DNA of 64,000 bases from Hyphomicrobiales bacterium (GCA_041397845.1 JAWKVW010000007.1:53288-117287); one strand, 5' to 3'; shown: positions 1-64,000, counted from the first letter of the stretch. Made by a program: numbers and translations. The notes: generated from the sequence alone by a model not told the origin.

Positions 1-273
1 CTTCAGGACATTGCTCGGCTTGAAGACCATCACCCGCCGCGGCGAGATCGGAACCTCCTCGCCCGTCTTGGGATTGCGACCGACGCGCTCGCCTTTCGAA
101 CGAACGACAAAAGAGCCGAACGAGGAGAGCTTGACCGTCTCGCCCTCAACAAGCGAGTCGGAAATCTCCTTCAGCACCATTTCGACGAGCTCAGCCGATT
201 CAGTGCGCGACAGGCCCACTTTCTGATAGACCGCCTCGCATAAATCGGCGCGCGTAACAGTCCTGCCCCCCAT
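1..273 (-). CDS. ihfA: Integration host factor subunit alpha, partial (C-terminal end runs off the window)
   Basis: Not in the ORF track because it is truncated. Reverse translation from the ATG at 271-273 reads [91 protein letters not shown], an HU/IHF fold with the GRNPKTGE arm. Confidence 0.9.
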
Positions 274-425
274 CAGCTCACCCCGATGACCGCATCCTGA
301 CGAAATCCATTTATATTCAGCGTCTTCCACGCCGGATACGAACGGTATTGCGTCCCGGACCATGGGTCAACAGGCGCAGTACAATTCGATGCAGTTTTCG
401 AAAAAAGAGCCTTCCGCGGCGGCAA

Positions 426-1403
426 TTACCAGCGCAGCAGCACCGAACCCCAGGTGAAGCCGCCGCCCATCGCCTCGAGGAGCACGACATCGCCCTTCCT
501 GATGCGGCCATCGCGGACGGCCGTGTCGAGGGCGAGCGGAATCGAAGCCGCCGAAGTATTGCCGTGGCGGTCGACGGTGACGACGGTCTTGTCGAGCGGG
601 ATGCCGAGCTTTTTGGCCGAGCCGTCGATGATGCGGCGGTTGGCCTGATGCGGCACGAACCAGTCGATATCGCCGGCGTTCATGCCGGTTGCGGCGAAGG
701 CATCCTCGATGACGTCGGTGATCATGCCGACGGCGTGGCGGAAGACTTCCTTGCCCTCCATGCGCAGATGGCCGACCGTGCGGGTCGAGGACGGGCCGCC
801 GTCGACATAGAGCTTTTCCTTGTGCCGGCCGTCGGAGCGCAGGTGGCAGGTGAGGATGCCGCGATCGGCGGTCGTCCCCTCCTCCTCGCTCGCCTCGAGA
901 ATCACCGCGCCGGCACCGTCGCCGAAGAGCACGCAGGTGCCGCGATCTTCCCAGTCGAGAATGCGCGAGAAGGTCTCGGCGCCGATGACGAGGACGCGGC
1001 GGGCCTGACCGGCGCGAATGAAGTTGTCGGCCGTCGTCAGGGCGAAGACGAAGCCGGAGCAGACCGCCTGCAGATCGAAGGCGGCGCCGCGGGTGATGCC
1101 GAGGCCGGCCTGGACGGCGCAGGCCGTCGCCGGGAAGGTGTTGTCCGGGGTCGAGGTCGCCAGCACGATGAGATCAATGTCATCGGCGGCGATGCCGGCG
1201 GACTCGATGGCCTTGCGGGCCGCGGCCAGCGCGAGATCGGAGGTGTACTCCTTCTCGGCGGCGACATGGCGCTCGCGAATGCCGGTGCGCTGCTGAATCC
1301 ACTCGTCGGAGGTGTCGACCATCGCGGCGAGATCGAGGTTGGTCACGGTTCGGGCCGGCAGGTAGCTGCCGATGCCGCGCACGACAGATCGGATTACGGT
1401 CAC
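426..1403 (-). CDS. fabH: 3-oxoacyl-ACP synthase III (KAS III)
   Basis: 325-aa ORF with [15 protein letters not shown] (active-site Cys context), VPHQANRRI and GNTSAASIP motifs. The start overlaps the plsX stop (1400-1403). Confidence 0.95.
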
Positions 1404-2461
1404 TTGTTCCCCGCTTCGGAAGCCGCATCCGGTCGGAATCCGGCGCGGTGGTAGAGGCTCAGATCGGCTGCGATCTTGGCCTGCAGGTCGTTGCGAACCA
1501 TGTCGAAGCCAAGATCGACGGCGGCGGCAAAGCCTTCCGCGTCGGTGCCGCCATGGCTCTTGATGACGATGCCGTTGAGGCCGAGGAAGACGCCGCCATT
1601 GGCACGGCGCGGGTCCATCTTGGCCTTCAGGGCGGTAAAGGCAGTGCGCGCGAAGAGATAGCCGATGCGGGCCATCACGGTGCGCTCCATGGCGGCGCGC
1701 AGCAATGCCGCGAACTGCTTGGCAGTGCCCTCGGCGGTCTTCAGGGCGATATTGCCGGCAAAGCCCTCGGTGACGACGACGTCGACGACGCCCTTGCCGA
1801 TGTCGTCGCCCTCGACGAAGCCGCGATAATCAAGGCTCGGCAGATCGGCCTCGCGCAGGATGCGGCCGGCGGTGCGCACTTCCTCGAGGCCTTGACCTCC
1901 TCGACGCCGATGTTCAGCAGGCCGACGGTCGGGCGGTCGATATCGAACAGGGCGCGTCATGGCGCCGCCCATCATGGCGAAATCGATGAGCTGCTGGGCG
2001 TCGGCGCCGATCGTCGCGCCGAGATCGAGGGCCACCGATTCGCCGCGCAGGGTCGGCCAGATGCCGGCGATCGCCGGGCGCTCGATATTTGCCATGGTGC
2101 GCAGGCAGAATTTCGACATGGCCATCAGCGCGCCGGTGTTGCCGGCCGAGACGCAGACGTCAGCCTCGCCGGTCTTCACGGCCTCGATGGCGCGCCACAT
2201 GCTGGACCGCCAGCGGCCCTGGCGCAGCGCCTGGCTCGGCTTGTCGTCCATGCGCACGGTGATGTCGCAATGGCGGAATTCGGAGGCGGCGGCAAGGCGC
2301 GGGTGCTTCTCCAGCACCGGCAGCACCACTTCCTCGTCGCCAAACAGGATGAAATGCACGCCCGGATGGCGCGTCAGCGCGATTTCCGCGCCGGGGATGA
2401 CCATCTCCGGTCCGGCATCGCCACCCATGGCATCGATCGATATGGTGATCCGTTCCGCCAT
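1400..2461 (-). CDS. plsX: Phosphate acyltransferase PlsX (with an internal compensated frame excursion at about 1890-1950)
   Basis: Track ORF 1400-2518; the likely start is [18 protein letters not shown] at 2461. GNTGALMA and [11 protein letters not shown] motifs are present. The in-frame residues [22 protein letters not shown] sit where [20 protein letters not shown] is readable in the adjacent frame. Confidence 0.85.
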
Positions 2462-2607
2462 GCCGCCTGCCGGTACGCCTCCCTTCGAGGTCTTGTTGCA
2501 TCTCCCGGCGGCAAGCATCGCCCGCGCGTCGGGGTGACGTGAAATCGCGTGGAAGATACCCGTTTCGGCCGTCCAGACAACCGGAATCTTGCCGCGCCGG
2601 CGCGCGC

Positions 2608-3168
2608 CTAGTGCGTTTCGCCGCCGGATTTCGGCTTCAGGCCAGCGAGCACGGCGAATGGAGACTCGGCCGGCTCCTCTTCCTCGACCTCGTCCTCGAT
2701 GACATCGACAAACTCGAGGCCGGGCTTGCGCGGATAGGGATTGAGGCCGAGCGCCAGATGCTCGGCGATGAGTTCGCCAAGATCGACGGACTTGCCGGCG
2801 AACGGCTCGGGCGGGTCGGTCTCGTCGTGATAGATGTCGAGCTCGGGCGACGGCTTCGGCAGACCGCCCTCGCCTTCGGGCAGGAAGCGCGCCTCGATTT
2901 CCTCATGCAGCGTCTCGGGCACCGGCTCGAGGGTGACGCCGCAGGCCTGCGTCACCTCGGCATCGAGGCTGCCGACGGCCTTGAGGCCGCTGCGGCGCCA
3001 TCTCGTGACGGCAAGCGACGCGGTCAGCTTCTCTATCGACAGAATGCCGAGATCGGCGGCAAGCGCGGCGCGCTCCCCGGGGCCGGCATTGATGTTGAGC
3101 GTCGTCCCGGTCGGCGTCAGGGTGCCGACATCGACGGGGCGGGAAAGCGGCGGGCGGCTGGTGGTCAT
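2608..3168 (-). CDS. DUF177 / YceD-family protein
   Basis: 186-aa ORF with an acidic C-terminal half, [22 protein letters not shown], typical of YceD-like proteins. It holds the classic position upstream of plsX-fabH. Confidence 0.8.
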
Positions 3169-3728
3169 GAGGTCGGCCTTGCCGTTTGGGGCTGGAAGTC
3201 TTCCGGCGCGGGGAAAGAAAGCCGGCCGGCGAGCACGTCGGCGAGCGGGATCGTCGCGAGATGGGCGGCGACGGCGCGGCTGTAGCTGGCGAGCGCCGCC
3301 TCTTCCGCGCCGCTGCCATGGCCGCCAAGGACGTTGCGGCCGATCGCGGCGGCAAGCGCGGCCTCGTCGCCGGCATCGAGCGCGGCGTCATAGGCGGCGG
3401 TGCGGCCGTAAAAGCCCTCGGCCATCTTCTTGATGCGCTTGGGGACCGCCAGATCGCCGACGCCAAGCTCGCGCAGGGAGTCATCCATGTCGGCAAAGAA
3501 GATGTCGAACACGGCCTGGCCGCGCGCGGACGCCTCCTCGCCCTCCCCCTTCAAGCGATAAAGGGCGAGGAAAACGTGCAGAACGAGGAGATCGAAGCGG
3601 CCCTCGACCGTGTCGGCAACGCCGAAACTCGTGTAGAATGCCGGCTCACGGGCCTGACCGACGAGCTGGACGTAGATCTCGCGGGCGGCCGCGTCGAGTG
3701 TTTTGCGGCGGAACAGACGGGCGAACAT
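3165..3728 (-). CDS. Ubiquinol-cytochrome c chaperone (Cbp3-like) family protein
   Basis: 187-aa ORF. AREIYVQLVGQAREPAFYTSFGVADTVEGRFDLLVLHVFLALYRL matches my memory of this alphaproteobacterial family. There is a 4-nt overlap with the DUF177 gene. Confidence 0.75.
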   Translation of the reverse strand: MFARLFRRKTLDAAAREIYVQLVGQAREPAFYTSFGVADTVEGRFDLLVLHVFLALYRLKGEGEEASARGQAVFDIFFADMDDSLRELGVGDLAVPKRIKKMAEGFYGRTAAYDAALDAGDEAALAAAIGRNVLGGHGSGAEEAALASYSRAVAAHLATIPLADVLAGRLSFPAPEDFQPQTARPTS

Positions 3729-3986
3729 ATTGCTGCCGGAATGCTGGTGTTCTCGGGAACCACGTCTGGCGTGGCGGGGCTGGTCTTGTCACCTATCGCA
3801 GGATCGGGCAAAAGCCAAGCAGCGGCACGGCGCAACGGGCCGGTGGACACCGGCGGCGGCGCAAGGAAACTGAAAGACTTGTCGCCGAAGGTGCGCGGCA
3901 GGGGACCGCCGCCCGAAGGGGCGGAGCGAGCAAGGGGAACCGGAGACCGGCTGGGCCGGCCGCCGGCACGAGGAGACCGACAAGTC

Positions 3987-4472
3987 ATGCGTCATTCGGA
4001 TTCGAAACCCGCTCATGCCGGCCGCAGCGGCCGGGCGCGCGCCGCCGGCGCGGCGCTGGCACTCGGGGCCGTCATCGCCCTTGCGGGCTGCGTCACCAGC
4101 GAGACGCAGCAGCACGGCTATGTCGTTTCCGAGAACTCGCTTGAGCAGGTGCCGGTCGGATCGAGCCGCGAGCAGGTCATCATCGTGCTCGGCTCGCCGT
4201 CGACGACGGCGACGATCGGCAACGAGATTTTCTACTACATCTCGCAGAAGCGGGTGCGCAACGCGGCCTTCATGAACGCGAAGGTCGTCGACCAGCGCGT
4301 CGTCGCGGTCTATTTCGACAAGGACAGCCGGGTCGAGCGGATCGCCGACTACGGCCTCAAGGACGGCAAGGTGTTCGACTTCATCAGCCGGCAGACGGCG
4401 ACGTCCGGCAAGGATCTCAACTTCCTGTCGCAGATCCTGCAGGGCCTCGGCCGCGGCACGCCGTTCAGTTGA
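3987..4472 (+). CDS. bamE: Outer membrane protein assembly factor BamE (SmpA/OmlA lipoprotein)
   Basis: C-terminal part of track ORF 3186-4472, with ATG at 3987. It has a lipobox VIALAGC, then HGYVVSENSLEQVPVGSSREQVIIVLGSPS (BamE-like). The upstream part of the ORF is antisense shadow. Confidence 0.8.
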   Translation: MRHSDSKPAHAGRSGRARAAGAALALGAVIALAGCVTSETQQHGYVVSENSLEQVPVGSSREQVIIVLGSPSTTATIGNEIFYYISQKRVRNAAFMNAKVVDQRVVAVYFDKDSRVERIADYGLKDGKVFDFISRQTATSGKDLNFLSQILQGLGRGTPFS

Positions 4473-4499
4473 TCGCAGCCGGCATCGCGGGAATTCGGG

Positions 4500-4533
4500 A
4501 CGGCGTCCGCATGCGGGCGCCGTTCGTCGTTTC
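4500..4533 (+). terminator. Putative rho-independent terminator after bamE
   Basis: acggcg(t)ccgc..gcgg(g)cgccgt extended palindrome (4500-4523) followed by tcgtcgtttc. Confidence 0.45.
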
Positions 4534-4640
4534 AGCGGCCTCACCCCTCCCCGGTTTCCCGGCCTTCCAACCGGGGCACCACCGAACCGGCCCTCCGGCT
4601 TGCATGAAGGGGTGGACGAGTTCACAGACGGGAGGCGTTC

Positions 4641-5081
4641 ATGCCCATCCTCGACCGGCGCGGCTTCCTCATCGGCGCTGCCGCGCTTGCGCTCATGCCC
4701 GGACAGGCTATTGCGCGCGCCTATACGCCGCCGCGCGGCTCGGCCGAGCGCAAGGCCATCCTCGACACGCTGCGGCCCCGGGTCGAACGGGAGATCGGCG
4801 CGCCGGTGGAGTTCGTCGTCTCGACGATCCGGGTCGATGGCGACTGGGCCTTCGTCAGCGTCACGCCGCAGCGGCCCGGCGGCCAGCCGATTGACTGGAC
4901 GCGGACCAGGTATGCCGATGCCTGGCGGTCGGACTTCATGAGCGACGTCATCCAGGCGCTGTTCCAGCGGCGCGGCCGGGGCTGGAAGATCGTCGAATTC
5001 GCGTTCGGGCCGACCGACGTTCCCTGGGTCATGTGGACGACGAAATACGGCCTTCCCGAAGCCTTCTTCATGGGCGGGTGA
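4641..5081 (+). CDS. Hypothetical exported protein (twin-arginine-like signal)
   Basis: 146-aa ORF. MPILDRRGFLIGAAALALMPGQAIA is followed by a balanced, non-shadow composition. I recognise no family. Confidence 0.7.
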   Translation: MPILDRRGFLIGAAALALMPGQAIARAYTPPRGSAERKAILDTLRPRVEREIGAPVEFVVSTIRVDGDWAFVSVTPQRPGGQPIDWTRTRYADAWRSDFMSDVIQALFQRRGRGWKIVEFAFGPTDVPWVMWTTKYGLPEAFFMGG

Positions 5082-5099
5082 GCGCCCCCAACAGAAAAA

Positions 5100-5121
5100 C
5101 CCCGCGGCCGAGGCCGCGGGG
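5100..5121. terminator. Bidirectional rho-independent terminator (between the convergent hypothetical gene and hppA)
   Basis: ccccgcggc-cgag-gccgcgggg perfect 9-bp stem, flanked by an aaaaa run upstream (T-run on the minus strand) and cttgttgtc downstream. Confidence 0.7.
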
Positions 5122-5147
5122 CTTGTTGTCGTGTCGTCGTTTCCGGC

Positions 5148-7280
5148 TCAGTGCGCGAGGATCGCGAGCAGCAGCAGGGCGACGATGTTGGTGATCTTGA
5201 TCATCGGGTTGACGGCCGGGCCGGCGGTGTCCTTGTAGGGATCGCCGACGGTGTCGCCGGTCACCGACGCCTTGTGGGCCTCGGAACCCTTCATGTGGCG
5301 CACGCCGTCCTTGTCGACGAAGCCATCCTCGAAGGACTTCTTGGCGTTGTCCCAGGCGCCGCCGCCGGCCGTCATGGAGACGGCGACGAAGAGGCCGGTG
5401 ACGATGACGCCGAGCAGCATCGCGCCGACGGCCGAGAACGCCTCGGACTTGCCGGCGATGGCATAGACCACGAAGAAGACGACGATCGGCGAGAGCACCG
5501 GCAGGAGCGACGGGATGACCATCTCCTTGATCGCGGCGCGGGTCAGCATGTCGACGGCGCGGCCGTAGTCCGGACGCTCGGTGCCGGCCATGATGCCCGG
5601 CTTCTCGCGGAACTGGCGACGCACTTCCTCGACGACGGCGCCACCGGCGCGGCCGACGGCGGTCATGCCCATGCCGCCGAACAGGTACGGCAGCAGGCCG
5701 CCGAACAGCAGGCCGACGACGACATACGGGTTCGACAGCGAGAAGTTGACGGAGACGCCTTCAAAGAAGGAGCCCGGCGCCGCGTTCCTGGCGAAGAACT
5801 CGAGGTCCGAGGTATAGGCGGCAAAGAGCACCAGCGCGCCGAGGCCGGCGGAACCGATGGCATAGCCCTTGGTCACGGCCTTGGTGGTGTTGCCGACGGC
5901 GTCGAGAGCGTCGGTGGTGACGCGCACTTCCTTCGGCAGGTCGGACATTTCGGCGATGCCGCCGGCGTTGTCGGTGACCGGGCCGAAGGCGTCGAGGGCG
6001 ACGACCATGCCGGCAAGGGCAAGCATCGTCGTCACCGCGATGGCGATGCCGAAGAGGCCGGCCAGCTTGAAGGCGATGATGATGCCCGCGATGATGATGA
6101 TCGCCGGCAGCGCCGTCGCCTCGAGCGAGACCGCAAGGCCCTGGATGACGTTGGTGCCGTGACCGGTGACCGACGCCTGGGCGATCGAGCGGACGGGACG
6201 GAAGCCGACGCCGGTGTAGTACTCGGTCACCCAGATGATGAGGCCGGTGACGCCGAGACCGACGAGGCCGCAATAGAACAGGTGCCGGCCGGTGAAGCTG
6301 AGGCCGCTGCCGGTGGTGAACTCGGTCGAGGCGCCGAGCCAGCCCCAGACGATCGCAAAGAGGGCGATGGCGGAGAGCACGGCGGTGGCGATGAAGCCCT
6401 TGTAGAGGGCGCCCATGATCGAGTTGTTGGCACCGAGCTTGACGAAGAAGGTGCCGATGATCGAGGTGATGACGCAGCTCGCGCCGATCGCCAGCGGGAA
6501 CACCATCAGATTGACGGCGGCATCGCCGGCAAAAAAGATCGAGGCGAGAACCATCGTGGCGACGACGGTCACCGCGTAGGTCTCGAACAGGTCGGCGGCC
6601 ATGCCGGCGCAGTCGCCGACGTTGTCACCGACGTTGTCGGCGATGGTTGCCGGGTTGCGCGGATCGTCTTCCGGAATACCGGCCTCGACCTTGCCGACGA
6701 GGTCGCCGCCGACGTCCGCACCCTTGGTGAAGATGCCGCCGCCGAGACGGGCGAAGATCGAGATCAGCGAGGCGCCGAAGCCGAGGGCGACGAGCGCGTC
6801 GATGACGGCGCGGTCGGTCGGGTTCATGCCGAGGACGGTGGTCAGCACCGTGAAGTACACCGCGACACCGAGGAGGGCGAGGCCGGCAACGAGCAGGCCG
6901 GTGATCGCGCCCGACTTGAAGGCGATCTCGAGGCCGGCGCCGAGCGACTGGGAAGCCGCCTGGGCGGTACGAACGTTGGCGCGCACGGAGACGAGCATGC
7001 CGATAAAGCCGGCAGCGCCGGACAGGATGGCGCCGATGGCAAAGCCGATCGCGGCCAGACCGCCGAGCAGATACCAAGCGGCCGCGAACACGACGACGCC
7101 GACGACGGCGATGGTGGTGTACTGGCGCGTCAGATAAGCCATTGCACCTTCACGGATCGCGGCGGCAATTTCCTGCATCCGCGCGTTGCCGGCATCGGCC
7201 GCCATCACCGACCGGCTGGCCCAAACGCCATACACGATCGACAGCAACCCGCAGGCGATGATCACCCAGAGTGTGTTCAT
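5148..7280 (-). CDS. hppA: K+-insensitive H+-translocating pyrophosphatase
   Basis: 710-aa polytopic ORF with [27 protein letters not shown] and [21 protein letters not shown] motifs. Confidence 0.97.
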
Positions 7281-7465
7281 GAGATCTGTTCCTGTTGCCC
7301 CATCTGTCCCAAAAAGATGCCTCTACGCCGGCGCCTGGACATGATTGCGCGCGGCAGACCGGATTTATGTTTTTGTGGCATCCCCCCCGGCTGCAGGGAT
7401 TGTTGCCAAAGAAGGGCGGCCCATGCAACTGCGCAAAAGGGCGTCATTCACTGCCCAAACAGCAC

Positions 7466-8680
7466 TCAGCGCGTCCGCAGCCGGCGCATGCGGCGGCGCA
7501 CATCAAGCCAGACGAGCATTGCAAAGCAGGCGCCGGTGAACGGAAACAGCATCCAGTTGATGGCTTCCCAGCCGGACGAATCGAGCAGCTTGCCCGAGGA
7601 AACCGACGCCAGGGCGACAAAGGCGAAGACGAGGAAGTCGTTGGTGCCCTGCACCTTGTTGCGCTCCTCGGGCCGATAGCAGTCGGTCACCATCGTGGTG
7701 GCGCCGACGAAGCCGAAGTTCCAGCCGACGCCGAGAAGGATGAGCGCCGTCCAGAAATGCATCAGCTCGACGCCCATCAGGGCGACGACGCCGCAGCCGG
7801 CAAGCAGCACAAGTCCCGCCATTACAACGGCTTCCTTGCCGAAGCGGGAAATCAGGTGGCCGGTGAAGAAACTCGGGCCGAACATGGCGATGACATGCCA
7901 CTGGATCGCCAGGGCGGCGTCGCCGACGGTGTGGTCGCAGCCGACCATGGCGAGAGGGGCGCCGGTCATGACGAGATTCATCAGGGCGTAGCTGGTGATG
8001 CCGCAGATGACGGCGACGATGAAGCGCGGCTGGCGCATGATCGTCAGCAGCGGCCGGCCGGTGCCGGTTTCGGCGATCGGGCGCGGCGGCGGGATGCGCA
8101 CGAAACTCAGCACCAGCATGGCCAGAAAGGCGACCGATGCCTGCACTGCAAAAGCGCCGGCGAAAGCAATCGGTGCAAAAAGGTCGCGGGTATAGATGAC
8201 GAGCTGTGGGCCGATGACGCCGGCCGCGACGCCGCCCGCCAGCACCCAGGAGATCGCCTTGCCGCGAAATGCGTCCGAGGCGGTGTCGGCGGCGGCATAG
8301 CGATAGAGCTGGACGAAGGCGGCATAGCAGCCGGCAAGGAAAGTGCCGAGGGCGAAGAGCCAGAAATCGGCAATCATGATGGCGCGCATCGCCGTCAGGC
8401 CGGCGACGATGCCGAGCAGCGAGCCGATCATGAAGCCGGCGCGGCGGCCGATGCGGCGGGTCAGCATCGAGGCGGGAATGGTCGTTGCCGCCGTGCCGAG
8501 CACGAAGCAGGTGATCGGCAGGGTCGAGAGCGCCTTGTTCTCGGCAAGCCAGTGGCCGACGAGGCCGCCAAGGGCGAATGTGACGGTGCTGTTGGCGCCG
8601 CCGAGCGCCTGGGCGACGGCGAGGATCAGCGCGTTGCGACGGGCGAGCCGATCGTCGACGACGTGCTCAGAAGTGCTCAT
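7466..8680 (-). CDS. MFS transporter
   Basis: C-terminal 404 aa of track ORF 7466-9121, starting MSTSEHVVDDRLARRNALILAVAQ. There are about 12 hydrophobic segments and the MFS-like loop TRRIGRRAG. The start overlaps the thiL stop by 14 nt. Confidence 0.8.
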   Translation of the reverse strand: MSTSEHVVDDRLARRNALILAVAQALGGANSTVTFALGGLVGHWLAENKALSTLPITCFVLGTAATTIPASMLTRRIGRRAGFMIGSLLGIVAGLTAMRAIMIADFWLFALGTFLAGCYAAFVQLYRYAAADTASDAFRGKAISWVLAGGVAAGVIGPQLVIYTRDLFAPIAFAGAFAVQASVAFLAMLVLSFVRIPPPRPIAETGTGRPLLTIMRQPRFIVAVICGITSYALMNLVMTGAPLAMVGCDHTVGDAALAIQWHVIAMFGPSFFTGHLISRFGKEAVVMAGLVLLAGCGVVALMGVELMHFWTALILLGVGWNFGFVGATTMVTDCYRPEERNKVQGTNDFLVFAFVALASVSSGKLLDSSGWEAINWMLFPFTGACFAMLVWLDVRRRMRRLRTR

Positions 8681-9653
8681 ATCCACGCCTTTCCAGCGAG
8701 ATTTCCCGGCCACTCTCGTCGACGAGCCGGACAGTGCCCTGCCTCCCGTCGAGGACGCCGATGTCGACGACGGGGACGCCGGCAAGGGCAGCGGCTTCGG
8801 CGAAGGCATCGGCCGATGCCGGATCGACGGCTGCGACGATCTCGTAGTCATCGCCGCCATCGATGACGGTCGCCAGCAATTCGCCGCGCGCCGCGAGTAG
8901 CGCCCGCGCGCCGGGCGAAAGCGGCACACGGTCGGCATTGAGCCTGGCGCCGAGCCCGGCGGCGCGGCAGAGCTTGCCGATATCGGTGACGAGGCCGTCG
9001 GAGACATCGATGCCGGCGCGGGCATGGGCGCGCAGGGCCGGACCAAGCGCGAGGCGCGGTCGCGGCAGCAGATAGCGACCGACGAGATACTGCGCCTCGC
9101 CGGCCGAAACATCCCCGGCAAGCTCCGGATTCAGCCGGAGCGCAAGACCGAGTGCGGCGTCGCCGATGGTCCCGCTGACGAACAGGCGATCGCCCGGCCG
9201 GGCGGCGGCACGGCGCAGCGCCCGGCCCGCTGCGACCTCGCCAAGGGCGGTGATCGAGAGCGTCAGCGGCCCGTCCGTCGCGATGGTGTCGCCGCCAAGC
9301 AGCGGCACGGCGAACTCGGCTTGATCAGCGGCAAGGCCGGCGGAGAAGGCCGACAGCCAGCTCTCCGTCCAGTCGCGCGGCAGGGCGATGGTGAGAAGAT
9401 AGCCGCGCGGCGTCGCGCCCTTGGCGGCAAGGTCGGAGAGATTGACGCGCAGGGCCTTGCGGGCGACGAGGTCGGCCGGATCGTCGGCGAAGAAATGGAC
9501 GCCGGCGGCGAGCGCATCGGCAGTCACGACGAGATCGTTGCCCGGCGCGGGCGTGAAAACGGCGGTGTCGTCGAGAAGTCCGAGCGCGGCGGCGTCGGTG
9601 GCGAGCGGCGCGAAGAAGCGATCGATCAGCGCCACCTCGCCGGGGCGGGTCAT
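8667..9653 (-). CDS. thiL: Thiamine-monophosphate kinase
   Basis: C-terminal 328 aa of track ORF 8667-10214, starting MTRPGEVALIDRFF. It shows AIR-synthase-like DDTAV...VVTADALAAGVHF and RVNLSDLAAKGA motifs. Confidence 0.9.
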   Translation of the reverse strand: MTRPGEVALIDRFFAPLATDAAALGLLDDTAVFTPAPGNDLVVTADALAAGVHFFADDPADLVARKALRVNLSDLAAKGATPRGYLLTIALPRDWTESWLSAFSAGLAADQAEFAVPLLGGDTIATDGPLTLSITALGEVAAGRALRRAAARPGDRLFVSGTIGDAALGLALRLNPELAGDVSAGEAQYLVGRYLLPRPRLALGPALRAHARAGIDVSDGLVTDIGKLCRAAGLGARLNADRVPLSPGARALLAARGELLATVIDGGDDYEIVAAVDPASADAFAEAAALAGVPVVDIGVLDGRQGTVRLVDESGREISLERRGYEHF

Positions 9654-10183
9654 GCGCCCTTCCCCGCCCTGCCCCCGCCGGAGGCATCGTCGGCGAACTC
9701 GTCCGGGCGAAGCTGGCGGGCCAGCGTGTCGAGCACGCCATTGACCATCGGCGGCTCCTCGCCATCCTCGAAGAAGGCGCGGGCGACCTCGACATATTCG
9801 GAAATGACGACGCGGGCCGGCACGTCGCGGCGCTGCATCAGCTCGAAACAGCCGGCACGCAGCAGCGCGCGGAGCGTCGAATCGAGCCGCTTCAGCGGCC
9901 AGCCGGCCGTCAACGCGGCGTGAATGCGCGGGTCGATGCGGCGCTGGGCGCCAACGACGCCGGTCATGATATCGCGGAAGAAGTCCGCGTCGGCCGGCAG
10001 GTATTCCTCGCCCTCGATCTCGCGACCGAGGCGGAAGGCCTGAAACTCGGCCATCACCGAGGCGAGGTCGGTGCCGCCGACGTCCATCTGGTAGAGCGCC
10101 TGCACGGCGGCGAGACGGGCCATGCCCCGCTTGTTGGCGGGACGCGGGGCGCGCCGGGCCGGCTTGTCGTTCGTTCCGGTCAT
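9650..10183 (-). CDS. nusB: Transcription antitermination factor NusB
   Basis: 177 aa from MTGTNDKPARR. ARLAAVQALYQMDVGG and VISEYVEVARAFF are NusB-like. ATGA overlaps are present with thiL and ribH. Confidence 0.9.
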   Translation of the reverse strand: MTGTNDKPARRAPRPANKRGMARLAAVQALYQMDVGGTDLASVMAEFQAFRLGREIEGEEYLPADADFFRDIMTGVVGAQRRIDPRIHAALTAGWPLKRLDSTLRALLRAGCFELMQRRDVPARVVISEYVEVARAFFEDGEEPPMVNGVLDTLARQLRPDEFADDASGGGRAGKGA

Positions 10184-10635
10184 TCCGACAGACCAAGCTC
10201 CTCGGCAACCGCAATCATCGACAGGGCGGCGCGGGCCGCGAAGCCGCCCTTGTTCTTCTCGCCGACGCGGGCGCGGGCCCAGGCCTGCGCGCCGTTCTCG
10301 ACGGTCAGGATACCGTTGCCGACGGCGATGCACTCCTCGATCGCCAGATCCATGACGGCGCGGGCGGATTCGTTGGCGACGATGTCGTAATGCGAGGTCT
10401 CGCCACGAATCACGGCGCCGAGCAGGACGTAGCCGTCGAACTCCTCGCCGCCCTCGCCGGCCGCCTCGATCGCCATGGCGAGCGCGGCCGGAATCTCGAG
10501 CACGCCCGGCACGGAAAGCCGGGTGTAGGTCGCGCCGGCCTCGTCGAGCGCTGCGGTCGCGCCACGGACAAGTTCGTCAGCGATGTCGTCGTAAAAACGC
10601 GCATCGATGACGAGAAGGTGCGGGCGCTTTGCCAT
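10180..10635 (-). CDS. ribH: 6,7-dimethyl-8-ribityllumazine synthase
   Basis: 151-aa ORF with VPGVLEIP, LGAVIRGETSHYDIV and GILTVEN motifs. Confidence 0.95.
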   Translation of the reverse strand: MAKRPHLLVIDARFYDDIADELVRGATAALDEAGATYTRLSVPGVLEIPAALAMAIEAAGEGGEEFDGYVLLGAVIRGETSHYDIVANESARAVMDLAIEECIAVGNGILTVENGAQAWARARVGEKNKGGFAARAALSMIAVAEELGLSE

Positions 10636-10712
10636 CGCTCAGGACTCCTTGTGAAGGTTCGAGCGCCCAATGACCACGGCCGGGCGCGCTTGTCCAGTGC
10701 GGGCGTCGCCAA

Positions 10713-11327
10713 TCAGCCGGCGGCAGCGGCCTCGTTCAGCCGGGCGATGTAGCGCGCCATCAGGTCGACTTCGAAATTGATGCCGTCGCCGGCCTTGCGG
10801 CCACCCCAGGAGGTGACGGCCAGGGTGTGCGGGATGAGCAGGATGGTGAAGCGGTCGCCATCGACGGAATTGACCGTGAGCGAGGTGCCGTCGAGGGCGA
10901 CCGAACCCTTGGCCGCGACGAATTTGGCAAAGCCCTTCGGCGCCTCGATGACGAAGCGGGCGCAGCCGTCCTCGTCGTCGCGCGAGACAATGGTGGCGAC
11001 GCCGTCGACGTGGCCGGTGACGAGATGGCCGCCCATTTCGTCGCCAAGCGCCAGCGAGCGCTCGAGATTGACCCTGGTGCCGGGTTTCCAGCCGCCCATC
11101 GTAGTGCGATCGAGGGTCTCGACGGATGCGTCGACCGCGTACCAGGTGCGGCCGTCGGCGAGCGTCTTCTTCTCGATGACGGTCAGACAGGCGCCGGCGT
11201 GGGCGATCGACGCGCCGATGGCGATGCCGGCCTCTTCATAGCGGCAGGCCATTTCGAGGCGGCAGCCGCCGCCCTGCGGCGTGACGGCGAGCACTTCGCC
11301 AACGTCGGTGATGATTCCGGTGAACAT
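10713..11327 (-). CDS. ribE: Riboflavin synthase (alpha chain)
   Basis: 204-aa ORF starting MFTGIITDVGEV, with two lumazine-binding repeats (GASIAHAGACLTV / GSVALDGTSLTV). Confidence 0.93.
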   Translation of the reverse strand: MFTGIITDVGEVLAVTPQGGGCRLEMACRYEEAGIAIGASIAHAGACLTVIEKKTLADGRTWYAVDASVETLDRTTMGGWKPGTRVNLERSLALGDEMGGHLVTGHVDGVATIVSRDDEDGCARFVIEAPKGFAKFVAAKGSVALDGTSLTVNSVDGDRFTILLIPHTLAVTSWGGRKAGDGINFEVDLMARYIARLNEAAAAG

Positions 11328-11331
11328 CGCT

Positions 11332-12522
11332 CTACTCCTTTACCCACCAGTGGCAGTAGCTATCGGCGCCAATCCCGCCCTTTGCGAGACACGCGTAACG
11401 GCCGCTGGCGGCGATCGCCTCGGGCCCTGCATCGCCGAACGCGGCAAGGCCGCCGGCGCCGATTGTCGTTGCCGCCGAAAAGATCATCGCCTCGTCGACG
11501 AGCCCGCCATCGAGCAGCGCCCGGGCAAGGGTCGCGCCGCCCTCGACCATCAATCGCGTAATGCCGCGCCCGGCAATGGCGCCAAGCGCCGCAACGAGAT
11601 CGGATCGCCCGCCCGCATCGCGCGGCACATCGATCAGGGATGCGCCGGCGGCTTCAAGCGCGGCCCGACGTTCGGCGCCGGCGCGATCGTCAACGACCAC
11701 CCAGAGCGGCGCCTCGTTCAGGCTTTCAAGGAGTGCGGAGGAAAGCGGCAACCGTCCGGCGCCGTCGACAACGACGCGGATCGGCGAGCGGCGCCCGAGA
11801 CCGGGAAGCCGGCAGGTCAGAAGCGGATCGTCTGCGAGCACCGTGCCGATGCCGACCATGATCGCGTCGGCCTCGGCGCGCATCAGATGGACGCGGCCGC
11901 GCACCTCGCGGCCGGTGATGGCAAAGCCGGGCTCGCCCCTCCTGCCGATCATGCCGTCGGCGGATACGGCAAGCTTCAACTGGACATGCGGGCGGCCAGC
12001 GACGACGCGGCGGATATGGCCGGCATGGACGCGGCGGGCCTCGGCAGCGAGAACGCCGGTCGAGACCGCGATGCCGGCATCGGCGAGACGGGCAAAGCCG
12101 CGACCGGCGACGCGGACGTCCGGGTCCTCGATGGCGGCGACGACGCGGCCGACGCCGGCCTCGACCAGAACATCGGCGCAGGGGCGCGTGCGGCCATGAT
12201 GGGAACAGGGTTCGAGCGTGACGTAGCAGGTCGCGCCGCGTGCAAGTTCGCCGGCCTCGGCAATGGCCAGCGGCTCGGCATGCGGGCGGCCACCCTCGGC
12301 GGTCCAGCCACGACCGACGACCACGGGACCATTTTCGGTCTCCCGCACGACAATGGCGCCGACGGCGGGATTGGGCCAGGCAAGGCCGAGATTGCGCCGG
12401 CCGATGGCCAGCGCGGCGCCCATGAAGCGGCGGTCACGATCAGGGTCGACCGAAAGGGCATGGTCGGCGGCAACGGCGGCTGCGTCCAACGGGTCCCCTC
12501 CGCGATCGCCGGGCGCCGGCAT
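11332..12522 (-). CDS. ribD: Bifunctional riboflavin biosynthesis deaminase/reductase RibD
   Basis: C-terminal 396 aa of track ORF 11332-12906. It carries the deaminase zinc motif HAEPLAI...TLEPCSHHGRTRPC, then a reductase domain. Confidence 0.93.
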   Translation of the reverse strand: MPAPGDRGGDPLDAAAVAADHALSVDPDRDRRFMGAALAIGRRNLGLAWPNPAVGAIVVRETENGPVVVGRGWTAEGGRPHAEPLAIAEAGELARGATCYVTLEPCSHHGRTRPCADVLVEAGVGRVVAAIEDPDVRVAGRGFARLADAGIAVSTGVLAAEARRVHAGHIRRVVAGRPHVQLKLAVSADGMIGRRGEPGFAITGREVRGRVHLMRAEADAIMVGIGTVLADDPLLTCRLPGLGRRSPIRVVVDGAGRLPLSSALLESLNEAPLWVVVDDRAGAERRAALEAAGASLIDVPRDAGGRSDLVAALGAIAGRGITRLMVEGGATLARALLDGGLVDEAMIFSAATTIGAGGLAAFGDAGPEAIAASGRYACLAKGGIGADSYCHWWVKE

Positions 12523-12524
12523 CG

Positions 12525-13004
12525 TCAGTTGTCGTCGCTGCCCCCGGCGTCGCCTGTCTGGCCCAGCTCGCCGAGGAAGGTCTCGAAATCCTTCGCCTCG
12601 CGGAAATTGCGGTAGACCGAGGCAAAGCGGACATAAGCGACGTCGTCGAGGCCGCGCAGGCCCTCCATGACGAGATGGCCGACCTGCTCGGAGGTCACAT
12701 CGTTCTCGCCCATGCTCTCGAGCTGGCGGACGATGCCGTTGACCATGCGCTCGATGCGCTCGGGCTCGACCTGGCGCTTGCGCAGGGCGATCTGGATCGA
12801 GCGCATCAGCTTGTCGCGATCGAAAGGCACGCGGCGGCCGGTCTTTTTCACCACCGTGAGCTCGCGCAACTGGACGCGCTCGAAGGTGGTGAAGCGGCCG
12901 CCGCAATCGGCGCAGATGCGGCGGCGGCGAATCGCGGTGCCGTCCTCGGTGGGACGGGAATCCTTCACCTGCGTTTCAGCGCTCCCGCAATACGGACACC
13001 GCAT
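12525..13004 (-). CDS. nrdR: Transcriptional repressor NrdR
   Basis: 159 aa. [17 protein letters not shown]...[12 protein letters not shown] is a zinc ribbon, followed by an ATP-cone. Confidence 0.95.
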
Positions 13005-13022
13005 GCCTTACCTCCCGGCCGG

Positions 13023-14333
13023 TCAGTCCCGATAGATCGGGAAGCGCGCGGTGAGCGCCGCGACGCGCTCGCGCATGGCTTCCTCGACGAGCGGAGCACC
13101 CTCGTCGCCGCCCTGCGAGACGGCGTTCAGCACCTCGGCGATCATGTCACCGACGATGCGGAACTCGTCCGGGCCGAAGCCGCGGGTCGTGGCGGCCGGC
13201 GTGCCGAGACGGATGCCGGACGTGACCATCGGCTTTTCCGGATCGAACGGGATGCCGTTCTTGTTGCAGGTAATGCCGGCGCGCAGCAGCGCCTGCTCGG
13301 AGACCTTGCCGGTCAGGTGCTTCGGGCGCAGGTCGACGAGCATCAGGTGGGTATCGGTGCCGCCGGAAACGATGTCGAAGCCGTGGCCCTTGATGGTATC
13401 GGCGAGGACCTTGGCGTTCTCGACGACCTTGGCCGCGTAGGTGCGGAATTCCGGCCGCAGCGCCTCGCCGAAGGCAACGGCCTTGGCGGCGATGACATGC
13501 ATCAGCGGACCGCCCTGGATGCCCGGGAAAACGGCGGAATTGAACTTCTTGGCCAGATCCTCGTCATTGGTGAGGATGAGGCCGCCGCGCGGACCCCGCA
13601 GGGTCTTGTGGGTCGTCGAGGTGACGACGTGGGCGTGCGGGAACGGATTGGGATGAGCGCCACCGGCGACGAGGCCGGCGAAATGGGCCATGTCGACCAT
13701 CAGGTAGGCGCCAACCTCGTCGGCAATGGCGCGGAAGGCGGCAAAGTCGATGTGGCGCGGATAGGCCGAGCCACCGGCGACGATGACCTTCGGCTTGTGC
13801 TCGCGGGCGAGGCGCGCGACCTCGTCCATGTCGATGCGGTGATCATCGGGCCGCACGGTATAGGGCACGATGTTGAACCACTTGCCGGACATGTTGACCG
13901 GCGAGCCGTGGGTGAGATGGCCGCCCGCGGCGAGGTTGAGACCCATGAAGGTATCGCCCGGCTTCATCAGGGCGAAGAACACGGCGGTGTTCGCCTGGGC
14001 GCCGGAGTGCGGCTGGACATTGGCGAAGGAGCAGCCGATCAGCCTGGTGATGCGCTCGATCGCCAGGCGCTCGGCGACGTCGACGAACTCGCAGCCGGCA
14101 TAATAGCGACGACCGGGATAGCCCTCGGCGTACTTGTTGGTCATCACCGAGCCCTGGGCCTCGAGCACGGCGCGCGAGACGATGTTCTCGGAGGCGATCA
14201 GTTCGATCTCGTGGCGCTGACGGCCAAGCTCGTCGGCGATCGCGCCGGCGATCTCGGGATCGGCGGCGGCGAGGCCACGGGTGAAGAAATCGGGCGAGAC
14301 GACCGCATTGGCCGCAGCGTCGGGCTTCGACAT
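13023..14333 (-). CDS. glyA: Serine hydroxymethyltransferase
   Basis: 436 aa from [11 protein letters not shown] inside track ORF 13023-14411. [10 protein letters not shown] and the PLP-lysine context [16 protein letters not shown] are present. Confidence 0.97.
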
Positions 14334-14495
14334 GTTCGGAATGTCCCTGTTGGAGGCCGGCCGCATCTCCTGACCGGGCTGACGAACACCGGTCGCTGGC
14401 AGCCGATCCATTGGTCACGGCGCAGTCGCCATAACATACCGCGGTCCGCGACGCCACCTGCGAAGACCCGGATAAAAGCGGTACGTGGTGCGCCT

Positions 14496-14753
14496 TCAGA
14501 CGAGCTTGCCGCGACCGCCCGGCTCCTGCGGCGCAGCGGGCTTCGGCGCCTCGCCGCGACGGGCGAGAAGCGCGTCGAGCTTGCGCACCGCCAGCCGCTC
14601 GAGATCACCGCGCGGCGTCGACATCGGCCCGACGATCGAGACCTCGTCGCCGGTGCGCCCGTCGACGGCGATCACCTTGACCTGACGGCCAAGGGGCACG
14701 AACTCGAAATAGACGATGCGGCCGCCTGTGGCCTGTTCTTCATAGTCGTTCAC
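14496..14753 (-). CDS. Small conserved hypothetical protein (start uncertain; the ORF is open to 14870)
   Basis: Track ORF 14496-14870. The protein-like part is NDYEEQATGGRIVYFEFVPLGRQVKVIAVDGRTGDEVSIVGPMSTPRGDLERLAVRKLDALL. An in-frame GTG lies at 14753. Confidence 0.5.
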   Translation of the reverse strand: MNDYEEQATGGRIVYFEFVPLGRQVKVIAVDGRTGDEVSIVGPMSTPRGDLERLAVRKLDALLARRGEAPKPAAPQEPGGRGKLV

Positions 14754-14876
14754 GGCGTTTCCATGCCGTCCGGGCTCATCTTGCCGGGGCCGCCGAAGAC
14801 CATCGCAGTCGTCGGCGCCGCCAGTATCGTTACGGCTGGACGAAGATAGCAAAAATGCTGATTTCGGCACGAAAAA

Positions 14877-14894
14877 ACCCGCGTCGCCGCGGGT
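14877..14894. terminator. Rho-independent terminator downstream of the L,D-transpeptidase gene
   Basis: acccgcg-tcgc-cgcgggt hairpin flanked by gaaaaaa (T-run on the minus strand) and ttttcc. Confidence 0.7.
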
Positions 14895-14924
14895 TTTTCC
14901 TCATCAATCCCGGACTTATCCGGA

Positions 14925-16235
14925 TCAATTCTGCGCGTACTGGCCGAGACCGTCGCGATTGTAGATGTCGTCACGGAAGTTGACGACGCCGCTCGAGGTC
15001 GCCCAGGCGGTGATGTAGGTGGTGTAGATCGGCACCGGCTCGACGAGCTTCACATCGACGCGCTCGCCGCTCTGGATCGTCGCATCGATCTGGGCGCGCG
15101 ACCAGCCGGGCGTATCGCGCAGCAGCCAGGTGACCAGTTCGCGGACGTTCTGCACACGCACGCAGCCCGACGAATGGAAGCGATAGTCCTTGCCGAACAG
15201 CGTCTTCGACGGCGTGTCGTGCAGGTAGACGTTGTGCGGGTTGGAGAAGTTGATGCGCACGTTACCCAGCGAATTGATCTCGCCCGGGTCCTGCTTGAAC
15301 ATGTACTTCGTCGCTTCGTCGGTATCCCAGTTGACCTGCTCGGGCATCAGCTCGTTGCCGTAGCCGTCGAAGATGCGAATCTTGTTCTTGGCAAGATACT
15401 GGGGGTCCTGCTTCATCTTCGGGATCAGGTCCTTCTTGATGATGGAGAGCGGAACCGTCCAGAACGGGTTGAAGTTCAGTTCGGTGATGCGGCTGGCGAC
15501 GATCGGCGTCTGGCGATCGATCTTGCCGACAACGCCGATATGGCGCGACGCGACCTGACCCATGTCGATCGCCTCGATCTCGGCCGCCGGGATGTTGACC
15601 ATCACGTAGCGGTCGCCGAGGAAACCGGACATGGCGCGGACGCGCACCAGATTGGTCTCGAGCTGCTGCAGGCGGACATCGGCCGGCACGTTCAGCGCAT
15701 TGAAGGTCGAGGCGCGAACGACGCCGTCGGCGATGATGCCATGGCGCTCCTGGAAGCGGCGGACGGCCTCGGCAACGTAGGAATCGTAGGCGTCGCCCCG
15801 ACCGGCATTGGCGTCGAGGTCGCCGGACACCTTGAGACGCTCGCGCAGGGTCATGACGGCGGCGTTGCGAACGCCGATGCGCAGCGTCGTGCTCGTCGCC
15901 ACCTTCGGCCAGCCGCCCGAGGCGACAATCTGCGAATAGCGCTGGATCGCCTGCTCGATGTTGATGGCGGTCTGCGGCGACAGGGTCGGCTCGTTGCCAC
16001 GCACGTTGGTGTGTTCGCCGGAATCGAACCGCTGGGTCCACTCGGCCTGGAGCTTGGCATTGATCAGAGCCTCGATCGGGCTCTGCGCCAGCGCCGGGCG
16101 CACCGTCGCGGAGACGACAGCGGTCAGCACGAGCGTTGCGGCGACACGCGTTGCGCGCCGGAAGCCGGAGGACCGGAAAACCGCTTTCGTTCGGTTCACA
16201 TGAAGCACATCAAATTCCTCGCGTTTCGGGCTCAA
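14925..16235 (-). CDS. L,D-transpeptidase with peptidoglycan-binding domain (YcbB/YkuD type)
   Basis: 436-aa ORF with catalytic HDTPSKTLFGKDYRFHSSGCVRVQN and a PG-binding-like LRERLKVSGDL...AVRRFQERHGIIADGVV. An alternative GTG start at 16208 has a GAGGAA Shine-Dalgarno sequence. Confidence 0.85.
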   Translation of the reverse strand: MSPKREEFDVLHVNRTKAVFRSSGFRRATRVAATLVLTAVVSATVRPALAQSPIEALINAKLQAEWTQRFDSGEHTNVRGNEPTLSPQTAINIEQAIQRYSQIVASGGWPKVATSTTLRIGVRNAAVMTLRERLKVSGDLDANAGRGDAYDSYVAEAVRRFQERHGIIADGVVRASTFNALNVPADVRLQQLETNLVRVRAMSGFLGDRYVMVNIPAAEIEAIDMGQVASRHIGVVGKIDRQTPIVASRITELNFNPFWTVPLSIIKKDLIPKMKQDPQYLAKNKIRIFDGYGNELMPEQVNWDTDEATKYMFKQDPGEINSLGNVRINFSNPHNVYLHDTPSKTLFGKDYRFHSSGCVRVQNVRELVTWLLRDTPGWSRAQIDATIQSGERVDVKLVEPVPIYTTYITAWATSSGVVNFRDDIYNRDGLGQYAQN

Positions 16236-16635
16236 TGCGTGGCCCTGCGGGGTGGTTCCGTTCCGTTCGGAAAATTGTCCACTCCGGTATCACGGTCATG
16301 GTTAACAAACAACGAGCCAGTGCTCGCCGCAACGCACAACAACGTGATGAGGAGCCGACGACCACGGCCTTTCGGCAGCGCGCATTTCGGAACGGCTATC
16401 TGACCTTCGAGGTCACATCGCAATGTGGCGAATTAATGTCTCGGACCGGCAAGACCGGCCAATCCCGGCATATCGGGCCGAAAAGGTTGAAAGCCGGCTC
16501 AAGGACGCTAGCCTTAGCAAAAAGGGCTCTGGCGCGGCGGCGTCTTCGTCTTCCGCGCTTCACGAGGCCGCCCTGCGGCCCAACGAAGAGACGGCAGGAA
16601 CCTGCAAGCGCTGCCTGCCGTCCGGGGAGGAAGCC

Positions 16636-17313
16636 ATGAACCTTGCAATCCCGAAGCCCTCATTGCTGCCGGCGTCGGCCGTGCTCGCCCTGATGATGCT
16701 GGCCGGTCCCGCCGTTGCCGACGGCGGCGGCAACCAGCCGGATGCCGGCGTGGTCAGGCCGTACAACATCGACAATTCGCCGCCGAGGACAAAGACGAAG
16801 CCGAAGGAGCAGGCGCCGGCGTCGAAGCCGAAGAGCGCCAGGCCGGACAAGTCCCTCGCCGAGGAACGGCGGGACCTTGAAAAAGAGATCCGCACCGGCG
16901 AGCGGGAAGAGAAAAAGCTCAACAAGAAGATCGAACGCCTTGTCGAATCCGACAAGAAGCTGGCGGAAACGCTCCGCAAAAAATTCGACGAGACCGAGGA
17001 GAAGAAGAGCCAGATCTACCGCGACTTCGCCAAGGAGGACGACGAGAAGGGCGCCTGCTGCGGCGGCGGCAAGGCCAAGCGGCAGGAGATCTATGCCGAG
17101 ATGCTGCACAAGATCGACATGCTCGATCGCGAGTACAGCCGGTTCTACTGGAAGACGCTGAACGACGCCAAGAGCTGGGGCGACCCGGAGAATTACGACG
17201 AATACCGCGAACTGAAGCAGGAGCAGGCGGACAACGAGAAGAAGCTGCGCGACGCCCGAAAGACGCTGGAAAAGGTCGACAAGGCTATGAAGAAACCGAT
17301 CGTCCAGCCGTAA
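16636..17313 (+). CDS. Hypothetical secreted Lys/Glu-rich coiled-coil protein
   Basis: 225 aa from MNLAIPKPSLLPASAVLALMMLAGPAVA (signal peptide, GGAGG Shine-Dalgarno upstream) inside track ORF 16423-17313. It has long KE-rich helices and a GACCGGGK motif. Confidence 0.65.
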   Translation: MNLAIPKPSLLPASAVLALMMLAGPAVADGGGNQPDAGVVRPYNIDNSPPRTKTKPKEQAPASKPKSARPDKSLAEERRDLEKEIRTGEREEKKLNKKIERLVESDKKLAETLRKKFDETEEKKSQIYRDFAKEDDEKGACCGGGKAKRQEIYAEMLHKIDMLDREYSRFYWKTLNDAKSWGDPENYDEYRELKQEQADNEKKLRDARKTLEKVDKAMKKPIVQP

Positions 17314-17336
17314 TCAGCGGCCAGGGCAAAAGGAAA

Positions 17337-17363
17337 AGCCCCGGCGCTGGTCGAGCCGGGGCT
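17337..17363 (-). terminator. Rho-independent terminator after the MarR gene
   Basis: agccccggc ... gccggggct 9-bp stem. The preceding aaaaggaaaa on the plus strand gives a T-run on the minus strand. Confidence 0.6.
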
Positions 17364-17398
17364 GGTCCATTCCGCACAGTTGTCGTCTGGAAAGGCGC

Positions 17399-17911
17399 TC
17401 AGAGCCGATAGCGGATCTGATCGGTCCAGAAGCGCTCGAGACGCAGCAGCGCCTTGTTGAGGTCGCGGAAGTCTTCGGCGCCGATGCCGCCGACCTGTTC
17501 GATCGAGGCGATGTGGCGCTGGTAAAGACGGTCCACGACTTCGGCGATGGCACGGCCGTCTTCGGTCAGCGAGACGCGGACCGAGCGGCGGTCGACCTGC
17601 GAGCGCTCGTGGTTGATGAAGCCGGAATCGACCAGCTTCTTCAGATTGTAGGAGACGTTCGAGCCGAGATAGTAGCCGCGGCTACGCAGCTCGCCCGCCG
17701 TCAGCTCGGCATCACCGATATTGAACAGCAGAAGTGCCTGCACGCTGTTGACATCGGAACGACCCATGCGGTCGAACTCGTCCTTGATGACGTCCAGCAA
17801 ACGACGATGAAGTCGCTCGACGAGGTGCAACGCCTCAAGGTAAAGCGGCTTCACTTCTGCCGATTCCCCAGCATCGGCGAATAGTTCCGCTGCCCGCTTT
17901 GCGTTGATCAT
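17399..17911 (-). CDS. MarR-family transcriptional regulator (LdtR-like by sequence style and neighbourhood)
   Basis: 170 aa from MINAKRAAELF inside track ORF 17399-18271. It has the winged-helix segment LRSRGYYLGSNVSYNLKKLVDSGFINHERSQVDRRSVRVSLTEDG. Confidence 0.8.
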   Translation of the reverse strand: MINAKRAAELFADAGESAEVKPLYLEALHLVERLHRRLLDVIKDEFDRMGRSDVNSVQALLLFNIGDAELTAGELRSRGYYLGSNVSYNLKKLVDSGFINHERSQVDRRSVRVSLTEDGRAIAEVVDRLYQRHIASIEQVGGIGAEDFRDLNKALLRLERFWTDQIRYRL

Positions 17912-18003
17912 CCGAATTGCCTCTCTGTAGATTTCTATTTTTTTATCCCACCTGTAGCCGGCACTATATGCCTGGCACACAAAAAAACGCTTAAGGGGCA
18001 AGC

Positions 18004-18019
18004 TTAAAAACGGATTAAC
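18004..18019. promoter_or_regulatory. CtrA-type box TTAA-N7-TTAAC upstream of the MarR gene
   Basis: ttaa-aaacgga-ttaac is an exact match to the consensus half-sites and spacing. It lies 93-108 nt upstream of the start at 17911. Confidence 0.45.
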
Positions 18020-18094
18020 CGGCAAAAGTTGCCGGGTTGGGGGCCAGGAGGCGGTCAGGCGCGCGGCCGAAGCGCCGGCCCCGAGACGCGAAAA

Positions 18095-18113
18095 CGGCCC
18101 CGCGAAGGGGCCG
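18095..18113 (-). terminator. Rho-independent terminator after mmsB
   Basis: cggcccc-gcgaa-ggggccg hairpin. The plus-strand gaaaa before it gives ttttc after it on the minus strand. Confidence 0.65.
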
Positions 18114-18155
18114 TTCGAGCATCCGTCCGGTTCACCGGCGCGCCGGCCGGCGATG

Positions 18156-19044
18156 TCATTCCTTGCCGCGCAGCATCCTGATGATGCCGGAGAAGTCGAC
18201 GCCGTCATTGCCGGCGTTGCAGAACAGGCTGTAGAGCGCGGCGGCCTCGGCGCCGAGCGGGGTTGCTGCACCGGACGAGGCGGCGGCCTCCTGCGACAGC
18301 TTCAGGGTCCTTCAGCATCATGCCGGCGGTGAAGCCGGCCTGATAGTCGCGATTGGCCGGCGAGGCCGGAACAGGGCCGGGAACCGGGCAATAACTGGTC
18401 AAGGACCAGCACTGTCCGGAGGCAGTCGAGGCGATATCGAAGAGCTTCTGGCGGTCGAGACCGAGCCGGTCGGCGAGCACGAAAGCTTCCGAGACGGCGA
18501 TCATCGAGATGCCGAGGATCATGTTGTTGCAGATCTTGGCGGCCTGACCGTTGCCGGGGCCGCCGGCGTGGACGATGTTGCGGCCCATCTCTCCAGAACG
18601 GGCCTTGCCGCCGCGAAGGCCCGGCAGTGCCGCCGACCATGAAGGTGAGCGTGCCGGCGGCCGCGCCACCGACGCCGCCGGAGACGGGTGCGTCAATCAT
18701 ACGCATGCCGGCCGCATCGGCACGGGCGGCGACGCGCGGGCGCTGTCGACGTCGATGGTCGAGGAGTCGATGAAGAGCGTTCCGGGACGGGCGTTGTCGA
18801 TGACGCCGCCCTCGTCGCCGTAAACGGAACGGACGTGCTTGCCGGCCGGCAGCATGGAGACGACGACATCGGCGCCGGCGACCGTGTCGGCAATGGTGGC
18901 GGCATGGCGCCCGCCAGCCTCGACGAAGCGCGCGATGGCCTCGGCGGAGAGATCATAACCGGCGACGGTGTGGCCGGCCTTCAGAAGATTGGCGGCCATC
19001 GGGCCACCCATGTTGCCAAGTCCGATGAAGCCGATGGTCGCCAT
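18156..19044 (-). pseudogene. mmsB: 3-hydroxyisobutyrate dehydrogenase, reading frame broken about 4 times
   Basis: The blocks lie in different frames: MATIGFIGLGNMGGPMAANLLKAGH... (ORF 18697-19044); MRMIDAPVSGGVGGAAAGTLTFMVGG (ORF 18302-18706 frame); MGRNIVHAGGPGNGQAAKICNNM...GFTAGMMLKD (ORF 18205-18696 frame); and LKLSQEAAASSGAATPLGAEAAALYSLFCNAGNDGVDFSGIIRMLRGKE, with the stop at 18156. Single-nt shifts lie near 18735, 18625, 18598 and 18305. Confidence 0.8.
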
Positions 19045-19087
19045 CGCACCATTCCTCCCGTTCGTTGCCGCCGCCCGATCGTTGACG

Positions 19088-19495
19088 TCAGGCGTGCGCT
19101 TCCTGATGCACCCAGTATGTCAGCATGAAGTAGACGACGATCGTGACGAGGTGGAACACCACGAGGCCGAGATCGAAGCCGAAAATGTCAAACAGGCCGA
19201 GAAACATGACCACCTGGGTCAGCGCCGCCAGCATCCACATGACGCTGCCCCAGGAGACGCCGAGCCAGAGACCGACGGCGGCGACAAGATCGAGGACGGC
19301 GAAATAGACCGTCGAGACGCGCCATTCGATGGTCATCTCGGCAAAGGCCTTGCCGCCGATCGGCAGGCCGAGAATGCGCAGCCAGTAGACCAGCCCGCCG
19401 AGCAGGAACAGCAGCGCGAGGCCGCGCAGATACCAGATCAGCACCACCTCGAAGGTCACGCGCGAGCGGGCTTTTCTTTCTTCCTGCAAACTCAT
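19088..19495 (-). CDS. Small integral membrane protein (unknown function)
   Basis: 135 aa from MSLQEERKARSRVTFEVVLIWYLRG... with four hydrophobic segments. Its ATG overlaps the reconstructed stop of the upstream hydrolase (ATGA). The track shows it fused into ORF 19088-19723. Confidence 0.6.
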   Translation of the reverse strand: MSLQEERKARSRVTFEVVLIWYLRGLALLFLLGGLVYWLRILGLPIGGKAFAEMTIEWRVSTVYFAVLDLVAAVGLWLGVSWGSVMWMLAALTQVVMFLGLFDIFGFDLGLVVFHLVTIVVYFMLTYWVHQEAHA

Positions 19496-20546
19496 CGTTC
19501 CAGCACCAGATCGCCGTCGGCCAGCGGCGCGAAAATAGCCGGCAACGTCCGCCTCACCGACTTCGGCAAGCGTTGCCGGTCGCCAGGCGGGGGCGTTGTC
19601 CTTGTCGAGGATCGCGGCGCGCACGCCCTCGAAGAAGTCGTGGCCGCGCATCACGCGCTCGACGATACGATATTCCATGCGCATGCAGTCGTCGAACGCC
19701 GCGAGACGACGGCCTTCGCGCATCTGGCGCAGGGTGACCTTGAGGCTGGTCGGCGAATTGCGGCGGATGGCGGCGGCGGCCTTGACGGCCCATTCGGCAC
19801 TGCCGAGGGCATCAAGGCGGACGAGGATTTCCTCGATGGTCGGGGCGGAAAAGACCGCGTCGATCTCCGACTGGAAGCGGGCGGGAGCGGGCGCGCTTCG
19901 GCCAGACTTCGAATTTCGCTATCGCAGCGTCGACGTCATCGGTCGCGGCAAGCTCGGCGGCGAGATCGTCGAGGCGCGCCGACGGGCAGGCATGATTGGC
20001 GATGCCGGTCCAGCGGGCATCCTCGAGGCCCATGCGGGCACCGGTCAGGGCGAGATAGGTGCCGACCTCGCCCGGCAGGCGCGGCAGGAACCAGGAGCCG
20101 CCGACATCCGGAAAGATGCCGATGCCGACTTCGGGCATGGCGAACATCAGCTTTTCCGAGGCGACGCGATGGGAGCCATGCAGCGACACGCCGACGCCGC
20201 CGCCCATGACGATGCCGTCGATGAGGGCGACATAGGGCTTGGGGAAATGCTTGATGGCGGCGTTGAGGCGGTATTCCTCGCGATAGAAGTCGCGCCAGAG
20301 CTCGTTGCCCGACCGGCCCCAGTCATAAAGATTGCGGATGTCGCCGCCGGCCGAGAAGGCCTTTTCGCCGCTGCCGCGCACGACGACATGATGGACCTTG
20401 TCGCTGCGGGCCCATTTGTCGAGCCTGGCGTGGAGGGCGCGCACCATGTCGAGCGTCACGGCATTGAGGGCCTGCGGCCGGTTGAGCGTGACAAATCCGG
20501 CGGGGCCGCGGCGCTCGAACAGGATCTCGTCGGTCTTTGGAGCCAT
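19492..20546 (-). pseudogene. 3-hydroxyisobutyryl-CoA hydrolase (crotonase fold), frame broken twice
   Basis: ORF 19812-20546 carries FSAGGDIRNLY, ALIDGIVMGGGVG and FAMPEVGIGIFPDVGG. The protein continues in another frame as FQSEIDAVFSAPTIEEILVRLDALGSAEWAVKAAAAIRRNSPTSLKVTLRQMREGRRL...YEGVRAAILDKDNAPAWRP. The expected tail APLADGDLVLER-stop (19492) lies in a third frame. Shifts lie near 19900 and 19530. Confidence 0.75.
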
Positions 20547-20552
20547 CTCGGT

Positions 20553-20927
20553 TCAATTCCTAGCGAGGCGGTCGCCGACGGTCAGCGCCGTTACCAGCAC
20601 GATGGCGTACCACCACATCATCAGCGAGCCAATCAGATCGGCCATGGTCGAGGACAGATCGGGGAAAAAGTCGCAAAAGGCGATGAGCCCGCCGGCATAG
20701 CCAAAGAGGCCGGGAATGGCGAGGCCGGCGCCGAAGCGGGCGGCCTTGCCGGGCGAACAGGCATATCGCAGCAGGAGCGCGGTGACGCCATAGGCGATGA
20801 TGCCGGTCACGAGCAGCAGCACGAGGAAATCGCCGGTATCGCCATCGAGCAGCCAGCCGCCCCAGATCCTGAGCACGAACATGGTCACGAGCCACATGGC
20901 GAAGCCGATGATGAGGCCGCGGCGCAT
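20553..20927 (-). CDS. Small integral membrane protein (unknown function)
   Basis: 124-aa ORF with four hydrophobic segments and 6-nt gaps to both operon neighbours. Confidence 0.6.
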   Translation of the reverse strand: MRRGLIIGFAMWLVTMFVLRIWGGWLLDGDTGDFLVLLLVTGIIAYGVTALLLRYACSPGKAARFGAGLAIPGLFGYAGGLIAFCDFFPDLSSTMADLIGSLMMWWYAIVLVTALTVGDRLARN

Positions 20928-20933
20928 CCGGCT

Positions 20934-22073
20934 TCAGTCCCTGAACAGGTCGCGGGCGATGATCAGGCGCATGATCTCGTTGGTGCCTTCGAGAATCTGG
21001 TGAACGCGGACATCGCGCAGGTAACGCTCCAGCGGATAGTCGCGCAAGTAGCCATAACCGCCATGCATCTGCAGCGCCTCGTTGACGACGGCAAAGCCGA
21101 CGTCGGTGGCAAGGCGCTTGGCCATCGCCGCGGTCGCGGTCGCACCCGGCGTCTTGGCGTCGACCATCATTGCGGCCTTGTGCAGCAGCAGGCGGGCGGC
21201 GGCGAGCTCGGTCGCGCCATCGGCCATGCGGAACTGCAGCGCCTGGAACTCGGCCAGCGCCTGGCCGAACTGGCGGCGCTCCTTCATGTAGGCGACAGCC
21301 CGGTCGAGCGAGGCGGCGGCGGCGCCAAGGGAACAGGCGCCAATGTTCAGGCGGCCGCCATCAAGGCCAGCCATGGCGATGCGGAAGCCGTTGCCCTCGC
21401 CGCCAACAAGGTTCGCGGCCGGCACGCGGCAATCCTCGAAAATGACGGCGGCGGTCGGCTGGCTCTTCCAGCCGAGCTTGATCTCCTGGGCACCGAAGGA
21501 CAGGCCGGGCGCGCCCTTCTCGACGACGAAGCAGGAAATGCCCTTCGGCCCCTCGCCGCCGGTGCGGGCCATGACGACGTAGACGTCCGAGACGCCGCCG
21601 CCGGAGATGAAGGCCTTCGCGCCGTTGAGGACGTAGTCATCGCCGTCGCGGACGGCGCGGGTGCGCAGCGAGGCGGCGTCGGAGCCGGCGCCGGGCTCGG
21701 TCAGGCAGTAGCTGGCGAACCGGTCCATGGCGCAGAGCGCCGGCAGGTAGCGATTGCGCAGATCATCGCTGCCATAGGCATCGATCATCCAGGCGGCCAT
21801 GTTGTGGATCGAGATATAGGCGGCGGTCGAGGTGCAGCCGCGCGCCAGTTCCTCAAGGATCAGCGCGGCATCGAGGCGGGAGAGCGCCGAACCGCCGACG
21901 TCCTCGCGGACATAGATGCCGCCGAAGCCGAGACCGGCCGCCTTGCGCAGCATCTCGACCGGGAAGAACGATTTCTCGTCCCACTCGCGGGCGAAGGGCT
22001 CCATCTCGGTCGCCGCGAAATCCGCCGCCATCTGGCGGATCAGCCGTTGCTCCTCGGACAGCTCGAAATCCAT
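20934..22073 (-). CDS. Acyl-CoA dehydrogenase (isobutyryl-CoA dehydrogenase type by operon context)
   Basis: Track ORF 20934-22106; the likely start is [14 protein letters not shown] at 22073. ACAD motifs [13 protein letters not shown] and [34 protein letters not shown] are present. Confidence 0.9.
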
Positions 22074-22253
22074 GGCGCGCCTCCCCTTTCTTATCCTTGA
22101 CGACAAGGCTTATCGGCGGCTGCCGGGAGCGTCAATCTTGCGGCGAAACATCGGAACAGCGCGGCGAAAGCGATGGCTGCGAGCAGTGCGCGCGCAACGA
22201 GCCGCCAACGCAGCCAAGGCAACAGTCTAAACCGACCATACCAAAACAATACA

Positions 22254-22273
22254 TTAGAAAACTATCATTCTAA
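22254..22273. promoter_or_regulatory. Inverted repeat TTAGAA-N8-TTCTAA in an AT-rich divergent promoter region
   Basis: 6-bp arms seen directly. It lies between the acyl-CoA dehydrogenase start (22073, minus) and the chemoreceptor start (22442, plus). No factor is assigned. Confidence 0.25.
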
Positions 22274-22441
22274 AATTCCATCCTCCATATTCATCGCCAG
22301 ACACACCATCAATACAATTACATACATAAACTTAAATTTTACCAGATTACCTGTTTATCCATCAAATACAGCCAAACCCGATGGCGCAATACGCGAGGAG
22401 CGCTAGCTATCGCGGGAAACAACCATCCGGAGCCAGACCAG

Positions 22442-23923
22442 ATGTTTCTCAGCGCGCATTCCAACGACGACAAAGCAAAACTCGACGCCATCGGCCGGTC
22501 GCAGGCCCTCATCGAATTCATGCCGGACGGCACGATCGTGACGGCGAACGACAATTTCCTGTCGGCGATGGGCTATTCGCTCGACGAGATCCGCGGCAAG
22601 CATCATTCGATGTTCGTCGAAGCGAGCTATCGGGCAAGCCCGGAATACGCGGCATTCTGGAAGGCTCTCGGGCGCGGCGAGTATCAGGCGGACGAGTTCC
22701 GCCGGTTCGGCAAGGGCGGCAAGGAAATCTGGATTCAGGCGTCGTACAATCCGGTGTTCGACCGCGCCGGCAAGACCGTCAGGGTCATCAAGATCGCCAC
22801 CGACATCACGACCGTGAAGCAGCGCAACGCCGTCTTCGAGGGGCAGGTCAACGCCATCAACAAGTCGCAGGCGGTCATCCACTTCGATCTCGACGGTACC
22901 ATTCTTGATGCCAACGACAATTTCCTTGCCGCGCTCGGGTACGCGCTGAACGAGATCCGCGGCAAGCACCACTCGATGTTCGTCGAGCCCGGCTATGCGG
23001 CGAGCGGCGAATACCGCGCTTTCTGGGAAGCGCTCAGGGCCGGCACCTTCCAGGCGGGCGAATATCTGCGTCACGGCAAGGGCGGCAAGGCGATCTGGAT
23101 CCAGGCGACCTACAATCCGATCTTCGACGCCGCCGGACGGCCGTTCAAGGTCGTCAAGTTCGCCACCGACATCACCGCACAGGTCACCGAGCGCAAGCGC
23201 CGGGAAGAGGTGCAGCGGGAAATCGACAGCGACCTCGTCGAGGTCGTCGGCGCCGTCAACGAGGCGAACAACCGGGCCTCGACCGCCGCGTCGGCCTCGG
23301 TCGAGGCCTCGGCGAACGTGCAGACCGTGGCGGCGGCGGCCGAGGAACTCGTCGCCTCGATCGGCGAGATCAGCCGCCAGGTGACCCAGGCCGCGGACAT
23401 CGCCAACAAGGCGGTGCAGCAGGCGACCAGTTCGGGGTCGATCATCAACGGCCTTTCAGAAGATGCCCAGAGCATCGGCGACGTCATCCAGCTCATCGAC
23501 AGCATCGCCAACCAGACCAACCTTCTGGCGCTCAACGCGACGATCGAGGCGGCGCGGGCGGGCGAGGCCGGCAAGGGGTTTGCCGTCGTCGCCTCGGAGG
23601 TGAAGAACCTCGCCTCGCAGACGACCAAGGCGACCGAGGACATCTCCTCGCGCATCCTCTCGGTGCAGGAATCGACCGCCAACGCGGTGTCGGCGATCGA
23701 CATGATCAAGGACATCATCAACCAGATCAGCGACATCTCGGCCGGCATCGCGGCCGCGATCGAGGAGCAGTCGGCGGTCACGCGCGATATTTCCGACAAC
23801 ATGCAGACCGCCTCGCGCGGGGTCGGCACGATCAACGAGAACGTCCAGGCGATTTCCGACTCGACGCAGCAGATCGACGTTGCCGCCCGCAAGGTGCGCG
23901 AGGCATCGCGCTCGATCGCCTGA
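22442..23923 (+). CDS. Cytoplasmic methyl-accepting chemotaxis protein with two tandem PAS domains
   Basis: 493-aa ORF with no hydrophobic segment. The PAS unit is duplicated (...[32 protein letters not shown]... / ...[32 protein letters not shown]...). The MCP signalling hairpin is [37 protein letters not shown]. Confidence 0.92.
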
Positions 23924-25144
<1,221 letters not shown>

Positions 25145-25190
25145 GGGCCGGACGCGGAGCGCCCTCCCCTCGCGAGCCGGCGGAGCGGCC

Positions 25191-26546
25191 ATGGTCTTTC
25201 GACAGGGAACACGGCTGCATTTCCGGTGGGCGCTTCTCGTCGCGCTCGCCGGCCTCACCTTGCTTGCCGGCTGCTCCAGCGACCTGATGCAGCAGCAGAT
25301 CTGCGCCGACATCATTCCGGCGCTCGAGACCGAGGACCCGATGATTGCGGTCGTTTCGGCCGAGAGCGTCAAGGACGCGCCGGTCGCCATCGTCGACTAT
25401 GCGACCGGTGGCGAGGGCATCCGCTGGACCTCGAAGCGGATCGTCTGCCGGTTCGGCGGCTCCGGCTTTGCCACCGAACGGCAGACGCTGTCGCATGTCG
25501 AGATCGACAACGTGCCGGTTGGCGAGGCGCAGCTCTGGGCGCTGAACCGGTTCTGGCTCGGGGAGATCGGCGCCGTTGCCGAGGGGCGACACCGGATCGT
25601 GCGCCAGCCGCATGACGGCAGTTCGCCGGCGCTCGGCTATTTCCTGCAGCAGTTCGTCAATGCCGGCGTCGTCTCGGCGATCTATGTGATGCTCGCCGTC
25701 GCCTACGCCCTCGTCTACGGGGTGACCAACCGGATCAACCTCGCCTTCGGCGAGATGGCGACGGTCGGCGCCTATGGAGCCGTCGTCGGCGTTGCCGCGG
25801 CGCTGGCGATCGGGCGGCCCGACGTCGCCGGGGCGCTTGCGATTGCCGTTGCGATGGCGATGGCGGTGACCGTCCTTGCCGGCGACGCCATCGGGCGACT
25901 GGTTTTCCTGCCGCTGATGCAACGGCGGTCGGCGGCGACGATCGTTGCAACGCTCGGTGCCGCGATCGCGCTGCAGGAGGCGCTGCGCCTTGCCCAGGGC
26001 ACGCGCGAGCGCTGGCTGCAGCCAATCCTGAACGAGCCGCACATCCTCCTCGGCGGCGCCTTTCCGGTGATCGTGACGACCATGCAGGCCGCGATCGTCG
26101 CGGCGACGGTCTTCGTCATCGCCGCACTCATCATCTCGATGCGGAAAAGCGCCTTCGGGCGCAACTGGCGGGCCGTGGCGGACGACCCGAAAATGGCCGG
26201 CCTTCTCGGCATCGACCCGGCCGACACGGTGCTGAAGGCGTTCTCGGCAGCGGCCGTGCTCGCCGGCCTCACCGGCGCCGTCCTGACGCTGCACTATGGC
26301 GGCACCAGCTTCTCCATGGGCACCATCATCGGCCTCAAGGCCCTTGTCGCCGCTATCGTCGGCGGCATCGGCTCGCCGGCCGGGGCGGCGCTCGGCGGCC
26401 TTCTCATCGGTCTTCTGGAGACCTTCTGGTCGGCCTATCTGCCGATGGCCTATCGCGACGCGATGGTGCTCGGCGTCCTCATCGTCGTATTGATCCTCAG
26501 GCCGGGCGGCCTCATCGGCCCGCGCCTACAAGGAAAACGCCCATGA
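25191..26546 (+). CDS. LivH-type (branched-chain amino acid ABC) permease domain fused to an N-terminal lipoprotein-like domain
   Basis: 451-aa ORF. The N-terminus ALAGLTLLAGCSS is a lipobox, followed by about 115 aa of soluble-looking sequence. From about residue 147, LGYFLQQFVNAGVVSAIYVMLAVAYALVYGVTNRINLAFGE... is a LivH-like TM domain. The stop overlaps the ilvA ATG (ATGA at 26543-26546). Confidence 0.8.
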   Translation: MVFRQGTRLHFRWALLVALAGLTLLAGCSSDLMQQQICADIIPALETEDPMIAVVSAESVKDAPVAIVDYATGGEGIRWTSKRIVCRFGGSGFATERQTLSHVEIDNVPVGEAQLWALNRFWLGEIGAVAEGRHRIVRQPHDGSSPALGYFLQQFVNAGVVSAIYVMLAVAYALVYGVTNRINLAFGEMATVGAYGAVVGVAAALAIGRPDVAGALAIAVAMAMAVTVLAGDAIGRLVFLPLMQRRSAATIVATLGAAIALQEALRLAQGTRERWLQPILNEPHILLGGAFPVIVTTMQAAIVAATVFVIAALIISMRKSAFGRNWRAVADDPKMAGLLGIDPADTVLKAFSAAAVLAGLTGAVLTLHYGGTSFSMGTIIGLKALVAAIVGGIGSPAGAALGGLLIGLLETFWSAYLPMAYRDAMVLGVLIVVLILRPGGLIGPRLQGKRP

Positions 26547-27769
26547 CCGTGACCCTCGACGACATCCGCGCCGCCCAGACGACGATTGCCGGCGCCGTCA
26601 TGCGCACGCCGTTCCTGCCGGCGCCGAAGCTCTCGGCCCTGACCGGCGCCGACATCCGCGTCAAATACGAGAACATGCAGGTCACGAACGCCTTCAAGGA
26701 GCGCGGCGCCGTCGTCAAGCTCGCCTCGCTCTCGCCCGAGGACCGGGCGCGCGGCGTCATCGCCATGTCGGCCGGCAACCACGCCCAGGCGGTCGCCTAT
26801 CACGCCGCACGGCTCGGCATTCCGGCAACGATCGTGATGGCGGAACCGACGCCGTTCGTGAAGGTTGCCGCGACGCGCGGCTATGGCGCGCGGGTCGTGC
26901 TCATCGGCGAGACCCTGTCGGAGGCGCAGCACGAGGCCGAGGCGATCGCCGAGCGCGGGGGGCTGACCTTCGTCCACCCCTATGACGACGCGGACGTCAT
27001 CCGCGGCCAGGGCACGATCGCACTCGAGATGCTGGAAGATGCGCCGGACCTCGACACGATCGTCGTGCCGGTCGGCGGCGGCGGCCTCATCTCCGGCGTC
27101 GCGACGGCAGCCAAGGCGCTGAAGCCTTCCATCGAGATCATCGGCGTCGAGACCGTTCACTATCCCTCGATGTGGTCGGCGCTGCGCGGCGAGACGCCGA
27201 AATGCGGCGGCAACACGCTGGCCGAGGGCATCGCCGTCAAGAATGTCGGCAAGCTGACGCTGGAGATCGTGCGCCGGCTCGTTGACGAGATCGTGCTCGT
27301 CAAGGAAGCCGAGATCGAGCGGGCGGTGAACGCCTATCTGACGCTGCAAAAGGCGATGGCCGAGGGCGCGGGAGCGGCCGGCCTTGCGGCGCTGCTTGCC
27401 GCGCCGGCCCGGTTTCGCGGGCGGCGGATCGGCCTCATCCTCGCCGGCGGCAATATCGATGCCCGCATCCTTGCCTCGATCATGGTGCGCGAGCTTGCCC
27501 GCGAGGAGCGGATCGCGGCGATCCGGATCACCATTCCCGACCGGCCCGGCGTGCTCGGCCAGATCACCACGACGATCGGCAATCTCGGCGGCAACATCCT
27601 CGAGGTCTCGCACCACCGGCTGTTTCTCAAGGTGCCGGCGAAGGGCGCGACCGTCGACGTCACCATGGAGACGCGCGACGCGGCCCATGCCAACGAGATC
27701 ATCGCCGGGCTCGAGGCCAAGGGCTTCGATGTCGTGCGCCTCGACCAGGCGGCCGAGGAACTGCGCTGA
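26543..27769 (+). CDS. ilvA: Threonine ammonia-lyase (threonine dehydratase) with C-terminal ACT-like domain
   Basis: 408-aa ORF with the PLP-lysine context ENMQVTNAFKERGA, SAGNHAQAVAYHA, and a GGGGLISG loop. Confidence 0.9.
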   Translation: MTVTLDDIRAAQTTIAGAVMRTPFLPAPKLSALTGADIRVKYENMQVTNAFKERGAVVKLASLSPEDRARGVIAMSAGNHAQAVAYHAARLGIPATIVMAEPTPFVKVAATRGYGARVVLIGETLSEAQHEAEAIAERGGLTFVHPYDDADVIRGQGTIALEMLEDAPDLDTIVVPVGGGGLISGVATAAKALKPSIEIIGVETVHYPSMWSALRGETPKCGGNTLAEGIAVKNVGKLTLEIVRRLVDEIVLVKEAEIERAVNAYLTLQKAMAEGAGAAGLAALLAAPARFRGRRIGLILAGGNIDARILASIMVRELAREERIAAIRITIPDRPGVLGQITTTIGNLGGNILEVSHHRLFLKVPAKGATVDVTMETRDAAHANEIIAGLEAKGFDVVRLDQAAEELR

Positions 27770-27850
27770 CGGCCGGCGGCGATGATCGGAACTTGCAGCG
27801 CTCCCCTGCCGTTCCCATGTAAATGCGGGACGAACAAGGGAGTGCCCCTG

Positions 27851-28366
27851 ATGAACAGCATCGACACCCGCCGTTTCGACGACACCGCCGACGGGCCGGA
27901 ATTCGCCTATGATCCGGACACGCAGCCGGAGCTCTTCGAAGGGGTGCGGACGCGCCGGTTCACGGCGTTCCTCATCGATGCGGCGATCATTCTGGCGCTG
28001 ACCCTTCTGGTCGGCATTCTCGTCTTTTTCCTCGGCGTCCTGACGCTCGGCTTCGGCTGGCTGCTCTATGGCGGCATTTTCCCGGCCGTGGCGCTGATCT
28101 ACACGGCGATGACGGCCGGCGGGCCGAACTCGGCAACGATCGGCATGCGGACCATGGGCCTTGAGCTGCGCACCTGGTACGGCGCGAAGATGTACCACCT
28201 GCTGGCCGCCATGCATGCACTGGTCTTCTACTTCTCGATCTCGATGCTGACGCCGGCCGTGCTGCTCGTCTGTCTCTTCAACGGCCGCAAGCGCTGCCTG
28301 CACGACATGCTGATGGGCACGATCGTCATCAACACCAGCAAGCAGGCCGAGGCGTTCAACAGCTAA
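27851..28366 (+). CDS. RDD-family membrane protein
   Basis: 171 aa from MNSIDTRRFDD (AAGGGAG Shine-Dalgarno upstream) inside track ORF 27782-28366. RTRRFTAFLIDAAIILALT and RKRCLHDMLMGTIVI are RDD-like. Confidence 0.8.
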   Translation: MNSIDTRRFDDTADGPEFAYDPDTQPELFEGVRTRRFTAFLIDAAIILALTLLVGILVFFLGVLTLGFGWLLYGGIFPAVALIYTAMTAGGPNSATIGMRTMGLELRTWYGAKMYHLLAAMHALVFYFSISMLTPAVLLVCLFNGRKRCLHDMLMGTIVINTSKQAEAFNS

Positions 28367-28436
28367 GCGGGCAAGCGACCGCTGACGGCAAATGGCCAAG
28401 CGGGCATGCGGCCGCAACGGCAGGGCCAAGCGGGCA
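28365..28436. repeat. Three direct copies of AAGCGGGCA (two extended to AAGCGGGCAAGCG, two to GGCCAAGCGGGCA)
   Basis: Copies lie at 28365-28373, 28398-28406 and 28428-28436, spaced 33 and 30 nt apart. Confidence 0.5.
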
Positions 28437-28461
28437 AGCGCCCGCAGGCGGCAAAGGGCGG

Positions 28462-28494
28462 GGGCGGACGGTTCCGTGATCGGAACGGCCGCCC
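28462..28494 (+). terminator. Putative terminator after the RDD gene
   Basis: gggcgg..gttccg-tgat-cggaac..ccgccc interrupted hairpin followed by tcttcgt. Confidence 0.45.
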
Positions 28495-28610
28495 TCTTCG
28501 TACAAACGTCATGCAATTTGTCGCAATGGCGAGCGTTATGCCTTCGGCCGAGCGACTGGCGATGCTATCATGACGAGACGATTTGCCAGAACGGCGCCCC
28601 GAATGACGCG

Positions 28611-29357
28611 ATGACCGAGCAGATCACCGACACGCCCCAATTCTACCTGACGGCGCCTGCCCCCTGCCCTTATCTGCCGGGGCGGCAGGAGCGCAAGGTG
28701 TTCACGCATCTCGTCGGGCGGCGGGCGGCCGGGCTCAATGACGTGCTCACCCAGGGCGGCTTCCGGCGCAGCCAGAACATCGCCTACCGGCCAAGCTGCG
28801 AGAGCTGCCGGGCCTGCGTCTCGGTGCGGGTGCTGGCCGACCGGTTCGAGGCGACGCGCAGCCTCAAGCGCATCCTGAAGGCCAATGGCGACCTCATCGG
28901 AGCCGAGCGCGGGGCGCTTCCGACCTCGGAGCAGTATTCGCTGTTCCGGCGCTATCTCGACGCCCGCCATTCCGACGGCGGCATGGCCGACATGACGGTG
29001 CTCGACTATGCGATGATGGTCGAGGATACGTTCGTCGACACGATGATCGTCGAATACCGCCGCCGGGGGCCCGATTCGAGCTTTACCAAGCGCGGCGAAG
29101 GCCCGCTGATCGGCGCGGCGCTGACCGACGTTCTCGCCGACGGCCTGTCGATGGTCTACAGTTTCTACGATCCCGAGCTTGCTGACCGCAGCCTCGGCAC
29201 CTTCATGATCCTCGACCATATCCGCCGGGCGCGCTGGCGCGGCCTGCCGCATGTCTATCTTGGCTACTGGGTCGAGGGCTCGGAAAAGATGGACTACAAG
29301 CGCCGCTTCCTGCCGCAGGAACACCTCATCGGCGAGACCTGGATACGGGCGCGATAG
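28611..29357 (+). CDS. bpt: Arginyl/leucyl-tRNA--protein transferase Bpt
   Basis: 248 aa from [29 protein letters not shown] inside track ORF 28392-29357. It also has CRACVSVRV and [12 protein letters not shown]...YLGYWV. Confidence 0.9.
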
Positions 29358-29364
29358 GCCTTCC

Positions 29365-29787
29365 CTACTCTGAATCCGGCCGCCGCGTGCGCAGCGCCTT
29401 GATGGCGCCGCGGCGGGATTTTTCGTCCATGCGGCGGCGTTTCGAGCCGAGCGTCGGGCGGGTCGGGCGGCGCGGCGTCTGGACGATGGTGGCGGCGCGG
29501 ACCAGTTCGACGAGGCGCTCGATCGCGTCCTCGCGGTTGCGCTCGCGGGTGCGAAAGCGCTGGGCGGTGATGACGACGACGCCATCAGCCGTGATGCGCC
29601 GGTCGCGGGCGGCGAGCAGGCGCTGGCGCACCGGCTCTGGCAGCGACGGCGAGCGGGCCGCATCGAAGCGGATCTGCACCGCCGTCTCGACCTTGTTGAC
29701 GTTCTGGCCGCCGGGCCCCGAGGCGCGGATGAAGCTCTCCTCGATCTCGCGCTCGTCGAGCGATATGCGGTCGGTGACAGGGATCAT
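29365..29787 (-). CDS. arfB: Alternative ribosome-rescue factor ArfB (peptidyl-tRNA hydrolase, GGQ)
   Basis: 140 aa from MIPVTDRISLDEREIEESFIRASGPGGQNVNKVETAV, with a basic C-terminal tail. Confidence 0.9.
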   Translation of the reverse strand: MIPVTDRISLDEREIEESFIRASGPGGQNVNKVETAVQIRFDAARSPSLPEPVRQRLLAARDRRITADGVVVITAQRFRTRERNREDAIERLVELVRAATIVQTPRRPTRPTLGSKRRRMDEKSRRGAIKALRTRRPDSE

Positions 29788-29829
29788 CGGTCGGTCACAG
29801 GCAAGGGCGTCGGCGCGGCCGCCGGGCAA

Positions 29830-30489
29830 TCATTTCGGCAACCCGGCGCGCACCTTCTCGAACACATCACGGAACATCGCCTCGGTCAGGCGGCCGGTAT
29901 TCGTGTTGTAGCGCGAACAATGGTAGCTGTCGAAAAGCTGCAGGCCGTCGATGGCGTGCACCGCGCCATGGCCGAAGGCGTGGCGCGCCCGCACCGCGCC
30001 GAGTGCCGAGAGCGTCGAATCATGGGCGATACGGCCAAGGGCGACGATCGCCGCAAGGTCTGAAAAGCCGGCGATGGTGCGCTCGAGATAGGGCCGGCAG
30101 GCGGCAATCTCGGCGCCTACGGGCTTGTTCTCGGGCGGCACGCAGCGCACCGCGTTGGTGATCGCGGCGCCGACAAGCTCGAGGCCGTCGTCCGGACGAG
30201 CCGCATACGTGCCCCGGGCGAAGCCGAAATCGATCAGCGTCTGGTAGAGCAGATCGCCGGCATAGTCGCCGGTGAACGGCCGGCCGGTGCGGTTGGCACC
30301 GCGCAGGCCAGGCGCAAGGCCAACGATGAGCAGGCGGGCGCCGGGGTCGCCAAAGGTCGGCACCGGCGCGTTGAACCAGCCCGGCTCCGCCTGTCGCTGG
30401 GTCTGCCGGAAGGCAGCGAGCCGGGGACAGGCGCCACAGTCCCGCCCCGGATCGCGAAGATTGTCGGTCGCAGCCATGGCGGCACGCAC
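29830..30489 (-). CDS. Uracil-DNA glycosylase family protein (family 4/5 type)
   Basis: 219-aa ORF with CGACPRL, GLAPGLRGANRTGRPFTGDYAGDLLY and HCSRYNTNTG motifs. Confidence 0.85.
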   Translation of the reverse strand: MRAAMAATDNLRDPGRDCGACPRLAAFRQTQRQAEPGWFNAPVPTFGDPGARLLIVGLAPGLRGANRTGRPFTGDYAGDLLYQTLIDFGFARGTYAARPDDGLELVGAAITNAVRCVPPENKPVGAEIAACRPYLERTIAGFSDLAAIVALGRIAHDSTLSALGAVRARHAFGHGAVHAIDGLQLFDSYHCSRYNTNTGRLTEAMFRDVFEKVRAGLPK

Positions 30490-30498
30490 GAGAGCCGA

Positions 30499-31095
30499 TC
30501 AGTCGTCGTACTCGTCGTAGTCCTCTTCCTGCTGCTGGGCCCGTTCGGCCTGACGCGCGGCGCGCTCGGCCGGATCGCGGCCGATCTTCGGCATCAGCGT
30601 GACGAGGTCGACGAAATGGTCGGCCTGCCGGCGCAGCTCGTCGGCGATCATCGGCGGCTGGGTCTGCAGGGTCGACACCACCGAGACCTTGCGGCCCTTG
30701 CGCTGAATGGCCTCGACGAGGCGGCGGAAATCGCCGTCGCCGGAGAACAGCACGATGTGATCGACCTGATCGGAGAGCTCCATGGCATCGACGGCAAGCT
30801 CGATGTCCATGTTGCCCTTGATCTTGCGGCGCCCGGTCGAGTCGTAGAACTCCTTCACCGGCTTGGTGACGACCTTGTAGCCATTGTAGTCGAGCCAGTC
30901 GATGAGCGGCCGTATCGAGGAATATTCCTGATCCTCGACAAGCGCCGTATAGTAATAGCAGCGCAGCAGATATCCCTTGCCACGGAATTCCTGCAGCAAC
31001 CGCTTGTAGTCGATATCGGCACCAAGCGACTTTGCTGTCGCGTAAAGGTTGGCACCATCAATGAAAAGTGCGATTTTTTCCCGGGGATCGAACAT
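30499..31095 (-). CDS. NYN (LabA-like) domain protein
   Basis: 198-aa ORF with IALFIDGANLY...GNMDIELAVDAM...IVLFSGDGDF and an acidic tail. Confidence 0.85.
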   Translation of the reverse strand: MFDPREKIALFIDGANLYATAKSLGADIDYKRLLQEFRGKGYLLRCYYYTALVEDQEYSSIRPLIDWLDYNGYKVVTKPVKEFYDSTGRRKIKGNMDIELAVDAMELSDQVDHIVLFSGDGDFRRLVEAIQRKGRKVSVVSTLQTQPPMIADELRRQADHFVDLVTLMPKIGRDPAERAARQAERAQQQEEDYDEYDD

Positions 31096-31455
31096 TTTGT
31101 CTTTCGCTATCGGTTATGTCGTGAACCCGCCATTATGAATGCGGGTATGTCCTGGCGGCCGGCGCAACGAAATGTCGCCGCTGATGCATGTAGGGCCGTG
31201 GGCTGGCTTTTACAGCTCTTGTTAATTGAGGCAGGGAGATAGGGCCCCTGCCGAAAATGTCATCAAACCAATGCGGCACGCCGCGCCGTGCTTGCCGCCG
31301 TTTTACTGGAGCCGCGAACCCTTCGCAAGTAAGTCGCGTGGCGAACCAACCCCTGAAAAACGCGGGGCGCGCGGGAGAGCCTTGTTTCGCTTGAATTCCT
31401 TTGCTGAAATGCCTAAAGAAGTCCGCTCGATCCCTAAACGCAAGGAGGTGCGCCG

Positions 31456-31857
31456 ATGGCCCGCGTGACCGTCGAGGATTGCATCGACAAGGTACCGAAT
31501 CGTTTTGAACTGGTTCTGCTCGCCAGCCATCGCGCGCGCATGATTTCCAGCGGTTCGCAGCTCACGATCGACCGCGACAACGACAAGAACCCGGTCGTTG
31601 CCCTGCGCGAGATCGCAGAGCGCACCGTGTCCTCCGAGGACCTGAAGGAAGACTTCATCCACTCGCTGCAGAAGTACGTCGAGGTCGACGAGCCCGAGGG
31701 CGAGCCGGACACCGGCGCCGAGCCGGCCGGCTATCTGACCGCCGGCGACGACGCGGCGGCGGAGGGCGACGACATCGCCTTCGACCGCATGTCGGAGGAA
31801 GAGCTGCTGCGCGGTCTGCAGGACCTCGTGCCGCCGGACAATCGCGAAGAGATCTGA
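31456..31857 (+). CDS. rpoZ: DNA-directed RNA polymerase subunit omega
   Basis: 133-aa ORF starting [28 protein letters not shown]. Confidence 0.95.
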
Positions 31858-31966
31858 GCGGCAACGCTCGGCTTGCGGCAACGCCCCGCCGGGCGTTGCC
31901 TTAAAGACTCTGGACACGCCGGCCGCGCGCCGGCGTTCTCGGTCCTCGGGCTCGGGGTGAGCCGCC

Positions 31967-34240
31967 ATGATGCGTCAGTACGAACTGGTCGAGAAGGTCA
32001 CCCGCTACAACCCGAACGCCGATGAGGCGCTCCTGAACCGGGCCTATGTCTATGCCATGCGCGCCCACGGCCACCAGCGCCGGGCGTCGGGCGACCCCTA
32101 TTTCTCCCATCCGCTTGAAGTCGCCGCGATCCTGACGGATCTGAAGCTCGACGACGCGTCGATCGTCGTTGCCCTCCTGCACGACACGATCGAGGACACC
32201 GACACGACGCGGGCCGAGATCGATCGCCTGTTCGGCGAGGAAATCGGCAAGCTGGTCGAGGGCGTCACCAAGATCGACAAGCTCGATCTCGTCTCCAAGA
32301 AGGCGGCGCAGGCGGAGAACCTGCGCAAGCTGCTGCTCGCCATCTCCGACGACGTTCGCGTCCTGCTGGTCAAGCTCGCCGACCGCCTGCACAACATGCG
32401 GACGCTGCATTTCGTGCCCGAGGGCAAGCGGGCGCGCATCGGCGAGGAGACGATGGAGATCTATGCGCCGCTCGCCGGGCGCATGGGCATGCACGACATG
32501 CGCGAGGAGCTGGAGAACCTGTCCTTCCAGTACCTCAACCCGGAAGCCTTCGCGACGATCACCGAGCGACTGGAGTCGCTGCGCGAGAAGAACCGCAACA
32601 TCACCACCGAGATCGAGCGGGCACTTGCGGAAAAGCTTGCCGGCCACGGCATCACGGCGCGCGTTTCCGGCCGGGAGAAAAAGCCATATTCGATCTTCCG
32701 CAAGATGCAGAGCCGGTCGCTCGGCTTCGAGCAGCTTTCGGACATCTATGCCTTCCGCATCATCGTCTCGGCGGTCGAGGACTGCTACCGGGCACTCGGC
32801 ATCGTCCACACGACGTGGTCGACCGTGCCCGGCCGGTTCAAGGACTACATCTCGACGCCGAAGCCGAACGACTATCGCTCGATCCACACCACCGTCATCG
32901 GTCCGGGCCGGCAGCGCGTCGAGCTGCAGATCCGCACCGAGGAAATGCATCGCATCGCCGAATACGGCATTGCCGCGCACGCCCTCTACAAGGACGCGGC
33001 GGCGGCGCGCAGCGCCAATGGCAACGGCTCGGCCGAGACGACCGTCGACGAGCTCGGCGCCATCCACCTGTCGCGGACCCGGCGGCTGGAGCAGGAAAGC
33101 CAGGCTTACGGCTGGCTGCGGCGGACGATCGAGCTGCTCGCCGAGGGCGACAATGCCGAGGAATTCCTCGAGCATACCAAGCTCGAGCTGTTCCAGGACC
33201 AGGTTTTCTGCTTCACGCCGAAGGGCCGTCTGATCGCCCTGCCACGCGGCGCGACGCCGATCGACTTTGCCTATGCGGTGCATACCGATGTCGGCAACAC
33301 CTGCGTCGGCTGCAAGATCAACGGCAAGATCATGCCGCTGGTCAGCGAGCTGTCGAATGGCGACGAGGTCGAGATCGTCTGCTCCAAGGCGCAGGTGCCG
33401 CCGGCTGCCTGGGAATCGGTCGTCGTGACCGGCAAGGCGCGTTCGGCCATCCGCCGGGCAACGCGCGCCGCGGTCCGCCGGCAGTATACCGGGCTTGGCC
33501 GGCAGATCCTCGAGCGCGCCTTCCAGCGCGCCGCCAAGACCTTCTCGGACGATGCGCTGAAGGCTGGCCTTGCCCGGCTTGCGCACAACAATGTCGACGA
33601 CATGCTGGCGGCCGTCGGGCGCGGCGAGCTTGCCGCCGCCGACGTCATCCGGGCGGTCTATCCCGATTTCCAGGAGAGCCGGGCAACCGGCAGGAAGGCG
33701 ACGCAGGACGAGGGCTGGTTCGGCCTCAAACGCGCTGCCGGCCTCAAGTTCCGCATTCCCGGCCGGGCCAAGAAAAAGGAAGACGTGCGCTCGATCCCGA
33801 TCCGGGGCCTGCGCGGCGAGCTGCCGGTGCGGTTCGCACCCGATGGCGGCGCCGTGCCGGGCGATCGCATCGTCGGCATCCTGACGCCGGGCGAAGGCAT
33901 CACGATCTATCCGATCCATTCGCCGGCGCTGAAGGAATTCGACAACGAGCCGGACCGCTGGCTCGACGTGCGCTGGGAAGTCGACGAGAATGATCCGGAG
34001 CGCTTCCCGGCACAGATCCACATCAACGCGCTGAACGAACCCGGCACACTCGCCCAGATCGCCCAGGTGATCGGCGAGAACGACGGCAACATCGACAACG
34101 TCAAGATGCTCAAGCACTCCCCCGACTTCCACGAAATGATCATTGATCTTGAAGTCTGGGACCTGAAGCATCTCAATCGCATCATCGCCCAGCTCCGCGC
34201 CAAGCGCGTGGTGAGCTCGGCCACCCGCGTCAACGGCTGA
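31967..34240 (+). CDS. spoT: Bifunctional (p)ppGpp synthetase/hydrolase (RelA/SpoT homologue, Rsh)
   Basis: 757-aa ORF with an HD hydrolase (HPLEVAAIL...LLHDTIEDT), a synthetase domain (GREKKPYSIFRKM...DYRSIHTTV), and TGS and ACT ends. Confidence 0.95.
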   Translation: MMRQYELVEKVTRYNPNADEALLNRAYVYAMRAHGHQRRASGDPYFSHPLEVAAILTDLKLDDASIVVALLHDTIEDTDTTRAEIDRLFGEEIGKLVEGVTKIDKLDLVSKKAAQAENLRKLLLAISDDVRVLLVKLADRLHNMRTLHFVPEGKRARIGEETMEIYAPLAGRMGMHDMREELENLSFQYLNPEAFATITERLESLREKNRNITTEIERALAEKLAGHGITARVSGREKKPYSIFRKMQSRSLGFEQLSDIYAFRIIVSAVEDCYRALGIVHTTWSTVPGRFKDYISTPKPNDYRSIHTTVIGPGRQRVELQIRTEEMHRIAEYGIAAHALYKDAAAARSANGNGSAETTVDELGAIHLSRTRRLEQESQAYGWLRRTIELLAEGDNAEEFLEHTKLELFQDQVFCFTPKGRLIALPRGATPIDFAYAVHTDVGNTCVGCKINGKIMPLVSELSNGDEVEIVCSKAQVPPAAWESVVVTGKARSAIRRATRAAVRRQYTGLGRQILERAFQRAAKTFSDDALKAGLARLAHNNVDDMLAAVGRGELAAADVIRAVYPDFQESRATGRKATQDEGWFGLKRAAGLKFRIPGRAKKKEDVRSIPIRGLRGELPVRFAPDGGAVPGDRIVGILTPGEGITIYPIHSPALKEFDNEPDRWLDVRWEVDENDPERFPAQIHINALNEPGTLAQIAQVIGENDGNIDNVKMLKHSPDFHEMIIDLEVWDLKHLNRIIAQLRAKRVVSSATRVNG

Positions 34241-34270
34241 GCCGGCGCGACAAGACAGACGGGAACCCGC

Positions 34271-34855
34271 ATGACCAGAGACGAAGTCCTCGACATCTTC
34301 CGCCGCTCCGGGGCCATCCTCGAGGGGCATTTCATCCTGTCGTCCGGCCTGCGCAGCCCGGTGTTCCTGCAGAAGGCGAAGGTGTTCATGTATCCGGACC
34401 GCACGGCGGAACTCTGCTCGGCGCTTGCCGACCGGATCCGGGCGTCCGGCATCGGGCCGATCGACCTTGTCGTCTCGCCGGCGATGGGCGGCATCATTCC
34501 GGGCTACGAGACGGCGCGCCAGCTCGGCATTCCCGCCGTCTGGGTCGAGCGCGAGGACGGCCAGTTCGCCCTTCGCCGCGGCTTCGAGATCGCGCCGGGC
34601 ACGCGCGTCATCGTCGTCGAGGATATCGTGACCACCGGCCTTTCCAGCCGCGAATGCATCGAGGCGATCAAGGGCTTTGGCGCGGACGTCGTCGGCTGCG
34701 CCTGCCTCATCGACCGTTCGGCCGGCAAGGCGGATGTCGGCGTGCCGCTGATTGCGCTTGCGGAGTATGAAGTTCCGGCCTATCCAGCCGATCAGGTCCC
34801 GCCGGAAATGGCGGCGATTCCGGCGATCAAGCCGGGCAGCCGCGGGCTCAAGTAA
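34271..34855 (+). CDS. pyrE: Orotate phosphoribosyltransferase
   Basis: 194-aa ORF with [16 protein letters not shown] and the PRPP loop [13 protein letters not shown]. Confidence 0.92.
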
Positions 34856-34934
34856 GGGCGCGGGGCGGAACGAAAAAGGCTGTTGCTGACATTGGCGGCA
34901 GGGGGCGGAACCACGGCTTGGCGAGGGTGCCTGA

Positions 34935-35528
34935 ATGCTCTTCAGGCGACGTGCAGATCCTCATTTCCTGGAAAAAATCCGCGTCTGGGCCTGGCCCCGG
35001 CGTAGCTGGCAGCGCTCGTATCGCTACTTCTCCAAGCGGGTGCTGCGGCTGACGGCCTCTCCGCATGCCGTGGCGGCCGGGTTCGCGGCGGGCGTCTTTG
35101 CCTCGTTCACGCCGTTTCTCGGCTTTCACTTCGTCATCGCCTTCGCCCTTGCCTATCTCATCGGCGGCAATTTCATCTCGGCGGCGCTCGGCACGTCGGT
35201 CGGCAATCCGCTGACCTTCCCGTTCATCTTCGCCTCGACCTTCGAGGTCGGCAGCCTCATTCTCAGAACCGGGCACAGCGCGGCGACGACGGACCTCTCG
35301 CCGGGGATGCTGACGCGGTCGATCGACACGATCCTGCCGCTGATCAAGCCGATGACGGTCGGCGCCATCCCGCTCGGCATCGCGGCGGCGCTGATTGCCT
35401 ATTTCCCGATCCGCAGCGCGGTGCGGGCCTTCCAGCACGCCCGGCGCGAGCGCTTCGCGGCCCGGGCCCGGCGGGCGGCGGAAGCCGAGGCACGCGCCAT
35501 GGGCAAGACGGAGGCGAGAGGACCATGA
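34935..35528 (+). CDS. DUF2062 membrane protein
   Basis: 197-aa [41 protein letters not shown] matches my memory of DUF2062. There is a 4-nt overlap with acpS. Confidence 0.75.
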
Positions 35529-35938
35529 TCCTCGGCATCGGCAGCGACCTCATCGACATCCGCCGCATCGAGAAGACGCTCGACCGGTTCGGCGAGCGTT
35601 TCATTTCGCGGATCTATACCGAGACCGAGCAGCGCAAGTCGGAACGGCGGGTCGAGCGGGCCGCGTCCTATGCCAAGCGGTTCGCGGCCAAGGAGGCCTG
35701 CGCCAAGGCGCTCGGCACCGGCATCCGGCACGGCGTCGCCTGGCGCGGCATGGGCGTCGTCAACCTGCCGTCCGGCCGGCCGACGATGGAGCTGACCGGC
35801 GGCGCGCTCAAGGCACTGGAACGGATGGTGCCGCCGGGCATGGTCGTCGAAATCCACGTCACCATCACCGACGACTATCCGCTCGCCCAGGCTTTCGTCA
35901 TCATCTCGGCGGAGCCGGCACCGAAAGAGCCCGCCTGA
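35525..35938 (+). CDS. acpS: Holo-ACP synthase
   Basis: 137-aa ORF with [16 protein letters not shown] and [14 protein letters not shown]. Confidence 0.93.
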
Positions 35939-36074
35939 CCGCCCGCGGCGGGCGAAAAGCGACATATATCCGCCGCTTTTGCCGGCGACGCGTTGCACCG
36001 CCGGAAGCGAGAAGATATGACGAACACCGACGGCGGGACGCGATGGCGCCGGCCGGGACGAGGGCAAAAGGCGA

Positions 36075-36830
36075 ATGAGCGTGACCAGCGACAGCAAGAA
36101 GACGAACGAGGGTGGCATCCTTGAAACCCTCAAGGTGATCTTCCACGCCCTCCTGCTGGCGCTCGTGGTTCGCACGTTCTTCTACCAGCCCTTCAACATT
36201 CCGTCGGGCTCGATGAAGTCGACGCTGCTCATCGGCGACTATCTGTTCGTCTCGAAATACGCCTACGGCTACAGCCGGTTCTCGTTCCCGTTCTCGCCGA
36301 ACCTGTTTCAGGGGCGGATCTGGGGCAGCGCGCCGGAACGCGGCGACATCGTCGTCTTCAAGCTGCCGCGCGACAACGCCACCGATTACATCAAGCGCGT
36401 CATCGGCCTGCCGGGCGACGAGATCCAGATGGTCGGCGGCATCCTGCACATCAACGGCCAGCCGGTGCCGCGCGAGCGCGTCGGCGACTTCACCGAGACC
36501 GATCCGGCCGGCCGGACGATCGAGGTCGCGCGCTTCCGCGAGACCCTGCCGAACGGCGTCTCCTACGACACGCTGGACCTGACCACCGACGGTTTTGCCG
36601 ACAACACCAACGTCTTCAAGGTGCCGGCGGGCCATTATTTCATGATGGGCGACAATCGCGACAACTCGACCGACAGCCGCTTCGGCCAGGTCGGCTTCGT
36701 GCCCGAGGAGAACCTTGTCGGGCGGGCCGAGATCCTGTTCTTCTCGGTCGACGAGGGCGCCCATGCGTGGGAGCTCTGGCGCTGGCCCTGGACGGTTCGC
36801 TGGGATCGCCCGTTCACGTCCCTCAGATGA
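36075..36830 (+). CDS. lepB: Signal peptidase I
   Basis: 251-aa ORF with IPSGSMKSTLLIGDYLFVSK (catalytic Ser), YIKRVIGLPGD and GDNRDNSTDSR. Confidence 0.95.
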   Translation: MSVTSDSKKTNEGGILETLKVIFHALLLALVVRTFFYQPFNIPSGSMKSTLLIGDYLFVSKYAYGYSRFSFPFSPNLFQGRIWGSAPERGDIVVFKLPRDNATDYIKRVIGLPGDEIQMVGGILHINGQPVPRERVGDFTETDPAGRTIEVARFRETLPNGVSYDTLDLTTDGFADNTNVFKVPAGHYFMMGDNRDNSTDSRFGQVGFVPEENLVGRAEILFFSVDEGAHAWELWRWPWTVRWDRPFTSLR

Positions 36831-37543
36831 AAAACCAGCCTGACGCCGACCTCGACCGGCTCGAAGACAGACTCGGACACCATTTCTCCGATCGCGACCT
36901 CCTCGAGAAGGCGCTCACCCACATGAGCGCCATCGTCGATCCGCGCGACGCCGGGCGCACCTATCAGCGCCTCGAGTTTCTCGGCGACCGGGTGCTGGCG
37001 CTGGCCGTCGCGGACATGCTGATCGAGGCGTTCCCGGATGCCGAGGAAGGCGAGCTTGCGCGCCGGCTCAATCACATGGTCAAGGCCGAGACCTGCGCCG
37101 AGGTGGCGCTGGAGCTTGATCTTGGCCCCTATCTGCGGCTCGGCGGCGGCGAGGCGCAATCGGGCGGGCGGCGCAAGAAGGCGATCCTTGGCGATGTCTG
37201 CGAGGCCGTGATCGGCGCGATCTACCGCGACGGCGGCTTCCTGCCGGCCGCGCAATTCGTCATGCGGAACTGGAAGGACCGGATGCTTGGCTGGTCCGGC
37301 CCGCTGCGCGACCCCAAGACGACACTGCAGGAATGGGCGCACGGCCGCGGCGTCGATGCGCCTGTCTATCGGCTGGCGGGACGCAGCGGCCCCGACCATG
37401 CGCCGGTCTTCGTCGTCGAGGCGGAAGTCTCGGGCCTTGCGCCGGAGAGCGGGTCGGGAACATCGAAGCGCAATGCCGAACAGGCTGCGGCGCGTGCCTT
37501 CCTCGTTCGCGAGGGTGTCTGGTCGGAGGATCATCGTGGTTGA
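36827..37543 (+). CDS. rnc: Ribonuclease III
   Basis: 238 aa from MKNQPDADLDRLE (ATGA overlap with the lepB stop) inside track ORF 36767-37543. It has the signature ERLEFLGDRVL and a dsRBD with KRNAEQAAARAFL. Confidence 0.95.
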   Translation: MKNQPDADLDRLEDRLGHHFSDRDLLEKALTHMSAIVDPRDAGRTYQRLEFLGDRVLALAVADMLIEAFPDAEEGELARRLNHMVKAETCAEVALELDLGPYLRLGGGEAQSGGRRKKAILGDVCEAVIGAIYRDGGFLPAAQFVMRNWKDRMLGWSGPLRDPKTTLQEWAHGRGVDAPVYRLAGRSGPDHAPVFVVEAEVSGLAPESGSGTSKRNAEQAAARAFLVREGVWSEDHRG

Positions 37544-37547
37544 GGAA

Positions 37548-38465
37548 ATGGACGGGATCGACGGCGCGGCGCCGACTTCCTGCGGCTTTGTCGCGCTCAT
37601 CGGCGCGCCGAATGCCGGCAAGTCGACGCTGATGAACACGCTCGTCGGCGCCAAGGTGTCGATCGTCACGCACAAGGTGCAGACCACCCGCGCCATCATC
37701 CGCGGCATCGCCATTGCCGGCGAGAGCCAGATCGTCTTCATCGATACGCCCGGCATCTTCCAGCCGCGGCGGCGGCTTGACGTCGCCATGGTCGACACCG
37801 CCTGGGGCGGGGCGCGCGACGCCGACCTCGTCGCCGTGCTCATCGACGTGCGGGCCGGGCTCGAGGACGAGGCGGTCGCCATTCTCGACGGGCTCGCCAA
37901 TGTCCGCCAGCCGAAGATCCTCGTTCTCAACAAGGTCGACCTCGTGCGCCGCGACAAGCTGCTGGCGATCGCCGCCGAGGCCAATGCCCGGGCGAAGTTC
38001 GAGGCGACCTTCATGATCTCGGCGCTGAACGGCGACGGCACGGCGGACCTGCTCGGCTGGCTCGGCAAGCACGTGCCCGAGGGGCCGTGGCATTTTCCCG
38101 AGGACCAGATCTCCGACCTGCCGATGCGCAGCCTCGCCGCCGAGATCACGCGCGAGAAGCTGTTCCTGCGCCTGCACGAGGAACTGCCCTACTCCTCGCA
38201 TGTCGAGACGGAACAGTGGAAAGAGCTGCCGGACGGCTCGGTGCGGATCGAGCAGACGATTTTCGTCGAGCGCGACAGCCAGAAAAAGATCGTCCTCGGC
38301 AAGGGCGGGCGCACCATCAAGGACATCTCGATGGCGGCGCGCGCGGAGCTCGCCGACATTCTCGAGCAGAAAGTGCACCTGTTCCTGTTCGTGAAGGTGC
38401 GGGAGAACTGGGCCGACGACCCGGAGCGCTATCGCGAGATGGGGCTGGAGTTTCCCCGCCGCTGA
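37548..38465 (+). CDS. era: GTPase Era
   Basis: 305 aa from MDGIDGAAPTSCGF inside track ORF 37287-38465. It has GAPNAGKST, DTPG and NKVD motifs, and a KH domain (KKIVLGKGGRTIK). Confidence 0.95.
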   Translation: MDGIDGAAPTSCGFVALIGAPNAGKSTLMNTLVGAKVSIVTHKVQTTRAIIRGIAIAGESQIVFIDTPGIFQPRRRLDVAMVDTAWGGARDADLVAVLIDVRAGLEDEAVAILDGLANVRQPKILVLNKVDLVRRDKLLAIAAEANARAKFEATFMISALNGDGTADLLGWLGKHVPEGPWHFPEDQISDLPMRSLAAEITREKLFLRLHEELPYSSHVETEQWKELPDGSVRIEQTIFVERDSQKKIVLGKGGRTIKDISMAARAELADILEQKVHLFLFVKVRENWADDPERYREMGLEFPRR

Positions 38466-38564
38466 GGGCCGCTTGCGGCCCTCATTGCCTTCCACGACGG
38501 GCCGCTTGCGGCCCTCATTGCCTTCCACAACGGGCCGCTTGCGGCCCTCATTTCCTGCTGCAAC
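38466..38564. repeat. Array of three 33-nt units, each starting with the hairpin GGGCCGC-TT-GCGGCCC
   Basis: Units start at 38466, 38499 and 38532. The unit is gggccgcttgcggccctcattgccttccacgac, and the third tail diverges. The array begins on the base after the era stop codon. Confidence 0.85.
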
Positions 38565-38589
38565 AGCCTGATGCGCCTGCTCCTGGCGC

Positions 38590-39075
38590 CTACTGCTCGC
38601 GCTCGGGCACCGGGGCGGCACCGCACGCGGCGCGCATCGCCTTGAACGCCTCGGCCGAGCCGGCGAGCGGAACCTGGATGGTCTGCTCGTCGAGCGTCAC
38701 GGTTGCCGTCTTGCCAAGCTTCAGCGCGGCGATGAGGCCATCGTCGATGGTGATGTCGGTGGCGCCGAGCAGGCCGGCGGCCGGGTCGCGATAGCGATAG
38801 CCGCGGCGCACGTCGACGAGGCCATCGATGCTGAAGATGAGGTCGACCTTCTGGCCCTCGCCGCCGCCGGAAAGCGGCAGACCGACGGTCAGGCGGACCT
38901 GCTTGTCGGACGAGCGGCAGGAGAACTGCAGCGCCGGGGCCGTGCAGCCGGCACAGGCCGGGGCCGCAGCGAAAGAGCCATCGCCGCCAGGACCGCCCTG
39001 CCAGCCGCCGCCCTGGGCGAGCGCGATGCCCGGCGCCGTGATGAAAATGGATAGGGCGAGCAACTTGCGAAACAT
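38590..39075 (-). CDS. Hypothetical secreted protein (four Cys; faint IalB-like flavour only)
   Basis: 161-aa ORF with the signal peptide MFRKLLALSIFITAPGIALA. The mature part has a balanced composition. I am not confident of any family. Confidence 0.6.
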   Translation of the reverse strand: MFRKLLALSIFITAPGIALAQGGGWQGGPGGDGSFAAAPACAGCTAPALQFSCRSSDKQVRLTVGLPLSGGGEGQKVDLIFSIDGLVDVRRGYRYRDPAAGLLGATDITIDDGLIAALKLGKTATVTLDEQTIQVPLAGSAEAFKAMRAACGAAPVPEREQ

Positions 39076-39260
39076 TCCGATAGGCCTCCCGCTTCAGGTC
39101 CCCGAGCCGCGCGGCGGGTAACCGCCCGTCGCCGCGCTTGTGGCAGGCATCGATGCTTGCCTTGCACCGCCGCCCGGCGCAACCGCTATTGCGCGGAAAC
39201 GGCAAAAAAGCGGCAAGCGCGCCGCCCTTGCCGGCAAAGGGGAGCAAACCGACAAAAAAG

Positions 39261-39281
39261 GGAAGCGGACGAACCGCTTCC
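39261..39281 (-). terminator. Rho-independent terminator after the cytochrome c peroxidase gene
   Basis: ggaagcgg-acgaa-ccgcttcc hairpin. The plus-strand aaaaaag before it gives cttttttg after it on the minus strand. Confidence 0.75.
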
Positions 39282-39307
39282 CCAGTTTCGAGTGACTGTG
39301 TGAGGGA

Positions 39308-40350
39308 TTATTTGGTCATGGCAACCGGCAGCGGCGTCGTATCGCTCGACACCGGCAGGATCGGATATTCGACGCGCGGCTGCTCGCCGGTCAGCGTCTC
39401 GAGGAAGGCGGTGATGGCGTCGACCTCGGCGTCGTTCAGTTTTTCGCCGAGCTGGCTTTCACCCATGATGGCGACGGCCTGACGCAGGCTCCAGACCTTG
39501 CCGGAATGGAAGTACGGGGCGGTCAGCGCGATGTTGCGCAGCGGGCCGGCGCGGAAGACATATTCCTCATCGGCGGTCTTGGTGACGGCGAAGCGGCCCT
39601 TGTCGCCGGCCGGCAGGATCTCGCTGCCCGGCTTCTCGACGACGCCGAACGGATAGTAACCGTTGCCGCCGAGATTGACGCCGTTGTGGCAGGAGGCGCA
39701 GCCCTTGTCGATGAAGAGCCCGAGGCCCTCCTTCTCCTTTTCGGTCAGCACCGCCTGATTGCCCTCGAGGAACTGGTCGAAGCGCGAGGCGGGCGTGATC
39801 AGCGTCGCCTCGAACGACTCGATCGCCTTGGCCATGTTGTCGAAGGTGACCGGCGCCGCCTCGCCCGGGAAGGCCGCCTCGAACTCGGCGACATAGGCCG
39901 GCATGCTCTTCAGCGTCGCCTCGACCACTTCAGGCGTGTTGCTCATCTCGACGCCGGCCTGCACCGGGCCCTTGGCCTGTGCCTTCAGATCCTCGGCGCG
40001 GCCATCCCAGAACTGGGCGACGTTGAAGACGGCATTGAGAACCGTCGGCGCATTGCGCGGGCCCTTGGCCCAGCCGTGACCGATCGAGGTCTCGAGGTTG
40101 TCGTCACCACCCATGCCGAGATTGTGGCAGGTGTTGCAGGAAATAAGCTGGCTGGAGGAGAGGCGCGGATCGAAGAAAAGCTTCTTGCCGAGCTCGACCT
40201 TCTCGCGCGTCACGGCGTTGTCCTTCAGGGCGGGCAACACGGCGGGAACGGCCTCGAAATTTTCCTTGGCCTTGGCGAGGAGGAATCATCGGCGTGCGCC
40301 GACGTCGCCGCGAATGCGAGGACGGCGGCCATTGCTATGAAGCGCGACAT
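39308..40350 (-). pseudogene. Di-haem cytochrome c peroxidase, signal peptide out of frame with the mature part
   Basis: ORF 39308-40240 has the haem motifs CNTCH and CASCH and PLRNIALTAPYFHSG. The signal peptide MSRFIAMAAVLAFAATSAHADD lies in ORF 40225-40434. One shift lies near 40275-40290. Confidence 0.8.
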
Positions 40351-40594
40351 GAAATCACCCTTTGGTTTGGGAGCTGCTATGACGCGATCTTGAAATGGAA
40401 TTAGAATGCCTCTCAATGTGGCGGAATGTAGCATGATTTTCCCAACAAGAGCAAAAGGATATATAGAATTATCAATATGATTCCAGTTTTACCCTGATGA
40501 TCATGCGATCCGATTTGCCCCGGCATTGCCGGCAATTGCACCGGGATGCGGAAGCGGCCTTTGCCAGCCGCGGCAAAGGCGCGATAAATCATCG

Positions 40595-41423
40595 ATGCAG
40601 TGGAGCGATGAGGCCATCATTCTGGGCGCCCGCCGTCATGGCGAGGGCAGCGTCATTCTCGAGGTGATGACGGCCGGCCATGGCCGTCATCTCGGCCTCG
40701 TGCGCGGCGGGCGATCGCGGCGGATGCAGGCGGCCCTGCAGCCCGGCAACGCGGTCGATCTCGTCTGGCGGGCCCGGCTCGACGAGCACCTTGGCAATTT
40801 CACCGTCGAGCCGACCGACCTCAGGGCAGCGCGGCTGATGGAAACGCCGGTCGCCACCTATGGCGTGCTGCTGCTGGCGGCGCATCTCAGGCTGCTGCCG
40901 GAGCGTGACCCGCATCCCGAGCTCTACGCGGCGCTGCGGATCATCCTCGACGAGTTGCACGAGCCGCTGCATGCGGGCGCCCTCGTCGTTCGCTTTGAAA
41001 TGGCGCTGCTCGATGAGCTCGGCTTCGGCCTCGACCTTTCGGAGTGCGCCGCGACCGGCACGGCGGAAGACCTCGTCTGGGTGTCGCCGCGCTCCGGCCG
41101 GGCCGTCAGCCGGGCGGCGGGCGAGCCCTATGCGGCCAAGCTGCTTCCCCTGCCCGGCTTTCTCGCCGGCGGCGCGGCAGCTTCCGGAGGCGGCATTCCG
41201 GCCATGATCGACGAGGCTGCCACCGAAAGAGGTCTTGCGCCGCGCAGGTATCGAGGCCGGCGACATCCACGACGGATTCCGCCTGACGGAGTTCTTCCTC
41301 ACCCGCCATGTCCTGGAGCCGCGCGGCATCGCCATTCCCGAGGCGCGGGCGGGCTTCCTGAAGGCACTGGCACGAGCGCTTGCAAAGGAACGCAACCTAT
41401 TCAATTATCCCTTAGAGGGTTGA
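40595..41423 (+). pseudogene. recO: DNA repair protein RecO, C-terminal third out of frame
   Basis: [39 protein letters not shown]... lies in the track ORF 40526-41581 frame. The conserved tail [44 protein letters not shown] lies in the ORF 41235-41423 frame. The shift is somewhere around 41150-41225. Confidence 0.8.
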
Positions 41424-41444
41424 GCCAGCAGGTATTTGCATTGA

Positions 41445-43080
41445 TGCCAACAGACACTAGAAAAATTGAGAAAATAGAAAACTTGAAATCCATATTCTCT
41501 ATACATGACAGAGAAACAGTAATTTGCATTTCTTTGAGAAATATCATGGGGTTTTCCCGCATATTTTTAATGAAGAAATAGAATCAAAATCTTCCGAGTG
41601 GAATCTAATTCTTCTTTCAATATTTAGAATTATTTCTACAACGTTTTCTGCATGCACATCACCAGGCAAGGAGCCGAGAGATCTGCGGAAGAAGCCATTT
41701 TTTTCTCTTCAAGCCTCCGGCGATCTTTCGAGCACCATGCCTATCGATCCAGATTCTAGTGGATTTCATGAATGCCGCAATGAATGCCGCTAGGGCAGCA
41801 GCTTCATACGATGCGTCTGAACACGCCCTGAGCTCCATAAAACGAACCATGAGCGCCCTTCGTGGAAAGCCACTAGCACAATCTGTATGGAATGAAATAC
41901 AGAAAGATATACAAAATCTATCTAATCCAAATTTTTCAAAAACCTACGCACGACCAGGCTTTGGTCTAGCTATAACGCAACATTGCCAATGAAATTCCTC
42001 GAAATACGGTCAAAACTAATTAACCAACACGAAGATTGGGAAGTGTGGATAGACTGGTATGAGGCGCGCCTGTCGGGTAACCCAATCGAACAAAAACTTG
42101 AAATTGCCCGGGCGACGATCGACGGGGACATTTGGGATCGAGGACCATTTTGTCAACGCGCATATCAAGACGCTGATTGCCAACTTTGCGAAAGACTGGC
42201 ACGACCGTGAGAATACAGACACTGAACCAGCTGCCCAGCGCCCTGCCAGCTACTCATTCTCGGCGAGAGCGGCCGCATCGAGCGCCGCGGCGCGAGGTGC
42301 CGTCAAATCTTGATCTCGCCGGAGCATTCCACAAAGAGGCTGTCGCCAAGGCGCTACAGATTCGCTGCGCATCGGCAGTCGAATGCGCCGTTGCGTCGAG
42401 GCGACCATCGTCCGCCTTCTCGAAGCGCTTGGCGCCGCGCCGGACGATATCGTGCCGGGCATCATCGTCAGCCGGCTGCGCTCACCGAGGGGACCTGAAG
42501 GCCTATGATACGCCGGAAGGCCAGGCCGAATTGTTCCCCAGTGCCATCGCCGAGATGTTCGACCTGCAGATGACGGTCGACGATCTCGTGGCGCTCTTTT
42601 TCCCTCTGTCCGCGACCTTCAGGCGCGTAGGCTGGTTCTCGACATCCAGGCGGCAGATGTGCCGACTGTCGATGCGCTTCTTGCCGAAATCGCCGACGCC
42701 GCAGCGGCATCGGATCTCGTCGCCGCATCGACCGTGCTGGCCTTGACCGATGTCGATCCTGAAGTTGCCCGGCTTTCAGAAGTCATCACCTTTGTCAGCA
42801 ATGAAGACGTCCGCGTCGCGGCGTTGCGCCCGCGCCGACATCGTCGCCGGCAAGGTGCTGGTCTCCCGCAACTTCCTCGGCGCTGTCGTGAAGCTTGGCA
42901 AGACTGTCGGCGATGGCGCCCGCTGGACAGGCAAGCAGGCCGGAAATCGCGGTGAGCAGCCTGAAAGGGCAGAAGGCGATTCCCCGCGGCGTTGAGAAGG
43001 TGTTGAAAAGGCGTCGAGGGGTCGTTTCCGCGCCATCAAAGGCGGGTTTGTGGCACTTGCCGGCGCTTAGCGGCCGTTGA
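41445..43080 (+). pseudogene. Shattered remnant of an unknown, low-GC (foreign-looking) gene
   Basis: Eight overlapping plus-strand ORFs in all three frames (41524-41793 ... 42895-43080) have peptides that continue one another. The most protein-like block is EDWEVWIDWYEARLSGNPIEQKLEIARATIDGDIWD. I cannot name a family. Confidence 0.45.
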
Positions 43081-43391
43081 CGGCACTCGGCGCCCTTGTC
43101 ATGACCTTTAGCCCTTCCGCGCCCGCATCGAGAGCCAGCGGGAGGAGATTGAATCTTCGTTGACCTCGGTGACCGCAAGCTCCGACCAGGATGATGGGGC
43201 GGATAACGACGCTTCCCGGAGGTCGGCTGCCTTTTGCGTCACCTGAAATATTCCAGATAACAAACCTTCAATATATTTCAAAATACCGAATATTCATGAA
43301 ACTACATAAAACTTGATTTGTATAAGTTGTTTTTAGGATTTCCGCCCTCATATGTTACACATAAAGACATCTCCATTGCTGGAGAATAAAA

Positions 43392-43828
43392 ATGAAAAGA
43401 ACGCTATGGAAACGCGAATACGAAATCGGCAACGAGAAAATCGACCGGGAGCATATGCGTCTCGTCATGCTCTGCCGTTCCGTGCATGACGCGATCATGG
43501 TCCACAAGGACGAGGTGATCATGGGTCAGGTGCTGACGGCCCTGCAACTCTATGCCGAAGAGCATTTTCGCGATGAGGAACAGGAGCTCGAGGCGCTGCA
43601 AAGCCCCCTCGCCCGCGCATGAAGACCGCCCATGCGCGGCTGGAGGCACAGCTCCGGCTGATCGTCGAGGGCTTCGGCAAGCAGAGCCACCGGCAGACGC
43701 TGGAAGACCTGCTCGTCTGGCTCGACACCGAGATGCTGCCGCATTTCACCGGCATGGATGTCACCGCGTTCCTGGCGACGCCGGAGGGGCGCAAGTCGCA
43801 CCTGAAGCGCCTCTATTCGGTGGCTTGA
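43392..43828 (+). pseudogene. Bacteriohemerythrin-like protein split by one frameshift
   Basis: ORF 43392-43622 (WKREYEIGNEKIDREHMRLV, EEHFRDEEQEL) and ORF 43619-43828 (KTAHARL, WLDTEMLPHFTGMD) together give the His/Glu/Asp ligand pattern. The shift lies just before 43619. The 180 nt upstream are strongly AT-rich. Confidence 0.65.
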
Positions 43829-43877
43829 GCCGCCTTTCCCCTTGCCTCGACCGGCGTTCGCCGGTACCCCGATTCCC

Positions 43878-46124
43878 ATGGGGAAAAAGCCGATTCTGCC
43901 GCCCGGCGGCGACGTCGAGAATGTCAGCCTGCGCGATGCGCTCGAGGAGCGCTATCTTGCCTATGCGCTCTCGACGATCATGCACCGGGCGCTGCCGGAC
44001 GTTCGCGACGGCCTGAAGCCGGTGCATCGCCGGCTGCTCATGCTGATGCGGCTGCTGAAGCTCGATCCCGGTTCAGGTTTCAAGAAATGCGCCCGCGTCG
44101 TCGGCGACGTCATCGGCAAGTTTCATCCGCATGGCGACCAGGCGGTCTATGACGCACTGGTGCGCCTCGCCCAGACCTTCGCGCAGCGCTATACACTCGT
44201 CGACGGACAGGGGAATTTCGGCAATATCGACGGCGATAACGCTGCGGCGATGCGATACACCGAGGCGCGGCTGACCGAGGTCGCCGGCCTGCTGCTCGAG
44301 GGCATCGACGAGGACGCCGTCGACTTCCGCGCCACCTATGACGGCGAGGAGGAAGAGCCGGTCGTGCTGCCGGCAAATTTCCCGAACCTGCTGGCCAACG
44401 GCTCCTCGGGCATTGCCGTCGGCATGGCGACGTCGATCCCGCCGCACAATGTCGCCGAGCTGTGCGACGTGGCGCTGAAGCTCATCGATGCGCCGGAGAC
44501 GCCGGTCGAGGAACTCGTCAAGATCGTGCCCGGCCCGGATTTCCCGACCGGCGGCCTGCTCGTCGACGATCGCGCGCAGATCATCGAGGCCTATCGCACC
44601 GGCCGGGGCGCCTTCCGTCTCCGGGCGCGCTGGCACACCGAGGAGCTCGGGCGCGGCACCTTTGCGGTGATCGTCACGGAAGTTCCCTATCAGGTGCAGA
44701 AGTCGCGCCTCATCGAGAAGATCGCCGAGCTATTGACGGCGCGAAAGCTGCCGCTGCTGGCCGACGTGCGGGACGAGTCGACCGAGGACGTGCGCATCGT
44801 CCTTGAGCCGAAGAGCCGGACGGTCGACCCGACGCTGCTGATGGAATCGCTGTTCAAGCTGACCGAGCTGGAAAGCCGCGTCTCGCTCAACATGAACGTG
44901 CTGTCGCGCGGCGTCGTGCCGAAGGTGATGAGCCTTGCCGAAGTCATGCTTGAATGGCTCGGCCACCGGCGCGAGGTGCTGCTGCGGCGCTCGCGCTTCC
45001 GGCTCGGCAAGATCGTGCACCGGCTGGAGATCCTCGAGGGCTATCTCGTCGCCTATCTCAATCTCGACGAGGTGATCCGCATCATCCGCGAGGAGGACGA
45101 GCCGAAGGCCGAATTGATGCGGACCTTCTCGCTGACCGACGTGCAGGCCGAGGCTATTCTCAACATGCGCCTGCGCTCGCTGCGCAAGCTCGAGGAAATG
45201 GAAATCCGCCGCGAGCACGCCGAGCTGACGGCGGAAAAGGAAGAGATCGAGTCACTGCTCGCCTCGGACGAGAAGCAGTGGAAGGTCGTTGCCTGGCAGA
45301 TCGGCGAGGTGAAGAAGACGTTCGGGCCGAAGACCGAGATCGGCCGCCGGCGGACGGGCTTCGTCTCCGCCCCGGATCATGGTCAGGAAGACATCCAGCA
45401 GGCGATGATCGAGAAGGAGCCGGTGACCGTCGTCATCTCCGAGAAGGGCTGGATTCGCGCCCTCAAGGGGCACCTCACCGACCTGTCGACGCTGACCTTC
45501 AAGACCGACGACCGGCTCAAGATCGCGCTGCATGCCGACACGCACGACAAGCTGCTGGTCTATTCGACGGGCGGCAAGTTCTACACCCTTGCGCCGGACA
45601 AGCTGCCGGGCGGGCGCGGCCATGGCGAGCCGGTGCGGCTGATGATCGACATCGAGGAAGGGCACGACATCGTCGACATCTTCGTCCACGATCCGGCGCG
45701 CAAGCGGCTGCTCGTCTCGACCGAGGGGCGCGGCTTCATCGTTCCCGAGGCCGACGTCATCGCCAATACCCGCAAGGGCAAGCAGGTGTTCAACGTTTCC
45801 GGCAAGGAAGAAGCGCGACTGGCTGTTCCGGTCGAGGGCGACACGGTCGCAATCATCGGCGAGAACCGCCGCCTGCTCGTCTTCCCGCTGGCGCAAGTGC
45901 CGGAAATGGCGCGCGGGCGCGGCGTGCGGCTGCAGCGCTACAAGGACGGCGGCGTCGCCGACGCGCGCATCTTCCCGCTCGCCGAAGGGCTGACCTGGAC
46001 CGACAGCTCGGGCCGCAGCTTCACGCGCAGCGAGGCCGACCTGAAGGAATGGATCGGCGACCGCTCCGGCGCCGGGCGCATGCCGCCGAGCGGCTTTCCG
46101 CGTTCGAACAAGTTCAGCGGCTGA
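43878..46124 (+). CDS. parC: DNA topoisomerase IV subunit A
   Basis: Track ORF 43842-46124; the likely start is [11 protein letters not shown] at 43878. [22 protein letters not shown] and the active-site Tyr context [10 protein letters not shown] are present. Confidence 0.93.
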
Positions 46125-46188
46125 TTTTCAAAGCAGATTCAACGGCATGACAGCAACCTGGCTGGCTCCGGCGCGACGGGTCGTGGCC

Positions 46189-46665
46189 TCAGCCGCGATC
46201 GCGCAGCAGCCTTGCCTTCTGGCGATCCCAGTCGCGCTGGCGTTCGGTCTCGCGCTTGTCGTGGACCTTCTTGCCGCGGGCGATGCCGATGAGGATCTTC
46301 GCCCGGCCCTTGTCGTTGAAATAGACCTTGAGCGGCACGATGGTCATGCCCTCTTTCTGCACGGCGTCGGCGAGCTTGCCGATCTCGCGCTTGTGCAGCA
46401 GCAGCTTTCGCGGCCGGCGGGTCTCGTGATTGAAGCGGTTGGCCTGCAGGTATTCCGGGATATAGGCGTTGTAGAGCCAGAGCTCGCCGCTCTTTTCGGC
46501 GGCATAGGCATCGGTGATGTTGGCGCGGCCGCCGCGCAGGGACTTCACCTCGGTGCCGCCAAGCACGATGCCTGCCTCGAAGGTGTCGCCGATTTCATAC
46601 TGGAACCGCGCCTTGCGGTTCTCGGCGGCAAGGCGGCCACTCGACTGAGGCTTCGATGCGGCCAT
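46189..46665 (-). CDS. smpB: SsrA-binding protein
   Basis: 158-aa ORF with [18 protein letters not shown] and [18 protein letters not shown]. Confidence 0.95.
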
Positions 46666-46727
46666 TGTCTTCGATCATCCCCGGGAGGCGTGCCGGAGGC
46701 CGCGCCTGCGGCCCCCGGCGATCGCGT

Positions 46728-47606
46728 TCAGTTGACGAGGCCGGCGTGGCGCATCGCCTCGCGCACGGTCGCCCGCGTCGCGTCGGACACCGGCACCAGC
46801 GGCAGGCGCACATCCTCGCGGCACTTGCCGAGCTCGGCGGCGCCGAACTTGACCGGCGACGGGCTGGTCTCGACGAACAGGGCCCGATGCAGCGGCATCA
46901 GACGGTCCTGAATGTCGAGCGCCTTCCTGTAGTCGCCGGCGGCGCAGGCCGCCTGGAAGTCCGAGCACAGGCGCGGCGCGATGTTCGACGTCACGGAGAT
47001 GCAGCCATGGCCGCCATGGGCCATGAAGCCGAGGGCCGTGCCGTCCTCGCCCGAAAGCTGGTTGAACTCCGGCCCCATCATCTCGCGCTGGGTCGAGACC
47101 CGGTCGAGCCTGGCGGTCGCATCCTTGACGCCGATGACGTTCGGGCAGTCCTTGTGGATGCGGGCCATGGTCTCGACCGACATGTCGATGACGCTGCGCG
47201 GCGGGATGTTGTAGATGAGAATCGGAATCCCGACGGCGGCATCAATCGCCTTGTAGTGCTGGTAGAGACCTTCCTGGGTCGGCTTGTTGTAGTAGGGCGT
47301 GACCACGAGGAGCCCGTCGGCGCCAGCCTTTTCAGCATGGCGCGCAAGGTCGATGGCCTCGGCCGTGTTGTTCGAGCCGGCGCCGGCGATGACGGGCACG
47401 CGCCCGGCGGCGGCCTCGATGACGATCTCGACGACGCGTTTGTGCTCGGAATGCGAGAGCGTCGGCGACTCGCCGGTGGTGCCGACCGGTACGAGGCCAT
47501 TGGTGCCCTCGGCGATCTGCCACTCAACGAATTCGGCCAGCGCTTTCTCGTCCACCGCCCCGTTTGCGAACGGAGTAATGAGTGCGGTGATCGATCCCAT
47601 GAACAT
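46728..47606 (-). CDS. dapA: 4-hydroxy-tetrahydrodipicolinate synthase
   Basis: 292 aa from [13 protein letters not shown] inside track ORF 46728-47771. It has [17 protein letters not shown] and the Lys context VIGVKDAT. Confidence 0.95.
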
Positions 47607-47859
47607 TGTCGTCGTCCTGTGATTGGCGCATTTGCCTTGATTGGCGAATAGACATCCGCCCGCCGCGCTTTCGTCGCATTCGGCAGGTCGAATGGGCCGT
47701 GAACATAAATCCTGAAATGGGCGGCGGCAAGGCGCGCCTGACGAGTTAACCGGGCGCTTTTCAGTAACCATCCGTTCACCATGCCGCCCTAGGGTCCAAG
47801 GATCGGGGCCGTGCGCGTTGCAGGCCCTTTCGGCAGTTCAACTCGGGGTTTCTTTCGCC

Positions 47860-50031
47860 ATGTCCATCGACCTTCGGGCTACGGGAAGCGTTGTCGTCGC
47901 GCTCCTGACGCTGGCTGCGGCCGGCGGCGAGGCCGGAGCGCGCGAGCAGGCGCCAACGCCCCTCGACCGGCTGATCGGCCGCATGACCGCGCCGCTGCCG
48001 ACGCCGAAGCCCGGCGCCATCCGGCAGGCGGAAATGACGATCCCGATCGACCATCCCCGGCCGCCGCAGCGCCCGGAAGTCGGCCGTGGCGCCGGCCCGG
48101 CGGCGCCGACCGTCGCTGCCCCGGCAACGCCTTCCGGCTCGGTTTCCGGCAGCGTCAAGGACGCCATCAAGGCAGTCCGCAACGACGACATCGCCGACGC
48201 GATCCGACGGCGCAACGGGCTGAAGGACCCGGTGGCGCGCAATCTCGTCGGCTGGCTGATCGCGCGCGAGAACGACCCTGCCGTCAGCACCGCCTTCATC
48301 GCCGACTTCACGACGAAGGCGCCGGCCTGGCCGGTCGATGTCGTCATCCGGCGGCGGGCCGAGCAGGCGCTGGCGCGGGAAAAGGCGACGCCGGACCAGA
48401 TCATCGCGGCCTTTGCCGGCAGCGAGCCGGTCTCCCCGGAAGGTGCGATGGAGCTGGCCCGGGCACATGTCGCCCGGGGCAATCGCGAGGCTGCCGCCAA
48501 GCTCGTGCGTGAAGCCTATATGAACACGCGGATGTCGGACGGCGACGAGCAGGCGCTCGTTTCCGAATTCGGCAGCCTGTTGCGCGGCTCCGACCACAAG
48601 CTGCGGATGGACAAGCTGCTCTATGCCGAGCGCACGGTGCAGGCGCTGCGCGCCGCCAAGCGGGCCGGCGGCAGCAACGTCAAGCTGGCCGAGGTGCGCA
48701 TCGCGGTCATCAAGCGGGCCAAGAACGCCGGTGCGGCGCTCGACGGCGCGCCGGCCGGCGTCAAGAAGGACCCCGGCTACATCTTCTCTCGCGTCCAGTA
48801 TCTGCGCCGGGCCGACCGCATCGAGGAAGCCGCGAAAGTGCTGCTCGGCGCGCCGCGCGGCGGCGCCGCGCTGGTCGACCCGGACGAGTGGTGGGTCGAG
48901 CGGCGGCTGGTGTCGCGCATGCTGCTCGAGGCGGGCGACGCGAAGAACGCCTACAAGATCGCCGCCGCACATTCGGCGGAATCGCCGGAGGATGCCGTCG
49001 AGGCGGAATTCCATGCCGGCTGGTACGCGCTGCGCTTCCTCAACGATCCGGCGACGGCGGAAAACCATTTCAGCCGCATCCTGCAGATCGCCAGCGGCGC
49101 CCGCAGCCGGGCACGCGGCTTCTACTGGCTCGGCCGGGCGGCGGAAGCGCGCGGCAACAACGGCGCAGCGCAGAAGGCCTATGAGTCGGCGGGCCACTAC
49201 AGCACCGTCTTTTACGGCCAGGTGGCGCGGGCAAAGCTCGGCTCGACGTCGGTCGGCATCCCCGGCCTGCCGAAGGCCGGCGCCGGCGGGCGCAGCCGGT
49301 TTGAATCAAACGAGGTGGTCAAGGGCATTCGCATGCTCGGCGACAGCGGCAACATCTCGCTGGCCAACACGCTGTTCCGCCATCTCGCCGAGACGCTGCC
49401 GAACCCGGAGGACGTCGTCCAGCTTGCCGCGCTTGCCGAGCAGTATGGCGACCATCGGGCGGCGCTGCAGATCGGCATCGTCGCCGACAAGCGCGATATC
49501 GGCCTTGAAACACTGGCCTTTCCGGTCAATGCCATTCCGAAGAGCGCCAGGATTGCCGGCGGCGTCGAGCGGCCGCTCGTCTATGCCATCGCCCGGCAGG
49601 AGAGCGCCTTTGACCCACGCGCGGTCAGCGGCGCCGGCGCACGCGGCCTCCTGCAGCTCCTGCCCGAGACAGCCAAGCGCACCGCCAAGAACATCGGCGT
49701 GTCGTTCTCGCGCGACAAGCTGACCGCCGATCCCGGCTACAACGCGACGATCGGTTCGGCCCATCTCGGCGAGCTCATCGGCGAGTTCAACGGCTCCTAC
49801 ATCATGACCTTCGCCGGCTACAACGCGGGACGCGGGCGGGTGAAGGAGTGGATGGAACGGTTCGGCGATCCGCGCTCCTCGCGCGTCGACGAGATCGACT
49901 GGATCGAACGCATCCCGTTCACCGAGACGCGCAACTACGTCCAGCGCATTCTCGAGAACCTGCAGGTCTATCGCGCCCGCATCGAGAACCGGCCGCTCGG
50001 CATCGCCAAGGATCTGAAGCGCGGCGGCTGA
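47860..50031 (+). CDS. slt: Soluble lytic murein transglycosylase (Slt70-like)
   Basis: Track ORF 47818-50031; the likely start is MSIDLRATGSVVVALLTLAAA at 47860. A long helical N-terminal part is followed by the catalytic AIARQESAFDPRAVSGAGARGLLQLLPETA...AGYNAG. Confidence 0.88.
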   Translation: MSIDLRATGSVVVALLTLAAAGGEAGAREQAPTPLDRLIGRMTAPLPTPKPGAIRQAEMTIPIDHPRPPQRPEVGRGAGPAAPTVAAPATPSGSVSGSVKDAIKAVRNDDIADAIRRRNGLKDPVARNLVGWLIARENDPAVSTAFIADFTTKAPAWPVDVVIRRRAEQALAREKATPDQIIAAFAGSEPVSPEGAMELARAHVARGNREAAAKLVREAYMNTRMSDGDEQALVSEFGSLLRGSDHKLRMDKLLYAERTVQALRAAKRAGGSNVKLAEVRIAVIKRAKNAGAALDGAPAGVKKDPGYIFSRVQYLRRADRIEEAAKVLLGAPRGGAALVDPDEWWVERRLVSRMLLEAGDAKNAYKIAAAHSAESPEDAVEAEFHAGWYALRFLNDPATAENHFSRILQIASGARSRARGFYWLGRAAEARGNNGAAQKAYESAGHYSTVFYGQVARAKLGSTSVGIPGLPKAGAGGRSRFESNEVVKGIRMLGDSGNISLANTLFRHLAETLPNPEDVVQLAALAEQYGDHRAALQIGIVADKRDIGLETLAFPVNAIPKSARIAGGVERPLVYAIARQESAFDPRAVSGAGARGLLQLLPETAKRTAKNIGVSFSRDKLTADPGYNATIGSAHLGELIGEFNGSYIMTFAGYNAGRGRVKEWMERFGDPRSSRVDEIDWIERIPFTETRNYVQRILENLQVYRARIENRPLGIAKDLKRGG

Positions 50032-50100
50032 TGCTCGCCGCCCAGCCCTTTCGGCGCCCCGCTTCGTCGGACTGATTCAATCAGGCCGGCGATTGTTCTT

Positions 50101-50303
50101 GAGCGCTGCCGCCTTTCGTTGAATCGCTTCAGTGCTCTAACCCCTTGTTTTTCCCGCATTTCCGGACGGAAAACCGGTTCCCACTTTTCCTGGAAATGCT
50201 CCAGAGCGCTTTCGCCTTCCGTTGAATCGCTTCAGCGCTCTAACTCCTTGTTTTTCCCGCATTTCCGGACGGAAAACCGGTTCCCACTTTTCCTGGAAAT
50301 GCT
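50101..50303. repeat. Two tandem copies (period 103 nt) of a structured intergenic element
   Basis: Copy 1 is 50101-50200 and copy 2 is 50204-50303, differing at only a handful of positions. Each copy has a stem GAGCGCT/AGYGCTC around a GAATC-containing loop. Each also has a long hairpin GCATTTCC-ggac-GGAAAA-(11 nt)-TTTTCC-t-GGAAATGC (50156-50199; 50259-50302). Confidence 0.9.
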
Positions 50304-50341
50304 TTAGGCTACCGGCTCTTCACGAGGGAAGCGAGGCAGCA

Positions 50342-51253
50342 ATGACCGTTTGGCAGGCACAGGATGGCGAGGGCTGGCAGGCTTTCGAGTTCACCTCGGC
50401 GGACGGGCTGCGGCTTTTCTGCCGGGACTATGGCGACAGGCGCCATGCCGCCCTGCCCGTTCTCTGCCTGCCGGGCCTGACGCGCAGCGCCCGCGATTTC
50501 CACGACCTTGCATTGGCGCTGTCGCGCGATCCGGACCATCCGCGCCGGGTGCTCAGCTTCGAGTATCGCGGTCGCGGCCGCTCGGCCCACGATCCCGATC
50601 CGGCGAATTACAACCCGGTCACCGAGGCGAACGACGTCCTTGCCGGGATGACGGCAGCCGGCATCGAGAAAGCCGCCGTCGTCGGCACCTCACGCGGCGG
50701 CATTCTTGCGATGATCGTCGCCGTGCTCCGGCCTGGGGCGCTCGGCGCGGTCGTGCTCAACGACATCGGGCCGGAAATCGACATCACCGGCCTCCTGCGG
50801 ATCAAGGGCTATGTCGGCAAGATGGCGACGCCGCGCTCCTTCGCCGAGGCGGCCAGCATTCTGAAACTGGCGCAAGGCAAGAGCTTTCCGGCGCTTTCAG
50901 ACGACGACTGGATGGCCTTTGCCCGCGCGACGTTTCGCGACGAAGGCGGCGCACCGGCGATCGACTACGACCCGGCGCTGATGGCGACCGTTGCCGAGGT
51001 TTCCGCCGACGCCCCGCCGCCGTCGCTCTGGCCGCAGTTCGAGGCGCTGAAAGACCTGCCGGTGATGGTGATCCGGGGCGAATATTCGGACATTCTCGCG
51101 GCCGACACGGTCGCGCGGATGGCGGCCGCGCATCCCGGCCTCGTTGGCCGCGAGGTCGCCGGACAGGGCCACGCACCGCTGCTCACCGACCCCGTCCTCA
51201 ATCGCGAGATCGGCGATTTCATCGCTGCGGCGGAGGCGAAAACGGCCGGCTGA
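50342..51253 (+). CDS. Alpha/beta-fold hydrolase
   Basis: 303 aa from MTVWQAQDGEGW inside track ORF 50222-51253. It has LCLPGLTRSARDF, the nucleophile elbow VVGTSRGG and GHAPLL. The upstream part of the ORF is read-through of the repeat. Confidence 0.85.
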   Translation: MTVWQAQDGEGWQAFEFTSADGLRLFCRDYGDRRHAALPVLCLPGLTRSARDFHDLALALSRDPDHPRRVLSFEYRGRGRSAHDPDPANYNPVTEANDVLAGMTAAGIEKAAVVGTSRGGILAMIVAVLRPGALGAVVLNDIGPEIDITGLLRIKGYVGKMATPRSFAEAASILKLAQGKSFPALSDDDWMAFARATFRDEGGAPAIDYDPALMATVAEVSADAPPPSLWPQFEALKDLPVMVIRGEYSDILAADTVARMAAAHPGLVGREVAGQGHAPLLTDPVLNREIGDFIAAAEAKTAG

Positions 51254-51285
51254 GCCGGCCGCTTCCCATTGAATTCCCTCGTCGA

Positions 51286-52092
51286 TCAGGCCTTGCTGCT
51301 CGGCACGTCGCCGCTGTCGACGCGCTTCGAGAATGCCGTCTCCTCGCCGCGCGCCAGGCTCGTTGCCTGCGAAACCCACTCCTCGCGCTCGATGCGGCCG
51401 GGGAATGCGAGGAAAGTGCCGACCCAGCGCACCTCCGCCATGCTCCAGGCGGCGATCTGGTCGAAATGGAAGACGCCGAGTTCGGCGAGCTTTGCCTCGT
51501 TGACCTTGCCGATGCCGCGAATGCGCTTCAGGTCATCGGCCTTGCCACCGCGCGGCGCGGCGAGCCCCGTCGGGCGGGAGCCGACCGCGTCGGCCTTGTC
51601 GGCGTTGCTGGCATCGGCCGGCAGCGCGGCAAGGCGGGCGGCGATGTCCGCTTCCTCAGCGTTACCGCCCGACGCGGCATCATCGGCTGCAACGGCGCCG
51701 GCGACCGGAGCGGTCGCGGCGGCAGCGATTTCGCCGGCATCGTCAATCGAGGCGGCAGCGGCGTCGACGGCCGCATCGGCTGTCTCTGCCACCGCCTCCG
51801 GCGCGACAGGCGCGACGGCCACGGCCGGTTCAGCCGCTTCGGCCACTTTTGTCGCGGTGGACAGCGGCACGACGTCGGCGGCAGCGGCGGCGACCGGCTC
51901 GGCAACGACAGGCTGGGCAACGACAGGCTCGGCGGCGACAGGCTGGGCCGGGCGGGCCGCCGGAGCTGCGTAGCCTGAGGCTGCGCCGGCAGTTGCCTTG
52001 CGAACAAACTGGCGGGCAATGCAGCCGAGCACGCAGCCGAGGATGAAGGCCGCGAGGATCAGCAGCGCCGTGTGGATGGTCAGCCAGAACAT
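51286..52092 (-). CDS. Membrane-anchored Ala/Pro/Val-rich protein with a conserved C-terminal domain of about 70 aa (function unknown)
   Basis: 268-aa ORF with the N-terminal TM MFWLTIHTALLILAAFILGCVLGCI, a low-complexity linker, and the C-terminus DDLKRIRGIGKVNEAKLAELGVFHFDQIAAWSMAEVRWVGTFLAFPGRIEREEWVSQA (helix-hairpin-helix-like). Confidence 0.7.
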   Translation of the reverse strand: MFWLTIHTALLILAAFILGCVLGCIARQFVRKATAGAASGYAAPAARPAQPVAAEPVVAQPVVAEPVAAAAADVVPLSTATKVAEAAEPAVAVAPVAPEAVAETADAAVDAAAASIDDAGEIAAAATAPVAGAVAADDAASGGNAEEADIAARLAALPADASNADKADAVGSRPTGLAAPRGGKADDLKRIRGIGKVNEAKLAELGVFHFDQIAAWSMAEVRWVGTFLAFPGRIEREEWVSQATSLARGEETAFSKRVDSGDVPSSKA

Positions 52093-52126
52093 GGCTCAAA
52101 TCTCCCTTGTCGAGTTCGCGGTCCGG

Positions 52127-52225
52127 TCACGACATCCGATGGCCGGTGGTGACCCAGCCGGTCACGAAGCCGACGATCAGCGCGAGCAACAGGAAGACCC
52201 ACAGCTTGACCATTAGATACCACAT
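52127..52225 (-). CDS. Candidate 32-aa single-TM micro-protein
   Basis: Below the ORF-track cut-off. It reads MWYLMVKLWVFLLLALIVGFVTGWVTTGHRMS, with an AAGGAGA Shine-Dalgarno 9 nt upstream of the ATG at 52225. It ends 34 nt before the next gene. Confidence 0.3.
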   Translation of the reverse strand: MWYLMVKLWVFLLLALIVGFVTGWVTTGHRMS

Positions 52226-52310
52226 CGCGGCATTTCTCCTTGCCGGGCTGGCGGCACACGCGCGCCGCCCCTGCCCTTCCCAGTCGTTCCATGCTTCCGC
52301 CCAGACCGCC

Positions 52311-54191
52311 TCAGCGGATGACGGAGAGCTCTATGCGCCGGTTGGCGGCGCGCCCTTCCCGCGTTGCGTTGTCGGCAACGGGGCGATCCTCGCCAAAGCC
52401 CGCCGCTGACATGCGGTCACGTCCGACACCGGCGGCAACCAGCGTGTCGAGGACGGCCTTCGCCCGTTCCTCGCTCAAGGTTTTATTATACGCCGAAGCA
52501 CCGACCGAGTCCGTATGACCGGCGATCTCGAGCCGCAGTTCCGGGCAGTTCACCAGCCGACTGGCAAGCGCCGCGATGCTGGCGGCACTCTCATCATCAA
52601 GCTCTGAACCATCCGTGCGGAAATGCGCGATGATCGGCGCCGTCTCGTCAATCTCGCATGCCGGCGCGGCAGCGGCGGGGACCGCAGGCGTTGCAGGTGC
52701 AGCGGGCGCGGCAGCGACCGGAGCTGCAGGCGTGGCGGGCGTAGCCGGTGCGGGGCGGCCGGAGCCGGGGTCTCGACCACCGGGGCGGCCGCTTCAGCCG
52801 CCGGCATGGCGGGCGCGGCGATGAAAGCCGGCGGCGTGGCCGCGGCCATCGCCTCCGGGGGAACCGGCGGCGCGGCGAGCGGGCGGCCGGCGCGGCCATC
52901 GCCTGCGGTTCCGCCTGCGCTACCGGAGCCGGCGCCTCGGCCGCAGGCGCGGCGGCTTCAACTGCCGGCGCTGGCCCGGCAGCGCGGTGCAGCGGCTGGC
53001 GGCTCGGACATTGCCGGCGCTGGCTCGGCTGCAGGCGCGGCGGGCGCCGCGATGAAGGCCGGCGGCGTTGCAGCCGCCATTGCCTCTGGCGGGACCGGCG
53101 GCGCCGCGAAGCCATGGCCGGCGGCGGCATCAGGGCCGGCGGGGCTGGCGGCGGCGCCACTGGCGCGATCTGGGCCGGGGCCATCGGGGCTGGCATCGCC
53201 GGAGGGCCACCATCATGGGCGCTGACATCATCGGCGCAGCCGCCATTGGTGCAGGCGTCATTGGTGCAGGCGTCAGGGGCGATGCCATCACAGGCGCTGG
53301 CATTGCCGGCGAAGGCATCGCCGGAGCAGCCATTTCCGGCGCCGGCGTGGCGGACACAGGCGCAGCCTGGGGCATGGGCGCAGCCGGGGGCATTGGCGCA
53401 GCCGGGGCTGGCGCAGCCTGGGGCATTGCGCAGCGGACGCAGGCATGGCCGGCGGCGGCGGGAAGGTCGGGGCAACCGAACGCCGGTGGCGGCATCATCG
53501 GCCCGGCGTAGCCGTATCGCGGCGGCGCGCCCCAGGGAACGGGCGTAAACGGCGCGCCGGCGGCAGGCGGCGGCAGCGGACCGGCAAAGGCCGGTGGTGG
53601 CGGCAACGGTGCGCCGGCAGCGGGCGGAAACCCGCCCGACGGAGGCGCGAACCCGCCCGACGGAGGCGCGAATGCGCCCGGCGGAGGCGCGAAGATGCAC
53701 CCGGCGGCGGCGCGAAAGCACCTGGCGGGGCGCGAAAGCACCTGGCGGAGGCGCGAATGCACCGGTGGCGGCAGTGGAACAGGGGCGCCATTCGGCATCG
53801 GCGCACCGCTTGCCATCGGTGCGGCATTCGGCATGCCACCTGCCGGCGGCATCGGCGGACCCCAGGCCGGGCCCGCACTCCAAGGCTGGCCACCATTCCA
53901 AGGCTGGCGCTGATAACGAGCTTCGCGCGAACTCCAGAATTCGCGCGGTGCCCAACCGGCACGTTCGCGACGCGCATCGTGGCGCGCCTTGGCATCCCAG
54001 TAGTCGGTCGGGCGCGATTGCGGCGCCGCCTGACCGGAAAGGCTGCCGGGCAGGCCCGGAACCGGTCTTGGCACATAGCACTGCGGGGCGCTGCCGGCCG
54101 CATCGACCGGCGGAGCGGCGAGCGCCGGGATGGCCGCGGAACCGAGCAGCGCAACGGCGGCGGCGCCAAAAATCAATCTGGTCTTTTTCAT
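52311..54191 (-). pseudogene. Secreted Pro/Ala/Met-rich repeat protein with C-terminal OmpA-like peptidoglycan-binding domain; frame changes many times
   Basis: The signal peptide MKKTRLIFGAAAVALLGSAAIPALA lies in ORF 53130-54191. The OmpA domain ELRLEIAGHTDSVGASAYNKTLSEERAKAV...NRRIELSVIR lies in ORF 52311-52553. The middle is readable only by hopping between three frames (about 10 changes). It contains a 21-nt GAFAPPP array and a 231-nt internal repeat. Confidence 0.6.
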
Positions 54192-54266
54192 CTTCCCCCC
54201 AATCCGGCCCGCATCTGGCGGCGGGCCTGGAAATCCTGCCGGGCGCGGTTGGCGCCCGGTCCTTTC

Positions 54267-56468
54267 CTACTGGCGTATCGTGAACTCGATCCGGCGGTTG
54301 CGGGCCTTGCCCTCGGCCGTGCCGTTGTCTGCGACCGGCATCGTTTCGCCATAACCGCGCGATGTCAGGCGGTCCGGGACGACGCCGGCGTCGGTCAGAT
54401 AGGTGACGACGGCGCCGGCGCGAGCCTCGCTGAGCGTCTGGTTGGCCGCGTCCGAACCATCCGAATCGGTGTGTCCGGCAATCTCGATGCGGGCAGCCGG
54501 GCAGCGCTGGCTGGCATAGGCGAGCGAATCGAGCAGGCCGAAACTGTCCTCGGAGATCACCGCCTCGCCGGAGCGGAAGCGGATGGTGTTGCCGGCGAGG
54601 ATGCCGCTCAGCAGCGTCTGGCACTCGGCATCGGCAACCTCGGCTGCCGGCGGCGCGACAGTCAGCCCGCCGCTGGTCGTGAAACCGGCCGGCAGGGCCG
54701 ATTTAAGGGCGTCGAGAATCTGGCCGATGGCGCGCTCGGTAAAGGTCTCGCCCGAGAGTTCCAGCGTCTTGTCGGTCAAGGCGGCGCGGCCGGACATCAG
54801 GCGGCCGACCGCCTCGATCGCCGCATTGGCGGCGGCGGCAAAGCCCTCCGGAGCGCCCTCGCCGACGACGAGGCGATCATCGACCGCCCGCCCCGGGAAG
54901 AGCCGGGCGACGAGCGACAGGATTGCTGCGCGCGCCTCCTCGTTCGGGACAATGCCGGAGAGGACGATGCCATCAGCACCAGCCTCAATCGACCAGCCGA
55001 ACGGTGCCGGCGTCGCCGGCTGCTCGGCCGCGACCGGCGCGGCAGCGGCAGGTTCGGCAGGGACAGGCTCAACGACGGCCGGCGGCGGCGGCGCGGCCGG
55101 ACCCTCGATCTCGCGCAGGGCGATGGTCATGCCCTCAGGCAGGCTGCCATCCAGCATGGTGTTGACTGCAATGAACATTTCAGCCGTCGGCGCCTTGCCG
55201 TTGACGGTCAGCGAGAGATCGGACAGTGACGCTGTGCCTTCCGACAGATTGCCGAGGGCGCCGATTGCGAACAGCGCTTCATCGGCAAAACCCGCCGGGG
55301 CGCCACTGGCCACGACCAATCTGTCGTCGACCTTTTCTCCGAGCTTTGCAGCCGCGGCAACCAGCGCCGCGCGAACTTCTTCGGAAGGAACAAAGCCCTC
55401 GAGAACGACGACGCCATTTGCCGACTTGGCCGAGAAGGTGAACGGAGCGACGGCCGGCGGCGTCACCGTCAGCTCGGCAAGCGCGATGCCGGCGGGAAGC
55501 TCTTTGTCGAGGACGGAGCGGATATCCGCTTCGCTGTCGAAGTGACGGGCGCGACCACGGATGGTCAGCTTGTCGTCTTCAAGGCGAGCGGTGCCATCCT
55601 CGAGGCGCGACAACGTATGAAGCGCGGCAACGACGCCGCCGACAAAGCCCTCCGGCGCGCCGCTGGCCGGAACAGTGCCGTTCTCGACCGCAATACCCGG
55701 CAGAATCGTGGCCATGCTGCCGAGAATATCGGCCTCGCCATGGGCGCCCGGCATGCTGCCGCCAAGAACGAGCTTGCCGCTGCCGCTTTCGGCAGTCCAG
55801 ACATAGGGACTGGCCTTCGGCGGCATGACCGCGTCGGAGACAAGCGTATATCCCGCGGGGAGCTGGGAGAGCGCGGCGCGGTAGGCATCATAGGACGCGC
55901 GGTCGGCGGCAAGTCCGGAGAAAGAAAGGCCGGTGCCGGAGATTTCCACCTTGCCGGTCTCGAGATTGGCGAGGCGGGCAGCAGCGAAACCGACCGCGGC
56001 GAGCCAGCCTTTTTCGTCGGGCGCGCCATTGGCGTCAGCGGCACCATCCTCGACGGCGAGCCCCGGCAAGGCCGCGGCGACAGCATCCGCGACGGCGCCA
56101 CGCGCCGCGCCGAACGGCACATTGCCGGCAAGCTTCACCCCGGATGCCGACTTTTCCGCAGTCCAGACAAAGGGATCGGCCACGGCGAGGATGTCGGAGG
56201 CGTCCTTGACGACCCGCACACCCCAGACGCGATCGACCGACTGGCGGCCCATCTCGCGATAACCTTCGGAGGGAGCCGTTCCGGAGAGGGTCAGATCGCG
56301 GCCATCGGCCGTGACCGCGCCCCAGGGCTGGCCATCGGCCTTCAGGGCAGCGCCGGCACGCTCGACAAGGTCCGTTTCAATGTGCCCGGACCTGACGACA
56401 AGCGCCAGAACCGTTCCGACGATGACCGTTGCAGCACCGGCGATGACCCGCGTCTGCCACTTCCGCAT
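54267..56468 (-). CDS. Large membrane-anchored OmpA-domain protein with BON-like segment and four tandem modules
   Basis: 733-aa intact ORF with an N-terminal TM and VWGVRVVKDASDI. Four modules start PFVWTAEKSASGVKLAGNVP, PYVWTAESGSGKLVLGGSMP, PFTFSAKSANGVVVLEGFVP and PFGWSIEAGADGIVLSGIVP. The C-terminus is RIEIAGHTDSDGSDAANQTLSEARA...NRRIEFTIRQ. Confidence 0.85.
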   Translation of the reverse strand: MRKWQTRVIAGAATVIVGTVLALVVRSGHIETDLVERAGAALKADGQPWGAVTADGRDLTLSGTAPSEGYREMGRQSVDRVWGVRVVKDASDILAVADPFVWTAEKSASGVKLAGNVPFGAARGAVADAVAAALPGLAVEDGAADANGAPDEKGWLAAVGFAAARLANLETGKVEISGTGLSFSGLAADRASYDAYRAALSQLPAGYTLVSDAVMPPKASPYVWTAESGSGKLVLGGSMPGAHGEADILGSMATILPGIAVENGTVPASGAPEGFVGGVVAALHTLSRLEDGTARLEDDKLTIRGRARHFDSEADIRSVLDKELPAGIALAELTVTPPAVAPFTFSAKSANGVVVLEGFVPSEEVRAALVAAAAKLGEKVDDRLVVASGAPAGFADEALFAIGALGNLSEGTASLSDLSLTVNGKAPTAEMFIAVNTMLDGSLPEGMTIALREIEGPAAPPPPAVVEPVPAEPAAAAPVAAEQPATPAPFGWSIEAGADGIVLSGIVPNEEARAAILSLVARLFPGRAVDDRLVVGEGAPEGFAAAANAAIEAVGRLMSGRAALTDKTLELSGETFTERAIGQILDALKSALPAGFTTSGGLTVAPPAAEVADAECQTLLSGILAGNTIRFRSGEAVISEDSFGLLDSLAYASQRCPAARIEIAGHTDSDGSDAANQTLSEARAGAVVTYLTDAGVVPDRLTSRGYGETMPVADNGTAEGKARNRRIEFTIRQ

Positions 56469-56703
56469 TTGCGCCCCCTTGAACCGGTCCGGGAACGCCA
56501 GAACGCGCCGGACCGAAGCCGCGACGCCCCTCGCCTTCCAGACCTTCGCGGCAGCTCTTCGCCGCGCGCGACCCTTGCCCCGTTAACCGGCACAAAGACT
56601 ACGGGAACTCGGCCTTCGGCTGCAAGCAATTGCTCTGCCGGCGGCGGCCGGAATGACATTTTGACACGTAAATTCGCCGACAACTCCTTGAAACAAAAGA
56701 AAA

Positions 56704-56727
56704 CCCGGCGGGATCGCTCCCGCCGGG
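56704..56727 (-). terminator. Rho-independent terminator after the downstream porin
   Basis: cccggcggga-tcgc-tcccgccggg perfect 10-bp stem. The plus-strand aaacaaaagaaaa before it gives a long T-run on the minus strand. Confidence 0.8.
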
Positions 56728-56772
56728 AATTTTGTACCGGTCTGGTCCGTAACGCCGTCAGGCGCTGTCGGA

Positions 56773-58016
56773 TCAGAAGTCGCGCTGGATGCGCATCACG
56801 CCGGAGAAGTAGTCGACGTCGCCGCCCGGGACCGAGCCAACATTGTGGATGTCAACGTCCGACATTCTCGTAAGCCACTTCAACGCCGATGGTCAGGCCG
56901 CTGACGGGCATGTAATTGTTGGTCAGGATGATGTTATAGGCATCCCAATCACGAACGGTCGAGGCCGTCGGGTTGTTGACGTCGATGTAGGAACCAGTCA
57001 GAGCCGTCGAGAACTGGGGCGTCCAGTTATGCAGGATGCCTCGCAGCAACCGAGTATGCCTTTGGTGGCCTTGAAGCCAACACCATCCGTGTAGCCATCA
57101 ATGAACGAACCAAATCCTGCAGTCGGCGAATTCTGAACGCCGATTCAAAGGTGCCGACGTATTCGGTTGCACCCTCAGAATAGGCCGCATGTACTAGCAA
57201 TCTGGATCACCCGCGGCGATCATCGGCAAATTAACTGTCAGGCCACCCATGACCGCCCAGCCAAGCTCAGCGTCAGCAGCAGTCGCTGTCGTGAAGCGGT
57301 TCTGAGGATCGCGCCAGCCACCTGGGCAGAACCCCAGCCCTGATCAACACGCAGAGCAGCAACAACATCCGGAAGAGTGTGGCCACTGCGATAGTCGTCA
57401 ATGCCACGGGCCCTCAATACCGGTCGAGCCGGTCCGGAAAGTCCCATCTTCAACGGAAACAGTGGCCGAGAAAACCATTGCCGAATGCATAGGTATAGGC
57501 CAGAAGATTCGTGTTCAGATAGGAATAGGCGGTGTCGACAAACGGACCCCAAGCATAGCCCGCCAATAGTCAAAGAACGACGGCGCGACCTGCCGTCAGA
57601 CCACCGAACTGCGTAAACGCGCGTTCGATGAAAGTGTCAGTGGTATCGCCAGAATCCTGCCGAACCCGGACATCAAGGAATGCACAGCAGACCATACTCG
57701 GTCATGGTTCGTGCATCGAACTTCTGGCAGATCGATGCTTCAGCGCGCGTCATCGTATGGTTTTCGCTGCGGTCGCAATTGCCATTGTCGTCGCCGTTCA
57801 GGGCAGGTTCGACGTAGCGCAAATCGTAGCGGGCATAGCCGCCGATCTTAAGGCAGGTCTCGGTGCCCGGAATGTGTAGAAGAAGCCGGTGCCGAAAGTG
57901 CCGCACACCTTGACGTACTCGACCGGCTCAGCAGCCGGGAAGGTCAGCAGCCCGGGCACCGGTAACCGCGAGGGGAGGGCGGCGGCGGAGCCGAGAATGA
58001 GGCTCTTGATGTTCAT
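56773..58016 (-). pseudogene. RopA/Omp2-type porin, copy B, about 13 frame disruptions
   Basis: Conserved blocks are scattered over three frames: MNIKSLILGSAAA; [18 protein letters not shown]; [19 protein letters not shown]; FDARTMTEYGLL; ERAFTQFGGLTAG; NLLAYTYAFGNGF; SATVSVEDG; GHTLPDVVAALRVDQGWGSAQVAGA; AELGWAVMGGLTVNLPMIAAGD; HNWTPQFSTALTGSYIDVNN; GLTIGVEVAYENV; and VDYFSGVMRIQRDF-stop. The length of 1244 nt is not a multiple of 3. Confidence 0.8.
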
Positions 58017-58300
58017 CTTGTTACCTTTCATCGCATCTTTACGAGCGGAGTTCCGTTCGGTCTGTTTTGGCCGAATTGCCTTGACCCCGAACTCGATACC
58101 GAACGCATCAAGAGTATCCTCGTCATTCCGTCGTGGTCAGTGTGGGTATTCAATCCATCGCCGGAAAGCAGAATATCCAGCGGCTTGGTCTTCGCAATCG
58201 ATGAACTGCCCAAAATGACGGCAAAGCCAGCGTTTGAAAAACCGCTGTGACATTTCCACAAATAATTGCGTCACGGCAAAAAACCGCCAGAACCAAGTGT

Positions 58301-58316
58301 TTAACCGATCATTAAC
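58301..58316. promoter_or_regulatory. CtrA-type box TTAA-N7-TTAAC upstream of porin copy B
   Basis: ttaa-ccgatca-ttaac is an exact match, about 285-300 nt upstream of the start at 58016, between the two porin genes. Confidence 0.45.
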
Positions 58317-58489
58317 AAACCGGGATCGTGTGGCTGCCGTTTGAGGCAGCGCCCAGGGAGACCGAAAACCGGGGATCTTCGCCCCTATTCGACCAAGGTC
58401 GATGACGAAGCCGGCACGAAGACTTCAGCCCCAACGAGGTACAAGAGCGTCGAATCATCGAATCCGGAAAAGCAGCGTCCAAATAGAAA

Positions 58490-58516
58490 ACGCCTCCGGC
58501 GGAGACCGCCAGGCGT
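58490..58516 (-). terminator. Rho-independent terminator after porin copy A
   Basis: acgcct-cc-ggcgg-aga-ccgcc-aggcgt hairpin. The plus-strand aaatagaaa before it gives tttctattt on the minus strand. Confidence 0.75.
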
Positions 58517-58541
58517 CAATATTTTTGAACCAGCTAGTGGA

Positions 58542-59747
58542 TCAGAAGCCGTCGGATCCGCAGCGCACCGGAGATCGCGTCACGATCGCCACCGACGGCT
58601 TCACCCGTAGAGTGCCAGTCGAGTGAACGTCAAGCTTCTCGTAGCCAACTTCAGCAGCATCAGCAGGTTGGAAACCGGCGAATATCCAACAGTACCGAAG
58701 ACAGTCGCAACATCCCAATCAGCAGCCGAACCCATGAAGGACGGTTGTTGACAGAGATATAACCACCGGTGATCGCGGTCCAGATCTGCGGCGTCCAGAA
58801 GTGCTTGAAGCCAGCATAGGCCGACCAAGCCTTGGCGAGTTTCAGGCTGACGGACGCCGGATCAACGGCAGCGTCAATAACGGTCGTAGCCAAGCCAATG
58901 TTGCCACTGAGCGCCAACATAAGACACCGCGCCTTCCGAGTACAACGCCAGCCTTGATGGCATCACCAGCGGCGATCATCGGAAGATTGACCTGAACATC
59001 ACCCTTCAACGCCCAGCCGAGCTTGGAGTCAATATCAGAGACACCATCCGTGGTGGTGCGAATGTTATGGGTCACACCAGCCAGGCTCACAAAACCAACC
59101 CTGGTCGACATGAACCAGCAACAACGTCGGGAAGCGTGTGGCCACCGCAAATATCGGTCGCACCAGCCGCATCCCAAACAGTCGTGCGAACGACCCATCT
59201 TCAACCGACAGCGTGGCGGAGAAACCGTTGCCAAAAGCAAGGTGTAGGCCAACAGATTGGTCGGAGCAAGAATGGCGTGCAACTGGGCCGTTGACCGCCA
59301 TCAACCGTCGATGAAGCTGGAAGCCAGCGCCGTAATCAAAGAAGGTTGCAGCACCAGCGGTCAGACCACCAAACTGGATAAAGGCACGCTCAAGCGAGGT
59401 ATCAACATCACCACCAGAATCCTGGGTCCAGTACATTTCAATGAACGTACGAAGCAGACCATATTCAGTCATCGTACGAGCATCGAACTTCAGCATCAGC
59501 GCGCGCGTCAGCGTGTCTTCATCGCGATCAGCCGATCAATCGGCTCGCGATAGGCGAGCTCGTAGCGGGCATAGCCGCCGATCTTGAGGCACGTCTCGGT
59601 ACCCGGGATGTAGAAGAAACCCGTGCCGAACGTGTCGCAAACCTTGACGTACTCAACCGGCTCAGCAGCCGGAAGATCAGCCGCCTGGGCGCCGGTCACC
59701 GCGAGAACCGCGGCGGCAGAGCCGAGAATGATGCTCTTCATAGTCAT
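58542..59747 (-). pseudogene. RopA/Omp2-type porin, copy A, about 10 frame disruptions
   Basis: The N-terminus is [63 protein letters not shown] (ORF 59508-59747). Further blocks lie in other frames: LKFDARTMTEYGLLRTFIEMYWTQDSGGDVDTSLERAFIQFGGLTAGAATFFDYGAGF; NLLAYT.AFGNGFSATLSVEDG; GHTLPDVVAG; VGFVSLAGVTHNIRTTTDGVSDIDSKLGWALKGDVQVNLPMIAAGDAIKAGVV; and AKAWSAYAGFKHFWTPQIWTAITGGYISVNN. It ends ...GF-stop. Confidence 0.8.
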
Positions 59748-60101
59748 ATCCTGACCTCCAATCGTCTAACCTCAGGGACTTGGCGTCTTCTGCAGCGTCG
59801 GTACGTTTTGGCGTTACCGCCGCCGACAACAAGGAAGCCTTCCGAGTTCCCCGCGAATTCGCCGTTTCGCCTTTCGGTCGACCACCCCAGGTCGGAGACG
59901 CTACGGCCAGCGACTTCGGTTTCCCGCCGTCGCAAGGCCACTTTTATCCCAGCCTCCTTACCAATCAACTGGCAAATGCCTATGGAAGGGGCTCTCCAGC
60001 CGCTATTTCCAACCGGTGTTGCAGGAATGTCACGAGACGTGATCCGGGCCGGCGAAAAGCGTTGCGCATTCGTTAAATGGACGGCCAAGCTGCGGAAAAT
60101 G

Positions 60102-60117
60102 TTGACATTTCATTAAC
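60102..60117. promoter_or_regulatory. Near-CtrA box TTGA-N7-TTAAC upstream of porin copy A (one mismatch)
   Basis: ttga-catttca-ttaac lies about 355 nt upstream of the porin A start. Its flanks resemble the copy-B box region (tgtt.a....cattaac...cggg). Confidence 0.3.
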
Positions 60118-60345
60118 CCTTCGGGTTCTCGCAGCGGCCTTGCCTGCGGCCATCGCGGCGGCATTGAAGGCCACTTCGGCGCAAGGGCGCTGCCGTTTCG
60201 ACAGGCAGGACCGGGGCGCCGCCGGCCGCGGGCAAACTGTCACTCGAATCGAGTACGCGTCTTTTGTTATTAGGCGGTGGGAAAGCGGCGCGCCGGCCGA
60301 AGGCAGGCACAGTGCTGCGCCGCAAACAGGGGAAGGCAGGTAAAC

Positions 60346-61668
60346 ATGCGTATCGCAATGATCGGGACCGGCTATGTGGGCCTCGTCTCGGGGGCGTGCT
60401 TTTCGGAATTCGGATTCGAGACGACCTGCGTCGATGTCGATTCGGCCAAGATCGAGGGCCTGAAGCGCGGCGAGATCCCGATCTACGAGCCCGGGCTCGA
60501 CGCCTTGGTCGAGCGAAATGCGGCCGAGGGGCGGCTGAAATTCACCACCGAACTGAAGAGCGCAGTCGCCGAGGCCGATGCCGTCTTCATTGCGGTCGGC
60601 ACGCCGAGCCGGCGCGGCGATGGCGAGGCCGACCTTGCCTATGTCTTTGCCGCGGCCGAGCAGATCGCGGAGGCGGCGCGGAACGGGGTTGTCGTCGTCA
60701 TCAAGTCGACGGTCGTCGTCGGCACGAACCGGCGGGTCAAGGAGGCGATCCAGAAAGCGCGGCCGGATCTCGACTTCTCGATGGCCTCAAATCCGGAATT
60801 CCTGCGCGAAGGTTCGGCGATCGAGGACTTCATGCGGCCGAATCGCGTCGTCGTCGGCGTCGAGGACGAGCGGGCCCGCGAGGTGATGCGCCGGCTTTAC
60901 CGGCCGCTTTATCTGCGCGAGACGCCGATGGTGGTCACCAGTCTCGAGAACGCCGAGCTCATCAAATATGCCTCGAACGCCTTCCTGGCGATGAAGGTCA
61001 CCTTCATCAACGAGGTCGCCGACCTTTGCGAGGCGGTTGGCGGCAATGTTCAGGAAGTCGCGGCGGCGCTCGGTCTCGACCAGCGAATCGGCTCGAAATT
61101 CCTGCATGCCGGGCCGGGCTTCGGCGGCTCGTGCTTCCCGAAGGACACGCGGGCCTTTGCCGCGACCGGCCAGAATCACGGTGCGCCGCAGCAGCTCGTC
61201 GAGGCGGTGATCGCGGTCAACGAGGCACGCAAGGAGCGGATGGCGGATCGAATCATCGCGGCGCTCGGCGGCGCGGGGGCGGCGGCCGGCAAGACCGTCG
61301 GCGTGCTCGGCCTCGCCTTCAAGCCGAACACCGACGATGTGCGCGAAGCACCGAGCCTTGCCATCGTGCCGCGCCTGCAGGCGGCGGGAATCACCGTGCG
61401 GGCGCATGATCCGGAGGCGATGGAGCAGGCGCGGCCGCTTCTTGCCGACGTCGTTTGGTGCGATTCGGCGCTGGCGGCGGCAGAGGGCGCCGACGCCGTC
61501 GTCGTGCTGACGGAATGGAACGCCTATCGCGGCATCGACCCGAACCGCCTCGCCGCCGCCATGCGCGGGCGCGAGCTCATTGACCTGCGCAACGTTTTCC
61601 GGGTCGAGGACCTCGCCGGCAGCGGCCTGCGGCTGACGAGCATCGGACGGCGCCCGGCCGAGGGCTGA
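60346..61668 (+). CDS. ugd: UDP-glucose 6-dehydrogenase
   Basis: 440 aa from MRIAMIGTGYVGLVSGACF inside track ORF 60277-61668. It has the catalytic GFGGSCFPKD and LGLAFKPNTDDVREAP. Confidence 0.95.
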   Translation: MRIAMIGTGYVGLVSGACFSEFGFETTCVDVDSAKIEGLKRGEIPIYEPGLDALVERNAAEGRLKFTTELKSAVAEADAVFIAVGTPSRRGDGEADLAYVFAAAEQIAEAARNGVVVVIKSTVVVGTNRRVKEAIQKARPDLDFSMASNPEFLREGSAIEDFMRPNRVVVGVEDERAREVMRRLYRPLYLRETPMVVTSLENAELIKYASNAFLAMKVTFINEVADLCEAVGGNVQEVAAALGLDQRIGSKFLHAGPGFGGSCFPKDTRAFAATGQNHGAPQQLVEAVIAVNEARKERMADRIIAALGGAGAAAGKTVGVLGLAFKPNTDDVREAPSLAIVPRLQAAGITVRAHDPEAMEQARPLLADVVWCDSALAAAEGADAVVVLTEWNAYRGIDPNRLAAAMRGRELIDLRNVFRVEDLAGSGLRLTSIGRRPAEG

Positions 61669-61789
61669 CGCCAGCGGCCCTCCCCCGCCCGGGCGCGGCG
61701 ATCCGCACCGGGCAACCTTGCCGCCGACGCGCTACTATAGTCGTAGCGGGCGTAACCCGGACGATAACCGGGGCCGGCGGGAGGGAATC

Positions 61790-62545
61790 ATGGCGCAATG
61801 GCGCGAGAAGTTCGACAAGGGCCTGATGCGGCTCGGCAAGCGGATCGTCTTCGGGCTCGATGCGTTCTGCGTGCGCTGGTCGAAGGTGCCGAACAAGCCG
61901 TTCTTCGAGGTCGAGGAGTTTCCCTTCGCGGCCGAGATCGAGCGGCAGTTCCCGGCGATTCGGGCCGAGCTCGATGCGCTGCTGGCCTATCGCGAGCATC
62001 TGCCGAACTTTCAGGATCTCTCGCCCGACCAGCGCTACATGACCAATGACGACGGCTGGAAGACGGTCGTCTTCTATGCCTATGGCCTGAAATCGCCGGG
62101 CAGTTCGAAGCTCTGCCCGAACACCGTCGCAGCGCTCCGGCACATTCCGGGCATGACGACGGCGATGTTCTCGATTCTCGCGCCGCACAAGAAGGTGCCG
62201 GCGCATCGGGGACCCTACAAGGGCGTGCTGCGCTACCATCTCGGCGTCGTCGTGCCGGAGCCGGCGGAGGCTTGCGGCATCCGCGTCGACAAGGAAACCC
62301 GGCACTGGCGCGAGGGCGGCAGCCTGATCTTCGACGATGCCTTCGACCACGAGGCCTGGAACGGCACGGACAAGGTGCGTGCCGTGCTTTTCGTCGATTT
62401 CATCCGGCCGATGCGGTTTCCCGGTTCGCTCGTCAACCGGCTCCTCATCTGGGTGATCGCGCTGTCGCCGTTCGTGCTCGGCGCAGCCGGGCGGCAGATT
62501 TCCTGGGAGCGGCAGTTCGACAAGGTGTTCCGGGCGCCGGACTGA
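61790..62545 (+). CDS. Aspartyl/asparaginyl beta-hydroxylase family (LpxO-like) protein
   Basis: 251 aa from MAQWREKFDKG (GGGAGGGA Shine-Dalgarno) inside track ORF 61718-62545. It has KVPAHRGPYKGVLRYHLGVVVP and FDDAFDHEAWN. Confidence 0.85.
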   Translation: MAQWREKFDKGLMRLGKRIVFGLDAFCVRWSKVPNKPFFEVEEFPFAAEIERQFPAIRAELDALLAYREHLPNFQDLSPDQRYMTNDDGWKTVVFYAYGLKSPGSSKLCPNTVAALRHIPGMTTAMFSILAPHKKVPAHRGPYKGVLRYHLGVVVPEPAEACGIRVDKETRHWREGGSLIFDDAFDHEAWNGTDKVRAVLFVDFIRPMRFPGSLVNRLLIWVIALSPFVLGAAGRQISWERQFDKVFRAPD

Positions 62546-62695
62546 CCGGTGCCGCGTCATCGAAGCGTTACCGAACCGACATATTTTCATGGCCGGTTTT
62601 CATGGTCGGCGGAACCTTTGTCCGCGCTCCGGCGTTATGGTGCCGGGAGGCGGCGCTTTTTCGGCCGCCGAGATTGCAACAAGACCGGACGAGAG

Positions 62696-63409
62696 ATGAC
62701 GAAGCGCTACGCGATCTACTATGCCCCTGCCCCGGAGAGCCCGCTGTGGCGGCTTGGCAGCGACTGGATCGGTCGTGATGCGGCAAGCGGCAAGGAGTGT
62801 ACTCATCCGGAGACAGCCGGCTTTCGCTCTCCCGACATTGCCGCGATGACGCGCGGCGCGCGGCGCTATGGCTTTCATGCGACGCTGAAGCCGCCGTTCC
62901 GGCTGGCGGAGGGGTCTTCGGAAGGCATGCTTCTGGCGGCGTTCGAGGATTTTGCCTATTTCGCTGCGGCGATCGCGCCGATCCGGCTGGAAGTTGCGAC
63001 CCTCGACGGGTTTCTGGCGCTGCGGCCGGCGGCCGGCGGCGAGGCGCTGCGCGGCTTTTCCAGCGAAATCGTCGAGCGTTTCGATCGCTTTCGGGCGCCT
63101 GCCGAGCCCTCGGAACTGGCGCGGCGGGCGGCAGGCGGCCTGACGCAGCGGCAGAGCGAAACCCTGAAGCGCTGGGGCTATCCGCACCTCTTTGCCGATT
63201 TCCGCTTTCACATGACGCTGACCGACCGCCTTGACGAGGTGACGCGGCGGCGGCTGATGCCGGCGCTCGAGGCCTATTTCGCGCCGGCGCTCGCCGGCGT
63301 TCATTGCCTTGACCGGATTGCCCTTTTCGTCGAGCCGGAGGCGGGCCAGCCATTCCAGATTCTCGACAGCTTTCCGCTGGCGCCGCAGCAGTTCGCCGAC
63401 GCACGCTGA
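62696..63409 (+). CDS. DUF1045 (2H-phosphoesterase-like) protein
   Basis: 237 aa from MTKRYAIYYAPAPESPLWRLGSDWIGRDA inside track ORF 62549-63409. It has two H-x-T-L motifs (FHATL, FHMTL). Confidence 0.8.
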   Translation: MTKRYAIYYAPAPESPLWRLGSDWIGRDAASGKECTHPETAGFRSPDIAAMTRGARRYGFHATLKPPFRLAEGSSEGMLLAAFEDFAYFAAAIAPIRLEVATLDGFLALRPAAGGEALRGFSSEIVERFDRFRAPAEPSELARRAAGGLTQRQSETLKRWGYPHLFADFRFHMTLTDRLDEVTRRRLMPALEAYFAPALAGVHCLDRIALFVEPEAGQPFQILDSFPLAPQQFADAR

Positions 63410-63426
63410 GTGACGGACGGTCTTCC

Positions 63427-63861
63427 TCAGAAGCCCTCGTCGAGGATTTCCGAGACGATGCCGGCGGCACCGGCGGCATAGCCGGCGCAGCGCTCGGCCA
63501 TGTTTTCAGCCGCAAAGCGCTTCTGGCCCTCGGGCGTGCCGAGGTGGCAGCCGTCGAGCAGGCCGGGACAGGTGGTGGCGCCGAATTCCTTCTCGAAGCG
63601 CTCGCGCAATTCCTGCACGGCCGCGTAGGTGCGTTCCCGGTCGGCGCGGGGATCGTCCGGCGCGAGCGCCAGCGACAGGGCGAGGATGCCGCCGCTCAAG
63701 GCGCCGCACTGGCCGGCGGTGCGGCCCTCGCCGGAGCAGAAGCCGGTTGCCAGACGGGTCGCGAGGCGGTCGTCGATGCCGAGCCGCATGGCCGTCGCCT
63801 TCACCACCGCCTCGGCGCAGTAGTAGCCATCCTCGGCGAAAAGCCGGCGCGCAACGCTCAT
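63427..63861 (-). CDS. C_GCAxxG_C_C family protein
   Basis: 144 aa from MSVARRLFAEDGYYCAEAVV (AGGGAGAGG Shine-Dalgarno) inside track ORF 63427-63945. It has GQCGALSGG and further conserved Cys residues. Confidence 0.75.
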   Translation of the reverse strand: MSVARRLFAEDGYYCAEAVVKATAMRLGIDDRLATRLATGFCSGEGRTAGQCGALSGGILALSLALAPDDPRADRERTYAAVQELRERFEKEFGATTCPGLLDGCHLGTPEGQKRFAAENMAERCAGYAAGAAGIVSEILDEGF

Positions 63862-64000
63862 GTCGCCTCTCCCTGTCCCCTGCCCCTCGTCCCGGCCCGC
63901 AGCCTCTCCGGACAGGCTAGCCTTAGCCAAATGCGCCGGCAACATGCGGCTGGACCTGCGAGGCCCGGCACGGACCGGCTGTCATCGATCCGTCACCAGG

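Follow-up and report, generated by a model that had tools for sequence, protein, structure and literature searches.

Frameshifts in a tandem pair of Porin_2 genes of a Hyphomicrobiales metagenome-assembled genome probably reflect patches of consensus error

The two tandem porin genes found in a 64,000-nucleotide stretch of a Hyphomicrobiales metagenome-assembled genome (MAG), hereafter the window, are interrupted by numerous frameshifts that most likely represent patches in which the consensus was left unpolished or was called poorly, the porin tract being the largest such patch (probability of about 0.85). The lesions behave as errors, unlike mutations, and the real genes, as judged from the sequence, are probably intact, ordinary tandem porins with an Ala-Asp N-terminus. 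This interpretation follows from the absence of stop codons, normal dN/dS values, preserved gene lengths, the mixed character of the indels and the presence of the same kind of lesion in unrelated genes; the MAG origin of the window and the intact two-porin locus in the related genomes L001 and L004/L005 are also counted in its favor.

The two genes, porin copy A (58542-59747, minus strand, 1206 nt) and porin copy B (56773-58016, minus strand, 1244 nt), were delineated by frameshift-aware alignment and by matches to the Pfam family Porin_2 (PF02530). The stitched translation of copy A covers positions 8-336 of 357 in this profile (E=4e-45) and that of copy B positions 8-333 of 357 (E=2e-52), and the best-matching database porins yield E=2e-98 (A) and E=2e-178 (B), which puts the porin identity far above chance. 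Copy B aligns end to end with the 404-aa downstream porin of L001 (P0003), at 79% amino acid identity and with 0 in-frame stops, and copy A is 64% identical to the 410/412-aa upstream porin of L001/L004 (P0001/L001p1), with no stop when the frameshift penalty is set to its lower value. Given the full-length Porin_2 matches and the 60% amino acid identity between copies A and B, the description of the locus in the initial annotation as two tandem paralogues of the RopA/Omp2 type holds, and the blocks GHTLPDVVA and NLPMIAAGD that it listed are found in both copies. An alternative ATG start of copy B (MKGNKM) is located at 58031 (minus strand). Over their first ~65 codons (59550-59747 in A and 57820-58016 in B, minus strand), the two genes encode almost identical protein sequences, as does the intact pair of the relatives, which suggests, from the sequences compared, either strong constraint or gene conversion; the latter has been described for omp2a/omp2b of Brucella.

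Frame changes were counted with a purpose-written protein-to-DNA aligner that tolerates changes of frame, together with a three-frame translation of the minus strand, in which the porin blocks of both copies are scattered through all three frames. Copy A shows 11-12 net frame changes, the number varying with the frameshift penalty and the reference, and one further change within the last ~5 codons, where the GDRDAISGALRI is followed by TTC-TGA (Phe-stop) in a different frame, for a total of at least 12. Copy B shows at least 14. The disruption of both copies, earlier estimated at about 10 (A) and about 13 (B) shifts, is confirmed by these counts. Together, the two porins contain about 26 small insertions and deletions, and some single shifts, such as that at ~57204, probably represent two events each. 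Of the C-terminal aromatic residue ascribed to both copies, the following is seen: copy B ends in RIQRDF-stop in frame with the last segment; in copy A, the corresponding TTC-TGA is present (58547-58542) but out of frame. As deposited, the tract contains no continuous ORF of ~400 codons: the longest ORFs are 143-146 aa, with none exceeding 146 aa between 56.6 and 60.2 kb. In the public annotation of the MAG, the porin fragments are entered as separate 'porin' or hypothetical proteins (MEZ5839957-961), and each of these is a singleton cluster among 15 billion proteins.

The elements that flank and direct the expression and export of a porin appear to be retained in both copies. The signal peptide of copy A (22 letters before AD) is intact, with the AXA site AQA-AD read by eye from the sequence (hyphens denote the predicted cleavage), and that of copy B, read in the same way and ending LAVTGARA-AD, is restored solely by removal of +2 and +1 nt. 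The nucleotide alignment of A with B places these two insertions near 57973 (+2) and 57939 (+1), so that the self-cancelling pair noticed earlier within this signal peptide is real; over the first 190 nt, copy B differs from copy A by +2, +1 and +2 nt. Both predicted cleavage sites that had been proposed, AQA-AD in copy A and ARA-AD in copy B, are present, and an Ala-Asp mature N-terminus is predicted for both copies and for all close relatives. The Ala-Asp motif is the reported peptidoglycan-attachment N-terminus of Brucella and Agrobacterium beta-barrels (PMC10787603, which summarises Godessart et al., 2021): in Brucella abortus and Agrobacterium tumefaciens, L,D-transpeptidases tether such barrels to the peptidoglycan. 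In the present porins, this N-terminus is a motif match for such tethering, by analogy.

Each copy is followed by its own terminator, as had been claimed. A hairpin search located a terminator-like hairpin with a T-tract after copy A (58492-58506, minus strand; the stem was extended to 58490-58516 in the initial annotation) and a strong one, with 10 pairs of which 9 are GC and again with a T-tract, after copy B (56704-56727, minus strand). The regions upstream of both genes are likewise intact, in agreement with the leader assigned to each copy. The leader or upstream region of copy A (59748-60042, minus strand) was defined by nucleotide conservation with the relatives, L001 8019-9101 aligning to 60042-58962 of the window at 77% identity; between the two genes, 58017-58491 (minus strand) comprises the intergenic sequence and the copy B leader. 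An Rfam search of the whole window detected no RNA family and hence no known leader element.

The porin tract is delimited by two intact genes. Directly downstream lies a gene for a 733-aa BON/OmpA-domain protein (54267-56468, minus strand; 0 frameshifts, dN/dS 0.26), which accompanies the porin pair in conserved synteny and marks the lower limit of the error tract, and the upper limit is an intact UDP-glucose/GDP-mannose dehydrogenase gene (60346-61668, plus strand). The latter gene, which L001 and L004 lack at this site, sits between an Asp/Arg hydroxylase gene and porin A. The relatives used for comparison, L001 (GCA_029572955.1) and L004 and L005 (from JGI metagenomes), are related at the genus level, the flanking genes sharing 77-83% nucleotide identity with them. 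The same locus in L001 and L004/L005 comprises two undisrupted porin genes in tandem, encoding 412+404 and 410+409 aa, respectively, and after them a BON/OmpA gene for 727 aa. This order, two adjacent Porin_2 genes whose products have Ala-Asp N-termini and then a BON/OmpA gene, is conserved in an uncultured clade, the nearest relatives of which come from metagenomes, e.g. of activated sludge, and the underlying biology is ordinary. Elsewhere in the window, a ~16-kb block from UDG to ParC (29848-46121) is inverted relative to L087 (GCA_029572955.1), which brings SmpB next to ParC; either a real inversion or a misjoin could account for this. In the close-strain Logan contig L086, the sequence runs from SmpB into AT-rich foreign DNA instead.

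Lesions of the same type occur in five other genes. The gene for a Pro/Ala-rich protein with an OmpA-like C-terminal domain (52311-54191, minus strand) changes frame ~8 times from ~53800 to ~52760, a count read by eye in low-complexity sequence and less certain than those for the porins. This gene has a GC content of 75-80%, a signal peptide and internal repeats of ~120 nt (with two occurrences of PPEAMAAATPPAFIAAPA), and all three frames are used; in relatives, it corresponds to a 601-629-aa protein with no Pfam match on record. The mmsB-like 3-hydroxyisobutyrate dehydrogenase gene (18156-19044, minus strand) is spread over three frames by ~4 shifts, near 18690, 18620, 18590 and 18300, and the ECH_2 (3-hydroxyisobutyryl-CoA hydrolase-type) gene (19492-20546, minus strand) contains two, at ~19900 and ~19525. 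A small DUF6163 gene located between these two split genes of valine catabolism (19088-19495) and the acyl-CoA dehydrogenase gene upstream of ECH_2 (20934-22106) are intact. The RecO gene (40595-41390, plus strand) has at least one frame change, between 41164 and 41250, its C-terminal part (HVLEPRG...ARAGFLKAL) being in another frame; a ~98-aa low-complexity insertion seen in a relative is missing from it. Finally, the hemerythrin-like gene (43392-43828, plus strand) has a single 1-nt deletion near 43615. No stops were seen in the frames read of these five genes, and the translations are conserved, so that the seven affected genes together contain at least 42 frame changes and no nonsense codon.

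All other genes compared with relatives over 29.8-64 kb, as well as those scanned elsewhere in the window, are intact. The window thus shows small indels in unrelated genes of one contig with clean sequence between them, the pattern expected of a tract of consensus error. A GC3 phase plot and a coding-frame HMM were used as pointers only, being confounded by the antisense signal at high GC, and gene-boundary events were discarded by hand. The tract at 41400-43400, between RecO and the hemerythrin-like gene, includes low-GC stretches (36-45% at 41.4-42.1 kb and 42% at 43.05-43.5 kb), stands in place of two genes of a relative (123 and 312 aa) and contains one ORF longer than 150 aa; the ORFs tried in a Pfam scan of 41.2-43.6 kb gave no match. 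An island, or a further patch of poor consensus calling, could explain this tract.

Sequences from the same species are available for other parts of the window. A contig from the Logan assembly of SRR28338172 (L169) is 99.25% identical to positions 61231-63364, the 2134-nt alignment showing 16 mismatches and 0 gaps, and the L086 contig, from ERR2248490, is 98% identical to positions 46186-47324, with 0 gaps over 1139 nt; the two runs contain the same species as the window. These contigs match the well-behaved parts of the window by substitutions alone, which is counted for the consensus-error interpretation. For the porins themselves, neither the protein collection nor the metagenome contigs yielded anything above 72-79% for either copy, which makes a direct same-species comparison impossible: the metagenome contigs searched with corrected copy B gave nothing above 72%, and the genome contigs searched with the BON/OmpA protein gave distant OmpA-domain matches and no same-species genome. 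Thus, no independent same-species assembly of the porin locus was found in the collections searched.

Taken at face value, the deposited sequence would make true pseudogenes of both porins and of the other split genes, and the organism would have lost two major peptidoglycan-tethered porins to neutral decay. The frameshifts do stand in the deposited sequence, several other genes of the window are disrupted as they would be in a pseudogenizing genome, and an intact same-species copy turned up in neither the protein nor the metagenome-contig searches. Of the features expected of pseudogenes, however, only the frame lesions are present, with neither nonsense codons nor raised dN/dS. There are 0 stop codons in the 802 frame-corrected codons of the two porins, and 2.75% of random substitutions in these codons would create one; at the usual ratio of ~10 substitutions per indel, 26 indels would be accompanied by ~7 stops, and the probability of observing none is 8e-4 (0.03 at 5 substitutions per indel). 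The absence of nonsense codons among all the frame changes of the seven genes points the same way. The frame-corrected dN/dS values relative to intact orthologues are 0.15 (B) and 0.26 (A), not above the 0.21-0.30 of six intact flanking genes or the 0.29 of the intact paralogue pair of a relative, although, with dS of ~1 to the nearest orthologue, this measure cannot rule out a very recent inactivation. A signature of purifying selection is apparent in every frame segment of both porins. An indel divergence of 1% implies ~10% (5-10% or more) neutral substitution, for which these data leave no room: copy B has a total pN of 0.14 relative to an orthologue whose own neighbours give pN values of 0.08-0.25. 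Deletional erosion is seen in neither copy, the lengths of 1206 and 1244 nt being comparable to the 1215-1239 nt in relatives and the promoter-side leaders and the terminators being retained. The indels are a mixture of +1, +2, -1 and -2, and several fall outside homopolymers, e.g. GGC[A]TAC, GCG[A]GGC and TAC[AC]ATT; the spectrum is not homopolymer-centred, and natural slippage mutations look unlike this mix. Neutral decay of these genes hence appears very improbable. The loss of two peptidoglycan-tethered porins contemplated in the initial annotation finds no support, as the two porins show neither nonsense codons nor an excess of amino acid changes nor a loss of length, and five unrelated genes share the lesion type; its second option, that the assembly is worst in this region, fits the evidence. 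The strongest version of genuine loss, in which both major porins and the Pro/Ala-rich OmpA-like envelope protein were inactivated by an indel-dominated process that produced no nonsense mutations, is barely credible; if true, it would entail a drastic remodelling of the connection between the outer membrane and peptidoglycan as well as an unusual mutation spectrum.

A mixture, in which one or a few real lesions, for instance a recent inactivation of one copy in this strain, are hidden among consensus errors, cannot be separated from pure artefact by the sequence alone, and porins are frequent targets of loss of function under phage or antibiotic selection. No lesion is distinct from the rest, though, and neither stops nor larger deletions are present, so such a mixture seems quite improbable. 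A special case of the artefact explanation, unlikely but carrying appreciable weight, is a chimeric, column-by-column consensus to which co-existing strains contributed divergent porin alleles. Variants that differ from the window by 0.75-2% are present in the runs from which the close-strain contigs derive, and the Logan short-read assemblies of these runs gave no porin ORF, as expected for a strain-variable tangle. Against this origin, three shifts are located in the most conserved, N-terminal block, and similar patches occur in the conserved metabolic genes mmsB and ECH_2, where strain variation is not expected. The porins do lie in a region of lower GC, as had been noted (0.52-0.60 vs 0.65-0.80 in the flanks), but low GC was rejected as the cause, and neither low GC nor paralogy suffices by itself, because equally dense patches are found in genes of 70-80% GC (mmsB and the Pro/Ala-rich gene). 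Programmed frameshifting or recoding was rejected as well, the sites being far too many, of mixed sign and without a common motif, as were errors linked to methylation motifs, given that the indel sites share no motif.

Under the preferred explanation by consensus error, the contig would be accurate over most of its length apart from patches of 0.4 to 3 kb in which small-indel errors reach ~1%, the largest (~3 kb) being that of the porin pair between its two intact neighbours. The cause may have been a consensus built from few or noisy (long) reads, failed polishing or a mixture of strain alleles; reads of other strains would be of no help at porin loci, which often differ between co-existing strains. 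Counting against this explanation, such an indel pattern would be unusual for an assembly made purely from short reads, and the densest error patch coincides exactly with the two porins. The corrected locus would encode a pair of Porin_2 beta-barrels, each with a leader, an intrinsic terminator and a Sec signal peptide cut before Ala-Asp, the putative site of L,D-transpeptidase tethering by analogy with Brucella and Agrobacterium. Because the locus read at face value would be scored as a loss of two major porins, caution is called for. The combination of many small indels, no stops, normal dN/dS, kept length and lesions in unrelated neighbours offers a flag for error tracts that needs no reads and could be useful before gene loss is deduced from MAGs.

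The corrected porins resemble RopA of Rhizobium leguminosarum and Omp2a/Omp2b of Brucella in their full-length PF02530 match, size of ~400 residues, signal peptide and, in copy B, the C-terminal ...RIQRDF, and the organization as two tandem paralogues with near-identical 5' ends is that of Brucella omp2a/omp2b. They differ from this group in sequence, with 40-47% identity to the named porins of Stappia, Microvirga and Pannonibacter and 64-79% to those of the nearest uncultured relatives, and in that neither copy is an open reading frame as deposited. The similarity to the peptidoglycan-tethered beta-barrels of B. abortus and A. tumefaciens consists in the predicted Ala-Asp N-terminus, here a sequence motif only. 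In the nature of their lesions, the genes resemble the frameshift-rich genes of long-read or hybrid metagenome assemblies, in which indels far outnumber substitutions, translations are conserved across frames and the errors are patchy and hit unrelated genes on one contig; the difference is the density in the present tract, ~1 error per 90 nt, which is unusually high for a finished consensus.
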